Assembly: GCA_965205405.1 (NCBI GenBank)
Contig: OZ242169.1
Span: 2,480,091-2,544,090 of the forward strand
Direction of reading: 5' to 3'
DNA from: Gammaproteobacteria bacterium
GTDB taxonomy: Bacteria > Pseudomonadota > Gammaproteobacteria > Eutrophobiales > Eutrophobiaceae
Length of the DNA: 64,000 nt
Shown: piece by piece, positions 1-64,000 of the stretch
Layout: each line of letters starts with the position of its first letter
Position numbering within the stretch: position 1 is the first letter of the stretch
The notes under the pieces: generated by a model
Told to the model about the DNA's origin: nothing
Seen by the model: the letters and a program-made list of their open reading frames with translations, nothing else
Database searches by the model: none
Made by a program: the position numbers and the translations under genes

Positions 1-1378
1 GAAATTTTTGGAATAAATGAGGTCCATACTTCTTCCTTGGTATTGGCAAACGTCTGGTTGATCACGACAAAATCACCAGCCACGGCATCGTTGACGATTT
101 CTTTTTTCTCATAATTGTAGCGGCCACCGACAGTCAGTGTGACATTCTCCGTTAACAGCCAATCAACCTGGCCGAACCCGGCATAACTGTCTGTTTCGTT
201 AATTTGACGATAACGATCACTCCCATTGATGTTTTTGTCTGCAATAATATCAAACACTTCAAACCGGTTAGTTTGTTCATTCAGATACCAGAACCCGAAT
301 ACATAATTCAACGTATCCGTATTTCCACTCCAACGGAGCTCCTGGGTGAACTGATCGGTTTTATCAAAGATGTCATCTATCAATGGAATCGAGACGCCGA
401 CCGAATCCATCTCCCAGTCCACTTCGTTTTCCCTGTAAGCACTGATTGATTTCAATTCACCGATCCCCAAATCGTGGGTAACATGGAGACTCACTCCCCA
501 GGCGTCACGCTTGGCGAAACCGTCACTGGGATTCGTCGAACAACGCGGTCCCCTGTTACCGCACAGCGCTTGATACTGGTCGACAATCGGCCCTAGGCCG
601 CCGACTATCTGCGTCTGGGGAATTCTGGCCATATCCTCGACGTCCAGTCTGTTGTAGTCCGCCGTAAACATGATTTCCGTATCTCCAGAGGTGTAGAGGA
701 GTTGACCGCGGTAAGCCTGGGCGTCATCGTCTTTTTGTTTTTTATCCAAAACAACGTTGTCCACCCAGCCGTCCCGATTACGGTAGGAAAAAGAAAATTT
801 GCCTGCAATATTCTCTGTTAAGGGTCCGGTTAACAATCCGGCAAAGTCCGTGCGCTCATAATTCCCCAAATTCGCTCGTAATTTGGCTGAAAATTGTTCC
901 GTATCCGGTTTGGTTGATACGATATTAATTGCGCCACCGATAGTATTTTTTCCGTACAAGGTGCCTTGGGGGCCGCGCAATACTTCAACACGCTCAATAT
1001 CAAACATCTCCGGATTTATGTTGGATACCCGTCCGAGATAGACCTCATCCACGAATATGGCAACTGAGTTGTCCGTCCCCGCACCGTCATCATTGGATGA
1101 CACGCCACGCAGGGCGATAATATTTTGCCCTGGTGAAAACGGTGAATAAGTCAGGCTGGGAACCCGAGTGGCAATATCGGTCAGGTCGTGGATGTCAGCT
1201 TTTTCTATCGCTGCCTTACTCAATGCCGAGATAGCGATAGGCACGTCCTGTAAATTCTCGACGCGACGTTGTGCAACAACGGTAATTTCCTCCAGCATAC
1301 TGCCGTGTTGTTCAGCATGAATGGTGGCAAGACTCGCCGGGAACAACGCAACAATCATTATGGTTCGTAATAACGTCA
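1..1378 (-). CDS. TonB-dependent receptor, N-terminal part (gene runs off the left edge; C-terminal barrel lies outside the window)
   Basis: The minus-strand frame is open from pos 1 to an ATG at 1378-1376. The N-terminus has a signal peptide (MTLLRTIMIVALFPASLATIHA). A TonB-box/plug follows (EEITVVAQRRVENLQDVPIAISAL ... RGVSSNDDGAG). Barrel-like Gly/aromatic-rich repeats run downstream. Confidence 0.8.
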
Positions 1379-1604
1379 TTGATTATCTCCCCAAAGGTAA
1401 ATTCGGTATTTACTAGGTAGTATAGTGATAATACTTGAAAAGTAAAATAAAATCAAGTATTTTGAAGAAACAGATATGATTAATAAAATCATTAATAACT
1501 ATCTGTAAATAAAGGTAGTTATTTATTTTATTTTGAAAATAGTTAATTCATATAACAATTAAATAATACTTTATAAGTAAAACATAATGTGGCGATAATC
1601 GATT
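1379..1604. promoter_or_regulatory. Very AT-rich divergent intergenic region between the TonB-dependent receptor and the amidase; likely carries both promoters
   Basis: About 225 bp at roughly 20% GC with multiple TATAAT-like and TTGAAA-like hexamers. It lies between two divergently oriented start codons. Confidence 0.3.
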
Positions 1605-3011
1605 ATGAACGGGTTGATGAATCTGACCGCAGTAGAATTGATTGACAAAATAAAGGCGCAACCCATCCGTGTCCTTGATGTCATGCAACAGGTAATTAAT
1701 CGTGTAGCAATGACAAAGCAACTGAACGCTTTTATCAATACCAACGAGACCTATGTCTTGTCACGAGCAGAAAAACTGGATACAAATTTATCCAGGCAAA
1801 ACCTGTTGCCGCTCCATGGTCTGCCATTCGCTGTGAAAGACAACATTGATACCAAAGACTACATTACTACAGGAGGGACGCCCGCACTGATCAACAATAA
1901 GCCCAGAGATAATGCCGACGTTGTCGAGAAGCTGATAAACGCCGGAGCTGTTGTTATCGGAAAAACAAATTTGCATGAACTTGCTTACGGCATTACCAAC
2001 AATAACGCTTTCTTCGGCCCGGTGCACAATCCATACAACCATGACCTGATTCCGGGTGGGAGCAGCGGTGGCACGGCAGCGGCTGTTGCAGCACGCATAG
2101 TGCCTGTCGGATTAGGCACGGATACCGGAGGTTCGGTCCGGATACCGGCTGCATTATGCGGTGTTTGCGGCTACCGGCCATCAACTGGTCGCTATCCCGG
2201 GCAAGGTATTATTAATATCTCACGTACACGGGATACCATCGGTACGTTTGCACGTTCAGTGGAGGATATTCAGTTAATTGACGAAGTTCTCACAGGTGAT
2301 GGTGGGCATGAAACTGTAGAACTGGAGAATCTTCGTATCGGTATACCCACTGTTCCATTTTACTTGGGACTTGATAATGACGTTGCAGAAGTTATTCAGG
2401 TTGCCCTCGAACGATTAGAAAATGGCAAGCTGACCTTTTTGCATAAGGATATTGAGGGTCTGTATGAATTAAATGAAAAAGTCGGGTTTCCAATCGTATT
2501 ACACGAAACAATTCCTGATCTACACAGCTATATCACCTCCCATGATTTAACGATAGATATTGAAACGCTGATTGAAAATATCGCCAGTCGGGATGTGAAA
2601 AATATAATCAAACCATTATTGGGGGAAGGAGCCATACCTGCTTCGGTCTATCAGGATGCAAAAAATAAACATAGACCGAAACTGCAACAGCTTTATCAGG
2701 ATTATTTTGAAAAACATAAACTCGATGCAATTATCTACCCGACAACCCCATTAACTGCCAGACCCATCGGCCAGGATGATTCAGTACAGATCGATGGATC
2801 AATAATGCCAACATTTTCCACGTATATTCGTAACTGTGACCCCAGTGCAAATGCAGGAATACCCAGTCTGTCTGTACCTGCCGGTTTGACCGGAGAGCAA
2901 TTACCTGTCGGTATTTCAATAGATGGGCCGGCAGGGTCCGACCGGAAGTTGCTGGCTATTGGCGCTGCAATTCAGGCAATACTGCCGCAAATTGCGGGCC
3001 CGGATATATAG
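1605..3011 (+). CDS. Amidase-signature (AS) family amidase
   Basis: 468 aa. Gly/Ser-rich AS motif GGSSGGTAAAVAA with downstream GTDTGGSVRIPA, typical of the GatA/amidase family. Confidence 0.85.
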   Translation: MNGLMNLTAVELIDKIKAQPIRVLDVMQQVINRVAMTKQLNAFINTNETYVLSRAEKLDTNLSRQNLLPLHGLPFAVKDNIDTKDYITTGGTPALINNKPRDNADVVEKLINAGAVVIGKTNLHELAYGITNNNAFFGPVHNPYNHDLIPGGSSGGTAAAVAARIVPVGLGTDTGGSVRIPAALCGVCGYRPSTGRYPGQGIINISRTRDTIGTFARSVEDIQLIDEVLTGDGGHETVELENLRIGIPTVPFYLGLDNDVAEVIQVALERLENGKLTFLHKDIEGLYELNEKVGFPIVLHETIPDLHSYITSHDLTIDIETLIENIASRDVKNIIKPLLGEGAIPASVYQDAKNKHRPKLQQLYQDYFEKHKLDAIIYPTTPLTARPIGQDDSVQIDGSIMPTFSTYIRNCDPSANAGIPSLSVPAGLTGEQLPVGISIDGPAGSDRKLLAIGAAIQAILPQIAGPDI

Positions 3012-3020
3012 TAAGTAATA

Positions 3021-4097
3021 CTAATGACCGGGAGCGTTAGCGGGAATATCTGTAAAGGTCTCGATGATTTTGAAGTCAATGCCTTCTGCTTCAGCCAGGT
3101 AAATGGTCTTGGTACTGTGCCTGTTATGTATCACCATTGATCCCCTTGGACTTTCAAAAGTAAAGCCTTCGGTAAAAGAAGCAAGTTTCTGGACATCCAG
3201 TGATTTTGCTTTAGTCGTTAGCTTGGCAAGGAAATGCAACCCATCGTAGCAGGATTGTCCGACGACGTTCAGCATCGGCGCATTGTTACCAAATTTTGCC
3301 GCATAACGCTCCATGAAATTTCTATTCTGCGTTGTATCCAGGCAAGTAAAATAACCACTGGAGGAAAAAATCCCTTTGGAGCACTCAACGCCGATACCTA
3401 ATAAGGTATTTTCTTCAATTAATGGGCCATAACGTATGGTTTTGTCTGCCAGACCCTTCTCAGCGAAGGCGCGGTTAAAATCAACGGAATCGCTACCCAC
3501 CAGGGTAATCAATACAGCATCCGGACATAATTCCTCAATTTGTCTGAGAACGTAATCGAAGTTTTCGCTACCGAATGGCACGTATTCTTCACCGAGCACC
3601 TCGCCACCGATTAGCCCGATGAATTGCTTGCCCAGCCAGTTTGTGGTGTAAGGCCATTGATACGCATTCCCTACCATGTACCAGGTATTCACTTGCTTCT
3701 CCTGCATGAACCAGGGTATGGCGGGGGACATCTGTTGGTATGGAGTCTCGCCGAGAACGAATAAACCTTTGCCTGTTTCGTCTCCTTCATAGGGTGGGGT
3801 ATAGATGTAAGGAATGTTTCCCTGGATATGACGGGATACAATATGTCTTACGGCGCTGTCATGCGAGCCTATAATAGCCTTACAATTATTTGCCAGGAGC
3901 CTGTCCAGTTGTTCCATAAACACAGGACTATCCTGACCCACGTCAATAAATTCCAGATTTATTTCTGAACCAAGCAGGCCGCCTGCGTTTTGGTTTATTT
4001 CCTCAGCGGCTAATAATGCACAGTCTCGGGTGGACGGACCGAATAACCCCGAAGCGCCACTCATGGCTACGAGTACACTGACAGTTAAATCGTCCAT
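3021..4097 (-). CDS. AmiC-like type-I periplasmic-binding-protein-fold ligand sensor (amide/urea/branched-chain amino acid binding family), apparently cytoplasmic
   Basis: 358 aa with no signal peptide. The YTPPYEGDETGKG motif resembles AmiC YPTPYEGFEY. Convergent with the amidase gene. Confidence 0.65.
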   Translation of the reverse strand: MDDLTVSVLVAMSGASGLFGPSTRDCALLAAEEINQNAGGLLGSEINLEFIDVGQDSPVFMEQLDRLLANNCKAIIGSHDSAVRHIVSRHIQGNIPYIYTPPYEGDETGKGLFVLGETPYQQMSPAIPWFMQEKQVNTWYMVGNAYQWPYTTNWLGKQFIGLIGGEVLGEEYVPFGSENFDYVLRQIEELCPDAVLITLVGSDSVDFNRAFAEKGLADKTIRYGPLIEENTLLGIGVECSKGIFSSSGYFTCLDTTQNRNFMERYAAKFGNNAPMLNVVGQSCYDGLHFLAKLTTKAKSLDVQKLASFTEGFTFESPRGSMVIHNRHSTKTIYLAEAEGIDFKIIETFTDIPANAPGH

Positions 4098-4248
4098 ATA
4101 ATATTAGGTTGAGTTCAGTTTTTTAGTAATAATTCCTGATATTAGCGTATAACGTCTGGAAAACTTGTACAAGCCTGCCGAGTGCCTGTAAGAATCTTTC
4201 GCATTTTGGTATGACGCGTCTGCTCAGGTATCATGACTCTTTTCAGAC

Positions 4249-4710
4249 GTGTTGGCAAAAACAGAGCTCCTCCTTTTGGATAAACGTATTTTAGATAATC
4301 ACCTGGCCAGTTTAATGGCCCGTACCGGTCGCAAAGTAAATAACCGGTTGACTGCTGAGTTACGTAATGTAGGGCTGAGTCTGGATGCCTGGCTGGTATT
4401 GAATATGCTGGTGACCGAAGGCGGCAGGTCGATGGGCCAGATTGCAGATGCGCTGGTGTTAAATCTTGCGACAGCCACAAAGCTTATAGACCGAATGGTT
4501 AATGACAATCTGGTTTACAGGAAACCACACCATGAAGACCGACGCATCGTAGAAATCTTTCCATCTGACGCCGGAGTGATACGACACGAAGTGGCAAAAA
4601 GGCTGGTGGCAAAAGAGCAAGCTGCCCTGAAAAAATTGATCCCGGATATTGACCGATTGATGACCGAGCTTGTCAGGTTAAATCAGGATCTGGATAGAAA
4701 GAAGGAATAA
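4249..4710 (+). CDS. MarR-family transcriptional regulator
   Basis: 153 aa with the winged-HTH MarR pattern (GGRSMGQIADALVLNLATATKLIDRMVNDNLVYRKPHHEDRR). Confidence 0.8.
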   Translation: MLAKTELLLLDKRILDNHLASLMARTGRKVNNRLTAELRNVGLSLDAWLVLNMLVTEGGRSMGQIADALVLNLATATKLIDRMVNDNLVYRKPHHEDRRIVEIFPSDAGVIRHEVAKRLVAKEQAALKKLIPDIDRLMTELVRLNQDLDRKKE

Positions 4711-4741
4711 CAGGCTGAAACAGAGCCCGTAAAAGCCTGTT
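4709..4741. terminator. Candidate bidirectional hairpin between convergent MarR and ABC permease genes
   Basis: AACAGGCT ... AGCCTGTT is an 8-bp stem with a roughly 17-nt loop, immediately after the MarR stop and abutting the permease stop. Confidence 0.3.
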
Positions 4742-5517
4742 CAGGTCTTTATCCCCGTTCCCCGCCGGAGTAAGTACAGGGAAAAGAACGACAGGACGAA
4801 GATAAACAGGACGATTATGGCAAACGCAGTATGGATACTGATATCGGAGACGCCCAGAATGCCGTAACGGAAGGCGTTTACCATGTAAAGTATCGGATTG
4901 GCCAGGGAGATGGATTGCCAGACACGCGGCAGCAGGTCTATGGAATAGAATACCCCTCCCAGGTATATCAACGGGGTCAGCACGAAAGTCGGGATGATGG
5001 AGATGTCATCGAAATTCTTCGCGTATATGCCGTTAAGAAAACCGCCCAGGGAAAACAGGACGGAGGTCAGGATGACTGTAGTGACGACGATAAAGGGGTT
5101 GTAAACTGAAGGCATGCCGGTGAAGAACAACGCAATGACCGTCACGATCAGACCCACAATCAAGCCCCTGGTTACACCGCCGGTAATATAACCGGCCAGG
5201 ATGATCCAGTTCGGCACCGGAGCGATCAGTATTTCCTCTATATGGCGTTGAAATCTTGCGCCGAAAAACGAGGAAGACACGTTGGAGTAGGCATTGTTGA
5301 TGATCGACATCATGATGATCCCCGGAGCAATGAATTCCATATAGGAAAACCCACCCATCACTCCGATGCGGGGTCCGATCAGGTTGCCGAAAATAACGAA
5401 GTAAAGCGCCATGCTTATCGCTGCCGGCAGGATGGTTTGCGTCCAGATACGCATAAACCGGGTGATCTCCTTGGTTACGATGGTCTTGAAGGAGATGTAT
5501 AACCGGTCAGTCGTCAT
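4741..5517 (-). CDS. ABC-2 type transporter permease (YadH-like)
   Basis: 258 aa, 6 predicted TM segments, ABC-2 family pattern. It overlaps the upstream ATPase gene by about 11 nt, indicating an operon. Confidence 0.8.
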   Translation of the reverse strand: MTTDRLYISFKTIVTKEITRFMRIWTQTILPAAISMALYFVIFGNLIGPRIGVMGGFSYMEFIAPGIIMMSIINNAYSNVSSSFFGARFQRHIEEILIAPVPNWIILAGYITGGVTRGLIVGLIVTVIALFFTGMPSVYNPFIVVTTVILTSVLFSLGGFLNGIYAKNFDDISIIPTFVLTPLIYLGGVFYSIDLLPRVWQSISLANPILYMVNAFRYGILGVSDISIHTAFAIIVLFIFVLSFFSLYLLRRGTGIKT

Positions 5518-6436
5518 TTCCCTGCTCGTTGTCGTCCACTAGCCGGATGAATAACTCTTCCAGGCGATTTACTTTATTGCGCATGCTGCTCACTATGATC
5601 CGGTGCTCCGACAGTATCTCAAACACGGCATTTGCGTTCTGCTCCCTGTTGATGACCACTTCCAGGGTCATCTGGTCGATCTGGCGTATGTCCAGATAGG
5701 GGATATCGGGCAGTTTCTCCAGGGGACTTGCCAGGTCCAGGATAAACGTCTCCGAATGCAATTGGGCCAGCAGGTCTTTTTTATGGCCGAATTCAATGAT
5801 CGAACCCTTGTCGATAATGGCGATTTTTTCACACAGACTCTCGGCTTCTTCCAGGTAATGAGTGGTCAGTACGATGGTTGTGCCGCGGCGGTTAATCTCC
5901 TTCAGAAAATCCCAGGTGGAACGGCGCAGTTCCACGTCTACGCCGGCGGTCGGCTCATCCAGCAGCAGCAGTTTCGGTTCATGGACCAGGGCTCTCGCGA
6001 TCATCAACCGGCGTTTGAGTCCGCCGGAAAGGTTGCGGGATATATCGTTGCGCCGTTCCCACAAACCCAGTTGCCTGAGGTATTTCTCCGCTCTGGGGTA
6101 CGCCGATTTCCGGTCGATTCCATAATATCCCGCCTGGTTCAGCAAGATATTCAGACAGGTTTCAAATAATGAAAAGTTGATTTCCTGGGGAACGATGCCT
6201 AACAGGGATTTGATCTCGATTATATGGGTGTCGCTGTCAAGGCCAAGAACGCTGATGCTACCGGCGGTTTTGGTCACCAGCGAGGAGACGATACCGATAG
6301 TGGTAGACTTGCCGGCGCCGTTGGGGCCGAGTAACGCTAAGAAATCGCCTTCATCCACGTCCAGATCGATTCCTTTCAATGCCTGAAACCCGTTCTTGTA
6401 GGTTTTCTCCAGGCGGTTAATCTCCAGCGCTTTCAT
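5507..6436 (-). CDS. ABC transporter ATP-binding protein (YadG-like)
   Basis: Walker A GPNGAGKST, signature LSGGLKRRL, Walker B LLLLDEPT; 309 aa. Confidence 0.9.
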   Translation of the reverse strand: MKALEINRLEKTYKNGFQALKGIDLDVDEGDFLALLGPNGAGKSTTIGIVSSLVTKTAGSISVLGLDSDTHIIEIKSLLGIVPQEINFSLFETCLNILLNQAGYYGIDRKSAYPRAEKYLRQLGLWERRNDISRNLSGGLKRRLMIARALVHEPKLLLLDEPTAGVDVELRRSTWDFLKEINRRGTTIVLTTHYLEEAESLCEKIAIIDKGSIIEFGHKKDLLAQLHSETFILDLASPLEKLPDIPYLDIRQIDQMTLEVVINREQNANAVFEILSEHRIIVSSMRNKVNRLEELFIRLVDDNEQGNDD

Positions 6437-6585
6437 TCGTAATACGTCAATTCCTCAGAGTCTGCCCATGGATTCCTGCATTTGAACCCTGCATGTTGTT
6501 GCAGGGGATGAACTTACGCCATAATGACGGCTTTACGGCATCTTACGGCTGTTTCGGCAAGACAACTTATCCGGCAATATCACGT

Positions 6586-6966
6586 CTATTGGTTTCTACC
6601 TTTATAGGCCCGAACCGCAGAATTGAACAACTCACCCGTCGATGCCATTTCATCCACCATTTTATTGTAGAAAAGGATGTTGATTTGCAGTTGCTCTTCA
6701 GTGGCGGTTTCTCCCCAGCTATCCCGGAGTCCGTCAAGGCAGGCCAGCACGGCTTCCCCGTTGGCAATATAGTTTTTGATGCCCATTTGCGCATCAATCA
6801 TCTCCTCCTCGGAGGATTTCAACCCGTTGGGAATGGAAGGTCTTTCCGGCATCGGGCAGGTTTCAATCACCTCGGTGGATGCGGATTCGGCCTGAGCGAG
6901 CGTGACCTGGATTAGTGCGATGCCGAATATCAAGGAACAGGGCAAATACAGTGCTGCCGACTTCAT
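6586..6966 (-). CDS. Small secreted hypothetical protein
   Basis: 126 aa with an N-terminal signal peptide (MKSAALYLPCSLIFGIALIQVTLAQA) and two Cys. No family recognised. Confidence 0.4.
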   Translation of the reverse strand: MKSAALYLPCSLIFGIALIQVTLAQAESASTEVIETCPMPERPSIPNGLKSSEEEMIDAQMGIKNYIANGEAVLACLDGLRDSWGETATEEQLQINILFYNKMVDEMASTGELFNSAVRAYKGRNQ

Positions 6967-7072
6967 GAGCGCCTCCTATGAAAATATGTTATTCAGAATA
7001 CCTGAGCGTATACTATGATTTTATACGCCTCGCCATAACCGCTATCATACAGGGTTTTATGGGATAGTTAAT

Positions 7073-7738
7073 ATGGATTTATCAATCCGGAAATTTGGTT
7101 TACAGGAATACTTGGGCGTCTACGAAGCCATGGTTGACCATACCAACCGGCGCGATCCGGCAACTACGGACGAAATCTGGTGCCTGGAACACGAACCGGT
7201 ATTTACCCTGGGCCTGGCCGGCAGGACCGAGCACTTGCTGGACCCGGGCGAAATTCCGGTGCATAAGGTGGACCGGGGTGGACAGGTGACTTACCATGGC
7301 CCCGGTCAACTGGTTGTCTACCTGCTGTTTGACCTGAAGCGGCTTGGGGTGTCTATCAAGCGGTTCGTCAACCTGCTGGAGCAGGCGGTCATAGATTTCC
7401 TCGCCACCTGCGACCTGAAGGCGTCGCGCCGCAAGGGTGCGCCGGGGGTGTACATCGCTGACAGGAAGATCGCAGCCCTGGGTGTACGGGTAAGGAAAGG
7501 ATGCTGTTATCACGGCCTCGCTGTCAACGTCGACATGGATTTGTCTCCTTTTCAACGGATTAATCCGTGCGGCTATCCGGGGCTTGAAGTAACGCAACTG
7601 GCAGACCTGGGAGTCAAGTTGACGGTCAATGCAGCGCTTGAAAGATTTTTGCCTTGCCTGTTAAACCAGTTTCTATACAATGATGTGGAACGATATGATG
7701 AAAGGAACAATCCTTTTCCCACGGTTATGTCCCGGTAA
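7073..7738 (+). CDS. lipB: Octanoyltransferase LipB
   Basis: 221 aa with LipB motifs HEPVFTLG and RGGQVTYHGPGQLVVY. Immediately upstream of lipA. Confidence 0.9.
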   Translation: MDLSIRKFGLQEYLGVYEAMVDHTNRRDPATTDEIWCLEHEPVFTLGLAGRTEHLLDPGEIPVHKVDRGGQVTYHGPGQLVVYLLFDLKRLGVSIKRFVNLLEQAVIDFLATCDLKASRRKGAPGVYIADRKIAALGVRVRKGCCYHGLAVNVDMDLSPFQRINPCGYPGLEVTQLADLGVKLTVNAALERFLPCLLNQFLYNDVERYDERNNPFPTVMSR

Positions 7739-7763
7739 ATATTGATTCCCGATACCACTGCAA

Positions 7764-8714
7764 ATGAATACGGCAACAGAAAATCGCACCAAGTTAGATC
7801 AACGGGGAAGATTGAAAACCGCGCGCATCCCCATAAGAGTAGTACCGATGGAGGGAAAGCCGCCGAGAAAACCCAACTGGATCCGGGCTAAAGCTCCCAC
7901 TGATCCCAAAGTGTTTGAGTTGAAGCGGCTGTTGCGGGAACATTCCCTGCATACGGTGTGTGAGGAGGCCTCCTGTCCCAACCTGGGTGAGTGTTTTTCC
8001 CGCGGCACTGCCACCTTCATGATCATGGGCGATACCTGCACCCGGCGCTGCCCCTTTTGTGACGTGGCTCATGGCCGTCCTCAACCCCTGGACAAGGATG
8101 AACCGGAACACCTGGCCGACGCAGTCAAATTAATGGGTTTGAAATACGTAGTCATCACCTCCGTTGACCGGGATGACCTGAAAGATGGCGGGGCAGGGCA
8201 CTTCAGGGATTGTATTGAGGCCGTCCGCCGCAAGGCGCCGGCTACGAAGATCGAAATACTGACCCCGGACTTCCGCCGCCGGATGGACATAGCCCTGGAA
8301 AAACTGGGCAAAGCGCCCCCCGACGTCTTTAATCATAACCTGGAGACGACGCCGGTCCTGTACCGCAAGGCCAGACCGGGCGCCGATTATCCCTGGTCCC
8401 TGGAACTGATCCGGAAATTCAAGGCACAACATCCCGGAATACCGACAAAATCCGGTCTTATGCTGGGACTGGGTGAAGAGATTGAGGATGTCAAAGCAGT
8501 ATTACGCGACCTCAGGGATCATGACTGCGACATGCTGACCCTGGGCCAGTACCTGCAACCTAGCAAGTATCACCTGAAGGTGGAGAGATTCGTGGACCCG
8601 GCAGAATTCGCCGACCTGGGCGAATACGCCAGACAACTGGGCTTCACCAGTGTAGCCAGCGCCCCCATGGTGCGGTCATCGTACCATGCCGACCTGCAGG
8701 CCGCTGAGATCTAG
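7764..8714 (+). CDS. lipA: Lipoyl synthase LipA (radical SAM)
   Basis: 316 aa. Auxiliary cluster [12 protein letters not shown] and radical-SAM cluster CTRRCPFC. Confidence 0.95.
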
Positions 8715-8740
8715 CTCCCGGGATACCGGCTTCCCTAAGG

Positions 8741-8823
8741 ATATTTGGGGTCAGAGTAAAAATACGCAGCAATGGACCAGCAGCGCCTGTGAGTGTTTGT
8801 ATTTTTACTCTGACCCCAAATAT
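8741..8823. repeat. Family-A hairpin repeat copy 1: 25-bp perfect terminal inverted repeats ATATTTGGGGTCAGAGTAAAAATAC / GTATTTTTACTCTGACCCCAAATAT around a 33-bp unique spacer
   Basis: Seen directly in the sequence. The arms are exact reverse complements. The same arms recur at 26300, 50809 and 60594 with different spacers. Confidence 0.85.
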
Positions 8824-9003
8824 CCGGACGATGATCTTATCTCCTGACCTGTCAGATCCAACCCCGCTCTTAAAAAGTGGATTACCTTTGAGGGGCAGAT
8901 CAAATGTCTTGGCCATCTTTATCACCTATAATAATAATCGCCTATTTGAGCTGTTGGGTTTTAGCACAGTAAGCGTGAATAATCCCACCGGATAGAGCCA
9001 GAA

Positions 9004-10494
9004 ATGAGCATGCGACCACACCAGTTAATGTGGAAACAATTGATACAGCTGGACGCATCTGCTCAGGAAAGTCTGCAGATGCAATTGAGAAGAGGACTGA
9101 CCAACGCTATTCTCTATGGTCAGGTCAGTATTGATTTACCGCTACCCTCCAGCCGTGATCTGGCGCAGCAATTGCAAATATCCCGAAATACCATTGTTCT
9201 TGCGTATCAACGACTGGTGGATGAGGGCTATCTCATCAGTCGAGAAAGACAGGGCTATTTTGTTAACCCGGCAATCCTCGAATCCAGACCGCAGTACCAG
9301 GAGAACGAAGACACAGTAGGCTCAAGTACACCGGAATGGCAGGCCAGATTAAACTTCGACCTCTCAATACAACGTAATATACAAAAACCGAGTCATTGGC
9401 AAAAATTTGAATACCCTTTTGTCTATGGCCAATCCGACCCTTCATTGTTCCCTATCGCCGATTGGCGCGAGTGTGTGCGTCAATCACAAAGTGTCGCGGT
9501 GATAACCGCAGGCAGTTTTGACTATATTGATCAGGATGATGAGGTATTGGTAGAGGAATTGTGCATTCGAGTCCTGCCGCGGCGAGGCATTTGGATCAGG
9601 CCGGAACAATTACTGGTTACCATTGGCGCGCAGAACGCCCTGTCGATAATCTCGCAATTACTCTTTAACGAAGACTCTGTTATCGGCATTGAAAACCCTG
9701 GATATCCTGACGCCCGCAATTTATTTTCATTACGCACCAAGCAATTGGTGTTACTTGAAGTTGATGAGTATGGCTTGATCATTAACGACAAACTCAATCA
9801 ATGTGATTATGTGTACGTCACCCCTAGTCACCAGTCCCCTACCACAACCACTCTCCCCGTGGGAAGACGTAAGGAATTGCTGGATAAAGCCAGACTGCAC
9901 GACTTCATTATCATAGAAGATGATTATGAATCCGAAGCTAACTATATCCATCAGGCAATCCCGGCTTTGAAGAGTTCGGACACCAATAATCGAGTGATTT
10001 ATTGTGGTAGTTTATCGAAATCGCTCGCTCCTGGTCTCCGTCTCGGTTATCTGGTTGCCGATGTTGAACTGCTCACGCAAGCACGCATATTACGGCGCTT
10101 ATTATTACGCCATCCCCCTGCCCTAATTCAGAGAACAGTCGCATTGTTCCTTCAACTCGGTCATTACGACTCACATATCAATCGGTTTAACCAGGTGCTG
10201 AAAAACCGTTGGAAGATAATGGCCGAGGCACTTGAGCAATACATGCCCGGTTCGACCAACATTCCGGAATTTGGTGGCACAGCCTTCTGGATACAGGGAA
10301 CGGAGGGAAGTAACTCTCGCCAGCTCACAGAAGAGTGCGCCAAGCAGAGTATCCTCATAGAGCCGGGAGATGTCCATTTCGGACAGGATAATCCTCCCAA
10401 TAACTTTTTTCGATTAGGCTTCTCCTCCATAAGTGAAGATCGGATCCAAAAGGGTATCGCACATATCAAGGACATCCTTAATAGTCTAATTTAG
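9004..10494 (+). CDS. MocR-subfamily GntR regulator (N-terminal wHTH plus C-terminal PLP aminotransferase-like domain); candidate TauR-like regulator of the adjacent taurine module
   Basis: 496 aa. N-terminal GntR HTH (SSRDLAQQLQISRNTIVLAYQRLVDEGYLISRERQGYFV). C-terminal class-I aminotransferase fold with an SLSK PLP-lysine motif (YCGSLSKSLAPGLRLGY). Confidence 0.8.
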   Translation: MSMRPHQLMWKQLIQLDASAQESLQMQLRRGLTNAILYGQVSIDLPLPSSRDLAQQLQISRNTIVLAYQRLVDEGYLISRERQGYFVNPAILESRPQYQENEDTVGSSTPEWQARLNFDLSIQRNIQKPSHWQKFEYPFVYGQSDPSLFPIADWRECVRQSQSVAVITAGSFDYIDQDDEVLVEELCIRVLPRRGIWIRPEQLLVTIGAQNALSIISQLLFNEDSVIGIENPGYPDARNLFSLRTKQLVLLEVDEYGLIINDKLNQCDYVYVTPSHQSPTTTTLPVGRRKELLDKARLHDFIIIEDDYESEANYIHQAIPALKSSDTNNRVIYCGSLSKSLAPGLRLGYLVADVELLTQARILRRLLLRHPPALIQRTVALFLQLGHYDSHINRFNQVLKNRWKIMAEALEQYMPGSTNIPEFGGTAFWIQGTEGSNSRQLTEECAKQSILIEPGDVHFGQDNPPNNFFRLGFSSISEDRIQKGIAHIKDILNSLI

Positions 10495-10613
10495 GTAATC
10501 AATAGCTGTGTAGTCGAATAGATATTCAGAAACTCCAGTTAACTCCTCCCCCACTTCACCAATCACGCTGTTATGGTTCCAAAGGTAACTCCATGGTTGC
10601 GTAGATAACGTCG

Positions 10614-11693
10614 CTAAAATGAATTTTCTTTCACATAATCATCAAGGTTCTGCAGATATTTATGTCTATCCTCTTCCGAAATCCAGGCTGATTCAAATGC
10701 ATTACTAATAAGCTGGACGACTTCATCTATTGAATAGTCACCGTGTCGCTGTACTTCCGATAGCGTATTATTTAGATAGCGACTGGCGAACTCCGACGGA
10801 TCGTCTGTGTTCACTGAAACCAGTAGGTTCAAATCAAGCATCTCACGAATACCCTCAACTCGACGAGGTCCTGGATCTGAGGGCCTCCAGGTTGGGCACA
10901 TAGTCAGTGGTATCCGGTTATCCTGGACCGCTGAAATTAATTTCTGATCATCCAGTACTTGCAACCCGTGATCAATTCGTTCTACTTTCAGGATGTCTAG
11001 ACATTGGCGAATGTGATTTATGGAATTAGGTTGATCACAATCACAATGTGATGTCAAATGATAGCCTTCCTCTCGCGCTCGCTTGAATACTTTTTCAAAC
11101 TTTAGTGGGAAGTCGTGTACTTCATAGTTATCCAGACCGACAGCGTTTATTTCAGGCTTAAAGGGTTTAGCAATATCCAGTATTTCCATACTTGATTCTG
11201 CACTATGATCACGCTGAAAATTCATTATCCAATTGGATTCTATTCCGAAATCTCGCTTACCGTCTTGCCTTCCACGATTGAGACCAGTAAAAAAATTCCT
11301 AAATTCAACGCCACGACTGGTATGTGCTTGCGTATCAAACATCATTTCTACGTAAACAATATTTTCTTTTCGGCATTTTTCAAGAAAAGCATAGGTGAGT
11401 TCATAGAAATCTTGTTCTTTCTGCAATACACGTATGCAATTTTCGTGATATTTTAAGAAATTATCTAATGGCGGCTCCCCATAATCTTGAGCTGCCCATA
11501 CTTCTTTTTCATTCTGAAAAGGAATATCAATTTTATTACGTTCTGCAAACTCCAGTAGCATAGAGGGTTCTACACATCCTTCAATATGAACATGTAATTC
11601 CGCCTTTGGCATACTCGCAATAAATTCAGCAAAGTTTTTTATCATGTTTATCTTTTCCAATACCACTTCATTTCCGTGACAGATTGTGAGCAC
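10614..11693 (-). CDS. Adenosine/adenine-deaminase-family metal-dependent aminohydrolase (true start possibly the internal Met at 11645)
   Basis: HVHIEG metal-binding motif near the N-terminus (KAELHVHIEGCVEP) and an SVNTDDP motif near the C-terminus, as in adenosine deaminases. It overlaps the pta stop codon. Confidence 0.7.
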   Translation of the reverse strand: MLTICHGNEVVLEKINMIKNFAEFIASMPKAELHVHIEGCVEPSMLLEFAERNKIDIPFQNEKEVWAAQDYGEPPLDNFLKYHENCIRVLQKEQDFYELTYAFLEKCRKENIVYVEMMFDTQAHTSRGVEFRNFFTGLNRGRQDGKRDFGIESNWIMNFQRDHSAESSMEILDIAKPFKPEINAVGLDNYEVHDFPLKFEKVFKRAREEGYHLTSHCDCDQPNSINHIRQCLDILKVERIDHGLQVLDDQKLISAVQDNRIPLTMCPTWRPSDPGPRRVEGIREMLDLNLLVSVNTDDPSEFASRYLNNTLSEVQRHGDYSIDEVVQLISNAFESAWISEEDRHKYLQNLDDYVKENSF

Positions 11694-12646
11694 TAAGCCA
11701 GAAAGGCCGTGATAACAGCTATATCAAGAATGTCTTTAGCCGTACACCCTCTGGACAAGCCCATCCAGGGTTTCGCCAAGCCCTGTAATAATGGTCCGAG
11801 GGCCGTTGCACCGCCGATCCTTTCTGTTATTTTATATGCGATATTGCCGGAAGATAGATCTGGGAAAATAAATACATTTGCCTTACCTGCAACCGCCGAT
11901 TCTTCCAATTTCAACTTCGCAACTTCTGGATCAAATGCAGCGTCAAACTGAAGTTCGCCATCAATATGTAAGGCAGGTCGTCGTTGCCTGGCTATATCCA
12001 GGGCTTTTCTCACTTTAACCACATGAGCATGTTCAGTACTGCCCTTAGTAGAAAAAGACAATAAGGCAACTCGTGCCTCTTCCCCCGTAAGCACTAAATG
12101 GTTTTCGGCACTATCAATGGCAATGCAAGCCAACTGCTCGGCATCGGGATTTGGTACTACCCCGCAATCTGCGTAGGTCATAACACGATCCTTTAGTTCC
12201 ATTAGAAACATACTGGAAAGTAAATTTTTCCCGTCCGCCAGGCCTATTCCTCGAAGACCAGCCCGGACCACGTCGGCTGTAGTAGCAACCGAACCGGCAA
12301 CGCCTCCATCTGCATAACCAATATTTACCAATACGGCGGCAAGTAATAATGGATTACTGTTCAATTCAAGTGCCGCTTGCTCGACTTTAATACCTTTCGT
12401 GGCTTGTAGTTGAGAATACACATCTATACAACGTACATACCAATCATCTCTATCAGTGCGATGCTCAAATACTTCAATATCATGCATTTTCACTCGCCCT
12501 TGCCTGATAAATAATGCAGTACCGTAATTACCCCTATTGAACTCCAGGGCTGCATGCATGACGCGAGGATCTTCCGATTCTGGAAAAATAATACGCTTAG
12601 GTGCTTGCCTGGCTATTTTCCGGATAAACTCAAGTACCTGTGCCAT
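11693..12646 (-). CDS. pta: Phosphate acetyltransferase (short PTA_PTB-type)
   Basis: 317 aa. PTA/PTB family pattern (RIIFPESEDPRVMHAALE ... GYADGGVAGSVATTADVVRAGL). Confidence 0.75.
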   Translation of the reverse strand: MAQVLEFIRKIARQAPKRIIFPESEDPRVMHAALEFNRGNYGTALFIRQGRVKMHDIEVFEHRTDRDDWYVRCIDVYSQLQATKGIKVEQAALELNSNPLLLAAVLVNIGYADGGVAGSVATTADVVRAGLRGIGLADGKNLLSSMFLMELKDRVMTYADCGVVPNPDAEQLACIAIDSAENHLVLTGEEARVALLSFSTKGSTEHAHVVKVRKALDIARQRRPALHIDGELQFDAAFDPEVAKLKLEESAVAGKANVFIFPDLSSGNIAYKITERIGGATALGPLLQGLAKPWMGLSRGCTAKDILDIAVITAFLA

Positions 12647-12692
12647 ACATACCCTAGCCCCGTACTAAATGTTGGCCCATACGTTCTCGTTG

Positions 12693-14123
12693 TCAAGAAT
12701 AACTATCCAATACCTCTCGGAATATTTCACGCATGTCATTGATTTCCGATTTCTCAATAACAAAGGGTGGCGCTACTAATGCCGCATCTCCCGTCGTTTT
12801 GACATGCACGCCAGCATCAAACAGTCTCTTTTGAAAGTTGTGACCACGCCTTCCAGGAGTACCATCAACTGCAACATCGAATGCGGCCAACATGCCATAT
12901 CCTCGAATATCCGTCACCATCGGATGGTCTTGTAGAGAGAAAATTGCATCCAGAAAATAATCAGATAAATCTTTGGCTCTCTGAAAAAGATTTTCCTTTT
13001 CAAAAATATCCAGCGTTGCAAGCCCGGCAGCACAGGCTGCAGGATGACCTGAATACGTATATCCATGAAACATCTCAACAACATTTTCAGAGCAACTATT
13101 GATAACAGTATCATAGATATTGTCATGTACTGCCACACCAGACATTGGCTGGGCAGCATTGGTCATTGCTTTTGCCATGGTAATAATATCGGGAGTGACA
13201 CCAAATTCTTGTGATGCAAATGCAGAGCCGGTTCGACCGAAACCGGTAATTACCTCATCGAAAACTAATATAATATCGTGTTCGTCACAGATTTCACGTA
13301 AGCGCTGCAAATATCCTTCTGGTGGAACGATCACACCCGTCGAACCAGCAATCGGCTCAACGAAACAAGCAGAGATTCGATTCGCACCATACAATTGAAC
13401 AGCGCGTAACAGATCATTAGCCAACTCTTCTCCACCTTCCTTGGGTTGACCCTTAATGAACTTCTGATCAGGTGATAATGTGCTTCGCATATGTGTCACG
13501 TTTGGTAATACGCCAGTGAAGGCCTCCCTGTTTTTGGCAATACCGCTCAGCGCTGTACCACCTATATTGACACCGTGATAAGCACGTTCGCGCGAAACAA
13601 ATATATTTCTCTGTGCCTCTCCTCTGGCAAAGTTATACGCCATGACAATTTTCATTGCTGTATCAACAGCTTCTGATCCAGAATTTCCATAGAAAATATG
13701 GTTAAGTGGATTCGGAGTTAATGCAGCAATACGCTTGGCCAACTCAAATGACTTTGGCTGTCCCCGTAAAAAGGGTGCCGTAAAATCCAACTGCCGGAGT
13801 TGTTCATGTACTGCAGCCGTAATTTCAGGACGGCAATGGCCACATGCGACGGCAAACAAACCTGAAGATCCATCAATCAGCCTTTCACCTTTATTGTTCC
13901 AAAGATATATTCCCTCAGCCCCGGTAATTATCCTGGGATCCTGCTTGAAGGATTTGTTATCAGTAAAGGGCATCCAGTGATTTTCCAGATCGGTACTGGA
14001 TATATCGATTGGTTGTACCTGGCCATTATTTTCTGGCATATTGAGCAGGATGTCTGCGACTGTATTAACCATTTTCTTCACCTGTATAAGCTGTTCAAAA
14101 TAATCAATAATGCTATTTGCCAT
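12693..14123 (-). CDS. Class-III (omega) aminotransferase, candidate taurine-pyruvate aminotransferase (Tpa-like)
   Basis: About 476 aa from MANSIIDYF. Class-III fold pattern (HWMPF..., GHCRPEITAAV, PLP-Lys region DEVITGFGRTG). Sits between pta and the Xsc-like gene. Confidence 0.75.
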   Translation of the reverse strand: MANSIIDYFEQLIQVKKMVNTVADILLNMPENNGQVQPIDISSTDLENHWMPFTDNKSFKQDPRIITGAEGIYLWNNKGERLIDGSSGLFAVACGHCRPEITAAVHEQLRQLDFTAPFLRGQPKSFELAKRIAALTPNPLNHIFYGNSGSEAVDTAMKIVMAYNFARGEAQRNIFVSRERAYHGVNIGGTALSGIAKNREAFTGVLPNVTHMRSTLSPDQKFIKGQPKEGGEELANDLLRAVQLYGANRISACFVEPIAGSTGVIVPPEGYLQRLREICDEHDIILVFDEVITGFGRTGSAFASQEFGVTPDIITMAKAMTNAAQPMSGVAVHDNIYDTVINSCSENVVEMFHGYTYSGHPAACAAGLATLDIFEKENLFQRAKDLSDYFLDAIFSLQDHPMVTDIRGYGMLAAFDVAVDGTPGRRGHNFQKRLFDAGVHVKTTGDAALVAPPFVIEKSEINDMREIFREVLDSYS

Positions 14124-14165
14124 CAGTATGTTACGTATGTATTTGACACTCACATAGAGCCAGAA

Positions 14166-14316
14166 ATGAGTAAGCGATCGCACCAGCTGATGTGGGAGCA
14201 GTATCTCGAGAAATACGATAGTACTTACTTATCAATGGTTTGTTGATGAAGGTTATCTGGTTAGTAGAGAGAGACAAGGCTACTTTGTTAGACCGACAAT
14301 ATTAAAGACTCGCCCG
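14166..14316 (+). pseudogene. Decayed fragment of a second MocR/TauR-like regulator gene, divergent from the aminotransferase
   Basis: DNA similarity to the intact gene at 9004. The segment 14152-14225 matches 8990-9063, including the shared upstream AGAGCCAGAAATGAG and MS.R.HQLMW. The segment 14238-14316 matches about 9205-9290 (VDEGYLISRERQGYFV region). The intervening ~150 bp is deleted and the frame is broken. Confidence 0.5.
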
Positions 14317-14524
14317 CTACTATATACCGGAATTCCTTAATTACTGGCTCTGAATACACTTCGAAACTGGCTCTATTTTCAAGTGCAATCCTTCTCTAAA
14401 GTTACCGACTTGTTAATATGAATATGCAAATGATTCGATTGGAATGAATAGTGCCCAGAATACACAGTTAGCGTTCTCGCTTGTATTCTGAACACATTCC
14501 CCTACCTTTCAGGAGTTAAAGATT

Positions 14525-16279
14525 ATGACACGAATGACGCCCAGTGAAGCGTTTGTAGAAACCATGGTTGCCAATGGGGTAACCAAAATTTTTGGAATCA
14601 TGGGATCGGCCTTTATGGATGCTATGGATATCTTTGAGCCTGCCGGGATTGATTTTGTGCCCGTTGTACATGAACAAGGGGCTGCCCACATGGCTGATGG
14701 CTATTCCCGTGTCAGTGGCAAACATGGCGTGTGTATCGGCCAGAACGGACCCGGGATAAGTAACTGTGTCACGGCCATCGCAGCCGCCTATTGGGCTCAT
14801 TCACCGGTGGTTATAATCACCCCTGAAACCGGTACCATGGGGATTGGCCTGGGAGGGTTCCAGGAAGCCAACCAGTTACCCATGTTTCAAGAGTTCACCA
14901 AGTACCAGGGACATGTCTGCAATCCTAATCGTATGGCGGAAATTACCGGCCGATGCTTTGAGCGAGCCCTGTCGGAGTTGGGCCCTACTCAGTTGAACAT
15001 ACCACGTGATTATTTCTACGGTGATATCGATGTGGAAATCCCCCAACCCCGGACTCTGGATAGGGGACCAGGGGGTGAAAAAAGTCTGAATGACGCTGCA
15101 GAATTACTGGCAAAAGCGAAATTCCCCGTCATCATTTCCGGCGGTGGCGTGGTTATGGCTGATGCTGTTCAAGAGTGTAAAGCCCTGGCTGAGCGCCTGG
15201 GTGCACCGGTGGTAAATAGCTATTTACATAACGACTCCTTCCCCGCCGGTCATCCGCTTTGGTGTGGCCCCCTGGGTTATCAGGGCTCCAAAGCCGGTAT
15301 GAAACTCATCAGTAGAGCCGACGTGGTATTGGCGCTTGGTACACGGCTTGGTCCATTTGGTACTCTGGCCCAGTATGGGATGGATTATTGGCCAGAGGAC
15401 GCCAGGATCATCCAGGTCGATGCCGATCATAAAATGCTCGGCCTGGTAAAAGAAATTTCAGTGGGGATCTGTGGTGACGCAAAAGCCGCAGTAATCGCCA
15501 TACACTCTCGTCTGAATGATGGCTCTCTGGCTTGTGATGCGAATAAGGAACAACGTGCAACTGAGATAAGTCAGGAGAAACAGGCGTGGGAAAAAGAACT
15601 TGATGAATGGATTCATGAGAAGGACGACTTCAGCCTCAAAATGATTGAAGAAGCCGTAGGTAAATTGCTCCATCCTCGCCAGGTATTACGAGAACTGGAA
15701 ACAGCCATGCCTGCAGATGTTATGGTATCGACCGATATCGGTAACATTTGTTCTGTATCCAATAGCTATTTACGATTTGAACGGCCACGCAGTATGTTTG
15801 CAGCCATGAGTTTCGGTAACTGCGGTTATGCATTTCCGACCATTATTGGTGCTAAATTGGCTGCCATGGATCGTCCGGCTGTCTCATATGTAGGCGATGG
15901 TGCCTGGGGTATGAGTATGGGCGAAACTATGACCTGCGTACGTGAAGGTATTCCTGTTACGTCGGTCGTCTTCCACAATAAACAATGGGGGGCGGAGAAG
16001 AAAAACCAGGTGGATTTTTACGGCCGCCGTTTTGTGGCCGGCGAACTGGACAATCAGAGTTTTGCTGAAATTGGACGGGCCATGGGTGCGGAAGGTGTCG
16101 TTGTTGACAAGTTGGAAGATGTCGGTCCTGCCTTCACCAATGCAATCAATTTACAGATGAATGATGGTATAACAACAGTACTTGAAATCATGTGTACCCG
16201 CGAACTGGGTGACCCCTTCCGCCGTGATGCATTGTCAACACCGGTACGTTATCTTGAAAAATACAAAGATTATGTTTAG
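14525..16279 (+). CDS. xsc: ThDP-dependent enzyme of the acetolactate-synthase superfamily; best fit is sulfoacetaldehyde acetyltransferase (Xsc)
   Basis: 584 aa. The N-terminus (MTRMTPSEAFVETMVANGVTKIFGIMGSAFMDAMD ... IGQNGPGISN ... GGFQE ... NIPRD) matches my recollection of Xsc. Pta and a class-III aminotransferase are adjacent, as in known xsc-pta/tpa loci. Confidence 0.65.
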   Translation: MTRMTPSEAFVETMVANGVTKIFGIMGSAFMDAMDIFEPAGIDFVPVVHEQGAAHMADGYSRVSGKHGVCIGQNGPGISNCVTAIAAAYWAHSPVVIITPETGTMGIGLGGFQEANQLPMFQEFTKYQGHVCNPNRMAEITGRCFERALSELGPTQLNIPRDYFYGDIDVEIPQPRTLDRGPGGEKSLNDAAELLAKAKFPVIISGGGVVMADAVQECKALAERLGAPVVNSYLHNDSFPAGHPLWCGPLGYQGSKAGMKLISRADVVLALGTRLGPFGTLAQYGMDYWPEDARIIQVDADHKMLGLVKEISVGICGDAKAAVIAIHSRLNDGSLACDANKEQRATEISQEKQAWEKELDEWIHEKDDFSLKMIEEAVGKLLHPRQVLRELETAMPADVMVSTDIGNICSVSNSYLRFERPRSMFAAMSFGNCGYAFPTIIGAKLAAMDRPAVSYVGDGAWGMSMGETMTCVREGIPVTSVVFHNKQWGAEKKNQVDFYGRRFVAGELDNQSFAEIGRAMGAEGVVVDKLEDVGPAFTNAINLQMNDGITTVLEIMCTRELGDPFRRDALSTPVRYLEKYKDYV

Positions 16280-17307
16280 GCTCCCAGGCCCAATTTACCC
16301 AGTGCCTTTTTATAAGCCACACTACAAACATCCGCATGGGTGTGCCGCTCATTTCTTATATTCAGAAGATATTCCTTTGGGTGAAGCTTCTCAATAATGG
16401 CTTTATCTTCTTTATTGACTTGCAACATGTAATCAATGTCGGCACGCGGGTCGTTATGCTGTGTGACGGCAATCTGAAAAAGCGTACATGAATAAGCAGA
16501 ATTGGGGGTTGCAACGTCATGCACTGAATATCTAACGCTACCATCCTGCTCCTCATCAATCAGTAATGAGCAAAAAGGTAATGTCAGTTCGGATATTAGA
16601 GTGAAATCTCTGGCAACTCCATGTACTGCTGAATGGGTTGTTTTAACACGCCTGAGCACATGGGCCACCGTTTGGTCGACTTCAAACTCCGGGACAGAGG
16701 AGGCTTCCGGATTTCCAAACGATTCTCTATGGACAATTGAAAGATGTGCAGGATCGTTAAAATTCTCCACATGTCTCGCAGCTGATGCTTCCCAGACCTC
16801 TGAATTAATACTCACTTTGGTATCCGGGTGATTCATAATTCCTTCGTTTTCAAGAATCGGCCATTCTGGTAGAGGCAAAATTGGATCAGGCTTCAGGCAA
16901 ACCCAGAGTAAACCGAAACGCTCCTCACTCCGGTATGTGATAAGGTTGAAACTACTGGCGATAGGCGCCGTCTGATCTTGCCGTGCAGGAATTTTGCTAC
17001 AGGTCCCATCTGCTTCAAATTCCAGCCCATGATAAGGGCAGACAATTTTGTTTTCTTCCACACATCCCATGCTGAGCGGCGCCCCTCGATGGGGACAAAT
17101 ATCCCGAGCCACGGTAATTCCTTTTCTGGTACGATAAATTACCAGTGGGATATCCATTAATATAAAGCGAACCGGTTTGTCTTTAATATCATCAATTAAG
17201 GCCACAGGATGACACATTGCTGCCAGAATTAGCCAGTCACTTCTTGTAAACTCAGTTTGATCGGGAAAGTCCGAATCATCTTTAACAAAATTTTTCGGTA
17301 GAAACAT
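16276..17307 (-). CDS. Rieske [2Fe-2S] non-heme-iron oxygenase alpha subunit, short VanA/TsaM-like type (paralog 1)
   Basis: 343 aa. Rieske motif CPHRGAPLS...CPYHG. No beta subunit or reductase gene adjacent. Confidence 0.75.
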   Translation of the reverse strand: MFLPKNFVKDDSDFPDQTEFTRSDWLILAAMCHPVALIDDIKDKPVRFILMDIPLVIYRTRKGITVARDICPHRGAPLSMGCVEENKIVCPYHGLEFEADGTCSKIPARQDQTAPIASSFNLITYRSEERFGLLWVCLKPDPILPLPEWPILENEGIMNHPDTKVSINSEVWEASAARHVENFNDPAHLSIVHRESFGNPEASSVPEFEVDQTVAHVLRRVKTTHSAVHGVARDFTLISELTLPFCSLLIDEEQDGSVRYSVHDVATPNSAYSCTLFQIAVTQHNDPRADIDYMLQVNKEDKAIIEKLHPKEYLLNIRNERHTHADVCSVAYKKALGKLGLGA

Positions 17308-17337
17308 AACTTAATTCCTTAAATTCTATAAGCAAAT

Positions 17338-18663
17338 CTACGAATGCCTGATTTCTACTATCATATTCGCAAAAGGTTTTAGTCCTGAATAAAAAATTAC
17401 GATGGCAATGGGTATAAATATCGCACCAAACAAGGACAAAGAGTAATGAACCTGAAGTGTGTTTTGAAACACAGTATCAGTAAAAAAAGCTACCAGGAAT
17501 GGGCCCACACCCGCCCCGATCAGTACCAAAATAAAAAGATAAATCGCCAGTATCTGCCCACGAAATTCATTGGGTGTAATCTGAGTGATACATGCCATAC
17601 CAACACCAATATTGGCTCCCAAAAAAAACATTGTCGGACCCAGTAAACACAATACAGTTATAGAATTTGGTGCCAGTGGGGTCACAATAAAAATCAGTAA
17701 TCCAAGACAAGCATAGACGGACACCCTTAGATATGCATCAGCAAAACCTCTTTTTATAAGCCAATCTGCCCATATACCGCCACACATTGTGCCGCCGCCA
17801 CCAAAGAATAAAACAACCAGACCAAATGCTATTCCTACCTCTCCAGGTGTCCAGGAAAAAATACGAATAAATAGTGTCGGGGTCCAGGCTAATAGACCAT
17901 ATCCCAACATCGCGGTAGTCGAATAACCAAAAATGATGGTTAAGTAAACTCGCAGGTGTGATGCCATAAAACGAAAGGTTTCTCTCAATGGTAATAATAT
18001 TGGAGCACCTTCTCCTTTATTTAGCCTATCGTGTCGCAAAGGTTCTTTGACAGACAGCATTACCAGGGCGGCAACCAATACGCCGGGCAAACCAACGATT
18101 ATTAAAGTCGTTTGCCAGGGTTGCAGTACACCTACAAGAGGTAATTCCAGCGCCGTGCTTTTGGCAACGGCCTGTACAACAAGACCACCCAGGATAAAAG
18201 ATAGTCCCCCTCCGACGTATGGACCCATCGCCAGAAGGCTGATAGGTTTACTGCGTTTATCCCGTGGAAAATAGTCAGACACCATTGAATACCCACAAGG
18301 TGACAAGCAAGCCTCACCTACCCCCACGCCAATACGGGCCAGGAAAAACATCCAGAAATTTTTTGCAAGACCGCAACAGGCCGTCATCAGACTCCAGGCC
18401 GTAATACCTATTGCAATAATGGTGCGGCGATTTTTGGAATCAGCCAGGCGTCCAATCGGAATTCCCATAAACGCATAGAAAATAGCAAAGGCAAAGCCGT
18501 GTAAAATACTTATTTGTGTATCCGTAATACTGAGGTCTGCTTTTATGGGTTCTATGAGTAAACTAATAATCTGCCGGTCAATAAACGAGACAACATTGGC
18601 AACCATTAAGACAGCGGCAACATACCAGGCGTATATCGGATTTGGGTAGTTATCGTTCGCCAT
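17338..18663 (-). CDS. MFS transporter
   Basis: About 441 aa from the internal Met (MANDNYPN...), 12 predicted TM segments, MFS-type G-rich loop motifs. Confidence 0.75.
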   Translation of the reverse strand: MANDNYPNPIYAWYVAAVLMVANVVSFIDRQIISLLIEPIKADLSITDTQISILHGFAFAIFYAFMGIPIGRLADSKNRRTIIAIGITAWSLMTACCGLAKNFWMFFLARIGVGVGEACLSPCGYSMVSDYFPRDKRSKPISLLAMGPYVGGGLSFILGGLVVQAVAKSTALELPLVGVLQPWQTTLIIVGLPGVLVAALVMLSVKEPLRHDRLNKGEGAPILLPLRETFRFMASHLRVYLTIIFGYSTTAMLGYGLLAWTPTLFIRIFSWTPGEVGIAFGLVVLFFGGGGTMCGGIWADWLIKRGFADAYLRVSVYACLGLLIFIVTPLAPNSITVLCLLGPTMFFLGANIGVGMACITQITPNEFRGQILAIYLFILVLIGAGVGPFLVAFFTDTVFQNTLQVHYSLSLFGAIFIPIAIVIFYSGLKPFANMIVEIRHS

Positions 18664-18794
18664 ATTTGAGACAGTTGCCAATTCGTTCACAATAAACTGC
18701 GGAAAAAATAATAATGTTAGACCTGGATAAAACGCATAATAGAAAAAAAGGGTGGACAATCCACCCTATTTATCACTTAGTCGAATGCATACAA

Positions 18795-21074
18795 TCAGAA
18801 TCGATAGGAAAGCGTACCCCCAAATTGACGCGGAGGCCCACCAGGCAGCACCATATGTTCGGCAATAAATGTAAATCCGTCATTTATCCATTCTTCATCT
18901 GCAAGATTCTTAACCCATAGTCTTACATCCCAGTTATCGTCAGAACCAGTGTAACCAATGCTTGCATTGAGTATCCAAAAAGCATCTTGTGATTCGTAAT
19001 CCGTATTTGTATCAGTAAAAAATTGTTTATCTCTCCAGTGCGGATTGAGTGTAAATGCCAGTTGACCACCCTGTGCCATCGGTACTGTATAGGTTATAAA
19101 AGTATTTGATGTCAGTGCCGGCGTTTTCGCGGTCGTATTACCTGTGACATCACCACCCCCAAACCCAAGAGCTAAACTGGTACTTACAAATTCAGATTCT
19201 GTCCAGGCGAGTGCTGAATAGATATTCAACTGTTCCATTGGTTGCCAATCGACCTCAACTTCAGCGCCATATCCCTCGACATCGCCAAAGTTGGCCAATA
19301 ACGATATACTACCCAGAACGCCACGAGCACCAGGAATCTCAACGAATCCGATTTTGTCTGTATAATCGTAGTAGTATCCTGACGCATTCACGCGCAAGGT
19401 GTCATCCAGAAAATCACCTTTAAAACCAGCTTCGAAATTACTCAAGAATTCAGGGTCGGTAACTTCAAATTCGTCGTTAGCCAACGCACCGCCGTTGAAA
19501 TCTCCACCCCTGAAGCTTCGAGACCACGTAAACCACAGATTTACATCATCATTCAAAGCGTATTGAAGTGAAATTCTGGCACTGGGTTCAAACCACTCTT
19601 CTTTTTGATTATCTTCGTTTGCCAAAATCGTGTGTGGCAAACTAAACCACAGTTGTTTATCAATTAACGTATTATCGAACGTGGGGTTGGGGACGATGCT
19701 ACCGGCACGTATCGCACCTACTCGTTCATCCCACGTTAACCTCAGGCCCGCCGTCGCCGTAAAACGATCGTTAAAGTCATATGAAACTTCGCCGAAAATT
19801 GCAAAATTTTGTTGCTCTATAATATTCAGTCGTCCTGCACTCGTACCACCAAATGCGAGGATGTAGTTAGAACGAAAGTATGTGAGTTCATCGTCATAAT
19901 AAAAGCCGCCCAGGACCCAGTTCCATGGCCCATCACTGTTGGATGCAAATCTAATTTCCGTACTCCATTGTTCATGTTCGTCGTCAAAGTTCGCATTTAA
20001 TACTCCTTGTGGAGAGCCATCAGTTTCATTCAGTTCTTGGCGGACATTAGACTGGAAGGCGGTAATAATCGTAGTTGTAAAGCTATCAAATTCGTAATCC
20101 ACGAATAACGCGGTTTGAAACAATTCCATTTTCTGAAACCCATCGGCACCAGAATTAATTGTATAGGGATCAGCATCAGCCACACCACCTAACAGGTTCA
20201 CACAGCTCGTACCCGGGCGCCCCCTCAACGGATCAGAACATGAAAATCCGAAATCAAATGGGAATGCGCCAAGACCCAGCGCCTTTTGTGGAGTATCTTC
20301 TCCATCAAGTTCACTGTATGTAATTGCTAATCTGGTGTTTAAACGGTCGGTTGGCTGCCAGGATATCTGCCCCCTTAGGGCGCCCCACTCGTGGCCACCA
20401 AGATTACTATCAGCAGGCGATGCAGGATTACCATTATCATACAAGCCGTCGAAGCTGCGATAGGTAGCGCTTAGTCGTGCAGCAATGTTTTCACTGATCG
20501 AGAAACCCACTGCACCTTCAAAATCATACTCATCTCCTTCGGCCGCCGTAACATCTACGTAACCATTGGTTTCCCCGCCTATCTCGGGTTTAACCGACAC
20601 GTAGTTAATCAGACCGCCTGTAGTATTTCTTCCCCACAATGTTCCTTGTGGGCCTTTCAGCACTTCAACCCGGTCCAAGTCGAATACCAATCCAGCAGTA
20701 CCGTAATTAGAACCAAAAACGACACCATCTTGATAAATCGCCGTCGCGTTTCCGGCGCTGACCTGGAAATCATCAACACCTACACCACGCAAACTATATT
20801 CTGTCTTGCCGAAACCGGTACCTGCAGTGGTTAAACCAGGTATCGAATCCAAGAGTTCTCTGCCATTCGCAATCGCACGCTTTTTGATGGTATCACCAGT
20901 AATCGCTGTCACAGCAATAGGCACCTCTTGAAGACTTTGCTCTCGCTTTTGCGCTGTTACGATAACTTCTTCTAACACTCCCTGCGCAGAAGCCAGTCCC
21001 GTCCAAAGCATCAAGATACCAAGTACGCCGAATAAGCTAATAATTTCTTTGAATCTGATCAAAATGAACTGCAT
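18795..21074 (-). CDS. TonB-dependent receptor
   Basis: Start at the ATG at 21074 preceded by GGGGAG. Signal peptide, plug (EEVIVTAQKREQSLQEVPIAV), C-terminal ...TLSYRF barrel terminus. Confidence 0.85.
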   Translation of the reverse strand: MQFILIRFKEIISLFGVLGILMLWTGLASAQGVLEEVIVTAQKREQSLQEVPIAVTAITGDTIKKRAIANGRELLDSIPGLTTAGTGFGKTEYSLRGVGVDDFQVSAGNATAIYQDGVVFGSNYGTAGLVFDLDRVEVLKGPQGTLWGRNTTGGLINYVSVKPEIGGETNGYVDVTAAEGDEYDFEGAVGFSISENIAARLSATYRSFDGLYDNGNPASPADSNLGGHEWGALRGQISWQPTDRLNTRLAITYSELDGEDTPQKALGLGAFPFDFGFSCSDPLRGRPGTSCVNLLGGVADADPYTINSGADGFQKMELFQTALFVDYEFDSFTTTIITAFQSNVRQELNETDGSPQGVLNANFDDEHEQWSTEIRFASNSDGPWNWVLGGFYYDDELTYFRSNYILAFGGTSAGRLNIIEQQNFAIFGEVSYDFNDRFTATAGLRLTWDERVGAIRAGSIVPNPTFDNTLIDKQLWFSLPHTILANEDNQKEEWFEPSARISLQYALNDDVNLWFTWSRSFRGGDFNGGALANDEFEVTDPEFLSNFEAGFKGDFLDDTLRVNASGYYYDYTDKIGFVEIPGARGVLGSISLLANFGDVEGYGAEVEVDWQPMEQLNIYSALAWTESEFVSTSLALGFGGGDVTGNTTAKTPALTSNTFITYTVPMAQGGQLAFTLNPHWRDKQFFTDTNTDYESQDAFWILNASIGYTGSDDNWDVRLWVKNLADEEWINDGFTFIAEHMVLPGGPPRQFGGTLSYRF

Positions 21075-21316
21075 CTTTGTCTCCCCTCTTGGCTTGGCAA
21101 TAACTAGTTTTGAGATCGTTGCAACCTCACAACGTACAATTTTTCGAACCATAAAATATAATGCAGCTAAAGCCATCTAAGTAGTACCAAACAACCTTTA
21201 ACCTTAGTACCACGAATTATTTCCCACATTTTTAGTGGATGCCTCTCTGTTTCAGGTCAAAAACTAAGCTATAAGGCGTTGATATTAATAGTAATAATTT
21301 ATCAGTTCATCCTAAT

Positions 21317-22399
21317 TTATGCGACCTGCTTGTTCGCTGGATCTTTTATATCTTTCCTTATGCATTTAAGTAACTCTTCAGGACTTTTTTCTGCCGCCGC
21401 TGCCAGCTGCCTTAACCATTTACGATAGTGGATCGATATTTTATCCGACGGCACGGAGATCTCTTGAGATGGGCCTGGGATTTCCTGGGGATACTGGCTT
21501 TCGATAACAGGTTTGTCCTCGGCCAGAACTATCTCCTGGAATGCCAAATGCGGTGGATCCGGTTTGTCCATATCATGGTCTCGACAGGTAAATGAAAAAA
21601 TACGGCATGTTTTGGCATCGATTGGTGCTGCACACATCCACAGGATCGCATTGTTCCCCTTTCCCGCTTTGGTATTCAGTAAAAATTCAACGTTGACCGT
21701 AAACGGCATGGTGATGTGATAAACAGTCTTTCCCATTAAGGCAACATCCGGTACAGGCATTTCTTCCGGTGCCTCAAAGTGAAAAACCAGTTGTCCGTTT
21801 ACCCTGTCAATATAGGGCGGTGTTACATCCGTTATGTTGGGGTCAAACAAGGTATTAGGATGAATATAGGGAAAATGCGCCAGGTCAACATAATTTTCCA
21901 GTCGTCTAGCTGCCGATGTCTGCCAGTTGTAAGGAACTATTGGGACTGCTTTGAATTTCTCGTCGGTATATCCGGGACACAGAGGGATCTGGGTCTCTGT
22001 ACTTGAATCTAATCGTACCCATATCAAATCATATTTTACTTGTGTTTCATACTGAGGGATTTTAGCCACGGTTGGGATTTCCATGCCTGGGCATGCCGGT
22101 ATATCCACACATCGACCTTGACCATTGTAGGCCCAACCATGATACCGGCATCGCATTTTCCCATTATCGACAAATCCCAGTGCGAGCGAGGCCGAACGAT
22201 GACAACACCTTTCACTCAGCGCAACAATGCCCTCATCCAGTTCGACTATCACCAGGGATTCACCAAGAAGCTTCACTTTAATCGGACCTTTACCACTCGC
22301 ATCTTCGGAGTAAAATTCTTCCAGGGTACAAACTGGAAACCAAAAGTGTCGCCAGGTTGCCTCGCTGATGAAATCTGGATTTATGGTTTGATTACTCAA
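21317..22399 (-). CDS. Rieske [2Fe-2S] non-heme-iron oxygenase alpha subunit (paralog 2, more divergent)
   Basis: 360 aa. Rieske motif CCHRSASLA...CRYHGW. Confidence 0.75.
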   Translation of the reverse strand: MSNQTINPDFISEATWRHFWFPVCTLEEFYSEDASGKGPIKVKLLGESLVIVELDEGIVALSERCCHRSASLALGFVDNGKMRCRYHGWAYNGQGRCVDIPACPGMEIPTVAKIPQYETQVKYDLIWVRLDSSTETQIPLCPGYTDEKFKAVPIVPYNWQTSAARRLENYVDLAHFPYIHPNTLFDPNITDVTPPYIDRVNGQLVFHFEAPEEMPVPDVALMGKTVYHITMPFTVNVEFLLNTKAGKGNNAILWMCAAPIDAKTCRIFSFTCRDHDMDKPDPPHLAFQEIVLAEDKPVIESQYPQEIPGPSQEISVPSDKISIHYRKWLRQLAAAAEKSPEELLKCIRKDIKDPANKQVA

Positions 22400-22660
22400 A
22401 ATAGTTTCTCCTTAAAGATGTTCGAATTTGTCACTCACTAGATGTAGATCCAATTCATGAGAACCGTTATACCCAATATTCATAAGAAAATATTCATTAT
22501 TTCAGTTGCTTACGAGGGAGACGTAAATGATGATATTCCGCTCCTTCAAAGACAGTTGTACAGTGCATCAATGTGGCGCCTGCATTCGGACTAAAATTAA
22601 TATAGTATTTTTCTTAAACTTGATTAATAAATCCTTTTCTATTACCAAATTGGAACAATT

Positions 22661-23716
22661 ATGTTTTTACCCAGTGATCACTCCAAAAACATATCAACGC
22701 TACCTCGTAATTGTAGCTTGAATGAAAACGATTGGAATATCCTTGCCGGCCTCTGGCATCCGGTAGTCTTCTCTAAAGACATCGGTCATAAACCTGTCGC
22801 GGCCAAACTGCTCGATGTTCCTCTGGTAGTCTACCGCACCACCGCAGGCATCACAGTTGCCAAGGATCTTTGCGTCCACCGTGGTACCCCCATCAGCTTG
22901 GGCTGGATGAAGGATGATATGATCGTCTGCCCCATGCATGCCCTGCACTATGATGGCGAGGGAAGATGCCGACGTATCCCTTCGGTTGAAGATAAAAACC
23001 GCCCTATCTCAGATCGCTTGCAGCTCATTACCTTCCGAACAATAGAACGTTACGGAATTGTCTGGGTTTGTCTGAGTAATGACGAACCTGCAATTCCCCT
23101 TCCCGAATGGCCTGAGCTGGAAGACGAGCGATTCATGACTGATGTTAACATCAAGAAGATGAGCATCGACGAAATATGGAACTGTTCAGCTTCCCGGCAC
23201 ACTGAAAACTTTAATGACGCAGCCCATTTATCCTGGGTCCATGCTGATTCGTTTGGCAACCGGGATAAGCCGGAAGTGCACGACATCGAAGTCGATATGA
23301 CTGTGCCACATGTATTAAAGCGTGACCGCCGCCTGATGGAAGAGTCCCTGGGACAGGGGCGCTTATCACACTTTATCGCGGAATTGACCCTGCCATTCTC
23401 TTCCGCCCTCGTGGAGAAAGATGGCGATCAAAATCTAGCCTATGGCATATATGATGCCGCCTGTCCAATGTCTGCAAACGAAACCCGCGTATTTCAAATC
23501 ATCTGGTCGGGATTCCCCGATAGCTACCCGCACTCCCATGTACAATTATGGGAGCAAGTGAACCGGGAGGATATCGTTCTGGTATCACGCCAATGTCCGG
23601 AAGAGGTGCCACTCGACGTGCGGGAAGAGATTCACATTCCTGCTGACACTGTTTCATTAGCTTATAGAAAAGCCATGAAAGATCTGGGCCTGGGGGCTCC
23701 ACAGTTTACGCAATAG
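22661..23716 (+). CDS. Rieske [2Fe-2S] non-heme-iron oxygenase alpha subunit (paralog 3, clearly related to the 16276-17307 protein)
   Basis: 351 aa. Rieske motif CVHRGTPIS...CPMHA. Colinear similarity to paralog 1 (LPLPEWP, ENFND.AHLS.VH). Confidence 0.75.
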   Translation: MFLPSDHSKNISTLPRNCSLNENDWNILAGLWHPVVFSKDIGHKPVAAKLLDVPLVVYRTTAGITVAKDLCVHRGTPISLGWMKDDMIVCPMHALHYDGEGRCRRIPSVEDKNRPISDRLQLITFRTIERYGIVWVCLSNDEPAIPLPEWPELEDERFMTDVNIKKMSIDEIWNCSASRHTENFNDAAHLSWVHADSFGNRDKPEVHDIEVDMTVPHVLKRDRRLMEESLGQGRLSHFIAELTLPFSSALVEKDGDQNLAYGIYDAACPMSANETRVFQIIWSGFPDSYPHSHVQLWEQVNREDIVLVSRQCPEEVPLDVREEIHIPADTVSLAYRKAMKDLGLGAPQFTQ

Positions 23717-23748
23717 CAGTAGACTTGTTCGTTATTGAGTGGTTTAAC

Positions 23749-24915
23749 TTACCACGATTCTGTTGCCTTAGATCCTTCAATGGCGGCCAGCTGTTTTACT
23801 ACAATAATTATGATGAACGCAGTAAGCAGTTCGCCGGCAAAGGTAAAACCACCCAGGGCCATGGTATTCCAGTTATCCATAATCAAACCACCTAGCGCCG
23901 GCGCAACAGCAATGGCGCCCAGAAAAGATGTGGAGGCGATGGATGCCCAACGACCTTCCTGATCCAGGCGCGCCGCGGTACCGAGCAGATACGCTACGGT
24001 AAAGAAATAACTGATGTTGTTTAACAAAACGGAGATGGTATAGACAAAGGGATCAGGCACCGTACAAATCAAAAACCAAGTGCCGCCATTGACCAATACG
24101 CCGATCACCACGGGAACAATTCTGCCAAAACGCAGATTCAGCCAGGCAGCCAGCAATCCACCCAACATGCCGAAGATGAAACCTGCTCCCAATATCCCAC
24201 TGACTTGCTCAACTGCTAAACCGGCGGTTTCACCCATAATAGCCAAGTAAGCCCAGGGCGCGCTGACAACCATTATCCAATTTAAAATGGCAAATATGGT
24301 CAAGCAACCTAAAATAAAATGAGGTAATCGTATCTTCTTATTATCCGCTTGCTTTTCTTTCACCGTGTTGGGGAAACAACATAGTAGCGGCAAAGTACAT
24401 AAGGTTAATAAGGCCAGCACGCCGTAACCGCCGCCAACACCGTAACCTTTTACGGCATAGCCTGCCAGCCAAACCATGATTGCCATGATCATGGCATTGA
24501 ATGTTTTTACCAGGGCAAACATGCGATCGGGAGCCGCAGCGCCGGCGATCACCGCGCCCCCTGCGGCTAGCGCGGCGCCTGCAAACAAGCCGGCAAAAAA
24601 GCGAACAAATAACAACACCGCGTACGACGGACCCTGGGAACTGATGATATGTGCCATCACCGCCAGCAGACAGCCTACAACAGCAATCCTGCGTTTGGGG
24701 AGTTTGTCTATGAAAGGAGCGACGATCAGCGCAGTCAACGCGATACCGGCAAATTCCACCGAGACCAGATAACCGGCTTTGCTTGCCACCAGGGCCATAT
24801 GGTTTTTTAAGGCCTGTACAATAATTGGGGCCAGAGCCTGTGACAAATTGCCCACAAGAAAAGCACCCCATCCACTGAGAAAGATTAACCTGTTTCGGCG
24901 ATCAAGATTAAACAA
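23749..24915 (-). CDS. MFS transporter
   Basis: 388 aa, about 12 TM segments, Gly/Ala-rich helices. Confidence 0.7.
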   Translation of the reverse strand: MFNLDRRNRLIFLSGWGAFLVGNLSQALAPIIVQALKNHMALVASKAGYLVSVEFAGIALTALIVAPFIDKLPKRRIAVVGCLLAVMAHIISSQGPSYAVLLFVRFFAGLFAGAALAAGGAVIAGAAAPDRMFALVKTFNAMIMAIMVWLAGYAVKGYGVGGGYGVLALLTLCTLPLLCCFPNTVKEKQADNKKIRLPHFILGCLTIFAILNWIMVVSAPWAYLAIMGETAGLAVEQVSGILGAGFIFGMLGGLLAAWLNLRFGRIVPVVIGVLVNGGTWFLICTVPDPFVYTISVLLNNISYFFTVAYLLGTAARLDQEGRWASIASTSFLGAIAVAPALGGLIMDNWNTMALGGFTFAGELLTAFIIIIVVKQLAAIEGSKATESW

Positions 24916-24939
24916 TAGTGATGAATCCTTTTAAATCAT

Positions 24940-26283
24940 TTATTCTTTATCCGTATCGACCCTGTTGACAGTCGAGCGGACGCTTCCCTTGGAGAATCTT
25001 GTGCTGATCACGGCGTTTTCATGTAGTTGATCCGCTCTGCGCACGATGTTTTCGTCTTTATCCGTGACGATTGCGTAGCCCCTGCCCAGAGTTGCCAGAG
25101 GACTGACCGTCTTCAGGGAATGAGAAAGAAAATCCAGTTGTTTTTTCCATGCCTGCAGGTTACGGACTAGGTGATTTTGCAGTTGTTTGTCCAGGACATC
25201 GCATTTAGTACGATATCCTGCCAACTGTTGCAGCGGGTTTCTGCTCCTGAGGGTGTCTGCGAACCGGTTCAGACGAGCCTTGCGCAACACGATCCCGTTG
25301 TCCAGTGCGAGTCTCAGCCGGATAGCCAGGTCATCCATGCGTTGCGTCATGTTCTGCAGCAGGTAGGTGGGGCGGGGCAGTCTTTTTGCCAACTGCGTGA
25401 TATTGCGCAAATGGGTGTTCACCAGGTCGTTGATGCGCAGGTGGAATTGCGAGTGCAGGGTATCCAGCCTTGACTGCAGGGCGGCAGCATCGGGGCTGAC
25501 CAGTTCAGCCGCCGCCGACGGGGTAGGGGCCCGCTGGTCGGCAACGAAATCGGCAATGGTGAAATCTATCTCGTGGCCGACGCCGCTGACTACGGGAATA
25601 GTCGAACGGTAGATCGCCCTGGCAACGATTTCCTCGTTGAATGACCACAGGTCTTCCAGGGAGCCGCCGCCCCTGGAGAGGATCAGCACGTCACATTCCT
25701 GCCGGCGATTTGCCTCATCAATGGTTTCTGCAATCTGTTGCGCTGCGCCTTCACCCTGTACGGGTACGGGGTAAACGATGACACCGGCAGTGGCGTAGCG
25801 TCTCCCCAGCACCTGGATTATGTCTTTTACGGCTGCACCGGTCGGCGACGTTACGACCCCGATTGTCCCCGGATAGGCCGGGAGAGGCTGTTTGTGATCT
25901 TCAGCAAACAGGCCTTCTTCAAGTAGCTTCTGTTTGAGCTTCTCGAATGCCTGTTGCAGGGCGCCGGCGCCGGCCGGCTCCATGTGCTCCACGATCAGTT
26001 GGAACTCACCCCGGCCCTCGTACAGGCTGACGCCGGCCCTGGCAAATACTTCCTGTCCGTTCTCTACCGGGAATCTCAAGTGGCGGTTGGCGCTCCTGAA
26101 CATCGCACAACGTACCTGTGAATATTTATCCTTCAGGGAGAAGTAGATATGCCCCGAACCAGGCTGCGCCAGGTTGGAAATCTCGCCGCGCACCCACAAG
26201 GACGGGGGGAAACTGTCCTCCAATACAGCCCTGACCTCACGGTTAAGCCGTGTGATCGTGTAAATATCACGCTGTTCATTCAT
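24940..26283 (-). CDS. xseA: Exodeoxyribonuclease VII large subunit
   Basis: Start at the Met at 26283 (MNEQRDIYTITRLNREVRAVLE), giving about 447 aa. XseA OB-fold N-terminus. Conserved divergent position relative to guaBA. The longer ORF in the track starts inside the repeat element and is spurious. Confidence 0.9.
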   Translation of the reverse strand: MNEQRDIYTITRLNREVRAVLEDSFPPSLWVRGEISNLAQPGSGHIYFSLKDKYSQVRCAMFRSANRHLRFPVENGQEVFARAGVSLYEGRGEFQLIVEHMEPAGAGALQQAFEKLKQKLLEEGLFAEDHKQPLPAYPGTIGVVTSPTGAAVKDIIQVLGRRYATAGVIVYPVPVQGEGAAQQIAETIDEANRRQECDVLILSRGGGSLEDLWSFNEEIVARAIYRSTIPVVSGVGHEIDFTIADFVADQRAPTPSAAAELVSPDAAALQSRLDTLHSQFHLRINDLVNTHLRNITQLAKRLPRPTYLLQNMTQRMDDLAIRLRLALDNGIVLRKARLNRFADTLRSRNPLQQLAGYRTKCDVLDKQLQNHLVRNLQAWKKQLDFLSHSLKTVSPLATLGRGYAIVTDKDENIVRRADQLHENAVISTRFSKGSVRSTVNRVDTDKE

Positions 26284-26299
26284 TAGATTGTTAGTTTTT

Positions 26300-26382
26300 A
26301 TACTTGGGGTCAGAGTAAAAATACAGTCACTCGTGAACGACCCCGGCATGCTGTTGAGTATTTTTACTCTGACCCCAAATAT
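26300..26382. repeat. Family-A hairpin repeat copy 2 (one arm mismatch), in the xseA/guaB divergent promoter region
   Basis: Arms ATACTTGGGGTCAGAGTAAAAATAC / GTATTTTTACTCTGACCCCAAATAT around a 33-bp unique spacer. Confidence 0.8.
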
Positions 26383-26396
26383 CTATAGCGCCGCCC

Positions 26397-26421
26397 GGGG
26401 ACAGATTTTAAATCTGTCCCC
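26397..26421. repeat. Family-B 25-bp palindrome GGGGACAGATTT-T-AAATCTGTCCCC, 14 bp downstream of family-A copy 2
   Basis: Perfect 12-bp arms. The same palindrome (centre G) occurs at 62116-62140. A half-site AAATCTGTCCCC lies at 50906-50917 next to family-A copy 3. Confidence 0.6.
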
Positions 26422-26477
26422 TGAGGAATCCAGTCGATATTTATTGTTTACCACTTCGCTAAGGATCATTATAATAA

Positions 26478-27941
<1,464 letters not shown>

Positions 27942-27961
27942 GGAACACACCCTGCCCGTCA

Positions 27962-29535
27962 ATGTCGGACATACACAATGACAAGATCCTGATTCTGGAT
28001 TTCGGTTCGCAATATACCCAGCTCATCGCCCGGCGGGTACGCGAAGTAGGAGTCTACAACGAGATTCATCCCTATGACATGGATGAACAGGCTATCAGGC
28101 GCTTCAAGCCGAGTGCCGTCATATTATCCGGCGGTCCGGAATCGGTGGTTGACGATCACAGCCGGCGTGCGCCGGACCTCATATTCCGGCTGGGCGTTCC
28201 GCTGCTGGGTATCTGTTACGGTATGCAGACCATGGCGCAGCAACTGGGAGGGCAGGTCGCCGCTTCCCGTCAGCGCGAGTTCGGGTACGCCAGGGTCAGG
28301 GCCAGAGGGCATTCGCATTTGTTACGGGATATCCAGGATGATACCAACGCGGCAGGCCACGGATTACTGGATGTCTGGATGAGTCACGGTGACCGGGTCG
28401 ATGAATTACCCGAAGGATTTAAGGTCATCGCTTCATCAGATAACTCTCCTATTGCCGGTATGGCTGATGAGGCACGGCATTACTATGGCTTGCAGTTTCA
28501 CCCGGAAGTGACCCACACCCGTCAGGGCATGGCCATCCTGCGGCGTTTCGTCTGCGAGGTCGCAGGCTGTGATACGCTGTGGACAGCCGACAACATCATC
28601 ACGGACGCCATCGCTGACATACGCGCCAGGGTGGGCGCAGACGAGGTGTTGCTGGCCTTGTCCGGCGGCGTCGATTCCGCGGTAGCCGCAGCGTTGTTGC
28701 AGCGGGCCATTGGAGATCAATTGACCTGTATCTTCGTCGATACCGGCCTGTTGCGTCTCAATGAAGGCGATCAGGTTATGGAGACCTTTTCCAGGCACAT
28801 GGGTATCCGCGTTATCCGAGTCAACGCGGAACAACGCTATATGGAGAAACTAAAGGGAGTGGCCGACCCGGAAGATAAGCGCAAGATCATCGGCCGTGAG
28901 TTTATTGCCATCTTTGAAGAGGAAGCAAAAAACTCAAAAATGAAAAATGGTTGGCCCAGGGCACCATCTACCCGGACGTAATCGAGTCCGCCGGCGCCGG
29001 CACCGGCAAGGCCCATGTGATCAAGTCACACCATAACGTGGGGGGACTGCCGGAACTCATGAACCTGGAACTGCTCGAACCCCTGCGCGAGCTTTTCAAG
29101 GACGAAGTACGCAAACTGGGCGGACAACTGGGACTGCCGCCGGAAATAATCCAACGCCACCCGTTTCCGGGCCCGGGTCTGGGGGTGCGGATCCTCGGAG
29201 AGGTGAAAAAGGAATACGCGGATATCCTGCGCCAGGCCGATGATATTTTCATGCGCGCACTCATCCGGCATGACCTGTACCATAAAACCAGCCAGGCATT
29301 CACCGTGTTCCTGCCAGTCAAGTCCGTAGGCGTCAAGGGCGATGCCCGGCGCTATGACTACGTGGTAGCCCTGCGCGCCGTGGAAACCGTCGATTTCATG
29401 ACCGCCCGCTGGGCCCGCCTGCCCGGCGAATTCCTGCAGGAAGTCTCTGAGCGGATCATGAACGAGGTGGAGGGCGTATCCAGGGTGGTTTACGACATCT
29501 CCAGCAAGCCGCCGGCGACGATAGAGTGGGAGTAG
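27962..29535 (+). CDS. guaA: GMP synthase (glutamine-hydrolysing), interrupted by a -1 frameshift in an A6 tract (28927-28932)
   Basis: ORF 27962-28981 carries the GATase domain (GICYGMQ) and the ATP-PPase motif SGGVDS. ORF 28951-29535 carries the C-terminal dimerisation domain ([15 protein letters not shown] ... [10 protein letters not shown]). Adding one A restores [20 protein letters not shown]. Confidence 0.85.
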
Positions 29536-29715
29536 TGGAGATCACAACAATGACGCATCTGCAAATGTATTGAGAAAACTCGGATTCAAAATGACGGGTG
29601 AGGGCGGAATTTATTGTCTTTCCCGTAAACTAACGCTTCCTTGTATAACCATGGTATTAACGTAACCGTATTAACCTGGTTTAATCCTTGCGTAGTTTTT
29701 CATCGGTGCGCGGTC

Positions 29716-30897
29716 TCAAGCCAGGAACCACGGCAGCACGTCGAAACCCTTTAAGGAAAAACGTTCGTTACCGCCATGGACGAGCAATCCGCCACTGTTG
29801 GGATTAGTCGGAATGGAAGTCCACCACTGCAAGCCGAGAACCGCATCCGCCGGCACTGTCTCTCCGGACTTTACCTCCACCGGGAGGATGCGTTCGCCCA
29901 GGTCAATCAGGGTATCTATCTCGTGGCCGGTTGCATCTCGCCAGTAAAAGAGGGGGGGCTCACGGCGGCGGTTGGTAAAACTTTTTATGATCTCTGCTAT
30001 CACGTATGACTCAAAGATTGCGCCTCGGAGTGGGTGTCTGGCTAATATTTCGGCATCCGTTATGTCCAGCAGATAACAGGTCAAGCCACTGTCGAGAAGG
30101 TGCAGGCGCGGGCGTTTACGTAACCGTTTCCTGTAGTTTACATAGTGCGGGGGCAGCGTTATCGCAAGATAACCGACTTCCAGGGCATTCAACCAACGCC
30201 GGGCAGTTTGCTGTGTGATTCCCACGTCGCTTGCCATCCGGGTGAGGTTGAGTTCCTGGGCGGTATTTGCGGCGGCGAGCCTCACAAAGTTCTCAAAAGC
30301 GCGCGTGTCTGAAACTTCCAACACGGCGAGCAAATCGCGTTCGACATAGGTGCGAAAGTAATCAGCCAACCATTCACGAGCTGGAATCCCGGTGTCGTGG
30401 ATACGCGGATAAAAGCCATTGAACAGGGTTTGCCAGCGTTCCAGATCCGGCGCTGATTGTGAGACGGGCAATTGTGCAGGGTCAAAAAGTTCACGACCGG
30501 TTAATTCGGCTATTGAGAGTGGATAAAGGCGCAACAGGGCGGTGCGTCCTGCCAGGGTTTGTGACACTGATTCCATCAGCAGCAGGTTTTGCGAACCTGT
30601 GAGGATGAACCTGCCAGGGGCCGGATTATCATCAACCAACCCCTGTATGTATGAAAGCAGCTCGGGCGCGCGCTGAACTTCGTCCAGGATGATTTTGGAA
30701 CCGCCGGAGAGAAAACCGCGAGGGTCCTCAATGGCCCTTGAACGAACATCCGGCGCCTCGAGCGAAAAATATCGGTGCTTGGGGAACATGGCCCGTACCA
30801 GGGTTGTTTTACCGGATTGCCGGGGTCCCGTTAGCGTCACTACGGGATTTTGTTCAGCTGCGGCTCGCAGGGCTTTTGAGATATGGCGGGGAAACAT
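29716..30897 (-). CDS. AAA+ ATPase of the COG1373 type (AAA_14 N-terminal domain plus DUF4143-like C-terminal domain)
   Basis: Start at the Met at 30897 (MFPRHISKALRAAAEQNPVVTLTGPRQSGKTTL). P-loop present. C-terminal region of the DUF4143 type. Confidence 0.65.
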   Translation of the reverse strand: MFPRHISKALRAAAEQNPVVTLTGPRQSGKTTLVRAMFPKHRYFSLEAPDVRSRAIEDPRGFLSGGSKIILDEVQRAPELLSYIQGLVDDNPAPGRFILTGSQNLLLMESVSQTLAGRTALLRLYPLSIAELTGRELFDPAQLPVSQSAPDLERWQTLFNGFYPRIHDTGIPAREWLADYFRTYVERDLLAVLEVSDTRAFENFVRLAAANTAQELNLTRMASDVGITQQTARRWLNALEVGYLAITLPPHYVNYRKRLRKRPRLHLLDSGLTCYLLDITDAEILARHPLRGAIFESYVIAEIIKSFTNRRREPPLFYWRDATGHEIDTLIDLGERILPVEVKSGETVPADAVLGLQWWTSIPTNPNSGGLLVHGGNERFSLKGFDVLPWFLA

Positions 30898-31047
30898 GGT
30901 ATAAGGATAGCTTACAACCTGTATCCGTGTCAATCCAATGATTGTATCATGTAACTGACACGTAAAGCTCGCCGATACTGGGATCGCGGTACACCGGCAC
31001 TTATGAATACCTTGCAAATCAGGAATTAAAATCCTAAAATACAAGGT

Positions 31048-32217
31048 ATGCTAAAGCGTCAAATTACACAGAAACTTCAAACAACGATCGCGCAAGTGCC
31101 TGCGGTCGTATTGCTTGGCGCGCGTCAGGTCGGTAAGACGACGCTTGCAAAAACCATTGCTAAAAGCATCGATTCAATTTACCTCGATTTGGAAGCTCCC
31201 GAGGATCTGCTGAAACTCAGCGACCCCGCCAGTTTTTTAAGCGCTCATTCCGATAAACTGGTTATTCTGGACGAAATACAGCGAGCCCCGGAATTGTTCC
31301 CTGTGCTACGGGGTCTGATTGATAAAAACCGGGAGCAGGGTCTTAGAGCGGGTCAGTTCTTACTGCTTGGATCGGCTTCAATGGATTTAATGCGTCAGTC
31401 TTCGGAAAGCCTGGCTGGTCGGATTAGTTATATCGGGATGAGCGGCCTGAACCTTGCTGAGATAGATGGTAACCAACAGGATCGGCAGACCCTTTGGCTA
31501 CGGGGGGGTTTTCCCGACAGCTATCTGGCAACAGATGATGACTTGGCCATGGACTGGCTTGAAAATCTGGTTCGCACTTATCTTGAACGTGATGTCCCGC
31601 AAATGGGCTTCCGTGTTCCCGCAGCAAGGTTGCGCCGACTGTGGACGATGTTGGCTCATTTGCAGGGTGAAACCATTAACTATTCCAAGCTGGCTTCGAA
31701 TCTGGAAGTCGATGCGAAGACGGTCAGTCACTACATTGATATTCTGACGGACCTTTTGCTGGTCAGGCGCCTTGAGCCCTGGCATACCAACGTCAAAAAG
31801 CGATTAGTGAAATCACCCCGTTATTACGTTCGTGACAGCGGCATTCTGCACCGCTTGCTAGGTATCAACAGCTACGATGAGTTGCTGTCTAATCCGGTTT
31901 TGGGTAAGAGTTGGGAAGGCTTTGCGGTTGAAAATATTCTATCGGTCCTGCCGGGTCGCGCAGAAACCTACTTTTACCGAACAGCAGCCGGAGCAGAGGT
32001 TGATCTGGTTATCAGGATGACATCGTCGGAAATCTGGGCCATAGAGATCAAACATGGCGTTGCCCCCAAACTCGGCAAGCACTACAGCCAAACCTGCGAT
32101 GATGTTGGCGCAACGCATAAATACATCCTTTACGGTGGTGACGATGAGTTTCCTGTGGGTAATGATGTGAACATCATTTCTCTGTCAGGGCTTATGGAAA
32201 GACTTCATTCGGGCTGA
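31048..32217 (+). CDS. AAA+ ATPase of the COG1373 type (AAA_14 plus DUF4143-like), divergent paralog of the previous gene
   Basis: 389 aa with LLGARQVGKTTLAK and ILDEIQRAPELF. Same architecture as the divergent neighbour. Confidence 0.65.
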   Translation: MLKRQITQKLQTTIAQVPAVVLLGARQVGKTTLAKTIAKSIDSIYLDLEAPEDLLKLSDPASFLSAHSDKLVILDEIQRAPELFPVLRGLIDKNREQGLRAGQFLLLGSASMDLMRQSSESLAGRISYIGMSGLNLAEIDGNQQDRQTLWLRGGFPDSYLATDDDLAMDWLENLVRTYLERDVPQMGFRVPAARLRRLWTMLAHLQGETINYSKLASNLEVDAKTVSHYIDILTDLLLVRRLEPWHTNVKKRLVKSPRYYVRDSGILHRLLGINSYDELLSNPVLGKSWEGFAVENILSVLPGRAETYFYRTAAGAEVDLVIRMTSSEIWAIEIKHGVAPKLGKHYSQTCDDVGATHKYILYGGDDEFPVGNDVNIISLSGLMERLHSG

Positions 32218-32396
32218 TCTTTTATAATTTTTGAACATGGTATGTTTCATGGTTCGGCTACGCATAAACGCCCTGATATCACGCCTCTGGCCCCGTGCCA
32301 TGCGGACGGGTGGGTTTAGGGGTACACTACCAATGAGTGGTTCCCCCATGTTTAACCAAAGTTAAAAGTTAAAAGTAGAGGTTAATGAGGTAGCTG

Positions 32397-32642
32397 ATGA
32401 ACACAACTGAAATAATGTGCCCAGTGCCGGGCGTTTTTTACCGCAGCCCTAGTCCCGAAGAGGATCCTTTTGTTGCTCCCGGCCAGACAGTTTCTGCCAA
32501 GGATGTAATAGGGCTAGTAGAGGTGATGAAGCAGTTTTTCCCGGTAGCAGCCGGGTGCGACGGCGAACTGAAAGAATTTCTCGTTGAGAACGGGGAAGAG
32601 GTTATGGCCGGGCAAGTGCTGGCCACATGTGAAGCTGTGTAA
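32397..32642 (+). CDS. Stand-alone biotinyl (BCCP-type) domain protein
   Basis: 81 aa, colinear with the AccB C-terminal domain (PVPGVFYRSPSPEEDPFVAPGQTVSAKDVIGLVEVMKQF...). The biotin-Lys lies in the VMKQ motif. Confidence 0.75.
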   Translation: MNTTEIMCPVPGVFYRSPSPEEDPFVAPGQTVSAKDVIGLVEVMKQFFPVAAGCDGELKEFLVENGEEVMAGQVLATCEAV

Positions 32643-32722
32643 ATTCGTCCAAAAATATTTGACGAAAAAGCGAGTCTACTCATGAAGTTACGCGATCTAT
32701 TGACTCAGTTAGCCGGACACTA

Positions 32723-34133
32723 GTGATACCAGGTTGTAGTTCAATAATGATTAGAAAGCTATTAGTAGCCAACCGGGGAGAGATTGCCGTCAGGGTCGTC
32801 CGTGCTACTCGTGAAATGGGAATTTACTCGATACAGGTATACAGTGAGGCTGATAGCGATTCACTCGCCGTCAGGATGGCCGATGAAGCAGTCGCGATTG
32901 GACCAGCCAGGGCCTCTGAGTCTTACCTGAATATTGAGTCCATTTTACATGCGGCAAAGGCGACTGAAGCTGACGCCATTCATCCGGGTTATGGTTTCCT
33001 GTCGGAGAACCCTGACTTTGCCGATGCAGTTGAGTCAGCGGGTTTGCGCTTTGTCGGCCCTACCGCTAATACCATTCGATTGATGGGAGATAAGGTCTCG
33101 GCGCGTACCGTAGCAGTTGCAGCGGGAGTGCCAGTGGTGCCAGGTAGTTATGGGCGTATTGACGATATGGATGACGCTTGTCGGCTCGCCGATGACATTG
33201 GCTTTCCCGTGATGATCAAGGCCGCAGCGGGTGGAGGAGGTCGAGGAATTCGCATTGTTTCTGATCCCGATACATTTGCCAGTGAAGCCTCTCAAGCGAG
33301 AGCTGAAGCAAAAGCTGCTTTTGGTGACGGCGGACTTTATGTCGAGAAGGTCATAGAAAGCGCTCGACACATTGAAGTGCAGATATTGGGAGATGGTGAG
33401 AACGTAGTCCATTGTTATGAGCGGGAGTGCTCTTTACAACGTCGGCGGCAAAAGGTTTGGGAAGAGGCGCCTGCTACGGTATTGAGCGAAGCAATTCGTT
33501 CGGAATTGTGTGCGGCAGTTGTCCGTTTGGCGAAGGCTGTGAAGTATTCTGGTGCGGGAACAGTTGAATTTCTCTACAACGACGATACGGGCGAGTTCTA
33601 CTTTATCGAGATGAATACTCGGATTCAGGTAGAGCACCCTATAACTGAAGCGATTACGGGAGTTGATTTGGTGAGGGAGATGTTGTGGATTGCCTCAGGG
33701 CAAAAGCTGTCTCTTCGGCAGGATCAAATTCAGGTCAGGGGCCACGCGATCGAAGTCAGGTTGAACGCCGAGGATCCCGGCAACAATTTTTTCCCCGTCG
33801 CCTGGAACAGTAGTTGACTTGGAGGTTCCCACAGGACCTGGCGTGCGCTTCGACAGCATGCTATTTGAAGGCTATACCGTTTCTCCGCTGTATGACTCGC
33901 TAATTGGCAAGCTTATTGTTTGGGACCAGGATCGAGAATCGGCAATCAGCCGCCTAAAGAGAGCTTTGGGTGAGCTTCAAATCGGGGGGATATCTACGAC
34001 CAGGGCGCTTTTCCAGGCGCTTTCTGAGAGTGATGATCTGCTCAGGGGACGAATAAACACTCAGTGGCTGGAATCCTGGCTACTGGAAACTACTGATATT
34101 AAGGCTCCAACAAATAACGATATCCATGTATGA
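32723..34133 (+). CDS. Biotin carboxylase (AccC-like), interrupted by a +1 frameshift in a T6C4 tract near 33788-33800
   Basis: ORF 32723-33817 has the ATP-grasp biotin carboxylase pattern (MIRKLLVANRGEIAVRVVRA ... EMNTRIQVEHPITE). ORF 33819-34133 has the C-terminal domain (PSPGTVVDLEVPTGPGVRFDS ... in the alternative frame). Removing one base from TTTTTTCCCC gives the continuous NFFPSPG. Confidence 0.8.
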
Positions 34134-35002
34134 AAACGCGCTATGCCCACGGGGGCGATGAACACATATTTGTAGAACTTGATGAGGAGATGTCGTTAGA
34201 AGCTTTCTTCAAAGGTCTATCCATGGCAAATAAGGTCAGAGAGCTGAATATTGATGGCGTTACCGAAGTGTGTCCGGCGAACGCCTCTCTACAGGTTAAG
34301 TTTGATCCGGACGTGATCTCTCCTCACGAGATGCTGTCGAAGCTGAAGGAAATTGAGTATTCCGCTGAGCATTCGGACACTCTTGATACTCGCATTATCG
34401 AAATACCTGTGTATTACCAGGATCCCTGGACGCATGAATGCCTGATGAAGTTTCGTGATCGCCACCAGGATCCTAATTGTACGGACCTTGAGTATGCTGC
34501 GCGAATAAATGGTTACGCAACAGTCGAGGAGCTAATCGAAGCGCACTCCGGTTCCCCCTGGTTTGTTTCGATGGTAGGATTTGTCGCTGGTTTACCTTGG
34601 TTGTATCAAATGGTGGAGCGTTCGAAGCAGATCGAGGTGCCCAAGTATCTTCGCCCGCGCACCGACACGCCCAAGCAAACTATTGGCTATGGAGGATGCT
34701 TTAGCGCACTTTATTCAGTGAGGGGAGCCGGTGGATATCAGATGTTTGGTATTACGCCGATGCCAATCTATGATCCCAGGCAAGAAGTCAAGCACTTGCA
34801 GGACTTTATGATTCTTGCCAAGCCGGGTGACATCGTGAAGTTTAGATCTATTCAGCGTGAGGAGTATGACCGGATCCTGGCGCAAGTGGAAGCGCGCGAA
34901 TATGACCCCAGGATACGACCGGTAAAGTTCTCGCTTGACGAGTTCAATAAGGATATAGACGGCTGCAACAAGAAATTCCTGGAGGTTCTTAATGACGATT
35001 AA
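34130..35002 (+). CDS. KipI / PxpB-family protein (allophanate hydrolase subunit 1-like, 5-oxoprolinase subunit B family)
   Basis: 290 aa. Family pattern at the N-terminus (RYAHGGDEHIFVELDEEMSLEA ... NIDGVTEVCPANASLQVKFDP). Confidence 0.75.
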   Translation: MKTRYAHGGDEHIFVELDEEMSLEAFFKGLSMANKVRELNIDGVTEVCPANASLQVKFDPDVISPHEMLSKLKEIEYSAEHSDTLDTRIIEIPVYYQDPWTHECLMKFRDRHQDPNCTDLEYAARINGYATVEELIEAHSGSPWFVSMVGFVAGLPWLYQMVERSKQIEVPKYLRPRTDTPKQTIGYGGCFSALYSVRGAGGYQMFGITPMPIYDPRQEVKHLQDFMILAKPGDIVKFRSIQREEYDRILAQVEAREYDPRIRPVKFSLDEFNKDIDGCNKKFLEVLNDD

Positions 35003-35981
35003 TGTTAAAGCGCCTGGCTTGGCGACCACAGTCCAAGATCTGGGCCGGCCCGGACACTACCACATTGGAATACCGATATCTGGTGGAATGGACAGGTTTG
35101 CACTGCGCGTCGCCAACATGTTAGTGGGTAACGACGAGGGCGCAGCGGTGCTGGAATGTGCATTTTTAGGGCCTGAGCTGGAGTTCACAGCTGATGCGCT
35201 TGTTGCTGTAACTGGCGCAGAGTTGCCTCCAAAGATTGATGGTGAACCACAACAGACCTGGACGGCACTTGAAATGAAGGCTGGTCAGGTGCTCTCATTC
35301 GATTTCCTGAAAGGGGGCGCTAGAGCGTATATCGCAACATCTGGTGGCATTGATGTTCCTATGGTGCTGGGAAGTCGCTCAACATACCTTCTGGGATCAT
35401 TGGGTGGAGTAGAGGGGCGCACGCTGCAGGCGGGTGATACCCTCCCCGTAGGCCAGCCCCGGCAACAGGTTGAGCCTGGTCGCTCACTTCCATCGCATAT
35501 GAGACCGGAGCCGCCATCAGAGGTTGAACTCAGAATGTTGCCGGATCTCTACTGGCACCGGATTACCGAGGCCTCACAACAAGCCTTTTTGGATGATACC
35601 TGGAAGGTTGCTCCTGAAGCGGACAGGACAGGCTTCCGTTTCCGAGGGGGGCGGCAGCTGGAATTTGTGCCTCGAGAACAGCCATTTGGAGCGGGCTCCG
35701 ATCCCTCAAATATTGCCGATGCTTGTTATCCATACGGGTCAATTCAGGTTCCGGGCGGAACGGAGCCCATAGTATTGCACCGTGATGCTGTAACTGGCGG
35801 TGGTTATTTTATGCTTGGGACAGTGATATCGGCCGATATGGATATGATAGGCCAGTTACAACCAAACACTAAAGCTAGATTTGTCGCAGTTGATATGGAG
35901 ACTGCACTGGCCGCGCGGAGGGAGAGGCGGTTCGCACTCGATGCTGTTCGTGAGGAACTTACCGTTCAGGTCAACTTATGA
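34992..35981 (+). CDS. KipA / PxpC-family protein (allophanate hydrolase subunit 2-like, biotin-dependent carboxyltransferase-like family)
   Basis: 329 aa. Family pattern (VQDLGRPGHYHIGIPISGGMD). Overlaps the previous gene by 11 nt. Confidence 0.75.
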   Translation: MTINVKAPGLATTVQDLGRPGHYHIGIPISGGMDRFALRVANMLVGNDEGAAVLECAFLGPELEFTADALVAVTGAELPPKIDGEPQQTWTALEMKAGQVLSFDFLKGGARAYIATSGGIDVPMVLGSRSTYLLGSLGGVEGRTLQAGDTLPVGQPRQQVEPGRSLPSHMRPEPPSEVELRMLPDLYWHRITEASQQAFLDDTWKVAPEADRTGFRFRGGRQLEFVPREQPFGAGSDPSNIADACYPYGSIQVPGGTEPIVLHRDAVTGGGYFMLGTVISADMDMIGQLQPNTKARFVAVDMETALAARRERRFALDAVREELTVQVNL

Positions 35982-35991
35982 GGAGCACGCT

Positions 35992-36762
35992 ATGAAAAGT
36001 CGGGCGATGGATATCAACTGTGACATGGGCGAAAGTTATGGCAGCTGGGTGATGGGCAATGATGAGGCCCTTATGTCTCGTATCACCACGGCTAACGCCG
36101 CCTGTGGATTCCATGCAGGCGATCCTGTTACGATGCTAAAGACCGTCAGGTTGGCAAAACAGAACGGTGTTCAGATAGGAGCTCACCCGGGATTACCTGA
36201 TTTGCTGGGTTTTGGTCGTCGGCCAATGCCTCTGACGCCTGAAGAAGCCTATACCTATGTGTTGTACCAAACCGGAGCGCTGCAGGCCACCCTCAAAGCC
36301 AATGATATGACTTTGCACCATATCAAACCTCATGGCGCCTTCTACTCAATCCTGAAAACAGAACATGATTTGGCAGAGGCTGTGGCACAAGCAATATCGG
36401 AATTGTGTGAGGTTCCGATGCTCTACTGGCCTGCAGCACCCACCGACGCAGCCCTGCCTGCCGCAGCGAAAAAACGTGCTATCCGGGTAGTGGGTGAAAT
36501 CTATCCGGATCTTTCGTATGCGGCTGATGGAGCTCTGATTATTCAGCGTGAAATGCATGGGGCTGACCTTGATTTTGTTGCCGGCCAGGTCAGACGTTTC
36601 ATTGAGTCTTCGGTTGTAGAAGCGGTAGACGGCTCTCTCATTGAGCTTGAAGCTGACAGTATCTGTGTCCACGGTGATGGCGCCAATGCCGCGGAAGTGG
36701 CTGACACTATACGGTCTGTGCTCACCGAAAGCGGTTGCGAAATTGCACCGGTAATGGAATAA
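35992..36762 (+). CDS. LamB/YcsF-family protein (PxpA, 5-oxoprolinase subunit A family)
   Basis: Start at the ATG at 35992 (MKSRAMDINCDMGESYGSW ... ACGFHAGDP), the canonical LamB/YcsF N-terminus. The longer ORF in the track is an upstream read-through. Confidence 0.8.
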   Translation: MKSRAMDINCDMGESYGSWVMGNDEALMSRITTANAACGFHAGDPVTMLKTVRLAKQNGVQIGAHPGLPDLLGFGRRPMPLTPEEAYTYVLYQTGALQATLKANDMTLHHIKPHGAFYSILKTEHDLAEAVAQAISELCEVPMLYWPAAPTDAALPAAAKKRAIRVVGEIYPDLSYAADGALIIQREMHGADLDFVAGQVRRFIESSVVEAVDGSLIELEADSICVHGDGANAAEVADTIRSVLTESGCEIAPVME

Positions 36763-36797
36763 CGGCCGAGGTCATTGGGGCCGTAGCTTTTAGTTTT
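36763..36797. terminator. Weak candidate terminator between convergent pxpA-like and TonB-dependent receptor genes
   Basis: CGGCC-(11 nt)-GGCCG followed by TAGCTTTTAGTTTTA. Confidence 0.25.
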
Positions 36798-36883
36798 AGG
36801 GTCGGACCTGTATCATCCCGTATAACCCATTGATTATATTATGTATAAATACTAAAACAGGGCTAAATATGAGCTTAAAAAGG

Positions 36884-39799
36884 TCAATTTGGGGGTAAAA
36901 TAGCGAGCTTTAGCCGGATGTAATAAAACCTGCCCAGGTAGTCGTAGATTGACGAGGTGTTGAGCGCAACGTCAGGCACGTAGGGTGGGGACTTATCAGT
37001 GAGGTTATCCACACCAAATGTGATGTTTATGATATTGCCGCGGTAGCTTCCGTAGGTGTCGAAGTAGTTGACCGCGTCAACGGTCTTGTGAATATTATCG
37101 AATTCAATCGTATCGAACACGTCCATGGCATCCAGGTAGCGCCAGGAACCGCCGATGGTCCAGTTATTACGGCTGAACGCCAGGGACAGGTTGGAGCGCC
37201 ATTCCGGGTAGCCGGCCCAATCGGAGACGTTGCCTGCCACCATATCGGTGCGGTCGCTGACCGCGCCGGAGTCGCTTGTCTCGACGTACTCGTTGAGCCA
37301 GTTGACGTTGCCGCTGAAACTCACATCGCCAAAGTCAGTCGACAAAATGTAGCTGGTGCTGAGATCAATACCGGATGTTTCCAGACGGGCCAGGTTTTCA
37401 TTGAGGAGGTCGAAGCGGGTAATCGTGCCGGACGAACCGCGACTGATGCGGTCGCATTCCGGCGCTGCCAGGTTCGGTGTGGTATAGCAGGTCAGGATCA
37501 CATTAACCGGGTCGGGGGTATTGATAGCGTCGTCCACTTGCACGTCGTAATAGTCGATACTGAGTGATAAGTTGTCGATTTCATCCGGCGTCCAGACAAG
37601 CCCGGCGGAGAAGCTGTCGGATGTTTCCGGTTTGAGTTCGGAGTTGCCGCCTGCCGAAATTTTCAGCTGTGAGGCATTTTGCACGTAGTTTGCGGGGATA
37701 CCCTGGCTGGCGCAGTTTTCTCGTACCGTAGCATTATCCTGATAGAGGTCTGCAGCAGTATTACAGGGGTCCGCCACAGTCGGAAACGTATCCGAGGTGC
37801 CGCCAAAGGATTCCAGGATATTCGGCGCCCGGAAACCGGTGGCAATGACCCCGCGGAAATGCAGGTCGTTACCGGGCGCCCAGTGTAAGGCAAGCTTGTA
37901 GGTCGCTTCCGAACCGACGGTATTGTAGTCGGAATAGCGCACTGCGGCTTCCAGGGACAACTCCTGTGCGAAGCGCCGGTCAGCGATAAGCGGTGCATGA
38001 AATTCTGCGAAGAACTCCCACACCGAAAAATCACCTTCAGTCGGCTCGGCAAAATTACCGCCACTGTGCCCGGCCTGAACAGTAGCCGAATGTGTTACAT
38101 CGCCCGATTCACGACGCCACTCCAGACCGGCCGCAACGTCAATCGTACCGCCGGGTAAAGTCCATAACTCGCCTGTGACCGCCCCGGCCAGGTGCCACAT
38201 TTCATATCTTGTTGCTTCTTCATCGTCGAACAGGATGTAATCGATTTCCGCTTGAGACTTGTCGCCCCGGCCGAATATATCCAGCGTCGGATTGCCCCGG
38301 GCGTCTTTGGGGCAGGCAGTGTCCCGGTTGCAGGCAGCCGGGAGCAAAGCCGTCTGCAACTTCGCAACGTTGACCTGATTTTGGGTAACTTCATCCAGGG
38401 TTGAACGACCGTAGGTGAACCAGGCATCGTATTCCCATCCATCCACGAGAAACGGCAGGTCGCCGCGTAAACCCACGGTGGTTTTCATAGTCTCGCTGTT
38501 GTACCTTAAATGGCGGTTGCCAAGGTCCAGCGCGCGCCACCACATTTGGAATTGAGTCGCATCGGGGTCTACCGCGGCCCGGATTACAGGTATGGCGTCA
38601 GCCGGCACATGCGGGTTGGTAAAGGGGACCTGGAGCAGGTCAGTGAACCGCCCCAGCGCATCGGCAATGGGCAAAGGCGTATATTCCTGCGCGCCCTTGC
38701 GGTGTGTCCCCAGCAGTTCGTAATACAGGGTGGCGTTATCCAGGTTCAACTCGCCGATGATACTGCTGTTTACGACACGGGACGTATTCAGCAGGGAAAG
38801 TCCCTGTTCAATGTCGCTGTAATTAAAGCGGTGCCCGGTATCGAGTATGGACTGCAGACTGCCGTCTCCTGCCGAACCGTTCAGGCCGCTCAAACCAAAG
38901 GTATCGTAGAGCTGAAAACTGGCGCCGGTAGTCGGATCCGGCTTGAAGATAATGCCTGCGTCCGGCTGTCTGCCCTGCGGCGGTACGCCGCTGCCCATCA
39001 AAGTCAGAATAGTCCCGTCATCGTCCAGTTGTCCCAGGATTGGAATTTTTGACCAGCTGCGCTGCTGGAAATCCACCCTGCCGGTATCGACGATGGTGGC
39101 CGCCAGGGTCACGTGACCGCGTTCTCCGGCCAAACCGGCGATGATACCGGCATTATAGGAGTCGCCGCCCGGATTATCCGGCATACCGGCCCCGGCGCTA
39201 AGTTCTATACCCTCGAAGCGTCTGGTTTTGACGTTGATAACGCCGGCTACTGCGTCTGATCCGTAGATGGCGGAAGCCCCGTCTGCCAGCACTTCAATGC
39301 TGTCAATCATGGTGATGGGAAACGACTGCAAATCAACCCCCAGCCCGAGCGAATCACGGATGGTATGCACCATGCGCCGGCCGTTCAGCAACACCAGTGT
39401 CCGTTCGGGGGTCAGTTGATGAATGCCGGAAAAATGCGCTCCCCGCCCGGCGTCGGCCTTGTTCCGGGAACTCCCTTGCAGGCCGATTGAGGGAAGCTTC
39501 AGGAGCATATCCTGCACGCTGTAATTGGGGGTAAGTGTGATATCCGCGCCGTCGATTACCGACATTGGACCCACATGGTCGGCCGGTTCCCGGCCGATAC
39601 GAGAGCCGGTGACGATAATTTCCTCCAGTTCTTCAGTCTGTCCCTGGGCAGGAGACAGACCGGCTGACAGCGCGTAGATTGAGGCTGATACAAATGTTAA
39701 CAGGCATAATTTCCCCCATTGCCAGCTCAATGTCGCGAGATCAGGGGGACGGCATATATAGCTCACTAATCTAAACTCCGCAAACAGGTAAGTTATCAC
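36884..39799 (-). CDS. TonB-dependent receptor (large, about 950 aa; start codon uncertain, the ORF-track start is a GTG)
   Basis: Signal peptide (LCLLTFVSASIYALSAGLSPAQG) then plug (EELEEIIVTGSRIG...). Long barrel with a C-terminal ...YYIRLKLAI-like terminus. Confidence 0.8.
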   Translation of the reverse strand: MITYLFAEFRLVSYICRPPDLATLSWQWGKLCLLTFVSASIYALSAGLSPAQGQTEELEEIIVTGSRIGREPADHVGPMSVIDGADITLTPNYSVQDMLLKLPSIGLQGSSRNKADAGRGAHFSGIHQLTPERTLVLLNGRRMVHTIRDSLGLGVDLQSFPITMIDSIEVLADGASAIYGSDAVAGVINVKTRRFEGIELSAGAGMPDNPGGDSYNAGIIAGLAGERGHVTLAATIVDTGRVDFQQRSWSKIPILGQLDDDGTILTLMGSGVPPQGRQPDAGIIFKPDPTTGASFQLYDTFGLSGLNGSAGDGSLQSILDTGHRFNYSDIEQGLSLLNTSRVVNSSIIGELNLDNATLYYELLGTHRKGAQEYTPLPIADALGRFTDLLQVPFTNPHVPADAIPVIRAAVDPDATQFQMWWRALDLGNRHLRYNSETMKTTVGLRGDLPFLVDGWEYDAWFTYGRSTLDEVTQNQVNVAKLQTALLPAACNRDTACPKDARGNPTLDIFGRGDKSQAEIDYILFDDEEATRYEMWHLAGAVTGELWTLPGGTIDVAAGLEWRRESGDVTHSATVQAGHSGGNFAEPTEGDFSVWEFFAEFHAPLIADRRFAQELSLEAAVRYSDYNTVGSEATYKLALHWAPGNDLHFRGVIATGFRAPNILESFGGTSDTFPTVADPCNTAADLYQDNATVRENCASQGIPANYVQNASQLKISAGGNSELKPETSDSFSAGLVWTPDEIDNLSLSIDYYDVQVDDAINTPDPVNVILTCYTTPNLAAPECDRISRGSSGTITRFDLLNENLARLETSGIDLSTSYILSTDFGDVSFSGNVNWLNEYVETSDSGAVSDRTDMVAGNVSDWAGYPEWRSNLSLAFSRNNWTIGGSWRYLDAMDVFDTIEFDNIHKTVDAVNYFDTYGSYRGNIINITFGVDNLTDKSPPYVPDVALNTSSIYDYLGRFYYIRLKLAILPPN

Positions 39800-40379
39800 T
39801 TGTTCTTATTTGAACGTTAGAGTATATAATCTCAGTATAATCACCGATTCATCTCATTGCTATATCCGCGCTACGACTCACTATATGCTCAATATTATTC
39901 AGATAAACGCAGTCGAACAGCAAGTATGGGGCAGGCCGGATAAGTTGGCGAGGTCAGGCATGGGGCTGCCCGGTCAGGTTATGGCGCAGGAGGTACGGCA
40001 TGGGGAGACAGTTCTGCCCGCACCACCGCTCTGCCCATGGTGGCCGCAGGTATCCTGGGGGAGGTCATTGCGCGGCAATTCCGGGACAGCATAGTAACGT
40101 GTATCCTTACTCTTTTAGGTAGTATTACCAATATTATATTTTATCCCTACTACTCAAAAGAATACAAAACTACTAATCTAAGTGGTTTTACGGAGCTTCT
40201 TATCTCCTATCCTTTAATAGAGTCACCTGCAAGCGGCCAGTTGCAAACTCGGTTTCTGTGCCAGGGATGACCCTCGGGTCATTAAGACAGCCGCAAAACC
40301 CATTTTGTAGGAACGGCCGATGCAACTTAAGATTTGAATCAGCAAAAGCTCTTCATGAACTATAATATCAACGAGTAAT

Positions 40380-43130
40380 ATGGTTACATTGAAGAATGAA
40401 ATTGACCTTGATGGTCTCTATCAGATTTCAACCGATCTGAACACCACTCCTTTTACCAACAGTAAGTACCACCCGCCAAGTCAGAAGGTCCATCTGATAG
40501 AGCGGGTGGCCCTTAACCAGATTCTCAAAGAAATACAAAGCAGGAAGTTGATTGTTTTACAGGCGCCCGCCGGTTACGGTAAGAGTACCTTATTATCGCA
40601 GTGGCACACGAAACTGATTTCGGATAATTTCAGGGTAGGCTGGTTGTCTCTGGATGATGATGACAATAATACCCTCACTTTATTGAGTTATTTACTGGGT
40701 ATTATTTCATCCATGGGAGCCCCGTCCGATCCGGAAGAAATTACCAGTGGTAAAACTATCCATGAACTGTCAACTCGTGACCTGTTTGTCCTGCTGATTC
40801 ATGAAATTGAAAAATTTAATGAATCGGTTTTCCTCATTCTGGATAATTTTGAGATGCTGGATAAAGAGGTCGTTAATGCAGTAATCAGGCCGTTATTACA
40901 ATTTACACCTGATCATTTCCATTTAATCATCGCATCTCGATTTCAGCCGGACCTGGAGCTGTCACGTTTACGTACACAGGGGCTGCTCCACCAGATTAAA
41001 GCAACTGATTTGCGATTTAGCCTGTACGAAATCGAGGAATTTTTTCAGGGTAAATTATCAAAATACGAAGAAAGGACTATTGCGGAACGAACCCAGTGCT
41101 GGCCTGTCGCTGTTCAGTTGGCGCGGTTCTGGCGTGATAGTGACGGAGGTGGCATTCTGAAAAAATTTTCCGGCGTTCCCGAAGAAATCGCCGAGTATTT
41201 ATCTGAGCAGGTACTGTTACAGCTACCTGAGCCGGTGCAGGAATTTTTATTGGAGACGTCTGTACTGAACGTTCTGACTGAAGTGGATATAAAAGGAATA
41301 TTTATTGAACGGGATTATTGGTCAATGCTGGGTGATTTGATCTCCCTTGAGCCTTTTTTATATCTCCATGACACTGACCCCAAGAGTTATCACTTGAATC
41401 CGATTTTCCGTGATTATTTACGTATGGAATTCAATGAAAGGAGCCCGGAAAAAAAACAGGCCGTCCATCATTCAGCTGCTATGTGGTTTGCGGCAAATAA
41501 TCAACTCTCGACGGCTGTCCGCCACGCAAAAGAGTCCCATGATAAGGAACTGGCCGGTCGAATCGTACAGGATGCGGGCGGATTGAGTATATGGATCAGT
41601 CAAGGGCTGTTACTTATAACTACCGTGCACCGTCTTCTTGATGAGAAGGTAATTGAAGATTTTCCCAGGTTGAAGTTGTTACGATCATTGATATTGCTGA
41701 AAGAGGGAAAGTTAATTGAAGCCAGACGTTTATATGAACAGGTCAGGAAGGAGAGCAACCATTTTTCAACGGATAAAAAAAGCCAGGATATCAGTGCACT
41801 CAAATTAGATGCCCTGGTTGTTGACTCAACTCTGCTGGTTAACGAATGCAGGCTTGCCACGGCTGATTATGTTTCTGATTATGAAGCGGTAGTTTCGGAT
41901 ATGGCAACTAAAGATGAACTTTTACATGGTAATCTCATAACTCTACTGTGTCTGTCACATCATCAGCGGGGCGAGTTTGCGAAAGGTTTGGATTATGCGG
42001 ATAGAGCTATTGCCGTCTATGGAAGCAATGGCATAGTTCATGGGCAAATATATAATTATTTACATAAGGGAGTGATTCAGTTCGCCCAGGGTAATTCAAG
42101 GAAAACGCTTCATTGTTATAAACAGGCCCTTTCGATTGCCCGTACATATTACGGTACCGATAAAAGCAAGATTGCGGTTACTTTCCCATTGATAGCAGAA
42201 GTGAATTATGAATTGAACAACCTGGATACGGCCGGTTCGCACTTACACAACATTATTAAAAAATTACATGCAACCGAAGGTTGGTTTGATATTTATGCGG
42301 CGGGTTATATCACTACAGCACAATTAATCCTGAATGATGCCGGTCTGGATGCGGCAATGGAGTTTCTGGATAGCGTGGAAAGTGAGATTGAAGCATGCGG
42401 CATAGTTGGGCTGGTAAAGATAATCCTGGCTACACGAATAAGCCTGTTATCCCGTCATGGATTATTCAGTGAAGCTGAATACATTCTTAGATACTCAAAT
42501 CTGACAATTGACGCTTATATCAGGCCCGACCCTGATGTAACGACATGGCGAGAGCGGGAAGCCGTTATCAAGGCAATCGCTGAATTATCTATTCCACGCG
42601 GTAAAAATCACAAACTATTTCAGGATCTATTGCAGATATCCAATAACTTGCTGGCTACCATGCATATTCGCAGTTTTATTCATATTGGCATACTCACTGC
42701 GCTGGCTGGCATGTCATTGGGCGAGAAAGAACAAACATGGAAATTATTGTTGCAGGTTATGGATAAATCCCTCCATTCGGGATTTATCCGGTTTTTTATC
42801 GATAGAGGAGACCCGGCAAAACAAATGCTTGAAATGTTTGAAAAAGAATGCGGCCCTGTAATATCCGGGCGGACAGCAGAGCATTGTCATGACATTATTG
42901 AGCAGTTTGACATCTCCAGGCAGGAAAAACAGAATTTTTCATTGACAAAGCGCGAAGCCGAGTTGCTCGTGGAACTGAAAAGCGGGAAACCGGATAAACT
43001 TATTGCCAGATCGCTCAGAGTCAGCCCTAATACAGTCAGATATCATTTAAAAAAATTATACAGGAAACTCGGTGCTGTCAATCGAACTGAAGCAGTTCAT
43101 ATCGCGCGGGAATCTTCCCTGATTGAATAG
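40380..43130 (+). CDS. Large ATP-binding LuxR-family (LAL / MalT-like) transcriptional regulator
   Basis: 916 aa. N-terminal P-loop NTPase (VLQAPAGYGKSTLLSQW). Long helical (TPR-like) middle region. C-terminal LuxR/GerE HTH (LTKREAELLVELKSGKPDKLIARSLRVSPNTVRYHLKKLYRKLG). Confidence 0.8.
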   Translation: MVTLKNEIDLDGLYQISTDLNTTPFTNSKYHPPSQKVHLIERVALNQILKEIQSRKLIVLQAPAGYGKSTLLSQWHTKLISDNFRVGWLSLDDDDNNTLTLLSYLLGIISSMGAPSDPEEITSGKTIHELSTRDLFVLLIHEIEKFNESVFLILDNFEMLDKEVVNAVIRPLLQFTPDHFHLIIASRFQPDLELSRLRTQGLLHQIKATDLRFSLYEIEEFFQGKLSKYEERTIAERTQCWPVAVQLARFWRDSDGGGILKKFSGVPEEIAEYLSEQVLLQLPEPVQEFLLETSVLNVLTEVDIKGIFIERDYWSMLGDLISLEPFLYLHDTDPKSYHLNPIFRDYLRMEFNERSPEKKQAVHHSAAMWFAANNQLSTAVRHAKESHDKELAGRIVQDAGGLSIWISQGLLLITTVHRLLDEKVIEDFPRLKLLRSLILLKEGKLIEARRLYEQVRKESNHFSTDKKSQDISALKLDALVVDSTLLVNECRLATADYVSDYEAVVSDMATKDELLHGNLITLLCLSHHQRGEFAKGLDYADRAIAVYGSNGIVHGQIYNYLHKGVIQFAQGNSRKTLHCYKQALSIARTYYGTDKSKIAVTFPLIAEVNYELNNLDTAGSHLHNIIKKLHATEGWFDIYAAGYITTAQLILNDAGLDAAMEFLDSVESEIEACGIVGLVKIILATRISLLSRHGLFSEAEYILRYSNLTIDAYIRPDPDVTTWREREAVIKAIAELSIPRGKNHKLFQDLLQISNNLLATMHIRSFIHIGILTALAGMSLGEKEQTWKLLLQVMDKSLHSGFIRFFIDRGDPAKQMLEMFEKECGPVISGRTAEHCHDIIEQFDISRQEKQNFSLTKREAELLVELKSGKPDKLIARSLRVSPNTVRYHLKKLYRKLGAVNRTEAVHIARESSLIE

Positions 43131-43310
43131 CGTCATGCTTTTCGTCCGGCGCCGATTCCCCCGGGACCGATGTCTGTTTCGCCTTGCCCCCGGAGGTTTA
43201 TATACCTACTGATTCAGGTAGTCTTTTCTTAAAATAGAAACTCACCCCCTACTCAAGAAACTTCCAAACTACTTTTTGCAGTAATTCAACAGGGGTCGTT
43301 CATCCCGTAT

Positions 43311-43330
43311 CCTTTTATCTAGATAAAAGG
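43311..43330. promoter_or_regulatory. Perfect 20-bp palindrome CCTTTTATCTAGATAAAAGG about 70 bp upstream of the hydantoinase-like gene; candidate operator
   Basis: Exact dyad symmetry seen in the sequence, in the LuxR-regulator / hydantoinase-like intergenic region. Confidence 0.45.
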
Positions 43331-43401
43331 TTTCTTTATGAAGCCGCACGGTTACCTGAGAAGAAGAACCGGAAGATGCGATATTGAAGCGGAGTAAATA
43401 A

Positions 43402-44964
43402 ATGCGACTTGGTGTGGATGTCGGAGGTACAAATACTGATGCCGTCTTGATGGATGGCGCACTGGTACAAAGCTGGCATAAAAGTTTCACTACGGAAGAC
43501 ATCAGCACGGGGATATTTTCGGCCATCAGGAGTGTTCTGACAAAAGCCGATATATCCGCCGATAGCATCGAAGGTGTGATGATCGGGACAACTCATTTTG
43601 CCAACGCAATCATAGCGCGGGAGGGATTGGAAAATGTCGGCATCATCAGGATTGCGTTGCCTGCTACTCGTGGTTTACCGCCACTGACTGATTGGCCCGA
43701 TGATTTGAAAGTGCTTGTAGGCGGCCATGCCTATCTGATCCGGGGAGGCTATCAATTTGATGGGCGCTTGAATAGCAAGCTTGACGAAGCCGGGTTGTGT
43801 GATGCCGTTCATGACATTAAAAAGCGAAGGTTGAGATCAGTGGCAATATCTTCACTATTCTCTCCTGTTAACAGTGATATGGAGTTTCGTGCTGAGGCAA
43901 TAATAAAAAATGAGTTGCCTGACGTATCAGTCACTTTGTCTCATCGAATCGGCAGACTTGGTCTGCTTGAACGTGAAAACGCAACCATCATGAATGCCAG
44001 CCTGACGGGTCTCTCCCGGAAAGTGGTCAATTCAATTCGAACAGCCTTGCTTGATCTGAATATTACCGCCCCATTTTACATAAGCCAGAACGACGGCACT
44101 TTAATGGACGCGGAGGCTGTGGAGAAATATCCGGTACTAACCATCTTATCCGGCCCGACTAACAGTATGCGCGGCGCGGCATATTTGTCGGGCCAGAAAA
44201 ATGCAGTAGTAGCGGATATCGGTGGGACCACCACTGAAATAGGCATGCTGGTAAATGGATTCCCCAGGGAATCTTCGTTAACCGTCGATGTGGGCAAGGT
44301 ACGCACCAACTTTCGTATGCCGGATATTCTTGTACTCGGGTTGGGCGGCGGCAGCCTGGTCAGAAACACCATGCCTGTTAGGGTAGGTCCGGATTCTGTC
44401 GGTTATCGGATAACCAGAGACGCCCTTGTCTTCGGTGGTAATGAATTGACTGCAACTGATATAGCAGTCGCAGCCGGCCATACATTAATCGGTAATCCCG
44501 AATATGTTTCAGGACTGGAAAAAGGGTTTGTCAATGCAGCCATAAAGGAAATAAGACTTGTGGTCGAAACCGGTATTGACAGGATCAAAACATCTCCCGA
44601 ACCAATTCCACTGGTATTGGTAGGAGGAGGTTCTGTTTTGGCGCCGCGCAAGTTATCAGGAGTATCTGAAATTATTATTCCTGAGCATGCGCCCGTTGCC
44701 AATGCGGTTGGAGCGTCAATTGCGCAAATTGGTGGAGAGATAGAGCACGTCTATCTTTACTCACAGCTTGGCCGCGAAGAAGCCTTATCACAAGCGCGTT
44801 CAGGTGCGATTCAAAATGCAATAAGCATGGGAGCGGACCCTTCAACTACAAACGTTGTGGACTTGGAAGAAATACCGCTTGCCTATGTGCCCGGAGGCGC
44901 TGTCAAGGTACGCGCGAAAGCGACCGGGATACTTAATCTGGTAAATCCTGATAGACCAGTATAA
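43402..44964 (+). CDS. Hydantoinase-A/oxoprolinase-family (ASKHA-fold) protein, HyuA-like, 520 aa
   Basis: N-terminal MRLGVDVGGTNTDAVLMDG, typical of the Hydant_A_N domain. Size and Gly-rich motifs (GGGS, GPTNS) fit the short HyuA-like proteins that pair with DUF917. Confidence 0.65.
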   Translation: MRLGVDVGGTNTDAVLMDGALVQSWHKSFTTEDISTGIFSAIRSVLTKADISADSIEGVMIGTTHFANAIIAREGLENVGIIRIALPATRGLPPLTDWPDDLKVLVGGHAYLIRGGYQFDGRLNSKLDEAGLCDAVHDIKKRRLRSVAISSLFSPVNSDMEFRAEAIIKNELPDVSVTLSHRIGRLGLLERENATIMNASLTGLSRKVVNSIRTALLDLNITAPFYISQNDGTLMDAEAVEKYPVLTILSGPTNSMRGAAYLSGQKNAVVADIGGTTTEIGMLVNGFPRESSLTVDVGKVRTNFRMPDILVLGLGGGSLVRNTMPVRVGPDSVGYRITRDALVFGGNELTATDIAVAAGHTLIGNPEYVSGLEKGFVNAAIKEIRLVVETGIDRIKTSPEPIPLVLVGGGSVLAPRKLSGVSEIIIPEHAPVANAVGASIAQIGGEIEHVYLYSQLGREEALSQARSGAIQNAISMGADPSTTNVVDLEEIPLAYVPGGAVKVRAKATGILNLVNPDRPV

Positions 44965-44982
44965 ACACTTAGGAGATGTGAA

Positions 44983-47094
44983 ATGAAGATGACTAAGATA
45001 ATTCAACCTTTAAGCACTCTGTTGATTTCTTCAGTTCTGTTTACTGCTTCACTCGGGACTCAGTATTTATTTGCGGCTGATGGCGTTGATGTAACTGCCC
45101 TGGAAGAAATAGTGGTAATAGCACGTAAACGGCAAGAAAACCTGCAGGAGGTCCCGGAAGCTATAACGGCCTTCAGCGAACGCAGGCTGGAACTGGCCAA
45201 AGTAGAGAATTTACGTGATTTCGTAGACCTGACGCCGAACCTGATGATACGTGAAACTTTCCGCTCAAATGAGAGTTTTCTTACCCTGCGCGGTCTGTCA
45301 AGTGCGCAGGGAGGGTTACCACCGGTGAGTTTTATTGTGGATGGTGTGCAGTTGGGTTCCAATGATTTTATAAACCAGGATATTCTGGACGTGGAACGGA
45401 TTGAGATACTGAGAGGCCCACAAGGCGCGCTTTATGGACAAGGCGCGATAGCAGGCGCTATTGTAGTAACGACAAAAGCGCCGAGTAACGACCCAGAATT
45501 CCATATAAAGGGCTCCTATGGCAAGGGTGACAGCTATCGGGTGGCAGTTTCCGGGTCTGCGCCGATTGTCGATGACCAACTGTTTTTGCGTATCTCGGGC
45601 TATTACCGTGACAGCGATGGCCTCATCGATAACATACGCGGTGAAGATATAGATTTCAGCGAGGAAGGTTCCATCCGAGCGCGTCTGCAATATGAAGGAG
45701 ACAACCTGCGCGCCAGTCTGCGCGGGTCCTATACGGAAGGTGATGGGAATTGTTGTATGCAGGACCGCTTGCCCAGAGACGCCAACCGACAGATTTCGGC
45801 GGGCGTGGATATTGACGATGTGGATAACCCTGGACCAAGTAGTGATCTTTTAGGCACCAGTGGTACCAGTTTTCGTGATGTATCACTGAAGCTGGATTAC
45901 GATCTGGCCAATTTCACCTTTACCTCCATAACGGGTTACGCGGAAGTGCGCCAGTCTGTTTTTGGGGATGCCGATTTTGCGCCGGTACCATTTGTCAAAC
46001 AGGATCTGGGTTTCAATACTGACGTATTCAATCAGGAAATACGCCTGGCATCGAGTGATGACAGCCGTTTACAATGGATTGTTGGCGGGTTTTACCAGGA
46101 CCGCCAGGAAAGACAACCGGTTTTTGTCGGGGCGGTGACACCGGGGGCCGGCCTGCCTGTTCCGGATGTCATTTTAGATCTTGATAACGAAATCAACAGT
46201 GAATCATGGGCAATCTTTGGACAGGTAAGCTATTACCTTACCGATAAACTGGAGGGTTTGTTTGCCTTACGCTATGACGAAGATGATCAGGATACGGTTG
46301 ATAAAAATAATCCACCCACGTTCAAGGAAGCCTCATTTGATGAATTGCAACCGAAAGCGCAATTATCCTACCGCTGGACCGATGACGTACTGACTTTCTT
46401 CAGTTATTCAACCGGGTTCAGAACAGGGGGGTTTACGCAAAACAGCAAGTTTGGTAACGAAACGACGGATAATTTCGAGCTTGGCTTCAAGGGAACCTTC
46501 CTGGATAGACGTCTGATCGTAAATGCCTCTGTATTTCACGTTGATTATGCCAATCAACAATTATCGTTTGTTGTGTTCGACAATAATATAGCCCGGCGAG
46601 GGGTAGTGAATATACCTGCAACTGATATTGATGGTCTGGAACTGGAAATTCAGGCATTACCGTTTGATGGCCTGAATGTATCTATTGGTGTCGGAATTTC
46701 CGATTCGGTCATAAAAGAGATCACCTCGTTGGATGCTGCGCTCGGTGACGTTTCTGGCGCATCTGGTAATCGGTCACCTTTTGTTCCATCTTTCACCTTT
46801 AATGGGTCCCTGACATATACGTATCCGATATATGACCAAATTGAACTGGTGCTTCACACCGACTACCGGCGCAGGGGTAATTACTACAGCGACCTCAATA
46901 ATGAGATTCAAACTGCTACCAGGGATTTCATCGATGGAAGAATAGCGCTGGAGGCCCGAAATTGGTCTTTGGCGTTATGGGGCAGGAATTTGACCGACAG
47001 CCGGCATGCCACGCGCGTATCAGCGACGGGCTCTGCGTTGCGCAACCAGAACCAGCCACGGTCTTACGGGGTTGAACTCAGTTACCGTTTTTGA
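44983..47094 (+). CDS. TonB-dependent receptor
   Basis: 703 aa. Signal peptide, plug (EEIVVIARKRQENLQEVPEAITA), C-terminal ...ELSYRF. Confidence 0.85.
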   Translation: MKMTKIIQPLSTLLISSVLFTASLGTQYLFAADGVDVTALEEIVVIARKRQENLQEVPEAITAFSERRLELAKVENLRDFVDLTPNLMIRETFRSNESFLTLRGLSSAQGGLPPVSFIVDGVQLGSNDFINQDILDVERIEILRGPQGALYGQGAIAGAIVVTTKAPSNDPEFHIKGSYGKGDSYRVAVSGSAPIVDDQLFLRISGYYRDSDGLIDNIRGEDIDFSEEGSIRARLQYEGDNLRASLRGSYTEGDGNCCMQDRLPRDANRQISAGVDIDDVDNPGPSSDLLGTSGTSFRDVSLKLDYDLANFTFTSITGYAEVRQSVFGDADFAPVPFVKQDLGFNTDVFNQEIRLASSDDSRLQWIVGGFYQDRQERQPVFVGAVTPGAGLPVPDVILDLDNEINSESWAIFGQVSYYLTDKLEGLFALRYDEDDQDTVDKNNPPTFKEASFDELQPKAQLSYRWTDDVLTFFSYSTGFRTGGFTQNSKFGNETTDNFELGFKGTFLDRRLIVNASVFHVDYANQQLSFVVFDNNIARRGVVNIPATDIDGLELEIQALPFDGLNVSIGVGISDSVIKEITSLDAALGDVSGASGNRSPFVPSFTFNGSLTYTYPIYDQIELVLHTDYRRRGNYYSDLNNEIQTATRDFIDGRIALEARNWSLALWGRNLTDSRHATRVSATGSALRNQNQPRSYGVELSYRF

Positions 47095-47116
47095 TATGAC
47101 TCTTCCGTTGTTTTGT

Positions 47117-47148
47117 GGGCTGATCCTCCTGGATCAGCTTTCTTTTTA
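47117..47148 (+). terminator. Rho-independent terminator after the TonB-dependent receptor gene
   Basis: GCTGATCC-TCCT-GGATCAGC is a perfect 8-bp stem, followed by TTTCTTTTTAT. Confidence 0.7.
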
Positions 47149-47266
47149 TGTTTTATTTATGAAAGTTATTACGCTTTGCGATCCGGTTATCGCCCGTTTG
47201 GCAATCGGTAATTTGAGTTACCCTATTATTCGGATGCCAATTTAATAAATACAGAACAATAGTCAA

Positions 47267-48562
47267 ATGTCCCGTTTGCGAACATTGACACAGGACTACA
47301 ACAGGGTACCGGTTCCTGATGAAAAGACTGTGAGCGCCTGGCACATCGCCTTGATTAAAATAGGTATTGTCATTGCTCTTCCCGCTTTTTTTACTGGCGC
47401 TGAAATCGGGGTAGCTATGGGCCTGGTGGATGCTTGTCTGGTCATAATCGCAGCTGCGCTTATCCTGGCGTTGCTTGCTGCGTTGACCGGTACAGTAGGA
47501 GCGAGTTCACGTTTGTCAACATCAATGATTCTACAATTTTCCTTCGGAATACATGGCGCAAAATTCGTTAATTTCATACTTGCCACTACTTTGCTGGGTT
47601 GGTTTGGAGTGACAACCGCCTTATTCGGGCATACATTAAATGATCTTGTCATTTCCACTTTAGATATCCGGTTAGTACCGACGTTATATATGTTTCTGGG
47701 CGGATTATTGATGATTGTGACGACAGTTTTCGGTTTCAAAGCCCTGCAAAAACTCTCCAATTTTGTGGTTCCGTTATTACTCATCGGAATTGTTGTCGTG
47801 TCTTATATATCCACTCAACAAGGTGAATTCTATCCACTGATGTTAACAACCGGTGATGGCAGTTTATCTATCGGCCTTGGTATCTCAGCATTGGTAGGAG
47901 GAATGGTAGTAGGGGTCACTATTTTTCCTGATCTGACCCGTTATGCCCGTAGTTCTGTTCACGGGCGAGCCGCAGCAGGATTAAGTTATGGATTAGGGGT
48001 TCCTTTTGTACTCATCACGGTTGCTATCCCGAGTATTGTCACAGGCGAAAAGGATCTATTGCTGATCATGCTGTCTTTGGGCTTGGGGATTACCTCATTA
48101 TTGGTGCTTATCATCACTGCGTGGACAACCAATGCAGGCAATTTATATTCGTCTTCTCTGGTTTTGGCAACGATATTCCAGGCAGTAGAAAAATGGAAAA
48201 TCTGTATTGCGGCGGGACTGATCGGAACTGTCTTTGCCGTATCAGGTATCACTGAATATTTTCTATCTTTCCTGATCCTGCTCGGGGTCTGTATTCCGCC
48301 CATAGTAGGGATTTATTTGGCCGATTTTTATTTCATCAGGAATAAACAGTATGATTTATTGAAACTGAAACAGGTCCCGGCTATCAATATTGAGGCATTT
48401 ATCGCCTGGTTACTTGGTATCAGCGTTGCGTCAATGACCTCAAGGGATATTATTTCTCTCACGACAATTCCTTCCTGCGACGCAGTTTTGACAGCTTTTT
48501 CTGTCTATATCCTGCAAAAAAAATTTTCTTTCGGGAGCCCGTGGCGCCTTTACAGGAAGTAA
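47267..48562 (+). CDS. NCS1-family nucleobase-type permease, CodB (cytosine permease)-like
   Basis: 431 aa, about 12 TM segments. Colinear resemblance to CodB (SFGIHGAKF ... LLGWFGVTTALFG). Confidence 0.75.
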   Translation: MSRLRTLTQDYNRVPVPDEKTVSAWHIALIKIGIVIALPAFFTGAEIGVAMGLVDACLVIIAAALILALLAALTGTVGASSRLSTSMILQFSFGIHGAKFVNFILATTLLGWFGVTTALFGHTLNDLVISTLDIRLVPTLYMFLGGLLMIVTTVFGFKALQKLSNFVVPLLLIGIVVVSYISTQQGEFYPLMLTTGDGSLSIGLGISALVGGMVVGVTIFPDLTRYARSSVHGRAAAGLSYGLGVPFVLITVAIPSIVTGEKDLLLIMLSLGLGITSLLVLIITAWTTNAGNLYSSSLVLATIFQAVEKWKICIAAGLIGTVFAVSGITEYFLSFLILLGVCIPPIVGIYLADFYFIRNKQYDLLKLKQVPAINIEAFIAWLLGISVASMTSRDIISLTTIPSCDAVLTAFSVYILQKKFSFGSPWRLYRK

Positions 48563-48592
48563 TATCTGGTGTGATTTATTTATAACAAGTAT

Positions 48593-49681
48593 TTGAATAT
48601 TGTGAAGATTTCATCTGAAGATGTTGAAGATATTGCACTCGGCGCATCATTGCTCGGTACGGGTGGCGGGGGTGACCCCTATATAGGACGCCTGATAACC
48701 CAGTCAGCCCTGTCAGAATACGGCCCTCCAACAGTTTTAGACATGGATGAGCTGGATGATGATGCTGTAGTTTATTCGATAGCAGGTTATGGCGCCCCTA
48801 CGGTCCAGATAGAAAAGCTGATTAATGGTGATGAAGTTGAATTCGCATTAACTAAACTCGAAGATTTCACAGGACATAAAGCCGATGCTTTATTCCCTGC
48901 TGAAATCGGCGGTGGCAATTCACTACTTCCTGTCATGCTGGCGGCTCGTCGCGGGATTTCTGTAATCAACGGTGACGGTATGGGCCGCGCTTTTCCTGAA
49001 TTACAGATGAACTGCTTGAGTATAATGGGAATCAAAGCCACACCCCTGGTCGTAGTCGATGAGCATCTGAATTACGTAATTATTGAAGCCGGCGATGATA
49101 AAATCGCTGAAGATTTAACCCGTTCCCTGGCCATAAGAATGGGGTTACGAGTGTTTATTGCGTGTTTTCCTATGACAGGGCGGGATGTAAAGAAAGCTGC
49201 AATACCCGGGACATTGGGGATAGCGCTTGAGATTGGCCGCACTCTCCGGGAAGGACGCAGAACAGGTGATGTAATAACCCGTCTGTTTAATTATCTTACC
49301 TCATCGAATTATTACAACAAACCCCAGGTACTTTTTATCGGCAAAATAGTGGATGTGTATCGGGAAACTTCCCAGGGTTTTTCCAGTGGTTCATGTAAAT
49401 TAGTGGATTTAAATGACACTGGCAGGACTGCAGTCATTCGCTTCCAGAATGAAAATCTGGTAGTGAAAGTTGCTGACAAGACCGCGGCCATTGTTCCCGA
49501 TCTGATTTGTATTTTAGACAGTGAGACCGGGGAACCAATCTTGACGCCTAACCTCAGATATGGGCAGAGAGTCATAGTGATTGGGCTGAATGCGCCACCT
49601 CAGCTGCGTACTTCAGATGCGTTGTCGATATTCGGTCCGCAGTGTTTCGGAATTGACGAACCGTTTATACCGTTACCTTAA
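48593..49681 (+). CDS. DUF917-family protein (Pfam PF06032-type; usual partner of HyuA-like hydantoinase-family proteins)
   Basis: 362 aa. TTG/GTG start region. N-terminus ...SSEDVEDIALGASLLGTGGGGDPYIGRL, characteristic of DUF917. Confidence 0.65.
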   Translation: MNIVKISSEDVEDIALGASLLGTGGGGDPYIGRLITQSALSEYGPPTVLDMDELDDDAVVYSIAGYGAPTVQIEKLINGDEVEFALTKLEDFTGHKADALFPAEIGGGNSLLPVMLAARRGISVINGDGMGRAFPELQMNCLSIMGIKATPLVVVDEHLNYVIIEAGDDKIAEDLTRSLAIRMGLRVFIACFPMTGRDVKKAAIPGTLGIALEIGRTLREGRRTGDVITRLFNYLTSSNYYNKPQVLFIGKIVDVYRETSQGFSSGSCKLVDLNDTGRTAVIRFQNENLVVKVADKTAAIVPDLICILDSETGEPILTPNLRYGQRVIVIGLNAPPQLRTSDALSIFGPQCFGIDEPFIPLP

Positions 49682-49711
49682 ACCGGTTCTTTCATTTATT
49701 CTTTACCCGTT

Positions 49712-50806
49712 ATGAATGCGGGCATATACTCCAGCTTCATGAAGAAGCTCGTGCTTTTATTGCTGTTGTTTGCCCCTGCAGTATTTGCGGAGACTGTAAT
49801 CGGCGATTTCCGGCTCTCCGTACTTACCGATGAAGTGCCGGGTGCGCGGCAGATGGCGGAGACGGAATCCGGCCTGTTGCTGGTGGGGTCGCTGCGTCCC
49901 GGCAAACTGTATGCGGTGCTGCCCGACGCGGAAGGGAAGGCCGAGGTCGTCACTTTTGCCCGGGGGCTTAGCGTGCCGAGCGGCCTGGCCCTGATCGGCG
50001 AGGATTTATACGTAGGCGCGCTGGACCGGGTCCTGCGTTATCGTGCCATTGAGAAGACTTATCGGGATAATCCGCAACCGGAGACAGTGACCGACAGCTT
50101 GCCGGACAAGCGCCATCATGGTTGGAAGTACCTGTCCGTCGGTCCCGACGGATTTCTGTATGTTCCCGTGGGTGCGCCCTGTAATATCTGCGAATCGGAT
50201 GACCCCCGGTTTGCCAGTATCCTGCGGATGGATCTGATGACCGGCAAGACGACTATTTACGCTGCGGGCGTCAGGAATTCCGTTGGCATGGCCTGGCACC
50301 CGGATACCGGTGAACTCTGGTTCTCGGATAACGGACGGGATATGCTGGGGGATGACGTACCTCCCGAGGAGATCAATCGCGTAACCGAAGCCGGCGCTCA
50401 CTACGGATATCCCTACGTCCACGCCGGGGACATACTCGATCCAAAGTTCGGCGAGGGACGGGACCCGGCGGACTATGTAGCCCCGGAAATCATGATCCAG
50501 GCTCACTCCGCGGCACTGGGCTTGGACTTTTACACAGGCACGCAATTCCCCGAGTCATACCGGAACGCCCTGTTCATAGCCGAACACGGATCCTGGAACC
50601 GTTCCTCAAAAGTGGGTTACCGGGTCAGCGTCGTGCGCTTCGGCGCGGCAGGAGGGCCGGTGTATGAGCCGTTCCTGGACCTGTGGTTGAAAGATGACGA
50701 GGTATCGGGCCGCCCTAATGACGTTCTGGTATCCCGGGATGGCAGTCTCTTGATCTCGGATGATAAGGTGGGTGCGATTTATCGGGTGACCTATCAGGGG
50801 GAATGA
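49712..50806 (+). CDS. Periplasmic PQQ-dependent sugar (glucose/sorbosone) dehydrogenase-family beta-propeller protein
   Basis: Signal peptide MKKLVLLLLLFAPAVFA. SGDH-family pattern (LWFSDNGRDMLGDDVPPEEINRVTEAGAHYGYPY). Confidence 0.7.
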   Translation: MNAGIYSSFMKKLVLLLLLFAPAVFAETVIGDFRLSVLTDEVPGARQMAETESGLLLVGSLRPGKLYAVLPDAEGKAEVVTFARGLSVPSGLALIGEDLYVGALDRVLRYRAIEKTYRDNPQPETVTDSLPDKRHHGWKYLSVGPDGFLYVPVGAPCNICESDDPRFASILRMDLMTGKTTIYAAGVRNSVGMAWHPDTGELWFSDNGRDMLGDDVPPEEINRVTEAGAHYGYPYVHAGDILDPKFGEGRDPADYVAPEIMIQAHSAALGLDFYTGTQFPESYRNALFIAEHGSWNRSSKVGYRVSVVRFGAAGGPVYEPFLDLWLKDDEVSGRPNDVLVSRDGSLLISDDKVGAIYRVTYQGE

Positions 50807-50808
50807 CG

Positions 50809-50893
50809 CTTCCGTTGGAAATTTGGGGTCAGAGTAAAAATATGGTCAACTTGGTAGGTGTTGCCGGTTTATTCGTGAGTATTTTTACTCTGA
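50809..50893. repeat. Family-A hairpin repeat copy 3, between the convergent PQQ-dehydrogenase and MoaD-like genes
   Basis: Arms AAATTTGGGGTCAGAGTAAAAATAT / GTATTTTTACTCTGACCCCAAATAT around a 35-bp unique spacer. Followed by the family-B half-site AAATCTGTCCCC at 50906-50917. Confidence 0.8.
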
Positions 50894-50925
50894 CCCCAAA
50901 TATCCAAATCTGTCCCCGCCCGGCA

Positions 50926-51189
50926 CTATCCCCCGCCGATAGCGGGGACGAAAAAGACCTCGTTGTTTTCTTCCAGGCGTTGCAGGGGCCCCAGGTGGCT
51001 GATTTGTCCGTTGACTGCAACGGCAATACCGGGTTTTAACCTGTCACCGTCCATGAGCGCATCTTTTAATCCGGGATAGCTCTCATCCAGCGCGACGACC
51101 AGCCTCCTGACGGTGCGGCCTTCCATCTCGACGGTTTCCTTGCCGCCGGTATATGTCTGCATGGCTTTTGGGATCCAGACCGTCGGCAT
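50926..51189 (-). CDS. MoaD/ThiS-family ubiquitin-like sulfur-carrier-type protein ending in Gly-Gly
   Basis: About 87 aa from MPTVWIPKAMQTYTGG ... VNGQ ... EVFFVPAIGGG. The beta-grasp MoaD pattern and C-terminal GG match. Its start overlaps the stop of the Mo-hydroxylase large subunit by about 8 nt. Confidence 0.6.
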   Translation of the reverse strand: MPTVWIPKAMQTYTGGKETVEMEGRTVRRLVVALDESYPGLKDALMDGDRLKPGIAVAVNGQISHLGPLQRLEENNEVFFVPAIGGG

Positions 51190-51196
51190 AACGTCA

Positions 51197-53482
51197 TCAG
51201 GCGGCTTTGGCGGGTTTAGCGGCTTTGATGGCCGCACAGACCTTGTGGGGCGCCATCGGCATGGAGTTCATCCGTACGCCGACTGCGTCATGGATGGCGT
51301 TGGCGATGGCCGCAGGCGGCGGGGCGATGGAAATTTCACCGCAACCGCGCACGCCGAAAGGATGGGCGGGATTGGGCGATTCCAGGATCACAGTTTCCAG
51401 CATCGGCACATCCAGCGAGGTAGGCAGACGGTAGTCAAGCAGACTGGCATTTTTCAGGTGTCCTTCTTCATCGTAGAAATACTCTTCATTTAAAGCCATG
51501 CCTATCCCCTGTACCGCGGCGCCCTGCATCTGGCCTTCCACGTAATCCGGATGGACGGCCTTGCCCACGTCCTGGAATATCGTATACCGGAGAATGTCAA
51601 CCTTGCCGGTCTCGGGGTCCACTTCTACGTCCACCAGGTGTGCTGCAGAGTTTGGAATAAAGCTCTGGGGGCTCCCGGTCTTGTGGTAGCTGATAGGGCC
51701 GCCGGTCTCAAACATTCGCGCCGCCAGTTCATTAAATGTCAGGGTCTGTCCTGGTTCTGCCTTGTTACTGAACACACCTTGGTCGACGCTCACCTGGTCG
51801 GCATCGGTCTCCCACAGCAGGGCGGCCCGTTCACACATTTGCCTGAGTATCTCCTGCGCTACCTCACAGACGACTGCACCGGTGCCGTAGGTGGTCCGAC
51901 TGCCTACCGAAGGCAGTGAAAAACCGATGGACTGGGTGTCGGAGACAAGCGGGGACACCTGTTCAACGCCTATGCCCAGCATCTCCGCGGCCTGCATGGC
52001 CAGCGAGATCCGGGTGCCGCTCAAGTCGGGGCTGGCCGTGGTCATTGTGACGGAGCCATCCGGGTTGACCTGAAGGCGCGCGCTGGAGGTTTCGCCCAGA
52101 TTGAACCACAGGCTGTAGGCAAGGCCTCGTCCCTGGTTCGGCCCGTCCAGAGGCGCCTGGTAATGGGGGTGCGCCCTGACTGTGTCCATCAGTTTTTCCG
52201 TGTCTATGGGCGCCAGCGGGAATCCCGGCACCAGCCGGTCTCCGGTCCTGGTAAGATTTTGCATGCGGAAATCGATGGGGTCCATGTCCAGTTCAAAAGC
52301 CAGCTCATCTATCATCTGCTCCACCGCAAACAGGGCCTGGGGCGCGCCCGGGGCGCGATAGGGACGCATGGTGGGTTTGTTTACGATGACATCGAAGCCG
52401 TTTATCAGGATATTGGGTATGTTATAGCGGGACGTGGAAGACAGGATGCCGAGAAACAGGGGGCCACCGGCATAAGCGCCTGCTTCGTAGGCCATGTGCA
52501 GGTCGGCCGCCGTGATGGTGCCGTCCTGTTTAACGCCGAATTTCAGTTTGATATAAGTGCCGGAACTCGGCCCGGTTGCGCGGAAAACCTCATCACGGCG
52601 CATGGCGATCTTGACCGGGCACTGGGACTTTTTCGAGAGCATGGCTGCGACCGGGTCGATATAAACGCGCTCTTTCCCGCCAAAGCCACCGCCAATCTCC
52701 AGCGGTACGACGTTAACATTACTCATGGGCACCTGGATGATATCCGCCAGGTGATCGCGCAAACCAAACTGCCCCTGGGTCGCGGTCCACACGGTCACAT
52801 AGTCATTGTTATCCCAGTTTACCGTGGTGACGTGGCTTTCAATGTAACCCTGGTGAATGGTCTCCGCCGTGTATTCCCTCTCCAGGACGAGGTCGGCCTC
52901 GGTAAAGCCCTGTTCGATATCGCCATTGCCGAGTTGCAGGCGGGTGGCATTGGGTAGAAATTTCTCCGTGGGCGCGATAAAGCTCCCCGGGTGGTAATTT
53001 TCATGGATGACCGGGGCATCATCGGCCATGGCCGCGCGCACGTTCATGACCGGCGCCAACAGTTCATAGTCCACTTCAATCAGGTTGACGGCTTGTTCTG
53101 CGACGTGGGGGCTGTCTGCCGCTACCGCCGCCAGGGCGTGACCGTCGTAGAGAACCTTGTCTTTCGCCATGCAGTTCTCCGACATCTCGCGCATGTTGAT
53201 CATCCCGGCCATGCCCTGGCTGACCATTTCGTGTATAACCGGAGGGAAATCAGCGCCGGTCACGACTGCGCGCACACCGGGCAGGGCCTGCGCTGCGCGG
53301 GTGTCGATGGACTTTATACGCGCATGAGCATGGGGACTGCGAAGAATTTTCCCGTGCAGCATATTGGGCGGATGAAAATCATCGGCAAACAGAGCGCGTC
53401 CTGTTACCTTGTCCAATCCATCCGGGCGCATCGGTGTGGTACCGATGACGTTAAAATTGTTGTTCACAACTGCGCTGTTCAT
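51197..53482 (-). CDS. Molybdopterin-binding large subunit of a xanthine-dehydrogenase/CoxL-family hydroxylase
   Basis: About 762 aa from the ATG at 53482 (RBS GGAGG). N-terminus MNSAVVNNNFNVIGTTPMRPDGLDKVTGRALFADD ... KILRSPHAHARI. Aldehyde oxidase/XDH a/b-hammerhead and Mo-binding domains. Confidence 0.85.
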   Translation of the reverse strand: MNSAVVNNNFNVIGTTPMRPDGLDKVTGRALFADDFHPPNMLHGKILRSPHAHARIKSIDTRAAQALPGVRAVVTGADFPPVIHEMVSQGMAGMINMREMSENCMAKDKVLYDGHALAAVAADSPHVAEQAVNLIEVDYELLAPVMNVRAAMADDAPVIHENYHPGSFIAPTEKFLPNATRLQLGNGDIEQGFTEADLVLEREYTAETIHQGYIESHVTTVNWDNNDYVTVWTATQGQFGLRDHLADIIQVPMSNVNVVPLEIGGGFGGKERVYIDPVAAMLSKKSQCPVKIAMRRDEVFRATGPSSGTYIKLKFGVKQDGTITAADLHMAYEAGAYAGGPLFLGILSSTSRYNIPNILINGFDVIVNKPTMRPYRAPGAPQALFAVEQMIDELAFELDMDPIDFRMQNLTRTGDRLVPGFPLAPIDTEKLMDTVRAHPHYQAPLDGPNQGRGLAYSLWFNLGETSSARLQVNPDGSVTMTTASPDLSGTRISLAMQAAEMLGIGVEQVSPLVSDTQSIGFSLPSVGSRTTYGTGAVVCEVAQEILRQMCERAALLWETDADQVSVDQGVFSNKAEPGQTLTFNELAARMFETGGPISYHKTGSPQSFIPNSAAHLVDVEVDPETGKVDILRYTIFQDVGKAVHPDYVEGQMQGAAVQGIGMALNEEYFYDEEGHLKNASLLDYRLPTSLDVPMLETVILESPNPAHPFGVRGCGEISIAPPPAAIANAIHDAVGVRMNSMPMAPHKVCAAIKAAKPAKAA

Positions 53483-53484
53483 TT

Positions 53485-53967
53485 TTATGCCTCCGTCATG
53501 GTGTCTGCCGCTTTCAGCACGGAACGCACCAGCTTGTCGTAACCGGTACAGCGGCACAGGTTCCCCGCCAGCCAGTGGCGCACCTGCTGCTCATCCGGCC
53601 GGGGATTTTTATCCAGCAGTGCCTTTGCCGATACCAGGAAACCCGGCGTACAGATACCGCATTGCATTCCGGTTTCTTCCAGGAAAGCCTGTTGCAGAGG
53701 GTGTAATTCAGCGCCCGTTGCCAGTCCCTCTATGGTTTCGATGCTGCTGCCCTCCGCTTCAACGGCCAGCATACAGCAGGCATCCAGTAATACGCCGTCA
53801 ACGATAACGCTGCAAGCGCCGCAGTTGCCGTCGTTGCAACCTTCCTTTGTGCCGGTGAGATAGAGGATATCCCGTAGCGCCTCCAGCAGGCTTTGCCGGG
53901 GTTCGCACAGGAAATCTTTAGCCTCGCCGTTGATCGTTGCCGTGATACGGGATTTGTTACTCATCAT
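53485..53967 (-). CDS. [2Fe-2S]-binding small subunit (CoxS-type)
   Basis: About 160 aa from MMSNKSRITATINGE. Plant-type ferredoxin cluster CNDGNCGACSV plus a second cluster CGICTPG...CRCTGY. Confidence 0.85.
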   Translation of the reverse strand: MMSNKSRITATINGEAKDFLCEPRQSLLEALRDILYLTGTKEGCNDGNCGACSVIVDGVLLDACCMLAVEAEGSSIETIEGLATGAELHPLQQAFLEETGMQCGICTPGFLVSAKALLDKNPRPDEQQVRHWLAGNLCRCTGYDKLVRSVLKAADTMTEA

Positions 53968-54839
53968 TCCTCTCCCCTGGCGCGGGCGATCGCGCACCGT
54001 AATGCCCTTGTTGTCAGTACTTCAACCAGTTGTTTTCGATGTTCTATCGTGCCGCGCATGTCGTTTATCGGCGTGGATGCATCCCGGGCAATTTTGGCGG
54101 CGTCGCTTATCGACGCATCATTTACAGGTTTGCCGCTGAGCGCAGCGCCGGCCGCTTCCACGAACAGGGGCGTCGGCGCCACGGCGCCTATGGCTATCCG
54201 AGCAGTCTTGAAGGTTGCGCCGCTGTCATCCAGGTCGACCCGGGCCGCGGCATTCGCCACGGCGATATCCATTTCATTGCGTGGGATAAAACGCAGGAAC
54301 GCGGCGCCCGAGTTTGCCGGCGGCGCAGGGATGGACAGGGAAACCAGTATTTCATCAGGGGCTAGTGAGGTCCGGCCGGGTCCCGTACAGATTTCTTCCA
54401 CCGGCACATCACGTTCACCCCGGGCGCTGATGATGTGGGCGATTGCGCCGTAGACGATCAACGGGGGAACGGTGTCGGCGCTGGGGGCGGCATTGCACAG
54501 GTTGCCGCCGAATGTCGCCCGCCCCTGGATCTGGATCCCGCCGATCAAGGTCGCAGCGTCTGTCAAAGCCGGAAATCTTTCGGCTATTTCCGGGTGCTCC
54601 CAGATTGTCCGGCAACTGACCGCGGCGCCGATGGTCAGACGATCCGCATCCAGCTGTACGCGGGTGAGTTCCGGGATTTTTTTTGCGTCGATGATGAAAT
54701 CGGGAGACTTGCGGCCGTTGCGCATGAATATCAGCAGGTCCGTTCCTCCTGCGAGAAGCTGTGCCGAACCTGCGTGCTCGGCCATCAGTACGGCCGCCTC
54801 TTCAAGTCCACGCGGCGCCAGGTATTGGAAGTCTTTCAT
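53964..54839 (-). CDS. FAD-binding medium subunit (CoxM-type)
   Basis: 291 aa. MKDFQYLAPRGLEEAAVLMAEHAGSAQLLAGGTDLL, the FAD_binding_5 pattern. Confidence 0.8.
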   Translation of the reverse strand: MKDFQYLAPRGLEEAAVLMAEHAGSAQLLAGGTDLLIFMRNGRKSPDFIIDAKKIPELTRVQLDADRLTIGAAVSCRTIWEHPEIAERFPALTDAATLIGGIQIQGRATFGGNLCNAAPSADTVPPLIVYGAIAHIISARGERDVPVEEICTGPGRTSLAPDEILVSLSIPAPPANSGAAFLRFIPRNEMDIAVANAAARVDLDDSGATFKTARIAIGAVAPTPLFVEAAGAALSGKPVNDASISDAAKIARDASTPINDMRGTIEHRKQLVEVLTTRALRCAIARARGEE

Positions 54840-54853
54840 GGGTAAGTTTCTTG

Positions 54854-55936
54854 TTATGTGTATTTGATGCGCTCGACGGTCATATTATCATCGATAATCC
54901 TGCCGTTTTCTATGATGGCCCGGCCATCCAGTTCCATGGTGCAATCCCGCATGGGTACGTCGTAGTGCCCGCGGGTTGTGCGTTTGCCCCCGCCCTGGTT
55001 ATTGGGGCCGGTCGAGAACAGGAAGTTGCCGGGAAAGGTGCGGGCCGCGGCCCGGCTGCGCTCCGGCTCATCGCCGTTAAGGGCGATGCCGTACCACAGG
55101 GCCTGCGGGTTCAGGCCCCAACCGAGGTGGGAAACCGCATACGGGTCCCTGTCATCTGCGCCGGTACGATTATCATCCAGCCAATCCCGCATGAGTTTGG
55201 CATCGAGTCCGCCTTCCACTTTGTCGACAAAACCGGCGCGGATCGTCAGCTTGACCTCATCCTGGATGTACCGGCAATAAGGCAGGATTACGATGTCCCC
55301 CGGCTGAAAGACTACCGTGCCGTTGGCGCTGCCTTCATTGGGGAAGGTGTGGACGTGACCGCCTCCCCAGTGGTCAAACCGCCCCGGCGCGTCGGCATAG
55401 CCGTATTGACTCATCACCGGATATTCTCCGCACTCGTAGCTCAGGTCAGTACCGGCTTCACTGGTAACGTGTATTTTTTGGGTGTTTGCCAGCAGGGCGT
55501 CGGCATAGAGTACGGCTTCCTTCAAACCCGGCGGCGCCATTAGCTGCTCCAGGTCGTCCGGAGAGTCAATGATCATCAATACCCGGGTTCCGGCATCCCT
55601 GATTTCTTTCAACCAACTGGTGAACAAGGGTACGTGTAAGGCTACAATCAAGTCAGCGGCCCTGGCCGCTTCCAAGGTTCCCTTGCACTGTCCTACGGTG
55701 GGAACGCCGACCTTGGTCCAGGAAGGAATGGAGTTGACACACATTTCATAAACGTCGGCGCCAAGGTCTTCAGCAGCGGCGAATACCGCCTCCACGTATT
55801 CACGACGGGAGGCAAGATCGGTAAGTAACATCACGGTCTCGCCTTGTTGCACTTTGCAAAGTTCTAATTGTTTTTTATACAGCATACCCAGCTTGGCTGG
55901 GTTTAATTCCTGTACGCGGGCGATTGCGGGTAACAT
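54854..55936 (-). CDS. NicX/Hpo-like protein: 2,5-dihydroxypyridine 5,6-dioxygenase family (aminopeptidase-T/M29-like fold)
   Basis: 360 aa. The motifs YGYADAPGRFDHWGGGH, SHLGWGL and GNFLFSTGPNNQGGGKR match my recollection of P. putida NicX (YGYADEPGRWDHW, HIGWGL, GNFLFSTGPN..GGKR). First gene of the operon that continues into the CoxMSL-type genes. Confidence 0.6.
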   Translation of the reverse strand: MLPAIARVQELNPAKLGMLYKKQLELCKVQQGETVMLLTDLASRREYVEAVFAAAEDLGADVYEMCVNSIPSWTKVGVPTVGQCKGTLEAARAADLIVALHVPLFTSWLKEIRDAGTRVLMIIDSPDDLEQLMAPPGLKEAVLYADALLANTQKIHVTSEAGTDLSYECGEYPVMSQYGYADAPGRFDHWGGGHVHTFPNEGSANGTVVFQPGDIVILPYCRYIQDEVKLTIRAGFVDKVEGGLDAKLMRDWLDDNRTGADDRDPYAVSHLGWGLNPQALWYGIALNGDEPERSRAAARTFPGNFLFSTGPNNQGGGKRTTRGHYDVPMRDCTMELDGRAIIENGRIIDDNMTVERIKYT

Positions 55937-56048
55937 GTAAATACTCCTCCAGAGTTATTTGACATGATTGAATGACTATGCCGTTTTGTCAAGAAATCAA
56001 TGGGGTCAGACTCGATTGATTTAGTTCATTAGATTCCTGCTTTCGCAT

Positions 56049-56087
56049 AATTAATGGGGTAATTAATGGGGTCTGACCCCATTAATT
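56049..56087. promoter_or_regulatory. Tandem AATTAATGGGGT repeat plus 27-bp palindrome AATTAATGGGGTC-T-GACCCCATTAATT upstream of the nicX-like operon; candidate operator
   Basis: Seen in the sequence. 56049-56060 and 56061-56072 are direct repeats. 56061-56087 is a perfect 13-bp-arm palindrome. A related AATGGGGTCAGAC lies at 55998-56010. Confidence 0.4.
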
Positions 56088-56152
56088 TCTGAATTACTAC
56101 CTTCGGCTTTCGCAGGACTAAGAGGGAAAATACAAACTGTCCCCTGTTATGC

Positions 56153-56977
56153 TCAGGGCGCATTCAGGTTCCAGTCGTAATCATCGTCGAAATTGTTGTA
56201 ATTGTCGAGAACATCGGCTAACTCCGGGTTAGCGTACTGCTTCAGGTGGGCAAATACCCCAGTATCAGCGTCACCGAAATCCTCTTTGAACCAATCGTAG
56301 ATGCTGGAGATCACCAATTCATCATCCTCTACCTGTGCGCCCCGGGGGTGGTTGATATAGTCCTTTGCCGCTTGCTCCAGGAGTCTTTCAAGATTATCCG
56401 AGCGAAACGCTTCAGGAGACAGGTTCGGGCAGCCGATACTCGCGCAATTCACAGCGTAATGGATCCGGGGGTCTCTCCATATCGGCCGCAATATGCCGTG
56501 TTCTATCTGGTTCAAGGTCAGTTTTTCACCCTGCAGCGGAAACAACTCCAGGTTCCAGGGACCGAAGTCAACGATCCCGCTCTTGATATCCTTGATCGAG
56601 GCAACCGGGTAGCGCGGGACGATAACGAAAATCGTGAGCGCATTGTAGAGGTTGATCCAGTAAGCCATCTGTTCATCCCTGGAAAAGCTACGCGGGTCGA
56701 TAGCGGCGAGGCTCTTCAGGTAAGCGGACAGTTTGCCGCGGTCATTCGCGTTGGCTTTCAACGCGCCATAATCGAAGCGATGAATGCCGGAGGGGTGGTC
56801 GGTTTTCAGGTAGGCATCCAGAAGTTCCTGCCAGAGAGCGTGGTCTATGATGCCGGTGTTGGTTTCATCACTGACATCCCATTCAGGGATGACTTCAGCT
56901 TTTTGCGCGGCTCCGGCAAGCGTACCGATGCTTATCAGGGAAATAAAAATCAAACAGAGGACATTGTTTTTTTTCAT
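56153..56977 (-). CDS. Secreted DUF547-family protein
   Basis: 274 aa. Signal peptide MKKNNVLCLIFISLISIGTLAGAA. DUF547-like core (YWINLYNALTIFVI ... HYAVNCASIGCP). Confidence 0.55.
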   Translation of the reverse strand: MKKNNVLCLIFISLISIGTLAGAAQKAEVIPEWDVSDETNTGIIDHALWQELLDAYLKTDHPSGIHRFDYGALKANANDRGKLSAYLKSLAAIDPRSFSRDEQMAYWINLYNALTIFVIVPRYPVASIKDIKSGIVDFGPWNLELFPLQGEKLTLNQIEHGILRPIWRDPRIHYAVNCASIGCPNLSPEAFRSDNLERLLEQAAKDYINHPRGAQVEDDELVISSIYDWFKEDFGDADTGVFAHLKQYANPELADVLDNYNNFDDDYDWNLNAP

Positions 56978-56984
56978 GGTCGGG

Positions 56985-57704
56985 TTACCTGTATCGATAT
57001 TGGCAAAATTGTTGCCAACGGAGTTTGATGATCATGCGCAGAATACCTGTGCTGGCTCGAACTGCGCCCCGCAGGGTACCGCTGATCTTGGATTTGCCGA
57101 TGCGTAGCCGGGTATCTACCGGAACCTCGGCTATCTCCAGACCTTGTTGAATTGCCTTGACCTGCATCTCGACGGTCCAGCCAAAGCGGGTATCCGCCAT
57201 AGCCAGGCGAGCAAGCGCAGCAAAGCGGATGGCCCGGTACGGTCCCAGGTCGGTTACCCGTTGTCCCCACAGGAACCGGATCAAGGCACAGATGATCCGG
57301 TTGCCCAGGGCCTGGCCCGGAGATAAAGCGCCGCGCTCCGGGCGGCCCAGGGTACGGGAACCGATAGCCAGGTCGGCGCCGGCGCTAATGCGGTCCAGCA
57401 GGCTCGTTACCTGCGCTGCATCAAAAGCATGGTCGCCGTCAATAAAAACGATGGCGTCCGGTCCCTGCAATGTCGCTATGGCAGCCAGGCAGGCGCTGCC
57501 GTAACCGGCCTGTTGCTCATGCACCACGCGGGCGCCGGCTTCCCGCGCGCGCAGTGCCGTCGTGTCGCTGGAACCGTTGTCACAAACAACCAGGTCGTCT
57601 ACCACCATGGTATTTTCTGCATTGCGTAAAGACCGCAATTCGCGCACGACCATACCGATGGATTGTTCTTCGTTCAGAGCCGGTATCACTACCGCGATAC
57701 TCAT
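56985..57704 (-). CDS. GT2 glycosyltransferase, polyprenyl-phosphate sugar transferase (DPM1/GtrB/ArnC-like)
   Basis: Start at MSIAVVIPALNEEQSIGMVVREL (ATG 57704, or 57716 MYND). DxD (VVDD...CDNGSSD) within a GT-A fold, about 240 aa. Confidence 0.7.
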   Translation of the reverse strand: MSIAVVIPALNEEQSIGMVVRELRSLRNAENTMVVDDLVVCDNGSSDTTALRAREAGARVVHEQQAGYGSACLAAIATLQGPDAIVFIDGDHAFDAAQVTSLLDRISAGADLAIGSRTLGRPERGALSPGQALGNRIICALIRFLWGQRVTDLGPYRAIRFAALARLAMADTRFGWTVEMQVKAIQQGLEIAEVPVDTRLRIGKSKISGTLRGAVRASTGILRMIIKLRWQQFCQYRYR

Positions 57705-57764
57705 GTCGTTATACATGCAGCACCAGCCCGCGCCGGGAAGCTTACAGGCTTCCCGCAACCAGGT

Positions 57765-58613
57765 TTACTGTCCCCCCAGCTTATAGAAATCGAAGGTGTA
57801 GGTGACCGTACCCAGGATGGCATCGAAATCGGCGGTGTTACGGCCGTCCAGGACACTGAACCAGTTCAGCCCCAGGCTCAACTGGCCGGTCAGGTTAAAC
57901 GACCCGCCCACGGCGATACGGTCTATGTCTTCGTCGGTCTCAGGGAAACGGGTCGGGTTGAAGCCGGGGCCGCCGATGTCCAGGTCGCCATCGGACATGG
58001 TCTTGTGGTACTGCACTGACAAGGACAATTTCGGTGACACCAGCATGTAGGCGCCCGCGTTCAGGAACGTCTCGCCCGGGACACTGTCGTTGCGTTCCCG
58101 GCGGCCCACCTCAGCGGACAACGCAAACCGGTTGTCGAAGATTTTGCCGGCAATCAGGGATGCCTCAAAACCGTCCCCGCCGTCGCCGATGGCCTGGGGC
58201 ATGCCGGTGTCGTAGTCCCCGGCAATAATCCCGGCCACGCGCACGGCGATACTCGGGGCGCCGGCCTCGCTGATGTCTTCATCGACCACCCGCCAGGTCA
58301 GCCCCACGGTGGTGTCGATCATGCCGTCGGATTCCATGCCGTTGTCGGTTTCCACTTCGGAATAACCGCCCTGCACATCCACGGCCAGCGAGTCTGTCAA
58401 GCCGTAGTTCAGTGATGCCAGGGTCGTGCTCTGCTCAATGCCGCCGAAAGGCAGGCGCCGCCGGTCCTTGCCGCGGTAGAACTTCTCGGCATCCTGGTAG
58501 ACATGGGATACGCTTAAAGAGCCGGATTTGGGGATTGGCAGCCAGGCCGAACCCTGGGCCCAGACCGGGGTGCTGACAACAGTGATAAGAATGAAAGTAA
58601 GTATATGTCGCAT
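57765..58613 (-). CDS. Putative outer-membrane beta-barrel protein
   Basis: 282 aa. Signal peptide MRHILTFILITVVSTPVWAQG. Alternating hydrophobic/Gly-rich beta-strand pattern. Aromatic-rich C-terminus (TYTFDFYKLGGQ). Confidence 0.45.
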   Translation of the reverse strand: MRHILTFILITVVSTPVWAQGSAWLPIPKSGSLSVSHVYQDAEKFYRGKDRRRLPFGGIEQSTTLASLNYGLTDSLAVDVQGGYSEVETDNGMESDGMIDTTVGLTWRVVDEDISEAGAPSIAVRVAGIIAGDYDTGMPQAIGDGGDGFEASLIAGKIFDNRFALSAEVGRRERNDSVPGETFLNAGAYMLVSPKLSLSVQYHKTMSDGDLDIGGPGFNPTRFPETDEDIDRIAVGGSFNLTGQLSLGLNWFSVLDGRNTADFDAILGTVTYTFDFYKLGGQ

Positions 58614-58633
58614 CAGGGGTCTCCGTACCGGCC

Positions 58634-59047
58634 TCAGCCTTGGATGTTAAAACGCCGGGTCAGGTAGTACTGCACCATCTCCTGCTCGTCGGGACGCCCG
58701 GCGCAATCGCCGGCATTTTCACCGGGGCATAACACGCTGATAATGGCGTCGTTTTCCGATTCCTCGAACTTGAGTTCAGCCCGGGTGCGCAGGCTTTCGA
58801 CCAGACCGGTTGCGAGGTTCCCGCTTAACTGGTTGCGCTTGACGGGACAGGCCGATCGGCTGCAGGCGACCTTCCTGAAGAACACCATCTTGCCCTGCTT
58901 GTATATCTGGCCGAATTGACTCACGCCGCTGTTGCCCGTGCTGATGGACCCGGAAGCCAGGACGACGGGGGTGAGAAGGACTGCAAATACTACAGACCAG
59001 GTAAACGCAGTTGATGGATATTTAAATAGGAGCTTCTGTATTGTCAT
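58634..59047 (-). CDS. Hypothetical exported/membrane-anchored protein
   Basis: 137 aa, N-terminal hydrophobic segment, 5 Cys. No family recognised. Confidence 0.3.
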   Translation of the reverse strand: MTIQKLLFKYPSTAFTWSVVFAVLLTPVVLASGSISTGNSGVSQFGQIYKQGKMVFFRKVACSRSACPVKRNQLSGNLATGLVESLRTRAELKFEESENDAIISVLCPGENAGDCAGRPDEQEMVQYYLTRRFNIQG

Positions 59048-59218
59048 TATTTTCTTCTCAGAATTTTAAAAGGGGTAATAGCAACTATGGAAAGTGAAAA
59101 AATATATTTATATATTGAATGTCTGTCAAGTGTTATTTGGTTACATAGTGGGGAAATATTCTACGAATATTATAAACACTAACTTTTTAGTCGGCGTAAC
59201 AGAATGTATGCCGTTTTT

Positions 59219-60544
59219 CTATAAGAACCTGCGTCGTAAGTCTAGCAACAGGCCCAGGAAAATCAAGCCGAATTCAAGCGGACGAACCCACAGTGGATGA
59301 GCGAACGGTTCCAGGTTGAAGTCGCCCAGGTTGAGCCCCGTGATATAGGAAAGGAGCAGCGCCCAGGAGGCTGTCCATGCCCAGAAACTGGGATAAACAA
59401 CGGCGAAGGGCAATAACCAGAGCGCATACCAGGGATTGATCACCGGAGCTGCGAACAGGAACAGACCGTAAACCCAGTCCCCCCGGGGGATCTCTCCCGG
59501 CGTTTCCCGGCGGTAGCGCAGCCAGTAGGCGCTGCCGAGCGCCAGCAGTCCACTACCCAATAACAGTTTTGCATCAGGATCGGAAAGCCATTGTGTCAGT
59601 ATACCGTACAGGGCAGAATTGAATTCCCAGCCCTGGGCAAACACGGCCAGGGAAGTTGTATCCGAACTTCCCTGAAGCAGGAACGGCAGATACAGCAGGG
59701 CGAGGAGGGCGCCAAAGGTAAGCCAGACGCGCAGGCTTGTACGCGCCAGGATAAACGGAACCAACAGCAGCGCCAGCATCTTGGTCCCGACTGCGAGGGC
59801 CAGGCAGGCTGCGGCGCTGCAGGCATATTCGCGCCGGCGCAGCAGAATGGCTGCAACGAGCAGGCAGGCGCCCATGCCGTCCGGATGGGCGGTAAAGGCG
59901 ATTTCCTTGATGACCAGCGGGCACCAGGCGTATAGCAGCACGTATCCCGCAGGAGCGGCCCACAGCAACAGCCGGATGAGCAGGATGTCGACACCGATGA
60001 ACAGCAGTTGCAGCGGGACCAGGCTGCCGGCTTTCAGGAAGTAGCTCAGCAGGAAGGCGTATTGGCTGGTAGGCCCGTAGATAGTGGACAAATCCGGGTA
60101 GTTGACTTGGTCCAGGATGCGTTGAAATTCGATCGGTACCCCGGGATCGCTGAAGGAATCCGCCGGCGCCCAACCGTAGGGCGTGCCGGTTTCGGCGAAA
60201 CGGTAACCATCCCACAGATAGCGGAACCAGTCGTCTTCGAACAGGGGTATGCCGAACAGCCCGCAGCAGCGAAATAATACCGCCCAGATGAGCAGGCGTC
60301 CTACGGGTAGAGTCCCGGGCTGATGCCGGAAACAGGAAAACACGACAAGCAGCGGCAGCGACACCCAGCCCAGCAACAGGAAAAAGCCCGGTAATTCCGG
60401 CGCCCAGGTCGTTCCGCGTGAATACCAGGCGAGTGCGGCATAGCCTGTCAGGCACACTAACCCGCAGACGTCGACGACCCTGTTGCGCCCCTGGTTGGTG
60501 AGTAAAATGTGAGCCTGCATATAATTTCCGGCGTACTTTTTCAC
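59219..60544 (-). CDS. Polytopic membrane protein with GT-C-like (PMT/ArnT/DUF2029-like) glycosyltransferase features
   Basis: 441 aa with more than 10 TM segments. The first periplasmic-loop acidic motif (FEDDWFRYLWDG) is reminiscent of GT-C enzymes. The overlapping antisense ORF 59574-60551 is a high-GC shadow. Confidence 0.5.
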   Translation of the reverse strand: MKKYAGNYMQAHILLTNQGRNRVVDVCGLVCLTGYAALAWYSRGTTWAPELPGFFLLLGWVSLPLLVVFSCFRHQPGTLPVGRLLIWAVLFRCCGLFGIPLFEDDWFRYLWDGYRFAETGTPYGWAPADSFSDPGVPIEFQRILDQVNYPDLSTIYGPTSQYAFLLSYFLKAGSLVPLQLLFIGVDILLIRLLLWAAPAGYVLLYAWCPLVIKEIAFTAHPDGMGACLLVAAILLRRREYACSAAACLALAVGTKMLALLLVPFILARTSLRVWLTFGALLALLYLPFLLQGSSDTTSLAVFAQGWEFNSALYGILTQWLSDPDAKLLLGSGLLALGSAYWLRYRRETPGEIPRGDWVYGLFLFAAPVINPWYALWLLPFAVVYPSFWAWTASWALLLSYITGLNLGDFNLEPFAHPLWVRPLEFGLIFLGLLLDLRRRFL

Positions 60545-60593
60545 TTGCCATTCTACATGGCAGAATTTATCCTGTTTACCTGAATAACCATCG

Positions 60594-60707
60594 ATATTTG
60601 GGGTCAGAGTAAAAATACTTCGATATTTGGGGTCAGAGTAAAAATACGTCTAATCCGGTAGATTGTGTTGCTGTACTATTAAGTATTTTTACTCTGACCC
60701 CAAATAT
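60594..60707. repeat. Family-A hairpin repeat copy 4, with a tandemly duplicated left arm (29-bp period)
   Basis: Left arms at 60594-60618 and 60623-60647, 35-bp unique spacer, right arm at 60683-60707. Flanked on both sides (3 bp away) by the direct repeat TGAATAACCA (60581-60590 and 60711-60720). Confidence 0.85.
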
Positions 60708-60741
60708 CTCTGAATAACCAGCGGGGTAAGGAGGAAACACA

Positions 60742-61626
60742 GTGGCATTAACCAGCGTCGAATCATTTCACAGCCCAACGGATATCCCTACCGTGGTGCA
60801 ACTGCTGCAGCGGCATGAGGACAGCGCCTTGATCATTGCCGGCGGCACTTTTCTGCACGGACTGGCTTCCCGGGGACTGCTTACGGGTATTGAGGCCCTG
60901 ATAGATATACAGAACCTGGGGCTGGATGACGTCAGCGTCGGCAACGATAACGTAGTGATCGGGGCTACTACCCGGTTGGCGCAACTGGAGGCAAATGCGG
61001 CGATACGGTCGGAAGCCTGGCTGGGCGCGGTAAAAGACGCCGTCACCTATCCACCGGTGCAGATCATGAATTCCGCGACGGTCGGCGGTTCCGTTGCCTC
61101 GGCTTGTCCCCTGTTTGATTTGCCGACCAGTTTCCTGGCATTGGACGGCGTGGTACAGGCTCACGGACCTGAGGGCAGCCGGGATATCCCTCTGGAGACA
61201 TTTTTTGCCGGCCTGTTTGAAAACAGCCTTGCTCCGGCTGAATTTGTCACGGCGATCAGCCTGCCGCGAGCGCCGTCGAACAGCGCCAGCGCGTTCATCA
61301 AGCTGGAAACCAACGCCAATGACCTGGCTATCGTGAATGTCGCAGTGGCATTGACACTGAAGAGTTCCGGCTTATGCAGCCAGGCCAGGGTGTTTGTCGG
61401 CGGAGGAACCGGTGAAACCCCGGTAAGAGCCGGATCGGCGGAAGAACTGCTTACCGGCGCCCGCCTGGATGAAGATGTGATCAGCGCTGCGGCTGCCGCA
61501 GCACAAACGGACGTGGACCCCATCTCCGACCACCGGGCATCGAAGGCGTATCGCTCGGCTATGGTCAAGGTGCTGACGGAGAAGGCCTTACGCAAGGCAA
61601 TAGCCAGGTTTACAGACGCAGGTTAA
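60742..61626 (+). CDS. FAD-binding medium subunit (CoxM-type) of a second Mo-hydroxylase
   Basis: 294 aa. ...DSALIIAGGTFLHG..., the FAD_binding_5 pattern. Paralog of the 53964-54839 protein. Confidence 0.8.
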   Translation: MALTSVESFHSPTDIPTVVQLLQRHEDSALIIAGGTFLHGLASRGLLTGIEALIDIQNLGLDDVSVGNDNVVIGATTRLAQLEANAAIRSEAWLGAVKDAVTYPPVQIMNSATVGGSVASACPLFDLPTSFLALDGVVQAHGPEGSRDIPLETFFAGLFENSLAPAEFVTAISLPRAPSNSASAFIKLETNANDLAIVNVAVALTLKSSGLCSQARVFVGGGTGETPVRAGSAEELLTGARLDEDVISAAAAAAQTDVDPISDHRASKAYRSAMVKVLTEKALRKAIARFTDAG

Positions 61627-61639
61627 CGGGAGAGACTGG

Positions 61640-62101
61640 ATGAAGCAGGTGATTCGGCTTGAGGTAAATAATGAGGTACATGAAATTGCGGTACACCCGT
61701 ATAGCAGTCTGTTGCAGACCTTGCGGGAAACGCTGGGATTGAACGGAGCCAAGCGCGGCTGTGATTCCGGCGGCTGCGGCTGTTGCACCGTCCTGATTGA
61801 TGGTAAAGCCGCCTATTCCTGCATGACCATGGCCATGCAGGTCGGAGCTCGGAAAGTGACTACCGTGGAGGGGCTGGGTGATGGCGCCGGCCTGGACCCC
61901 GTACAGCAGGCCTTTATCGATGCTGACGCGGTGCAGTGCGGTTACTGCACCTGCGGCATTATGATGGCCGCGAAACAGTTGCTGGCCGAGAACCCGCACC
62001 CTGACGAAGAGGCGATCCGTAAGGGAATATCCGGAAATCTGTGCCGCTGTACCGGTTACCAGAAAATTGTTGAGGCCGTGCAGATGGCGGCTGCGCGTTG
62101 A
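61640..62101 (+). CDS. [2Fe-2S]-binding small subunit (CoxS-type) of the second Mo-hydroxylase
   Basis: 153 aa. CDSGGCGCCTV and CGYCTCG...CRCTGY clusters. Confidence 0.85.
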   Translation: MKQVIRLEVNNEVHEIAVHPYSSLLQTLRETLGLNGAKRGCDSGGCGCCTVLIDGKAAYSCMTMAMQVGARKVTTVEGLGDGAGLDPVQQAFIDADAVQCGYCTCGIMMAAKQLLAENPHPDEEAIRKGISGNLCRCTGYQKIVEAVQMAAAR

Positions 62102-62115
62102 TGAATACAACAAGG

Positions 62116-62140
62116 GGACAGATTTGAAATCTGTCCCCGA
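62116..62140. repeat. Family-B 25-bp palindrome GGGGACAGATTT-G-AAATCTGTCCCC in the 52-bp spacer between the small- and large-subunit cistrons
   Basis: Perfect 12-bp arms. Identical arms to 26397-26421. Confidence 0.6.
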
Positions 62141-62153
62141 AGGGCATAACTAT

Positions 62154-64000
62154 GACACAGTTGAATGTTATCGGTAACAGCGTCGTCCGGCCGGACGCTT
62201 ATGACAAGGTCACGGGCGGCAAACACTATACGGTGAACTATAGCCTGCCCGGCATGTTGCACGGGAAAATGCTGCGCAGTCCCTATCCCCACGCGCGCAT
62301 AACCCGTATTGACACCAGTGAAGCCGCAAGATTGCCGGGGGTGAAGGCAGTGATCACGCCGGCGGACGTGCCGCAGAATTTTTTTACCCCCGTGTATTTT
62401 GTCCCTGCCCATGCCAAGAGCATGGTGCAGGATTTTGTCGTGATGAGCGACCGGGTGCGCTGGGCCGGTCAGCCCGTGGCGGCTGTCGCCGCGCTTACCC
62501 CGGAGATCGCAGAAGCTGCGCTGCAACTCATCGACGTGGAATATGAGGAACTGCCGGCCGTGTTTGATCCGGAACAGGCCATGCAGGACGGCGCGCCGCA
62601 GATCCACGACCATGCGCCGAATAATATTGCCAAGGCGCCGTCATTTAATTTTGGAGACCTGGAAGCCGGGTTTGCCGAGGCCGACCATATTTTTGAGGGC
62701 GTATACCAGACCCAGAGGGTACATACCTGTTACATGGAACCCCGGGTCTGCGTGGTGGATACTGAAACGGACGGCAGGATTACCGTCCATTCATCCATGC
62801 AGCATACTTTTGGCCTCAGGGAGAAAATGGCCGTTGCCCTGGGTATTCCCGAGAGCAGGGTAAACGTGGTCAAACCGGCTTATATCGGCGGTGGTTTCGG
62901 CGGTAAGCTGGATATCGGGCATCTTGAGCCGGTCGCGGCATTGTTGAGCCGCAAGGCGAGACGGCCGGTACGAATAGAACATACCCGCGGGGAGGACTTT
63001 ATCACGACTACCCGCAACCCGATCAAGGTGTTTCTCAAGACCGGCGTAAAGAACGACGGCAGCTATACGGCCCGTTACATCAAGAGTATTCTGGATGCAG
63101 GCGCTCACGCCACCCACGGTGCCGAGGTCATCATGGTGCATGGCCTGTACGGGACGTTCTTTCCATGGAAATGCCCGAACCAGACCTGGGAAGGATTCAC
63201 CGTCTATACCAATAACATCATCGGTGGCGGGTACCGCGGCTATGGCGCGCCCCAGGGCTGTTTCGCGGTGGAATCCCAGAATGATGAGATCTGTGAAAAG
63301 CTTGGCCTTGATCCTATCGAATTTCGTTCCCGTAACACCTGGAAGGAAGGCGACCCCCACCCCGTGTTGCAAGGTCATAAATTGAACAGCTATCGTCTGG
63401 ATGACTGCCTGAAACAGGGCGCCGAGCGCATCGGCTTCGACCGGCGCCGTCCCGCCGGAGCGGATGAAGGCAGGATAAAACGCGGTATCGGGTTTGCCTG
63501 TCATCCGCTCTGGGTGAGTGGCTGCCTGGGTTTCCCGGACATCTATGAACACTCGGGGGCGACGGTGAAACTGAATCGGGACGGGACTGCCGACGTGGTG
63601 TCGTCCTGTGTTGACCTTGGATCCGGCCAGATCACCATGTTGACCCAGGTTGTGGCGGAGGAACTGGGCTTATCGTCTGAAGCCGTCAAGATTGTTTATG
63701 CCGATACGGATACCGCGCCGTTTGATGCCCCCACTCACGCCAGCCGCGCTACCTACTCGGCAGGTCTGGGAGTCCAGGCAGCTGCAGTTGCGGTAAAGAA
63801 TCGCCTGTTTCAGGCGGCCGCCGCCATCATGGAGGCGAACCCCGAGGACCTATATCTTGAAGACGGTCAAATCCTGGTTAAAGGCGCGCCGGACTCCGGT
63901 GTAGCCATGACGGAAATCATCGCCCGGGCCGAATCACCGTTTATACAGATGACCGATACCGGTCCGCAGCCTACCAGCATCGCGGAAAAAGGCACTATCA
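62154..64000 (+). CDS. Molybdopterin-binding large subunit (CoxL/XDH family) of the second Mo-hydroxylase; partial, runs off the right edge
   Basis: ATG at 62154. MTQLNVIGNSVVRPDAYDKVTGGKHYTVNYSLPGMLHGKMLRSPYPHARI parallels the N-terminus of the 51197-53482 protein. The frame stays open to 64000. Confidence 0.8.

Follow-up and report, generated by a model that had tools for sequence, protein, structure and literature searches.

Five adjacent genes at positions 32397-36762, on the plus strand of the window (the whole 64 kb stretch of DNA analysed), can be read with moderate confidence as an operon for a four-subunit biotin-dependent enzyme of the urea carboxylase type and a LamB hydrolase, in which the split of the biotin carboxylase (BC) gene is an artefact or a very recent event and not decay. 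The operon is translationally coupled, and its carboxylase subunits are a biotin carboxyl carrier protein (BCCP), the BC and a carboxyltransferase divided between a KipI-like and a KipA-like protein.

All five open reading frames of the original prediction were present where it had placed them, and the Pfam domains confirmed their identities. The first gene (32397-32642) encodes a stand-alone BCCP of 81 aa (PF00364, E=4e-14) with the biotinyl-lysine in EVMKQ. The BC follows at 32747-34133, starting at ATG 32747 (an alternative GTG lies at 32723), and is read in two frames through one extra base: the N-terminal part (32747-33817) carries PF00289 and PF02786 and the C-terminal part, in the +1 frame up to 34133, carries PF02785, as had been described. 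The KipI-like protein (34130-35002, 290 aa; PF02682, E=4e-41) corresponds to subdomains C/D of the urea carboxylase carboxyltransferase, and the KipA-like protein (34992-35981, 329 aa; PF02626, E=3e-89) to subdomains A/B. The last gene (35992-36762) encodes a LamB/YcsF (PxpA-family) hydrolase (PF03746, E=1e-82); it probably starts at ATG 35992 and not at TTG 35881, the former yielding a protein of 256 aa, the product also called in relatives. The order is thus BCCP-BC-C/D (KipI)-A/B (KipA), followed by LamB. The start of the KipI-like gene overlaps the BC stop codon (ATGA), which indicates translational coupling; the KipI and KipA genes overlap by 11 nt and the LamB-like gene begins 10 nt past the KipA gene. 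Beside the operon we found neither an adjacent regulator nor a dedicated transporter that would hint at the substrate.

Together the four carboxylase proteins span TIGR02712, the model for urea carboxylase: BC covers positions 2-449, KipA 448-767, KipI 803-1080 (101.9 bits) and BCCP 1147-1199. The KipI-like protein scores under the cut-off of the PxpB equivalog TIGR00370 (82.7 vs 145.55 bits) and is longer than the PxpB type, which has about 220-240 aa. In phmmer and MAFFT alignments its Lys172 (VPKYLRPRT) falls on Lys1605 of KlUA, the yeast urea carboxylase, a residue with a likely essential role as general base in carboxyltransfer according to PMC5770610, whereas PxpB-type proteins have Arg at this position. 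The KipA-like protein passes TIGR00724 (266 bits, cut-off 230) but stays under the PxpC equivalog NF045499 (212.6 vs 500). It also contains an insertion of about nine residues, PREQPFGAGSDPSN..D..Y, in common with KlUC, that is not found in E. coli YbgK or MSMEG_0435. Because the lysine is kept, the insertion is present and both scores fall under the PxpB and PxpC cut-offs, the pair is, judged by sequence, a split carboxyltransferase of the urea carboxylase type and not a variant of PxpB/PxpC; the original prediction had regarded the cluster as a variant of the PxpABC system, a view that these results do not support. A protein of 773 aa (P0109) combines BC domains and PF02682 in one polypeptide.

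The foremost competing identity is a prokaryotic 5-oxoprolinase, PxpABC, which would couple ATP through a dedicated BC and BCCP and act on 5-oxoproline, in metabolite repair or pyroglutamate use. The LamB-like protein passes the PxpA subfamily model NF003814 (287.5 bits, cut-off 226) and PGAP names its orthologue PxpA, S. aureus has a single operon pxpB-pxpC-accB-accC-pxpA, and E. coli YbgK is the best solved relative of KipA by sequence. However, besides falling under the PxpB and PxpC cut-offs, the pair carries a Lys-for-Arg exchange and a KipA insertion that are seen neither in PxpB/PxpC-type proteins nor in the BC-linked proteins of Firmicutes. Moreover, paralogous systems are substrate-specific: in P. 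putida PP_4575-7 is required for the use of 5-oxoproline and PP_2920-2 for that of butyrolactam, and the latter fails to rescue growth on 5-oxoproline. We therefore regard a 5-oxoprolinase as unlikely, though it is the most probable of the alternatives. The best solved relative of the LamB-like protein itself is PH0986 (PDB 1V6T, E=7e-68). The LamB of the alphaproteobacterial clusters is only 37-40% identical to that of the window, so that the hydrolases of different clusters may not all be strict orthologues.

The tiling of TIGR02712, the Lys1605 equivalent and the urea-carboxylase-type insertion of KipA would also fit a multi-subunit carboxylase of urea or guanidine. Against this, each protein stays under the cut-off of the urea carboxylase equivalog (534 bits at best, against 1303.85), the domains being encoded by four genes and not as one polypeptide of about 1200 aa. 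Neither in the window nor in its relatives does the operon contain or adjoin a gene for an allophanate hydrolase or a carboxyguanidine deiminase, and the operons of the window and of the syntenic relatives include no amidase-signature gene; the strictly linked hydrolase is LamB. The Rfam search gave no hit at all, a guanidine riboswitch included. A urea or guanidine carboxylase is thus distinctly improbable.

The BCCP and BC are named acetyl-CoA carboxylase by NCBIfam and PGAP, which would make them ordinary subunits of that enzyme lying merely beside a PxpABC-like cluster. The scores point elsewhere. In profile searches the BCCP, a minimal domain of 81 aa, passes NF005457 (111.8 bits, cut-off 87) and falls below the AccB model TIGR00531 (65.2 vs 115.2), and its E-x-M-K biotinyl-lysine motif (here E-V-M-K) is invariant in 12 cluster-linked homologues. 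Deletion of one C restores the BC to 461 aa that match NF009471 end to end (positions 5-455 of 467; 731.7 bits, cut-off 686) and are 98% identical to P0001, an intact metagenome protein of 472 aa; the repaired BC lies just under the housekeeping accC model TIGR00514 (618.8 vs 626.5). Both proteins thus fail the AccB and accC models and pass separate ones. In addition, the linkage to KipI, KipA and LamB recurs in distant lineages with shuffled gene order, about 70 housekeeping accC loci in the same scan had no Kip or LamB neighbours, and the overlapping start and stop codons indicate coupling of the BC and KipI genes. An ordinary acetyl-CoA carboxylase is consequently very hard to reconcile with the data.

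The frame of the BC gene breaks at the run TTTTTTCCCC (T6C4, 33787-33796): frame A finishes with ...NAEDPGNNFFPVAWNSS and a stop codon, frame B carries on with ...PSPGTVVDLEVPTGPGVRFDS. Ten closely related sequences could be compared here, and the extra C is a singleton among them. The nine syntenic relatives (L001, L086-L093), which have 97-98% nucleotide identity and come from at least six metagenome assemblies, all have T6C3 and an intact BC gene, and BC is a single protein of 436-472 aa in the 15 members listed of a 20-member 90% cluster. Over the 108 codons 3' of the break we counted no non-synonymous and two or three synonymous differences to L087, L088 and L090, and one non-synonymous and five synonymous differences to L001; these codons are apparently under constraint. 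A gene 4.9 kb upstream, the housekeeping gene guaA, is broken too: a private one-base deletion adjoins an A6 run, and all three relatives that cover the site are intact. Private frameshifts at homopolymers in both BC and guaA make a pattern typical of long-read consensus errors, and the window's KipI protein is recorded on an NCBI/ENA contig of 3.47 Mb, its closest relatives being long-read metagenome contigs. Given the T6C3 run of the relatives, the conserved codons past the break and the homopolymer-adjacent deletion private to guaA, the BC split most likely reflects a one-base homopolymer error made in long-read assembly; at the outside it is a private mutation that arose very recently.

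Were the frameshift real, BC would be inactivated in this organism and the cluster would be decaying. The extra C is present in the sequence as given and the N-terminal part stops 21 nt past the run. Two further changes nearby are also private to the window, the loss of 1 nt at 32369 and, in frame, the loss of 9 bp from the 3' end of BC; the window is therefore a distinct lineage, in which a private mutation is possible. Against the artefact reading, BC and guaA, within 5 kb of each other, were the only two broken genes seen in the 64 kb. Nevertheless, non-synonymous changes are not in excess after the break, the remaining four operon proteins are intact with 96-99% protein identity to relatives, and the frameshift is found in a single sequence, while the second such frameshift strikes the housekeeping gene guaA, which is unbroken in relatives. 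The original prediction had made decay conditional on a frameshift fixed in the population, and the nine intact relatives speak against such fixation; decay of the cluster is accordingly quite unlikely. The slippery look of the T6C4 run and the seamless joining of the two BC parts might suggest a +1 ribosomal frameshift programmed to regulate BC synthesis. The relatives effectively refute this: with T6C3, every one of them encodes this protein in one uninterrupted frame, and no shift site is conserved.

With the BC split read as an artefact or a very recent change, we propose the following route for the urea-carboxylase-type enzyme and its LamB partner. BC would first carboxylate the biotin of the 81-aa BCCP at the expense of ATP and bicarbonate, a chemistry established for both families. 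The KipA/KipI heterodimer would then pass the carboxyl group on to a small amide or lactam, at its nitrogen, and KipI Lys172 would serve as general base, as homology to urea carboxylase suggests; homologues of KipA/KipI hold the biotin of a BCCP domain physically, placed for carboxyl transfer (PMC13012033). LamB would finally hydrolyse the activated N-carboxy-lactam and the carbamate product would shed CO2, for a net reaction of lactam + ATP + H2O to amino acid + ADP + Pi. The logic would be that of urea amidolyase: carboxylate, then hydrolyse. A lactam or another cyclic amide is the favoured substrate because LamB-family systems act on lactams: pxpABC has been identified by name as the prokaryotic 5-oxoprolinase (Niehaus et al. 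2017, via a citing paper), PP_4575-7 and PP_2920-2 serve the use of 5-oxoproline and butyrolactam, and A. nidulans lamA/lamB are genes of lactam catabolism. Of the carboxylase or decarboxylase activity originally proposed, the ATP-grasp BC points to an ATP- and bicarbonate-dependent carboxylation; with such a subunit in the cluster, nothing indicates a decarboxylase.

The arrangement had been called conserved but biochemically unassigned, and both descriptions hold. Linked BC, BCCP, KipI, KipA and LamB genes recur in different orders in Alpha- and Gammaproteobacteria, Actinobacteria and Firmicutes, and we found no biochemical assignment, enzyme assay or genetic test of this cluster type in the searchable literature. 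The window has five adjacent same-strand genes and all four signatures that define the group (an NF005457-type BCCP, an NF009471-type BC, the KipI 'PKY' lysine and the KipA 'PFGAGSDPSN' insertion), and the same set was present in eight further loci (L002, L006-L008, L027, L063, L094, L095). Biotin-supply genes lie directly 3' of the cluster in two genomes (BioY in Pelagibius, bioB in Acidiphilium), hydantoinase and oxoprolinase genes are recurrent near clusters, and annotated plasmids hold orthologues with about 68-70% KipA identity. By its sequence features the operon appears to be of an ordinary, widely distributed type found in many annotated genomes, under names such as PxpA, 'acetyl-CoA carboxylase', BC, carboxyltransferase domain protein and biotin-dependent carboxyltransferase.

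Among known systems, PxpABC (E. coli YbgJKL, 5DUD; B. subtilis) and the butyrolactam hydrolase PP_2920-2 of P. putida comprise the same three families (LamB/PxpA, KipI/PxpB and KipA/PxpC) and open lactams at the expense of ATP. Unlike the window, they have no BC or BCCP genes, and PxpB and PxpC differ from its KipI and KipA in the lysine and the insertion. The same five families come together in the operon of S. aureus and in two loci from Firmicutes, L026 and L076; in these two, the loci that were aligned, KipI and KipA belong to the PxpB/PxpC type (Arg, no insertion, a length of about 240 aa) and the BCCP has a long AccB-like N-terminal part, in contrast to the 81-aa BCCP of the window. The KipA/KipI heterodimer of PMC13012033 docks a BCCP domain in its biotinylated form and places the biotin suitably for carboxyl transfer, but it has no dedicated BC or BCCP, borrows AccA3, appears to inhibit the host carboxylase and, unlike the pair described here, is PxpB/PxpC-like at the signature positions. 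P. aeruginosa PA0492-PA0496, the comparator named in the original prediction, may be a similar cluster: the PAO1 labels for PA0492-PA0495 are conserved hypothetical protein, biotin-requiring enzyme, acyl-CoA carboxylase subunit and hypothetical protein, and the four genes responded as a group when ParB was overproduced (PMC5521831). Urea carboxylase/urea amidolyase (K. lactis KlUC 3VA7, KlUA 5I8I; TIGR02712) has the same domain set of BC, A/B, C/D and BCCP, together with the Lys1605 equivalent and the A/B insertion, and our operon would share its carboxylate-then-hydrolyse logic. The window differs from it in having four separate polypeptides in the order BCCP-BC-C/D-A/B, a LamB partner in place of the amidase-signature allophanate hydrolase, and no protein at the equivalog score. 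A. nidulans LamA (UniProt P38095) is probably a biotin protein of the urea carboxylase kind that unites all carboxylase domains in a single chain, in a system of two genes; if so, lamA/lamB would be a eukaryotic fused counterpart of the window's cluster. To our knowledge the A. nidulans enzyme has never been reconstituted. As reported in PMC8016842, citing Katz & Hynes 1989, lamA and lamB are lactam (2-pyrrolidinone) utilisation genes, and here too the LamB-family protein has a genetic partner that the catabolism of lactams requires.

The operon consists of five consecutive genes on the plus strand (32397-36762), whose family identities were assigned with Pfam and NCBIfam profiles. The first (32397-32642) encodes an 81-aa biotinyl carrier protein (BCCP; PF00364; NF005457 at 111.8 bits, cut-off 87) with the biotinyl-lysine motif. 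It is followed by the biotin carboxylase (BC) gene, which carries the nucleotide and bicarbonate motifs and is split into an N-terminal piece (32747-33817; PF00289 and PF02786) and a C-terminal piece that extends to 34133 in the +1 frame (PF02785). Next come a KipI-like gene (34130-35002; PF02682, 'carboxyltransferase subdomains C and D'), a KipA-like gene (34992-35981; PF02626, 'subdomains A and B') and a LamB/YcsF gene ending at 36762 (PF03746), the start of which is probably the ATG at 35992, as this yields 256 aa, a length also encoded by relatives. The KipI start overlaps the BC stop codon (ATGA), KipA shares its first 11 nt with the end of the KipI gene and LamB begins after a gap of 10 nt, so the genes are probably translationally coupled. 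Open reading frames and profile matches agree with the original prediction of this arrangement and of a break in the BC reading frame, which lies at TTTTTTCCCC (33787-33796).

The cluster had been predicted to be a variant of the PxpABC 5-oxoprolinase, a claim that the scores contradict for two of the three families in common: KipI reaches 82.7 bits against the PxpB equivalog model and KipA 212.6 bits against that of PxpC, both below the respective cut-offs of 145.55 and 500. Over its whole length, each protein aligns with TIGR02712, the urea carboxylase model, which is tiled by BC (2-449), KipA (448-767), KipI (803-1080) and BCCP (1147-1199). Furthermore, phmmer and MAFFT both place Lys172 of KipI (VPKYLRPRT) opposite Lys1605 of K. 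lactis urea amidolyase, a likely essential general base in carboxyltransfer, the K1605A exchange of which cripples the enzyme (PMC5770610). Arg takes this position in PH0987, B. subtilis KipI, MSMEG_0436 and the BC-linked homologues of Firmicutes, which also lack the adjacent three-residue insertion. Similarly, an insertion of about nine residues in KipA (PREQPFGAGSDPSNIADACY) matches K. lactis urea carboxylase (ARSDGGEAGLHPSNAHDYVY) and is missing from E. coli YbgK, from MSMEG_0435 and from the homologues in Firmicutes. In sequence terms, the KipI/KipA pair is thus recognisable as a putative split carboxyltransferase of the urea carboxylase type with the catalytic lysine kept, a recognition that is new here, and the KipI lysine and KipA insertion serve as signatures separating this type from true PxpBC. 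Judged by these signatures, BC-linked clusters appear to fall into two kinds, a urea-carboxylase-like one found in the window, in Alpha- and Gammaproteobacteria and in one Actinomycetospora, and a PxpBC-like one of Firmicutes, represented by the S. aureus operon type (PMC11315280).

Removal of a single C from the BC gene restores a protein of 461 aa that matches NF009471 from end to end (731.7 bits, cut-off 686) and is 98% identical to an intact 472-aa metagenome protein; in the 90% cluster of the latter, the 15 members listed of 20 are each a single protein of 436-472 aa. Nine syntenic relatives, drawn from six or more independent assemblies and comprising short-read NODE/scaffold contigs and long-read contigs, are 97-98% identical to the window at the nucleotide level and share with it the neighbourhood of lipA, xseA, guaB, guaA, a variable segment, the five genes and a TonB-dependent receptor. 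All nine have T6C3 where the window has T6C4. Over the 108 codons after the break, the window shows no non-synonymous and two to three synonymous differences from three of the relatives (L087, L088 and L090), and one and five, respectively, from another (L001). Decay of the cluster, predicted for the case of a frameshift fixed in the population, is made unlikely by the reading frame of the relatives, by the apparent constraint on the downstream codons and by the remaining four operon genes, which are intact in the window.

A second break divides guaA, which lies 4.9 kb upstream, into one part with GATase/PP-loop (27962-28981) and another with GMP_synt_C (28951-29535) through a private one-base deletion adjoining an A6 run near 28925-28931. 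An intact GuaA of 524 aa is encoded by all relatives covering the site (3/3), and with one base put back the window gene gives a full-length NF000848 match, which suggests that the assembly contains homopolymer errors. With two private frameshifts at homopolymers, one of which hits a housekeeping gene, residual errors of the consensus are indicated; we consider the BC frameshift to be quite probably such an artefact, and the BC gene probably no pseudogene. That the break, private as it is, reflects a real but very recent mutation is unlikely beside its counterpart in guaA, and programmed frameshifting is excluded in practice since all relatives encode the same BC protein in one frame.

Two further differences are private to the window in comparison with all relatives, a T missing at 32369 in the leader, shortly before the BCCP gene, and a 9-bp in-frame deletion at the BC 3' end (34127-34130; ...DIHV* versus ...DIQEVDA* in relatives). 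The KipI of the window is listed on an NCBI/ENA contig of 3.47 Mb; its nearest relatives come from gammaproteobacterial metagenomes, in many cases assembled from long reads, and some display similar gene fragmentation at low coverage. In a 3.46x long-read contig of a 78%-identical group (L003, 12261-14059) the KipA and LamB genes are broken into several ORFs, whereas higher-coverage contigs hold intact counterparts, a case that directly illustrates how indel errors depend on coverage in these data sets. Several other same-strand adjacent ORF pairs of the window were considered as candidate frameshifts: those matching Pfam are separate CoxL/S/M-type subunits or unrelated genes, and those at 61610-62113, 62056-62613, 61161-61622, 8708-8992 and 50767-51036 had no Pfam match.

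The segment between guaA and the operon (29716-32217) varies among strains, holding two divergent AAA_14/DUF4143 ATPase genes in the window and an AIM24-family gene, toxin-antitoxin genes or truncated DUF4143 remnants in relatives (L088 7795-9483, L089 2551-3952). In four relatives, a fragment of 100 bp is 90% identical to a guaA segment (28952-29051), a duplicate not present in the window. About 10 kb of the window (39800-49700) is missing from the syntenic relatives, in which the TonB-dependent receptor directly adjoins the GSDH gene. This stretch has genes for a MalT/LuxR STAND regulator (40380-43130), a protein resembling hydantoinase A (43402-44964), another TonB-dependent receptor (44983-47094), a permease of the NCS1 cytosine/purine/allantoin type (47267-48562) and a protein similar to S-Me-THD/DUF917 (48593-49681), and by its gene content looks like an island for N-heterocycle or hydantoin utilisation near the operon. 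Genes for CoxL/CoxS/CoxM-type molybdenum hydroxylase subunits (PF02738/PF20256, Fer2_2, FAD_binding_5) lie at 51197-54839 and 60742-61626, with a second FAD-binding subunit gene further along.

The predicted conservation of the five-gene arrangement holds, as the five families are linked across distant lineages while their order varies. The order BCCP-BC-KipI-KipA-LamB occurs in the window and in the 78%-identical group, there preceded by an MFS transporter gene; LamB-BCCP-BC-KipI-KipA is found in Agrobacterium, Rhizobium, Arboricoccus, Pelagibius, Bradyrhizobium, Shinella and Acidiphilium, and other orders in Alkalihalobacillus, Atopococcus and Actinomycetospora. Gene contexts of high-GC loci were read from pre-annotated regions, naive ORF calling being too noisy there, and a profile scan of genome contigs with a BC alignment was swamped by housekeeping accC owing to conserved peptides common to all biotin carboxylases, so that only seven loci (L006-L008, L026, L027, L063 and L076) were useful. 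Beside the cluster, a divergent LysR regulator is found repeatedly, and genes for HyuA/HyuB-type hydantoinases/oxoprolinases and for solute-binding transporters are often close by. The cluster is followed at once by a gene for biotin supply in Pelagibius litoralis (BioY, L094 11249-11839) and on an Acidiphilium multivorum plasmid (bioB, L096 8294-9274). A 773-aa JGI protein (P0109) combines biotin carboxylase domains with KipI-type PF02682, either as a natural fusion or by read-through across the ATGA overlap. In alphaproteobacterial clusters with LamB at the 5' end (L006-L008, L027, L094, L095), LamB is only 37-40% identical to that of the window (35992-36762), against 63-69% for KipI and KipA; the hydrolase partner there may belong to a different LamB subfamily or have been exchanged.

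KipA homologues of 60-80% identity occur in about 67 plasmid records, and both plasmid regions inspected have the same five-gene arrangement. The cluster type is common on plasmids and many chromosomes and already annotated in public genomes, P. aeruginosa PA0492-0496 probably being among the chromosomal examples, and the operon of the window is a further member of this known, uncharacterised kind, with nothing beyond hundreds of similar loci. In the literature searched, no paper assigned the cluster a reaction, in line with its predicted unassigned status; PA0492-0496 appeared there only in transcriptomic tables, and a phrase search for a biotin-dependent 5-oxoprolinase or lactamase found none. 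Clusters of this type are regularly given the wrong labels 'acetyl-CoA carboxylase' and '5-oxoprolinase', the former being the PGAP name for their BC and BCCP. None of about 70 housekeeping accC loci from the BC scan has Kip or LamB genes beside it, the operon BCCP lacks the AccB N-terminal part and BC scores just under the accC equivalog cut-off; hence these names are legacy labels and no evidence of a role in fatty-acid synthesis.

BC and BCCP produce carboxybiotin from ATP and bicarbonate. Of the predicted carboxylase or decarboxylase activity, the ATP-grasp BC supports the former and makes the latter unlikely. [quoted passage not shown] In the window, KipA/KipI would pass CO2 on to the nitrogen of an amide, in the manner of urea carboxylase, and LamB, invariably linked and of a metal-hydrolase fold, would hydrolyse the activated N-carboxy product, which would then decarboxylate. 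A. nidulans LamA (UniProt P38095) is presumably a fused urea-carboxylase-like biotin protein. A lactam-like substrate is favoured on several grounds: pxpABC, which shares the LamB/PxpA family, bears the name prokaryotic 5-oxoprolinase (after Niehaus et al. 2017, cited in bioRxiv 10.1101/2021.12.09.472016), P. putida needs PxpABC paralogues for growth on butyrolactam and 5-oxoproline (same preprint), the lactam catabolism genes of A. nidulans are given as lamA/lamB in a passage of PMC8016842, and hydantoinase/oxoprolinase genes are met repeatedly near such clusters. A urea or guanidine carboxylase is a minor rival. Neither an allophanate hydrolase nor a carboxyguanidine deiminase is associated with the operon in the window or relatives, and Rfam returned no guanidine or other riboswitch in the whole window (gathering threshold) or the leader region (E<=1).

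With a lactam-like substrate, the five proteins might tentatively be viewed as a 'lactam amidolyase', a class of ATP-dependent amide hydrolases not reconstituted before, in which a stable lactam or cyclic amide would be activated by biotin-mediated N-carboxylation rather than phosphorylation before LamB opens the ring. We also considered that this might be the general activation chemistry of the enzyme family; it is possible, though doubtful, that the 'biotin-independent' PxpBC and KipI/KipA likewise borrow housekeeping carboxy-BCCP, as the mycobacterial structure hints. If true, this would revise the phosphorylation mechanism still assumed for PxpBC, the bacterial 5-oxoprolinase, in the current literature (PMC13274462). 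The cluster family is a worthwhile orphan biotin enzyme, and its urea-carboxylase-type pair with the catalytic lysine provides a concrete, cheap biochemical hypothesis, carboxylation-activated hydrolysis of a lactam or amide. The proposed logic of carboxylation followed by hydrolysis resembles that of urea amidolyase, here applied to another amide.

Follow-up and report, generated by a model that had tools for sequence, protein, structure and literature searches.

A laterally acquired cassette of five genes, lying in the 64-kb stretch of DNA that was analysed (the window), encodes a regulator, importers for the outer and inner membranes, and a two-part putative ATP-using enzyme. The block recurs intact in relatives (80-97% identity) with different flanks and is a functional unit. 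We propose for it a mechanism to which we assign roughly an even chance: a chiral cyclic compound (amide or ureide) is scavenged on induction, and its ring is then opened at the expense of ATP. The five ORFs of the original prediction were all found (Table 1), and its description of an uncharacterised uptake-plus-enzyme locus is upheld. The true start of the DUF917 gene is probably the GTG at 48602, which gives a protein of 359 aa, the same length as in relatives. Genes for a GSDH-type (PQQ-like) dehydrogenase and Mo-hydroxylases lie downstream as predicted; comparison with relatives places them outside the conserved cassette, as neighbours and not partners.

Table 1. Genes and putative control elements of the cassette, in window coordinates.
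Feature	Position	Strand	Details
Promoter/operator of regulator gene (putative)	40107..40213	+	boxes TTACT 40107, GGTAG 40118, CTACT 40150, CTACT 40170
TATCCT after regulator-gene boxes	40208-40213	+	
LAL/MalT-type ATP-dependent LuxR-family transcription activator	40380..43130	+	916 aa
Operon promoter/operator (putative)	43206..43313	+	boxes CTACT 43206, GGTAG 43217, CTACT 43249, CTACT 43269
TATCCT after operon-promoter boxes	43308-43313	+	
20-bp perfect palindrome CCTTTTATCTAGATAAAAGG	43311..43330	.	overlaps putative -10/start region
Short HyuA-like ASKHA ATPase	43402..44964	+	520 aa
TonB-dependent outer-membrane receptor (TBDR)	44983..47094	+	703 aa
Intrinsic terminator/attenuator hairpin + T-run between TBDR and NCS1 genes	47117..47150	+	terminator scan; hairpin 47117-47140
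Inverted repeat GGTAATTTGAGTTACC upstream of NCS1	47207..47222	.	conserved in relatives
NCS1 secondary carrier, CodB branch	47267..48562	+	431 aa
DUF917 / S-Me-THD-like protein	48593..49681	+	362 aa as ORF

Lateral acquisition is evident from four observations. L081-L084 and L088 carry these five genes, 80-100% identical, in other surroundings; GC3 drops from 0.66-0.70 in the immediately flanking genes to 0.42-0.49 within the cassette (GC 0.457); one genome has an identical (100%) HyuA-like protein but shares just 95% identity in GuaB; and IS elements are found at the cassette in sister strains. The low-GC block of the original prediction is real; the background is GC-rich, as stated there, in the immediate flanks but not window-wide (50.5% GC). 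Gene order is identical in L001, L010, L085 and L081-L084, which span Alpha- and Gammaproteobacteria; Govanella unica shares this order and additionally encodes a racemase of the hydantoin/allantoin type.

Profile searches assigned NTPase (STAND), TPR_MalT and GerE domains to the regulator, which has a Walker A motif APAGYGKST and a Walker B motif VFLILDNFE. It was rejected as MalT itself (274 bits against a cut-off of 537). An LAL gene adjoins the enzyme pair in 21 of 35 proteobacterial loci. The promoter of the regulator gene is collinear with that of the operon at an offset of 3099 nt (families D14, D19), and the box spacing x, x+11, x+43, x+63 is kept in L082 and L083. Within the window this four-box pattern occurs twice, both times at these promoters, and it appeared in 0/300 simulations. 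The operon-promoter footprint is conserved in L081, L082 and L083, and the distant L085, L010 and L001 have related CCYACYC boxes and inverted repeats upstream of HyuA. An operator array common to both promoters is new here. The palindrome predicted ahead of the operon is present, the sole perfect one of at least 20 bp in the window (0.055 expected by chance), with a CTAG centre that is the IS insertion site in sister strain L088. Because L082 has only a degenerate copy and L083 has lost it, the palindrome was rejected as a conserved operator; what is conserved is the four-box array. The terminator predicted after the TBDR gene was also found, its stem preserved by compensatory changes in L082 and L083. 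Further downstream, the GTAAT...(A/G)TTAC of GGTAATTTGAGTTACC is kept in L081, L082 and L083, in which the rest of the spacer has diverged, and this inverted repeat may be a second control site.

The HyuA-like protein matches Hydant_A_N (115 bits) and Hydantoinase_A (113 bits), and its ATP motifs (DVGGTNTD, DIGGTTTE, LVGGGS) are intact. It aligns to residues ~1-410 alone of the 690-aa canonical HyuA; its best NCBIfam match, caprolactamase alpha, scores 111 bits against a cut-off of 1000. The DUF917 protein has the Pfam domains S-Me-THD_N/C, formerly DUF917, a family that the searchable literature mentions only as uncharacterised. That the two proteins form a widespread conserved duo was borne out: they are encoded within 6 kb of each other in 76 of 80 loci (33/35 in Pseudomonadota, 29/29 in Actinomycetota, 14/16 in others), and the enzyme extends from bacteria to protists and to archaea. 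All 10 of the long DUF917 proteins tested, some of them from protists, are fused to a HyuA-like part. Because the two are fused in protists, they appear to be halves of one enzyme; here, two transporter genes and the terminator separate them, an odd arrangement for the subunits of one enzyme. The 520-aa protein might, as first envisaged, have been a generic HyuA with its partner elsewhere, but no HyuB was found in the window, and the two loci among the 80 that encode HyuB each have it beside its own full-length HyuA. Phosphorylation of the lactim falls to subunit A of the two-subunit ATP-dependent lactamases, whose subunit B is required for hydrolysis (PMC6061476). By analogy, DUF917 would take the place of the missing HyuB, to which it has no detectable relation; we propose the HyuA-like protein as the activating (lactim-phosphorylating) half and DUF917 as the hydrolytic 'coupling' half.

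The TBDR has Plug and TonB-dependent barrel domains, a signal peptide and a TonB-box-like EEIVVIA, and is 33-59% identical to the TBDRs of 12 other HyuA/DUF917 clusters. Of the 35 proteobacterial loci, 21 have such a receptor gene next to the pair; since the module's TBDRs stem from at least two lineages, it has recruited them repeatedly. NCS1 genes lie beside the module in 26 of 29 actinobacterial loci and on LAB plasmids, and ABC importers accompany the same enzymes in Rhizobiales and haloarchaea (Haloferax). The type of transporter varies with the cell envelope. Neighbourhood comparison thus confirmed TBDR and NCS1 genes as recurrent partners. The suggestion that a TBDR implies a scarce substrate is overstated: the receptor does not on its own point to one, as there are three TBDRs in 64 kb and the same enzyme module also occurs without one, for example with NCS1 as its only transporter in Gram-positives.

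The carrier has a Transp_cyt_pur (NCS1) domain and retains the Na+-site residues (Thr-Thr). Its best solved relative is CodB (structure 7qoa, 119 bits; Mhp1, 42 bits), of which it keeps the stacking Trp, Asn280 and counterparts of Arg216 and Tyr285. At the CodB contact positions Q105, W108, F204 and F33 it has L109, W112, M213 and A37. The 'CodB-like' label therefore stands for the branch of NCS1 and falls for cytosine specificity (1/3 CodB contact residues kept). Across phyla, cluster-linked NCS1s share with it a small residue in place of CodB Phe33 and Leu, or a different hydrophobic residue, in place of Gln105, a non-cytosine pocket signature that is new here.

Clues to the substrate come from recurrent neighbours. 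Of the 35 proteobacterial loci, 16 encode a hydantoin/allantoin-branch racemase (111 bits to 3qvj and 108 to 5lfd versus 16-18 to glutamate racemase, with both Cys motifs aligning); it was not found in the window or in close relatives. As a partner of the module it points to a chiral substrate. A hydantoin should call for a carbamoylase as well; none recurs across the 80 loci, which counts against a substrate of that kind. SBP_bac_5 peptide-type importers are also among the partners, with M19 dipeptidases in 3/80 loci and nitroreductase-family genes in 3/80. The minimal module consists of regulator, permease, DUF917 and HyuA-like genes, with no downstream enzyme.

We infer the chemistry, the catabolic direction and the substrate class of the following scheme. 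With ATP and inducer, the LAL regulator would bind the four-box CTACT-type arrays before its own gene and before the operon and switch both on. The TBDR would move the substrate across the outer membrane, and the NCS1 carrier, probably Na+-coupled, would bring it into the cytoplasm through a pocket predicted to exceed CodB's cytosine pocket in size and hydrophobicity. In analogy to oxoprolinase and caprolactamase, the HyuA-like protein would spend ATP on phosphorylating a stable cyclic amide or ureide in its lactim form. DUF917, with its own fold in HyuB's place, would then hydrolyse the activated C(=N)-X centre, formally the chemistry of stand-alone DUF917 enzymes on intrinsically activated thiohydantoins (X = SH or SCH3). 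The ring-opened product would then feed into general metabolism, with no more dedicated enzymes needed. Most likely the substrate is a neutral, chiral 5- or 6-membered ring whose C-alpha, bearing a hydrogen, has a ring nitrogen on one side and a ring carbonyl on the other; our best guesses, which fit this description, are 2,5-diketopiperazines and 5-substituted hydantoin-type ureides. The reaction may instead serve salvage or biosynthesis, as in lactam amination driven by ATP.

Other functions were weighed against this scheme. In a cytosine, pyrimidine or vitamin-precursor salvage system, the carrier would be a CodB/CytX-type nucleobase permease and the enzyme pair would modify the imported pyrimidine. 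Cytosine permease is indeed the carrier's top NCBIfam match (220 bits), followed by CytX (103 bits), and in Actinobacteria and LAB the module comes with PucR-family regulators. The score nevertheless falls under the CodB cut-off of 326 bits, and of the residues essential for cytosine transport Trp108 is retained but Gln105 is replaced by Leu; the substitutions at Phe204 and Phe33, and the signature common to all cluster-linked NCS1s, also argue against cytosine. The cassette contains no cytosine deaminase, UPRT or thiamine gene, a riboswitch search found none, the operon does not adjoin known pyrimidine genes (a possibility raised at the outset), and the racemase partner implies a chiral substrate; this reading is quite improbable. 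Another reading is that DUF917 is a (S-methyl-)thiohydantoin desulfurase of the ergothioneine pathway and that the cassette imports and desulfurises thiohydantoin-type intermediates. The link made in the original prediction holds for the family: its Pfam name is S-Me-THD, and two thiohydantoin-desulfurase equivalogs are this protein's only NCBIfam matches. For this member it fails: the scores, 79.5 and 92.5 bits, fall short of the cut-offs, 440 and 450. Genes for an ergothionase (HAL/PAL-type), a urocanase-type hydratase, a hydantoinase or a carbamoylase were not found in the window, nor does any of them recur in the 80 loci. Displacing a thione or thioether leaving group does not require ATP, yet members of this subfamily almost always have an ATPase as a partner or fused to them. 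We regard this function as very unlikely.

A metallophore or siderophore system, with the TBDR importing a metal chelate that the cytoplasmic enzymes release or recycle, would fit the receptor's strongest match, a siderophore-receptor subfamily (182 bits, under its cut-off of 223.5), and its best solved relative, the yersiniabactin/pesticin receptor FyuA, which it resembles in the plug domain. It is highly unlikely given that Gram-positives, archaea and protists have the enzyme module but no TBDR with it, that the TBDRs attached to the module come from different lineages, and that the module is here controlled by a ligand-activated LAL protein, not a Fur or ECF-sigma system. That transporter genes and genes for two enzymes merely came together by chance in an island, with no functional unit, is scarcely credible. 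The terminator does divide the block, and the HyuA-like and DUF917 genes, adjacent in most genomes, are not so here; but the terminator is itself conserved, the two promoters share operator boxes, partner frequencies among loci are high, and the gene order is kept across two proteobacterial classes.

The preferred reading, ATP-driven opening of a scavenged ring, can be compared with known systems. Proteobacterial TBDR loci for nutrient uptake combine a TBDR, an inner-membrane carrier, a cytoplasmic enzyme and a regulator, as in the sucrose/maltodextrin loci of Xanthomonas and Caulobacter. The cassette resembles these in its MalT/LAL-class activator, TBDR, secondary carrier and catabolic enzyme, and differs in a predicted non-carbohydrate cargo; we know of no characterised TBDR locus with an NCS1 carrier as inner-membrane partner. 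That carrier shares the NCS1/LeuT fold with the CodB cytosine permease and the Mhp1 hydantoin permease, and has Leu, Met and Ala at Gln105, Phe204 and Phe33 of CodB. HyuA/HyuB lactamases and hydantoinases (OplA/OplB, CapA/CapB, N-methylhydantoin amidohydrolase) likewise have an ASKHA ATPase with Hydant_A_N and Hydantoinase_A, require a second separate protein, and form a eukaryotic fusion, HyuA-HyuB in eukaryotic oxoprolinase (PMC6061476). In contrast, the cassette ATPase is truncated and lacks Hydant_A_C, its partner is DUF917, of unrelated fold, rather than Hydantoinase_B, and its scores are ~1/10 of the cut-offs of the curated equivalogs. The thiohydantoin and S-methyl-thiohydantoin desulfurases (NF058529, NF058532) belong to the same two-domain fold family as the cassette DUF917 and likely use the same chemistry, hydrolytic substitution at a nitrogen-flanked, activated ring carbon; the cassette protein is a distant paralogue, nearly always ATPase-coupled and outside any ergothioneine-pathway context. 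Finally, non-biosynthetic cyclodipeptide-oxidase neighbourhoods are reported to be enriched in DUF917, PF01177 racemases, peptide ABC transporters and peptidases (Nat Commun 2024, PMC11055893). Although the window has no cyclodipeptide-oxidase gene, HyuA-like/DUF917 loci resemble those neighbourhoods in their racemase, SBP_bac_5 importer, M19 dipeptidase and nitroreductase-family genes.

The HyuA-like and DUF917 proteins of the cassette are predicted, from their gene neighbourhoods and domain content, to work as one enzyme of two proteins that does without HyuB. Both are encoded within a run of five co-directional ORFs, all of which are present as originally proposed, and the true start of the DUF917 gene is probably the GTG at 48602.

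Features of the cassette and of the surrounding window (window coordinates; TBDR, TonB-dependent receptor)
Feature	Position	Strand	Description
VanA-type cluster	16276-24915		Three VanA-type Rieske oxygenase genes, two MFS transporters, TBDR
TBDR of VanA-type cluster	18795-21176
guaA (GMP synthase)	27962-29535		Two overlapping ORFs (27962-28981, 28951-29535)
DUF4143/AAA_14 ATPase gene	29716-31044	-	Head-to-head pair, span 29716-32217
DUF4143/AAA_14 ATPase gene	31048-32217	+	Head-to-head pair
PxpB/C/A-like block	32723-36762		Biotin-carboxylase-like ORF, then PxpB-, PxpC- and PxpA-like genes (CT_C_D, CT_A_B, LamB_YcsF)
TBDR	36884-39799
Junction repeats	39921-40010		Three repeats containing GCATGGGG, about 34 nt apart
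Box array, regulator	from 40107		Four boxes
LAL regulator	40380-43130	+	STAND NTPase + MalT-like TPR + LuxR HTH; Walker A and B present
Box array, operon	from 43206		Four boxes
Palindrome	43311-43330		20 bp, perfect
HyuA-like	43402-44964	+	520 aa; Hydant_A_N + Hydantoinase_A
TBDR of cassette	44983-47094	+	Plug + barrel; signal peptide; TonB-box-like motif
Terminator	47117-47140		Hairpin
Inverted repeat	47207-47222		GGTAATTTGAGTTACC (GGTAAT...GTTACC)
NCS1 carrier	47267-48562	+	Transp_cyt_pur
DUF917	48593-49681	+	S-Me-THD_N/C
Inverted repeat	50822-50900		TTTGGGGTCAGAGTAAAAATA / TATTTTTACTCTGACCCCAAA, perfect, 21 nt, 37 nt apart
Mo-hydroxylase cluster	50926-55936		ThiS-like gene; Mo-hydroxylase large, small and FAD subunits; 360-aa protein
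Second FAD-subunit gene	60742-61626

We surveyed 80 genomic loci carrying DUF917 relatives of 42-60% identity and counted partner genes at distances of up to 6 kb from the DUF917 gene. The resulting numbers are lower bounds because the contigs of many loci end early, and the neighbour statistics of the high-GC actinobacterial loci are based on tblastn, since a crude ORF caller yielded spurious antisense ORFs there. HyuB was present in only 2 of the 80 loci, each time adjoining a separate full-length HyuA, and a tblastn search with a genuine HyuB found no match in the window.

Loci with each partner gene in the DUF917 survey (all partner counts are lower bounds)
Group	Loci	HyuA-like	TBDR	LAL	Racemase	NCS1	Extra DUF917
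Pseudomonadota	35	33	21	21	16	10	8
Actinomycetota	29	29	0	0	1	26	26
Others	16	14	0	0	0	1	9

The HyuA-like protein matches Hydant_A_N with 115 bits (cut-off 25) and Hydantoinase_A with 113 bits (cut-off 23), and its ATP-binding motifs DVGGTNTD, DIGGTTTE and LVGGGS are intact. Canonical HyuA is about 690 aa long and carries Hydant_A_C, whereas the window protein has no match to that domain; short HyuA-like proteins align to the 690-aa form only over approximately residues 1-410. Against the caprolactamase alpha equivalog the window protein scores 111 bits, with a cut-off of 1000. A scan of 1.84 billion 50%-identity cluster representatives (E ≤ 1e-3) gave about 3,780 DUF917 clusters, and all ten of the ten long DUF917 matches tested proved to be HyuA-like-to-DUF917 fusions, some of them from the protists Ancoracysta, Anaeramoeba and Pelomyxa, in which the annotation reads merely 'hydantoinase'. 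Found in Proteobacteria, Actinobacteria, Firmicutes, Chloroflexi and haloarchaea, and fused in protists, the pair is a large, ancient enzyme family. Its cultured carriers include Govanella unica, R. leguminosarum (pRL1) and L. plantarum (on a plasmid). Conserved motifs of DUF917 are GTGGGGDP, E-GG-NS, DGMGRAFPE and FQNEN. In many genomes one HyuA-like gene is accompanied by two or three DUF917 paralogues (actinobacterial loci L014, L018, L020, L030 and others; L093 in Haloferax; L090 in Aminobacter). Most of these retain the family motifs, and in actinobacteria the third copy has degenerate versions (DADLSGRGLP, EMENEY). Such paralogues could be several specificity subunits sharing one ATPase.

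The proposed link between DUF917 and thiohydantoin desulfuration is real at the level of the family, as reflected in the Pfam name and in NCBIfam equivalogs, but it does not extend to the window protein, which falls below the cut-offs of both desulfurase models (NF058529, NF058532; 79.5 bits versus a cut-off of 440, and 92.5 versus 450). The DUF917 two-domain fold (S-Me-THD_N + S-Me-THD_C) is what it has in common with the thiohydantoin and S-methyl-thiohydantoin desulfurases. Genes for ergothioneine catabolism (ergothionase, thiourocanate hydratase, hydantoin-propionate hydrolase, carbamoylase) were found neither by a Pfam survey of the 64-kb window nor among the recurrent neighbours of the 80 loci. 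Databases label cassette-type proteins generically, each within a known superfamily, and full-text literature searches found no functional study of this DUF917 subfamily.

Subunit A of oxoprolinase and caprolactamase phosphorylates the lactim, and lactam hydrolysis is ATP-dependent via a phosphorylated intermediate (PMC6061476). In the scheme that we propose, an inducer together with ATP would activate the LAL regulator, which would turn on the operon as well as its own gene; the compound would then be imported by the TBDR and the NCS1 carrier in turn, the HyuA-like protein would phosphorylate its lactim tautomer by analogy with subunit A, and DUF917 would hydrolyse the activated carbon. An O-phospho-lactim would be formally analogous to an S-methyl-isothiourea, which would explain why stand-alone DUF917 proteins act on thiohydantoins without ATP and why this subfamily is nearly always joined to an ATPase. 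Placed where HyuB would be, DUF917 would represent a second architecture for ATP-dependent ring-opening amidohydrolases, and its only known chemistry, thiohydantoin desulfuration, would become one case of a general mechanism in which an activated C(=N)-X centre is hydrolysed. Since every module brings its own regulator, promoter and transporters, the search for its substrate is open to direct test.

The cassette's carrier is an NCS1 protein (Transp_cyt_pur, 86.5 bits; cut-off 23.5) with the hallmarks of the family, namely the stacking Trp W112, the Na2-site residues T287/T288, and R225 and Y294, equivalent to the Arg216/Tyr285 pair. We aligned it to the CodB structure 7qoa and mapped it onto the published cytosine contacts (PMC9379551). 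CodB Gln105, Phe204 and Phe33 correspond to Leu109, Met213 and Ala37, while Trp108, Asn280 and the Na+-site residues Thr278/Thr279 are kept as Trp112, Asn289 and Thr287/Thr288. Cytosine uptake is rejected: the carrier scores 220 bits against the CodB cut-off of 326 (NF008241), and from Gln105, Trp108 and Phe204 only Trp108 is retained. A hydrophobic residue at the Gln105 position and a small one at the Phe33 position are common to cluster-linked NCS1 carriers of Proteobacteria and Actinobacteria at about 26% identity, and recurrence of this signature across phyla argues for a common, non-cytosine, probably bulkier substrate. Cluster-linked carriers of L019, L030, L042 and further loci, most of them actinobacterial, have Lys-Ile/Met/Leu in place of the Na+-site Thr-Thr, which suggests Na+-independent transport, possibly H+-coupled, with the lysine standing in for the cation.

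The TBDR of the cassette has Plug (68 bits) and barrel (130 bits) domains, an N-terminal signal peptide and the TonB-box-like motif EEIVVIA. Siderophore uptake is rejected as its role, both by its score (182.5 bits versus a TIGR01783 cut-off of 223.5) and by the occurrence of the enzyme module without a TBDR in Gram-positives, archaea and protists. Module-linked TBDRs comprise one coherent subfamily (12 loci, 328-793 bits) and others that are no closer than an unrelated TBDR of the same window (195 bits; the 64 kb hold three), so that receptors of separate lineages were recruited to the module more than once. Across module versions the importer varies with the cell envelope: NCS1 alone in Actinobacteria and on plasmids of lactic acid bacteria, where the entire L. 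plantarum module is PucR-NCS1-DUF917-HyuA; a Pot-like ABC system on Rhizobium and Aminobacter plasmids; an ABC system of the peptide type in Haloferax and in several further phyla; and, in Proteobacteria, a TBDR either alone or together with NCS1.

A substrate clue comes from the cluster-linked PF01177 protein, which belongs to the hydantoin/allantoin-racemase branch: its scores are 111 bits (3qvj) and 108 bits (5lfd), versus 16-18 to glutamate racemases, and it aligns at both catalytic-Cys motifs. A partner of this type implies a substrate with a stereocentre whose acidic hydrogen lies beside a ring nitrogen and a carbonyl. No racemase gene was found in the window or in its closest relatives, and neither a carbamoylase nor any other downstream enzyme recurred in the surveyed loci. 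We favour a neutral chiral cyclic amide or ureide of the 5-substituted hydantoin or diketopiperazine (DKP) type. As a rough split, a hydantoin-type ureide is a possible but tentative assignment. Another lactam seems improbable, and a pyrimidine-like compound slightly more so. In a study that leaves DUF917 unmentioned (PMC12927932), the hydantoin-ring fungicide iprodione induces a Hydant_A_N gene, racemases and CodB, which we take as a lead only.

It is also conceivable, if on balance doubtful, that the pair is the long-missing cyclodipeptide hydrolase, an ATP-driven opener of bis-lactams that converts peptidase-resistant cyclic dipeptides to ordinary dipeptides, in which case the cassette would serve to scavenge them by a dedicated route across the outer and the inner membrane. 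Such a role would fit a module that requires just a transporter and one enzyme, and some versions of the module contain peptide-type (SBP_bac_5) importers and M19 dipeptidases, the latter in 3 loci (nitroreductase-family genes occur in 3 loci as well). Racemases would suit a C-alpha hydrogen between ring nitrogen and ring carbonyl, and DUF917, there called uncharacterised, is enriched together with PF01177 racemases, peptide transporters and peptidases around non-biosynthetic cyclodipeptide oxidases (PMC11055893). DKP-opening enzymes were still described as 'unknown enzymes' in the literature consulted (PMC3852281), and the module is carried on plasmids of food-fermentation lactobacilli. If diketopiperazines or natural hydantoins are the substrate, this would close a real gap in the understanding of how microbes in soil, sea and food recycle cyclic amides of very high stability.

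The regulator has the LAL/MalT-type architecture, with an N-terminal STAND NTPase, a MalT-like TPR sensor and a C-terminal LuxR HTH, and a precomputed WHD_MalT domain is present in the 97% relative; the window protein is not MalT itself (274 bits versus a cut-off of 537). A stretch of about 110 bp upstream of the regulator gene is collinear with one upstream of the operon. Both promoters have (C/T)TACT at position x, GGTAG at x+11, CTAC(T/C) at x+43, CTACT at x+63 and then TATCCT, with identical spacing in both promoters of L082 and L083, two close relatives of the cassette. The pattern occurs in the window only at these two places and in none of 300 simulated sequences, and the distant loci L085, L010 and L001 have related CCYACYC boxes and inverted repeats upstream of HyuA. 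We read the four boxes as a putative LAL box array, whose presence at both promoters would imply autoregulation and activation of the operon. The predicted palindrome was confirmed and is the single occurrence in 64 kb, versus 0.055 expected; as an operator it was rejected by footprinting, since L082 has only a degenerate form and a deletion in L083 removes it. The predicted terminator likewise lies between the TBDR and NCS1 genes, and its hairpin is kept in the relatives compared via compensatory changes. Upstream of the NCS1 gene, an inverted repeat is kept in L081-L083 amid a diverged spacer. It may act as another operator or, following the conserved terminator, as part of an internal promoter. 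Scanning all of the locus against Rfam gave no credible element and no riboswitch.

The cassette is a functional unit and a mobile one. Five close relatives (L081-L084 and L088) share all five genes and their order, with 80-100% protein identity and different flanks, and GC3 is 0.42-0.49 in the cassette versus 0.66-0.70 in the genes at both sides. The HyuA-like protein of one sister genome is 100% identical and GuaB only 95%, which suggests recent transfer. The host is a gammaproteobacterium, which GuaB assigns to an uncultured MAG lineage and no further. The nearest named cassette relatives are Alphaproteobacteria; the cultured isolate Govanella unica has the order LAL-HyuA-TBDR-NCS1-racemase-DUF917, as do L001 (a Sphingomonadales MAG) and L010 (a gammaproteobacterial MAG). 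DDE_Tnp_1 IS elements lie at the cassette in sister strains (L088 8576-10000 and 5693-5824; L081 1632-1763). One has landed precisely at the CTAG in the middle of the palindrome, with CTAG duplication, and splits the four operon boxes from the operon; a second, located 5′ of the regulator gene, leaves only box 4, three of the four promoter boxes being gone. The analysis adds several points: the pair as a predicted single enzyme without HyuB; rejection of thiohydantoin desulfuration and cytosine uptake as functions; racemase, LAL and TBDR genes as recurring partners; a pocket signature common to the NCS1 carriers; the putative operator array; and the evidence suggesting recent transfer.

The downstream PQQ-type (GSDH-type) dehydrogenase and Mo-hydroxylase genes, which the original prediction had noted as following the locus immediately, are neighbours rather than members, because they and the NicX-like gene are missing from L082 and L083; their composition is of the flank type. 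The GSDH-like gene has no match in the 80 loci, and a perfect inverted repeat lies just 3′ of it. The Mo-hydroxylase cluster and the second FAD-subunit gene probably form an N-heterocycle hydroxylation cluster outside the cassette; the 360-aa protein is labelled NicX (PF26233) by precomputed annotation in the 97% relative L081 and has no match in our local Pfam copy. Just upstream of the cassette, the PxpB/C/A-like block, which begins with an apparently short biotin-carboxylase-like ORF (364 aa), is a second, unrelated ATP-dependent lactamase-type system of the prokaryotic 5-oxoprolinase family; its composition is unlike that of the cassette, with which it does not travel in the relatives examined. 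At the left cassette junction, the repeats containing GCATGGGG lie in a GC-richer spacer and may be a junction or REP-like remnant. Farther upstream are the two divergent DUF4143/AAA_14 ATPase genes and guaA, the latter split at an A-rich run at about 28930-28950, whether by a genuine frameshift or through a homopolymer error in a long-read assembly. The clustered VanA-type oxygenase, MFS and TBDR genes look like an aromatic O-demethylation uptake locus.

Follow-up and report, generated by a model that had tools for sequence, protein, structure and literature searches.

We find that a small gene encoding a CysO-like protein of the ThiS/MoaD family is a conserved partner of the gene for the molybdopterin-binding (Mo) subunit of xanthine dehydrogenase (XDH)-family enzymes. 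A single case of this pairing, within a five-gene operon, had been noted in a preliminary description of the DNA presented here; the pairing proves to be real, and wider than one sequence could show. Among 105 informative loci (loci bearing a small-gene relative with sufficient upstream sequence), chosen from genomes and metagenomes solely by similarity to the small protein, an XDH-family Mo subunit gene lies directly upstream on the same strand in 92, and the FeS subunit gene takes this position in a further three. We found no description of the Mo-subunit/ThiS-like pairing in the literature searched. We consider it roughly an even chance (a probability of about 0.5) that the operon combines the hydroxylation and cleavage of an N-heteroaromatic compound with a small protein that serves as a dedicated thiocarboxylate carrier, maturing the cofactor of the hydroxylase. 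If this is true, the pairing points to an unrecognised step in the maturation of the Mo hydroxylase cofactor.

Organisation of the operon

Five tightly packed ORFs occupy positions 50926-55936 on the minus strand of the window (the whole 64-kb stretch of DNA that was analysed), all of them where the preliminary description had placed them. The host is an uncultured gammaproteobacterium, and the names of related MAGs suggest sponge or coral symbionts. The features discussed below are as follows.

43402-44964, opposite strand to the operon: HyuA
48593-49681, opposite strand to the operon: DUF917
50818..50905, no strand assigned: palindromic repeat element (25-nt arms around a variable core), lying where the ThiS-like and GSDH-like genes converge
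50926..51189, minus strand: ThiS/MoaD-family beta-grasp protein, CysO-like, putative sulfur carrier (87 aa; Pfam ThiS)
51197..53482, minus strand: molybdopterin-binding large subunit (761 aa; Pfam Ald_Xan_dh_C, MoCoBD_1, MoCoBD_2)
53485..53967, minus strand: [2Fe-2S] (small) subunit (160 aa; Pfam Fer2_2 6e-31, Fer2 8e-7)
53964..54839, minus strand: FAD-binding (medium) subunit of the Mo hydroxylase (291 aa; Pfam FAD_binding_5 2.8e-43, CO_deh_flav_C 1.7e-23)
54854..55936, minus strand: NicX-like ring-cleavage dioxygenase, mononuclear Fe(II) type (360 aa)
55964..55992, minus strand: sigma-70-like promoter match, the operon's best (TTGACA-17-AATCAT, 10/12; a consensus match only)

From the NicX-like gene to the small gene, the intergenic gaps are 14, -4, 2 and 7 nt, with the stop of the FAD subunit and the ATG of the [2Fe-2S] subunit overlapping as ATGA; the start taken for the large subunit is ATG 53482, in an open frame that extends to 53557. 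The promoter match falls inside the 216-nt gap that follows a DUF547 gene, 28 nt ahead of the ATG of the NicX-like gene. The palindromic repeat beyond the small gene is likely a transcript-end hairpin; folded as RNA it reaches -44 kcal/mol (z=-5.3), and four copies are present in the window, with nine half-sites observed against none expected by chance.

Pfam and PDB matches agree with the gene identities previously given for the dioxygenase and the three hydroxylase subunits, and the enzyme is assigned by its sequence to the XDH family, as a three-subunit (FAD, [2Fe-2S], molybdopterin) hydroxylase. The narrower assignment to the CoxMSL/CoxL type is not supported, however, as the large subunit is nearer to the HcrA/XdhA type than to CoxL and is without the CODH active-site loop (AYRCSFR, replaced by PYRAPG). 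Its top match in the PDB is the alpha subunit of 4-hydroxybenzoyl-CoA reductase (1rm6_A, 1.7e-91), and it retains two catalytic residues of sulfido-dependent hydroxylases, Glu (in GCGE) and Gln (in TATQ). Every NCBIfam equivalog scores below its cut-off for the large subunit, as does the top match for the FAD subunit, XdhB.

Identity of the small gene

The start of the small gene had been thought to overlap the stop of the large subunit, yet the TGA (51199-51197) and the ATG (51189) are separated by 7 nt. The only start that would produce an overlap is an alternative GTG at 51237, which is upstream and unconserved, while ATG 51189 is supported because the N-terminus MPTVWIP is kept in homologues, with P7 invariant in 62 diverse sequences. 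The small ORF is a real gene under purifying selection, with a median dN/dS of 0.11 across 22 orthologues.

Of its original characterisation as a MoaD/ThiS-like beta-grasp protein with a terminal GG, the fold, the GG and membership of the ThiS family all stand (Pfam ThiS E=7e-11, 43 bits vs a cut-off of 22.5), but the protein is CysO-like rather than MoaD-like. The structure and profile comparisons proposed at that stage predict a beta-grasp fold for which the nearest relative is CysO and not bacterial MoaD: the AlphaFold (AF2) model has a pLDDT of 91.4, the top Foldseek matches are CysO structures (4n6e_B and 3dwg_C, TM 0.89), and the family profile matches CysO at E=1e-18 and 2e-16 as opposed to E=0.59 for E. 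coli MoaD. The protein also scores under the cut-off for TIGR01687. Its C-terminus reads ...PAIGGG-stop, and the Gly-Gly is invariant across the family and mostly terminal (GG is followed by the stop in 82 loci), with residues beyond it in about a quarter of members. Cysteine is absent, and therefore this is not an Fe-S protein.

Linkage to the molybdenum subunit

The pairing persists when relatives are clustered at 80% identity (Mo subunit upstream in 34 of 40 clusters), and the modal gap between the two genes is 6 nt. The linkage spans at least five phyla. Pair-bearing loci come from Gammaproteobacteria, Alphaproteobacteria, Acidobacteriota and Chloroflexota, and rhizobial plasmids also carry the pair; in every look-up begun instead from a Mo subunit (61-71% identity), the order was FAD-FeS-MoL-ThiS. 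In Verrucomicrobiota, where no Mo subunit lies within 10 kb, the small gene stands behind the FeS subunit (FAD-FeS-ThiS). Elsewhere the pair remains constant while neighbouring genes vary between loci, the cassettes comprising 17 of the type FAD-FeS-MoL-ThiS, 23 of MoL-ThiS alone, and 17 with NicX, all of the latter from one gammaproteobacterial lineage. Cassettes without NicX are thus at least equally common, contrary to the idea that the small gene is part of a NicX or nicotinate-type pathway; judged from gene order, it belongs to the hydroxylase cassette.

This constancy of position, about 6 nt behind the Mo subunit gene in 92 loci while other neighbours change, makes it unlikely that the small protein is a housekeeping carrier of CysO/MoaD type (for cysteine, cofactor or tRNA thiolation) that is found behind a Mo enzyme gene by chance. 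Moreover, no Mo subunit is encoded near the bona fide CysO orthologues of Burkholderia and Nonomuraea, and several of the genomes carry a second, paralogous XDH-family operon that is without the small gene (L006, L007, L015, L016, L026; also P0122). Nevertheless, some plausibility is lent to a housekeeping role by CysO being the closest characterised relative, by the failure to find a dedicated E1 or partner gene nearby, by family members that stand alone or have neighbours of unrelated function (L041, and L043-L046 flanked by DNA-repair genes), and by one locus (L013) in which the small gene is retained and the hydroxylase is missing.

A possible role in cofactor maturation

Established maturation of XDH-family enzymes relies on XdhC and a cysteine desulfurase, and we know of no thiocarboxylate protein implicated in it. 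Under the proposed role in maturation, the CysO-like gene and the Mo subunit gene would represent an old, mobile pair about 6 nt apart, in which the small gene lies outside the logic of the pathway, is a fixed partner of the operon's Mo-enzyme clade, and is probably translationally coupled to the Mo subunit gene. An E1-type enzyme encoded elsewhere would adenylate the C-terminal Gly-Gly of the small protein, which would then be converted to a thiocarboxylate. The sulfur of this group may be built into the pyranopterin cofactor of the enzyme expressed with it, either in the dithiolene, which would be a MoaD-like role, or as the terminal ligand in Mo=S.

In favour of this role, the cassette of one cultured case, a Mesorhizobium plasmid, is adjoined by genes for Glp/MoeA, the sulfurtransferase FdhD and MobA, yet Moco genes adjoin in only 1 of approximately 125 loci, which counts against maturation. 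The same applies to the distance of the family from bona fide bacterial MoaD and its proximity to CysO, to the stand-alone members and L013, and to the verrucomicrobial loci without a Mo subunit. A search for a MoeB/E1-like activator close by had been recommended, but Pfam scans of ORFs called across the window recovered no ThiF/MoeB, MoaE or JAMM, and neither E1 (ThiF/MoeB), MoaE, JAMM nor XdhC recurs near the pair in annotated loci.

We consider it quite improbable that the small protein is instead a ubiquitin-like modifier, conjugated through its GG as are SAMP and Urm1, or a non-catalytic fourth subunit with a structural or chaperone function. Structural similarity to SAMP1 and Urm1 exists, and NCBIfam similarity is present but weak, the scores for SAMP1 and Urm1-like (32.7 and 27.9) falling well under the cut-offs of 60 and 70. 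An invariant terminal GG would be needless for a purely structural subunit, and none of the homologues listed was fused to an XDH subunit, although the probable tight translational coupling suggests amounts matched to the Mo subunit, and the post-GG residues in about a quarter of the family are as in modifier pro-forms. Archaeal ubiquitin-like proteins are able both to conjugate and to carry sulfur (PMC11323500), but E1, E2-like and JAMM genes were not found nearby.

Very little probability attaches to the suggestion that the small protein donates its thiocarboxylate to a small molecule, acting together with an AMP-forming ligase to sulfurate a carboxylated heterocycle in the manner of QbsE/PdtH. 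Among additional neighbours, an AMP-binding ligase recurs most often (at least 15 loci; in L035 its start overlaps the end of the small gene by one base), yet it is missing from the window and from most MoL-ThiS loci, and CoA-thioester substrates would explain its presence equally well, 4-hydroxybenzoyl-CoA reductase being the enzyme's nearest relative of solved structure. TonB-dependent receptors are often nearby, and ThiS-like proteins are established in siderophore thioacid pathways (PMC1779556); however, the E1-rhodanese and JAMM genes typical of QbsE and PdtH are missing, and the sole constant partner is the Mo subunit.

The ring-cleavage half and the adjoining block

In the proposed pathway, the XDH-family enzyme would hydroxylate an N-heteroaromatic, pyridine-type substrate beside the ring nitrogen, and the NicX-family Fe(II) dioxygenase would next open the dihydroxylated ring. 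In support of this, only 14 nt separate the NicX-like gene from the FAD gene downstream, and its product retains all four Fe ligands (H265, S302, H318, D320); L104, H189, R293 and C76 are also kept. The protein groups with NicX, as had been proposed, and not with aminopeptidase T: its sole real relative in the PDB is P. putida NicX (7cn3, E=3e-68, 38% identity), and the PDB search returned no aminopeptidase match even at E<=1. Its orthologues match Pfam PF26233 NicX. With residue roles taken from NicX (PMC7910607), the aligned sequence differs at substrate-contact positions (H105 to F, E177 to Q, E308 to Q). F105, Q177 and Q308 are shared by a subfamily of its own, highly conserved, to which the operon's protein belongs. 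These changes count against the ring-cleavage half, as do the missing downstream maleamate-pathway genes; in agreement with the initial reading, Pfam scans of ORFs called across the window recovered none of the families expected of NicC, NicD, NicF and NicE.

The DUF917/HyuA block (40-50 kb) is a low-GC insertion, with a GC content of 44-50% (mostly 44-47%) as opposed to 55-58% between 50 and 64 kb, operon included. Neither of the two syntenic genomes for which genes were called (L001, L005) contains it, and DUF917, NCS1 and HyuA have no tblastn match in the remaining syntenic genome loci (L006-L030). Consequently, it offers no hint of a substrate, and the sulfur-containing heterocycle previously read from it is unsupported. 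A single pathway for such a compound, uniting block and operon, is largely refuted by this synteny and has a negligible probability, since physical proximity in the window, thiohydantoin desulfurases within the DUF917 family (NCBIfam names) and hydantoinase genes near two further cassettes are set against opposite strands, a convergent GSDH-like gene between block and operon, and a DUF917 score of 92 bits vs the desulfurase equivalog cut-off of 450.

Comparison with known systems

The nic cluster of P. putida KT2440 and the related pic/hpd/vpp pathways likewise feature Mo-dependent pyridine hydroxylation followed by Fe(II) ring cleavage, the latter by a NicX-type 2,5-dihydroxypyridine dioxygenase, and the NicX fold and its four Fe ligands are kept in the operon's protein. 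However, the nic hydroxylase is NicAB whereas that of the operon is of the three-subunit FAD type, and NicC, NicD, NicF and NicE are missing in the 64 kb here. To our knowledge, a ThiS-like gene is absent from the nic, pic, hpd and vpp clusters.

Factors of the XdhC/PaoD/CoxF type resemble the small gene in being accessory genes within enzyme operons and, if the maturation reading is right, in the delivery of a sulfurated cofactor, but they are unrelated to it in fold and mechanism. XdhC is a Moco-binding protein that takes its sulfur from a cysteine desulfurase; no XdhC-family gene was seen in the annotated loci. By sequence and fold, the closest protein is CysO, a carrier in cysteine and thiosugar synthesis. 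The CysO proteins of Mycobacterium and Amycolatopsis (PDB 3dwg, 4n6e; 90-93 aa vs 87) share with the small protein an N-terminal IPxx(L/M)(R/Q)xxTGG and a C-terminal PA(I/V)xGG, at about 27-29% identity in Foldseek alignments. The partners of CysO are CysM, Mec+ and MoeZ, or BexX, none of which is linked here, where the invariant neighbour is the Mo subunit. The QbsE and PdtH systems (thioquinolobactin, pyridine-2,6-dithiocarboxylate) similarly bring together ThiS-like GG proteins, N-heterocyclic carboxylates, an AMP ligase and a TonB receptor, yet those clusters have their own E1-rhodanese and JAMM peptidase and no Mo hydroxylase (PMC1779556), the reverse of the situation here.

The reviews consulted make no mention of XDH or CoxL linkage of ThiS/MoaD-like genes. 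The closest precedent for the maturation role is that proposed for MoaD genes strictly adjoining tungsten AOR genes, namely the supply of molybdopterin to AOR (Iyer, Burroughs and Aravind 2006, PMC1779556); TK1065 of Thermococcus kodakarensis also adjoins AOR (PMC11323500). The partner there is a tungsten AOR and here the XDH/Mo-hydroxylase family, MoeB, MoaE and MoaA often accompany the AOR pair but none are near the pair described here, and the small protein is CysO-like and under the TIGR01687 cut-off. In both cases, however, a GG-terminal gene of the ThiS/MoaD superfamily is tied to a structural gene, that of a single pyranopterin enzyme family; the pair stands outside the main Moco operon and occurs sporadically in distant phyla in the manner of a mobile cluster, and the proposed role is cofactor supply to the linked enzyme.

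Operon structure and the molybdenum hydroxylase

The operon consists of five closely packed ORFs, with successive intergenic gaps of 14, -4, 2 and 7 nt:

54854-55936, minus strand: NicX-like ORF, 360 aa; PDB relative NicX
53964-54839, minus strand: FAD subunit; XDH-family domains (Pfam)
53485-53967, minus strand: [2Fe-2S] subunit (FeS); XDH-family domains (Pfam)
51197-53482, minus strand: molybdopterin (Mo) subunit (MoL); XDH-family domains (Pfam)
50926-51189, minus strand: small ThiS-like ORF, 87 residues; Pfam ThiS above threshold; ends ...PAIGGG-stop

ORF calls, together with Pfam and PDB searches, bear out the gene identities and coordinates of the preliminary description, whose sole factual slip concerns the last junction: the start of the small gene was said to overlap the large-subunit stop, yet the TGA of the Mo subunit lies at 51199-51197 and the ATG of the small gene at 51189, leaving no overlap. 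An overlap would need a GTG upstream of this ATG, and that GTG is unconserved; the ATG is supported as the start because the N-terminus is kept in homologues. The NicX-like gene is preceded, at a distance of 28 nt, by a sigma-70-like match (TTGACA-17-AATCAT), and a very stable hairpin (-44 kcal/mol, z=-5.3) is found 3' of the small gene. An Rfam scan of the window returned no family, the Moco riboswitch included. Among the ORFs called in the 64-kb window, Pfam scans detected no genes of the NicC, NicD, NicE or NicF types (NicD, NicF and NicE being those of the maleamate pathway), in agreement with the initial reading that downstream genes of the nicotinate route are missing. The same scans found no MoaE, JAMM or ThiF/MoeB; a search for a nearby MoeB/E1-like activator had been among the checks suggested at the outset.

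The three hydroxylase subunits carry FAD, two [2Fe-2S] and MoCo-binding domains, as in the XDH / Mo hydroxylase family. In the PDB, the best match of the Mo subunit is the alpha subunit of 4-hydroxybenzoyl-CoA reductase (1rm6_A, 1.7e-91), followed by CoxL, a nicotine-pathway ketone dehydrogenase and quinoline oxidoreductase, and both the catalytic Glu (GCGE) and the active-site Gln (TATQ) align with 4-HBCR, CODH and Kdh. The subunit falls below every NCBIfam equivalog cut-off, and its best match, TIGR03194 (4-hydroxybenzoyl-CoA reductase alpha), does not extend to membership (443.7 vs 994.55). We reject CO dehydrogenase (CoxL form I; TIGR02416, 293.7 vs 991) because the AYRCSFR Cu-binding loop is absent, with PYRAPG at its site. 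Judged by these residues and models, the first hydroxylase is an ordinary sulfido-type enzyme, with the organisation of CoxMSL, that is not a CoxL; consequently, the subunit organisation implied by the earlier label of CoxMSL-type Mo hydroxylase stands, whereas CoxL identity does not.

A second XDH-family operon begins at 60742 on the plus strand and runs to the window end at 64000 (FAD 60742-61626, [2Fe-2S] 61640-62101, large subunit continuing beyond the window), and its large subunit is ~35% identical to that of the first. In other genome loci (L006, L007, L015, L016, L026), tblastn found no ThiS-like gene besides that which follows the first hydroxylase.

Identity of the small protein

The small protein matches Pfam PF02597 (ThiS) over residues 6-87 with 43 bits (gathering cut-off 22.5, E=6.9e-11), and its AlphaFold (AF2) model, built from a 20-sequence alignment, is a beta-grasp with pLDDT 91.4. 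Gly-Gly forms its very C-terminus and is kept without exception in 20 close and in 62 diverse homologues, so that the beta-grasp fold and terminal GG first proposed from sequence are both upheld. Its closest relative in sequence and structure is CysO, which phmmer matches from the single sequence at 1.1e-7 and 2.1e-5.

Table. Similarity of the small protein to characterised relatives (Foldseek TM-score against the AF2 model; E-value of the 62-sequence family profile, where obtained)

CysO (4n6e_B, 3dwg_C for structure): TM-score 0.89; E=1e-18 and 2e-16
Thermus MoaD-related protein: TM-score 0.80-0.82
SAMP1: TM-score 0.70-0.78; E=1e-5
SAMP3: E=8e-8
Urm1: TM-score 0.66-0.74
E. coli MoaD: TM-score 0.69; E=0.59
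ThiS: TM-score about 0.46; E=0.06

Curated NCBIfam models all fall below their cut-offs, namely MoaD TIGR01682 (17.5 vs 66.15), archaeal-type MoaD TIGR01687 (31.9 vs 49.5) and the SAMP1 / Urm1-like models NF041918 (32.7 vs 60) and NF053661 (27.9 vs 70). Given this and the CysO and SAMP matches, the protein belongs to the CysO/SAMP side of the ThiS/MoaD superfamily and to no named equivalog; the original designation as MoaD/ThiS-like therefore holds at the level of the superfamily, but not for a bona fide MoaD. NCBIfam has no model specific to the family, the NCBI pipeline labels the gene merely "MoaD/ThiS family protein", and an exact look-up of the window's small protein found no identical record. 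The gene is under strong purifying selection, with a median dN/dS of 0.11 over 216 pairs. A ferredoxin-like Fe-S role is excluded, since the protein contains zero cysteines.

Residues beyond the GG occur in about one quarter of the loci (L043-L122) and in more than half of the database representatives listed (P0166-P0313), ranging from one or two residues (R, S, A, AA) in some members to long tails in others, and there are two apparent fusions, one with an alpha/beta hydrolase (P0223) and the other with a membrane protein (P0279). These tails and fusions may be pro-forms requiring a peptidase, or artefacts of gene calling.

Conservation of the Mo-subunit and small-gene pair

Homologues of the small protein were gathered by three independent routes: a word-based search, HMMER (758 homologues at E<=1e-3 in a pass over 1.8 billion representatives) and pattern scans. 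The pattern scans yielded 26 loci from genomes and, with an alignment (A3) narrower than the 62-sequence A2, 565 relatives from metagenomes, of which 80 loci were kept. XDH-family genes were placed by tblastn with the window proteins, so metagenome gene positions are tblastn placements, as opposed to curated calls. The resulting 121 loci with a family member include 105 with at least 300 nt upstream, which form the informative set.

An XDH-family Mo subunit ends directly upstream of the small gene, on the same strand, in 92/105 loci. The [2Fe-2S] subunit takes this position in 3/105, all from Verrucomicrobia, and neither subunit does in the remaining 10/105. After collapse at 80% small-protein identity the pairing is seen in 34/40 clusters, and this is the safer figure, because loci were chosen by small-protein similarity and many come from related organisms. 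For the gap between Mo-subunit stop and small-gene start, mode and median are both 6 nt. Of the ten loci with neither subunit in place, one (L020, 7423-10001) carries an insertion of 2.6 kb between Mo subunit and small gene, and in another (L013) the whole hydroxylase module is gone from the site, leaving the ThiS-like gene (10001-10261) intact and 88% identical. In L028, L029 and L030 (Candidatus Moanabacter / Opitutales), FAD, [2Fe-2S], ThiS-like and cupredoxin genes occupy 8500-10900; the small gene trails the FeS subunit, and the 10 kb to each side contain no Mo subunit.

Reverse look-ups gave the same picture, as Mo subunits 61-71% identical to that of the window all show the order FAD-FeS-MoL-ThiS amid unrelated neighbours. 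More distant homologues occur in marine Acidobacteria (LigB-formamidase-FAD-FeS-MoL-ThiS, with a 4-nt overlap) and in Chloroflexota (MoL-ThiS), and plasmids of cultured Mesorhizobium and Rhizobium carry XDH M-S-L genes followed by a "MoaD/ThiS family protein". The cassette of Mesorhizobium sp. AR07 (L123; plasmid pMspAR07a, NZ_CP080529.1 63337-77567) is preceded by Glp/MoeA, sulfurtransferase FdhD and MobA. Its MoaD/ThiS protein has 81 aa, and as annotated its gene overlaps the end of the Mo-subunit gene by a single base. The same cassette is found in Rhizobium sp. 32-5/1 (L125). Among loci with adequate upstream sequence, 17 have the layout NicX-FAD-FeS-MoL-ThiS, all from a single gammaproteobacterial MAG lineage to which the window belongs, a further 17 have FAD-FeS-MoL-ThiS, and 23 have MoL-ThiS. 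As all three layouts keep the last two genes, the constant unit is the Mo subunit with the small gene behind it, and NicX has been added in one lineage. Host association of the MAGs is inferred from isolate names.

Co-variation of the two proteins (Mantel r=0.915) is not counted as evidence of interaction, since any co-inherited genes would show the same. We likewise set aside a possible replacement of the small gene in locus L036 (Mo-subunit C-terminus 92% identical, ThiS 53%), as the discordance is only mild given that conservation of the Mo subunit is highest in this C-terminal stretch.

The NicX-like dioxygenase

P. putida NicX, a 2,5-dihydroxypyridine 5,6-dioxygenase, is the sole genuine PDB relative of the NicX-like protein (7cn3, E=3e-68; 38% identity). 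No aminopeptidase appears among the PDB matches even at E<=1, which rejects an affiliation with aminopeptidase T and confirms the assignment made at first sight. The ORF has no match in the Pfam copy used; its orthologues carry the newer family PF26233 NicX.

When read against the residue roles described for NicX (Fe ligands and substrate contacts; PMC7910607), the window protein and 121/121 subfamily members retain the Fe(II) ligands H265, S302, H318 and D320, and the former also retains L104, H189, R293 and C76. Changes at substrate contacts (H105 to F, E177 to Q, E308 to Q) leave only H189 of the H105-E177-H189 network (plus E308). F105 and Q177 are invariant, and the third contact change is invariant or nearly so, in 121 relatives at least 72% identical (P0358-P0477), whose source-named members include Alphaproteobacteria, Burkholderiales, Verrucomicrobiales and Bacteroidota. 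These changes would lower, rather than abolish, the probability of 2,5-DHP as the substrate, as the H105F variant of NicX is still active (PMC7910607). A dihydroxypyridine-type compound is thus plausible, but the subfamily is distinct from NicX, and its two Glu to Gln changes would suit a more anionic substrate. This subfamily, with its invariant F105 and Q177 and at least 72% identity across many bacterial groups, is the second lead to emerge from the window.

Proposed role of the small protein and rival explanations

From its family, fold and genomic position, we put at about one in two the probability that the small protein would act, overall, as a sulfur carrier in cofactor maturation. Under this model the hydroxylase would oxidise an N-heteroaromatic ring adjacent to the nitrogen and the NicX-like enzyme would then cleave the dihydroxylated product, while an E1 encoded elsewhere would adenylate the terminal glycine of the small protein; the latter would become a thiocarboxylate and feed sulfur into the cofactor of its co-translated enzyme. 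One possible target is the dithiolene sulfurs, a MoaD-like role that is disfavoured by the distance from true MoaD and the missing linkage to MoaE. The other is the terminal Mo=S, which is chemically reasonable because the enzyme keeps sulfido-dependent catalytic residues, yet unprecedented. A more specific version, in which a CysO-like protein donates the terminal Mo=S sulfur in this XDH-family clade, so that a thiocarboxylate-dependent route of cofactor sulfuration replaces or supplements that of XdhC and cysteine desulfurase, we regard as rather unlikely. If true, it would reveal a new maturation factor, widespread among the mostly uncharacterised Mo hydroxylases that form a large group in marine and symbiont bacteria.

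Several alternative hypotheses may explain the same arrangement. The small protein could be a housekeeping carrier merely parked behind a Mo-enzyme gene; against this, a related genome encodes a Mo-subunit paralogue, 67% identical, that has no small gene behind it, and the pair itself recurs across unrelated neighbourhoods. Adjacency to Moco genes is not general, since tblastn with the Glp/MoeA, FdhD and MobA of the Mesorhizobium plasmid against all loci gave matches in that plasmid only. MoaE, MoaA and MoaC are in neither the window nor the annotated loci, and do not recur among 149 neighbour ORFs.

A second alternative is a thiocarboxylate donor to a small molecule, acting with an AMP ligase: an AMP-forming ligase is indeed the commonest extra neighbour, in at least 15 loci, to be set beside the 92/105 with a Mo subunit. 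A Ubl modifier or structural subunit is a third, favoured by the SAMP and Urm1 similarities and disfavoured by the record for E1 and JAMM. Neither these nor MoaE or XdhC occur in ten look-ups with precomputed Pfam annotation, nor do they recur among 149 neighbour-ORF cluster representatives (best 25 of 170 families, so that singletons are possible); for E1, MoaE and XdhC this absence covers neighbourhoods of 10 kb at most, and 64 kb in the case of the window.

A group of related marine MoL-ThiS loci (L061, L083, L085, L089, L100, L105, L107, L110, L122) has among its neighbours a fusion of persulfide dioxygenase with rhodanese and a Mo enzyme of the sulfite-oxidase family, which could reflect a link to sulfur metabolism or merely the shared ancestry of the contigs.

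The low-GC block and other features of the window

The operon is separated by a convergent GSDH-like gene from the following block:

40380-49681, strand opposite the operon: low-GC block with LuxR/MalT-type regulator, HyuA-like gene, TonB-dependent receptor, NCS1 permease and DUF917

Its GC content is 44-50% (mostly 44-47%) vs 55-58% at 50-64 kb, where the operon lies. The block is missing from L001 and L005, two syntenic genomes with gene calls, which share the order guaBA ... TonB receptor ... GSDH-like, ThiS, MoL, FeS, FAD, NicX, and DUF917, NCS1 and HyuA have no tblastn match in the other syntenic genome loci L006-L030. On these grounds it looks like an insertion, resembling an inserted catabolic island, and would consequently be uninformative about the substrate of the operon. 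The weakest rival, a sulfur-heterocycle pathway hinted at by the DUF917/HyuA locus, thus loses its basis, and the DUF917 (S-Me-THD-like) protein itself is far below thiohydantoin-desulfurase cut-offs.

A palindromic element, with conserved arms of ~25 nt (GATATTTGGGGTCAGAGTAAAAATA / TATTTTTACTCTGACCCCAAATATC) and a variable core of ~28-38 nt, lies between genes at 8740-8825, 26299-26384, 50818-50905 and 60593-60709 (9 half-sites vs a chance expectation of 0). Related MAG loci (L001, L003, L004, L007, L014, L017) carry it too, and it has no Rfam match; a MITE would not usually combine conserved stems with loops that are unrelated. The guaA and biotin carboxylase genes (27962-29535; 32723-34133) are each frameshifted into two ORFs, and are either pseudogenes or long-read assembly errors; guaA is intact in L005. 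Three Rieske/VanA-type oxygenase genes, two MFS transporters and a TonB-dependent receptor at 16276-24915 form another aromatic-demethylation or oxidation cluster.

Comparison with known systems

Among the oxidoreductases of sponge symbionts and deep-ocean bacteria, XDH-family enzymes of unknown substrate rank with the most expanded families, and a small gene that keeps its place behind the Mo subunit across several phyla delimits a definable subfamily of them. The pairing implies a maturation step missing from XdhC-centred models of Moco sulfuration and insertion, and the role is testable because the same cassette is present on plasmids of cultured rhizobia. Should that role be cofactor sulfuration, active recombinant enzymes of the clade may require co-expression of the 87-aa protein.

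We found no description of a Mo-hydroxylase-linked MoaD/ThiS gene in the literature, although subscription journals lay outside the scope of the search and an earlier description is possible; the comparative-genomic surveys consulted, on Mo utilisation and on the gene neighbourhoods of prokaryotic Ubl and sulfur-carrier proteins, mention no XDH or CoxL linkage. Taken singly, the enzymes add new members to known families. What is new is the occurrence of an enzyme-linked sulfur carrier, known for AOR, in a large clade of the XDH family, where the protein is CysO-like.

The closest precedent is found in the MoaD genes that strictly adjoin tungsten AOR genes and have been proposed to supply that enzyme's molybdopterin (PMC1779556; PMC2948915; TK1065, PMC11323500). 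Relatedness is shared with CysO-type carriers, but their partnership is missing here, as no locus contains CysM, Mec+ (JAMM) or MoeZ. Unlike MoaD, the small gene has no linkage to moa genes, its invariant neighbour being the XDH-family Mo subunit, and in contrast to the AOR-linked MoaD neighbourhood (Iyer et al. 2006), the adjoining enzyme here belongs to the XDH family (Ald_Xan_dh_C, MoCoBD_1/2).
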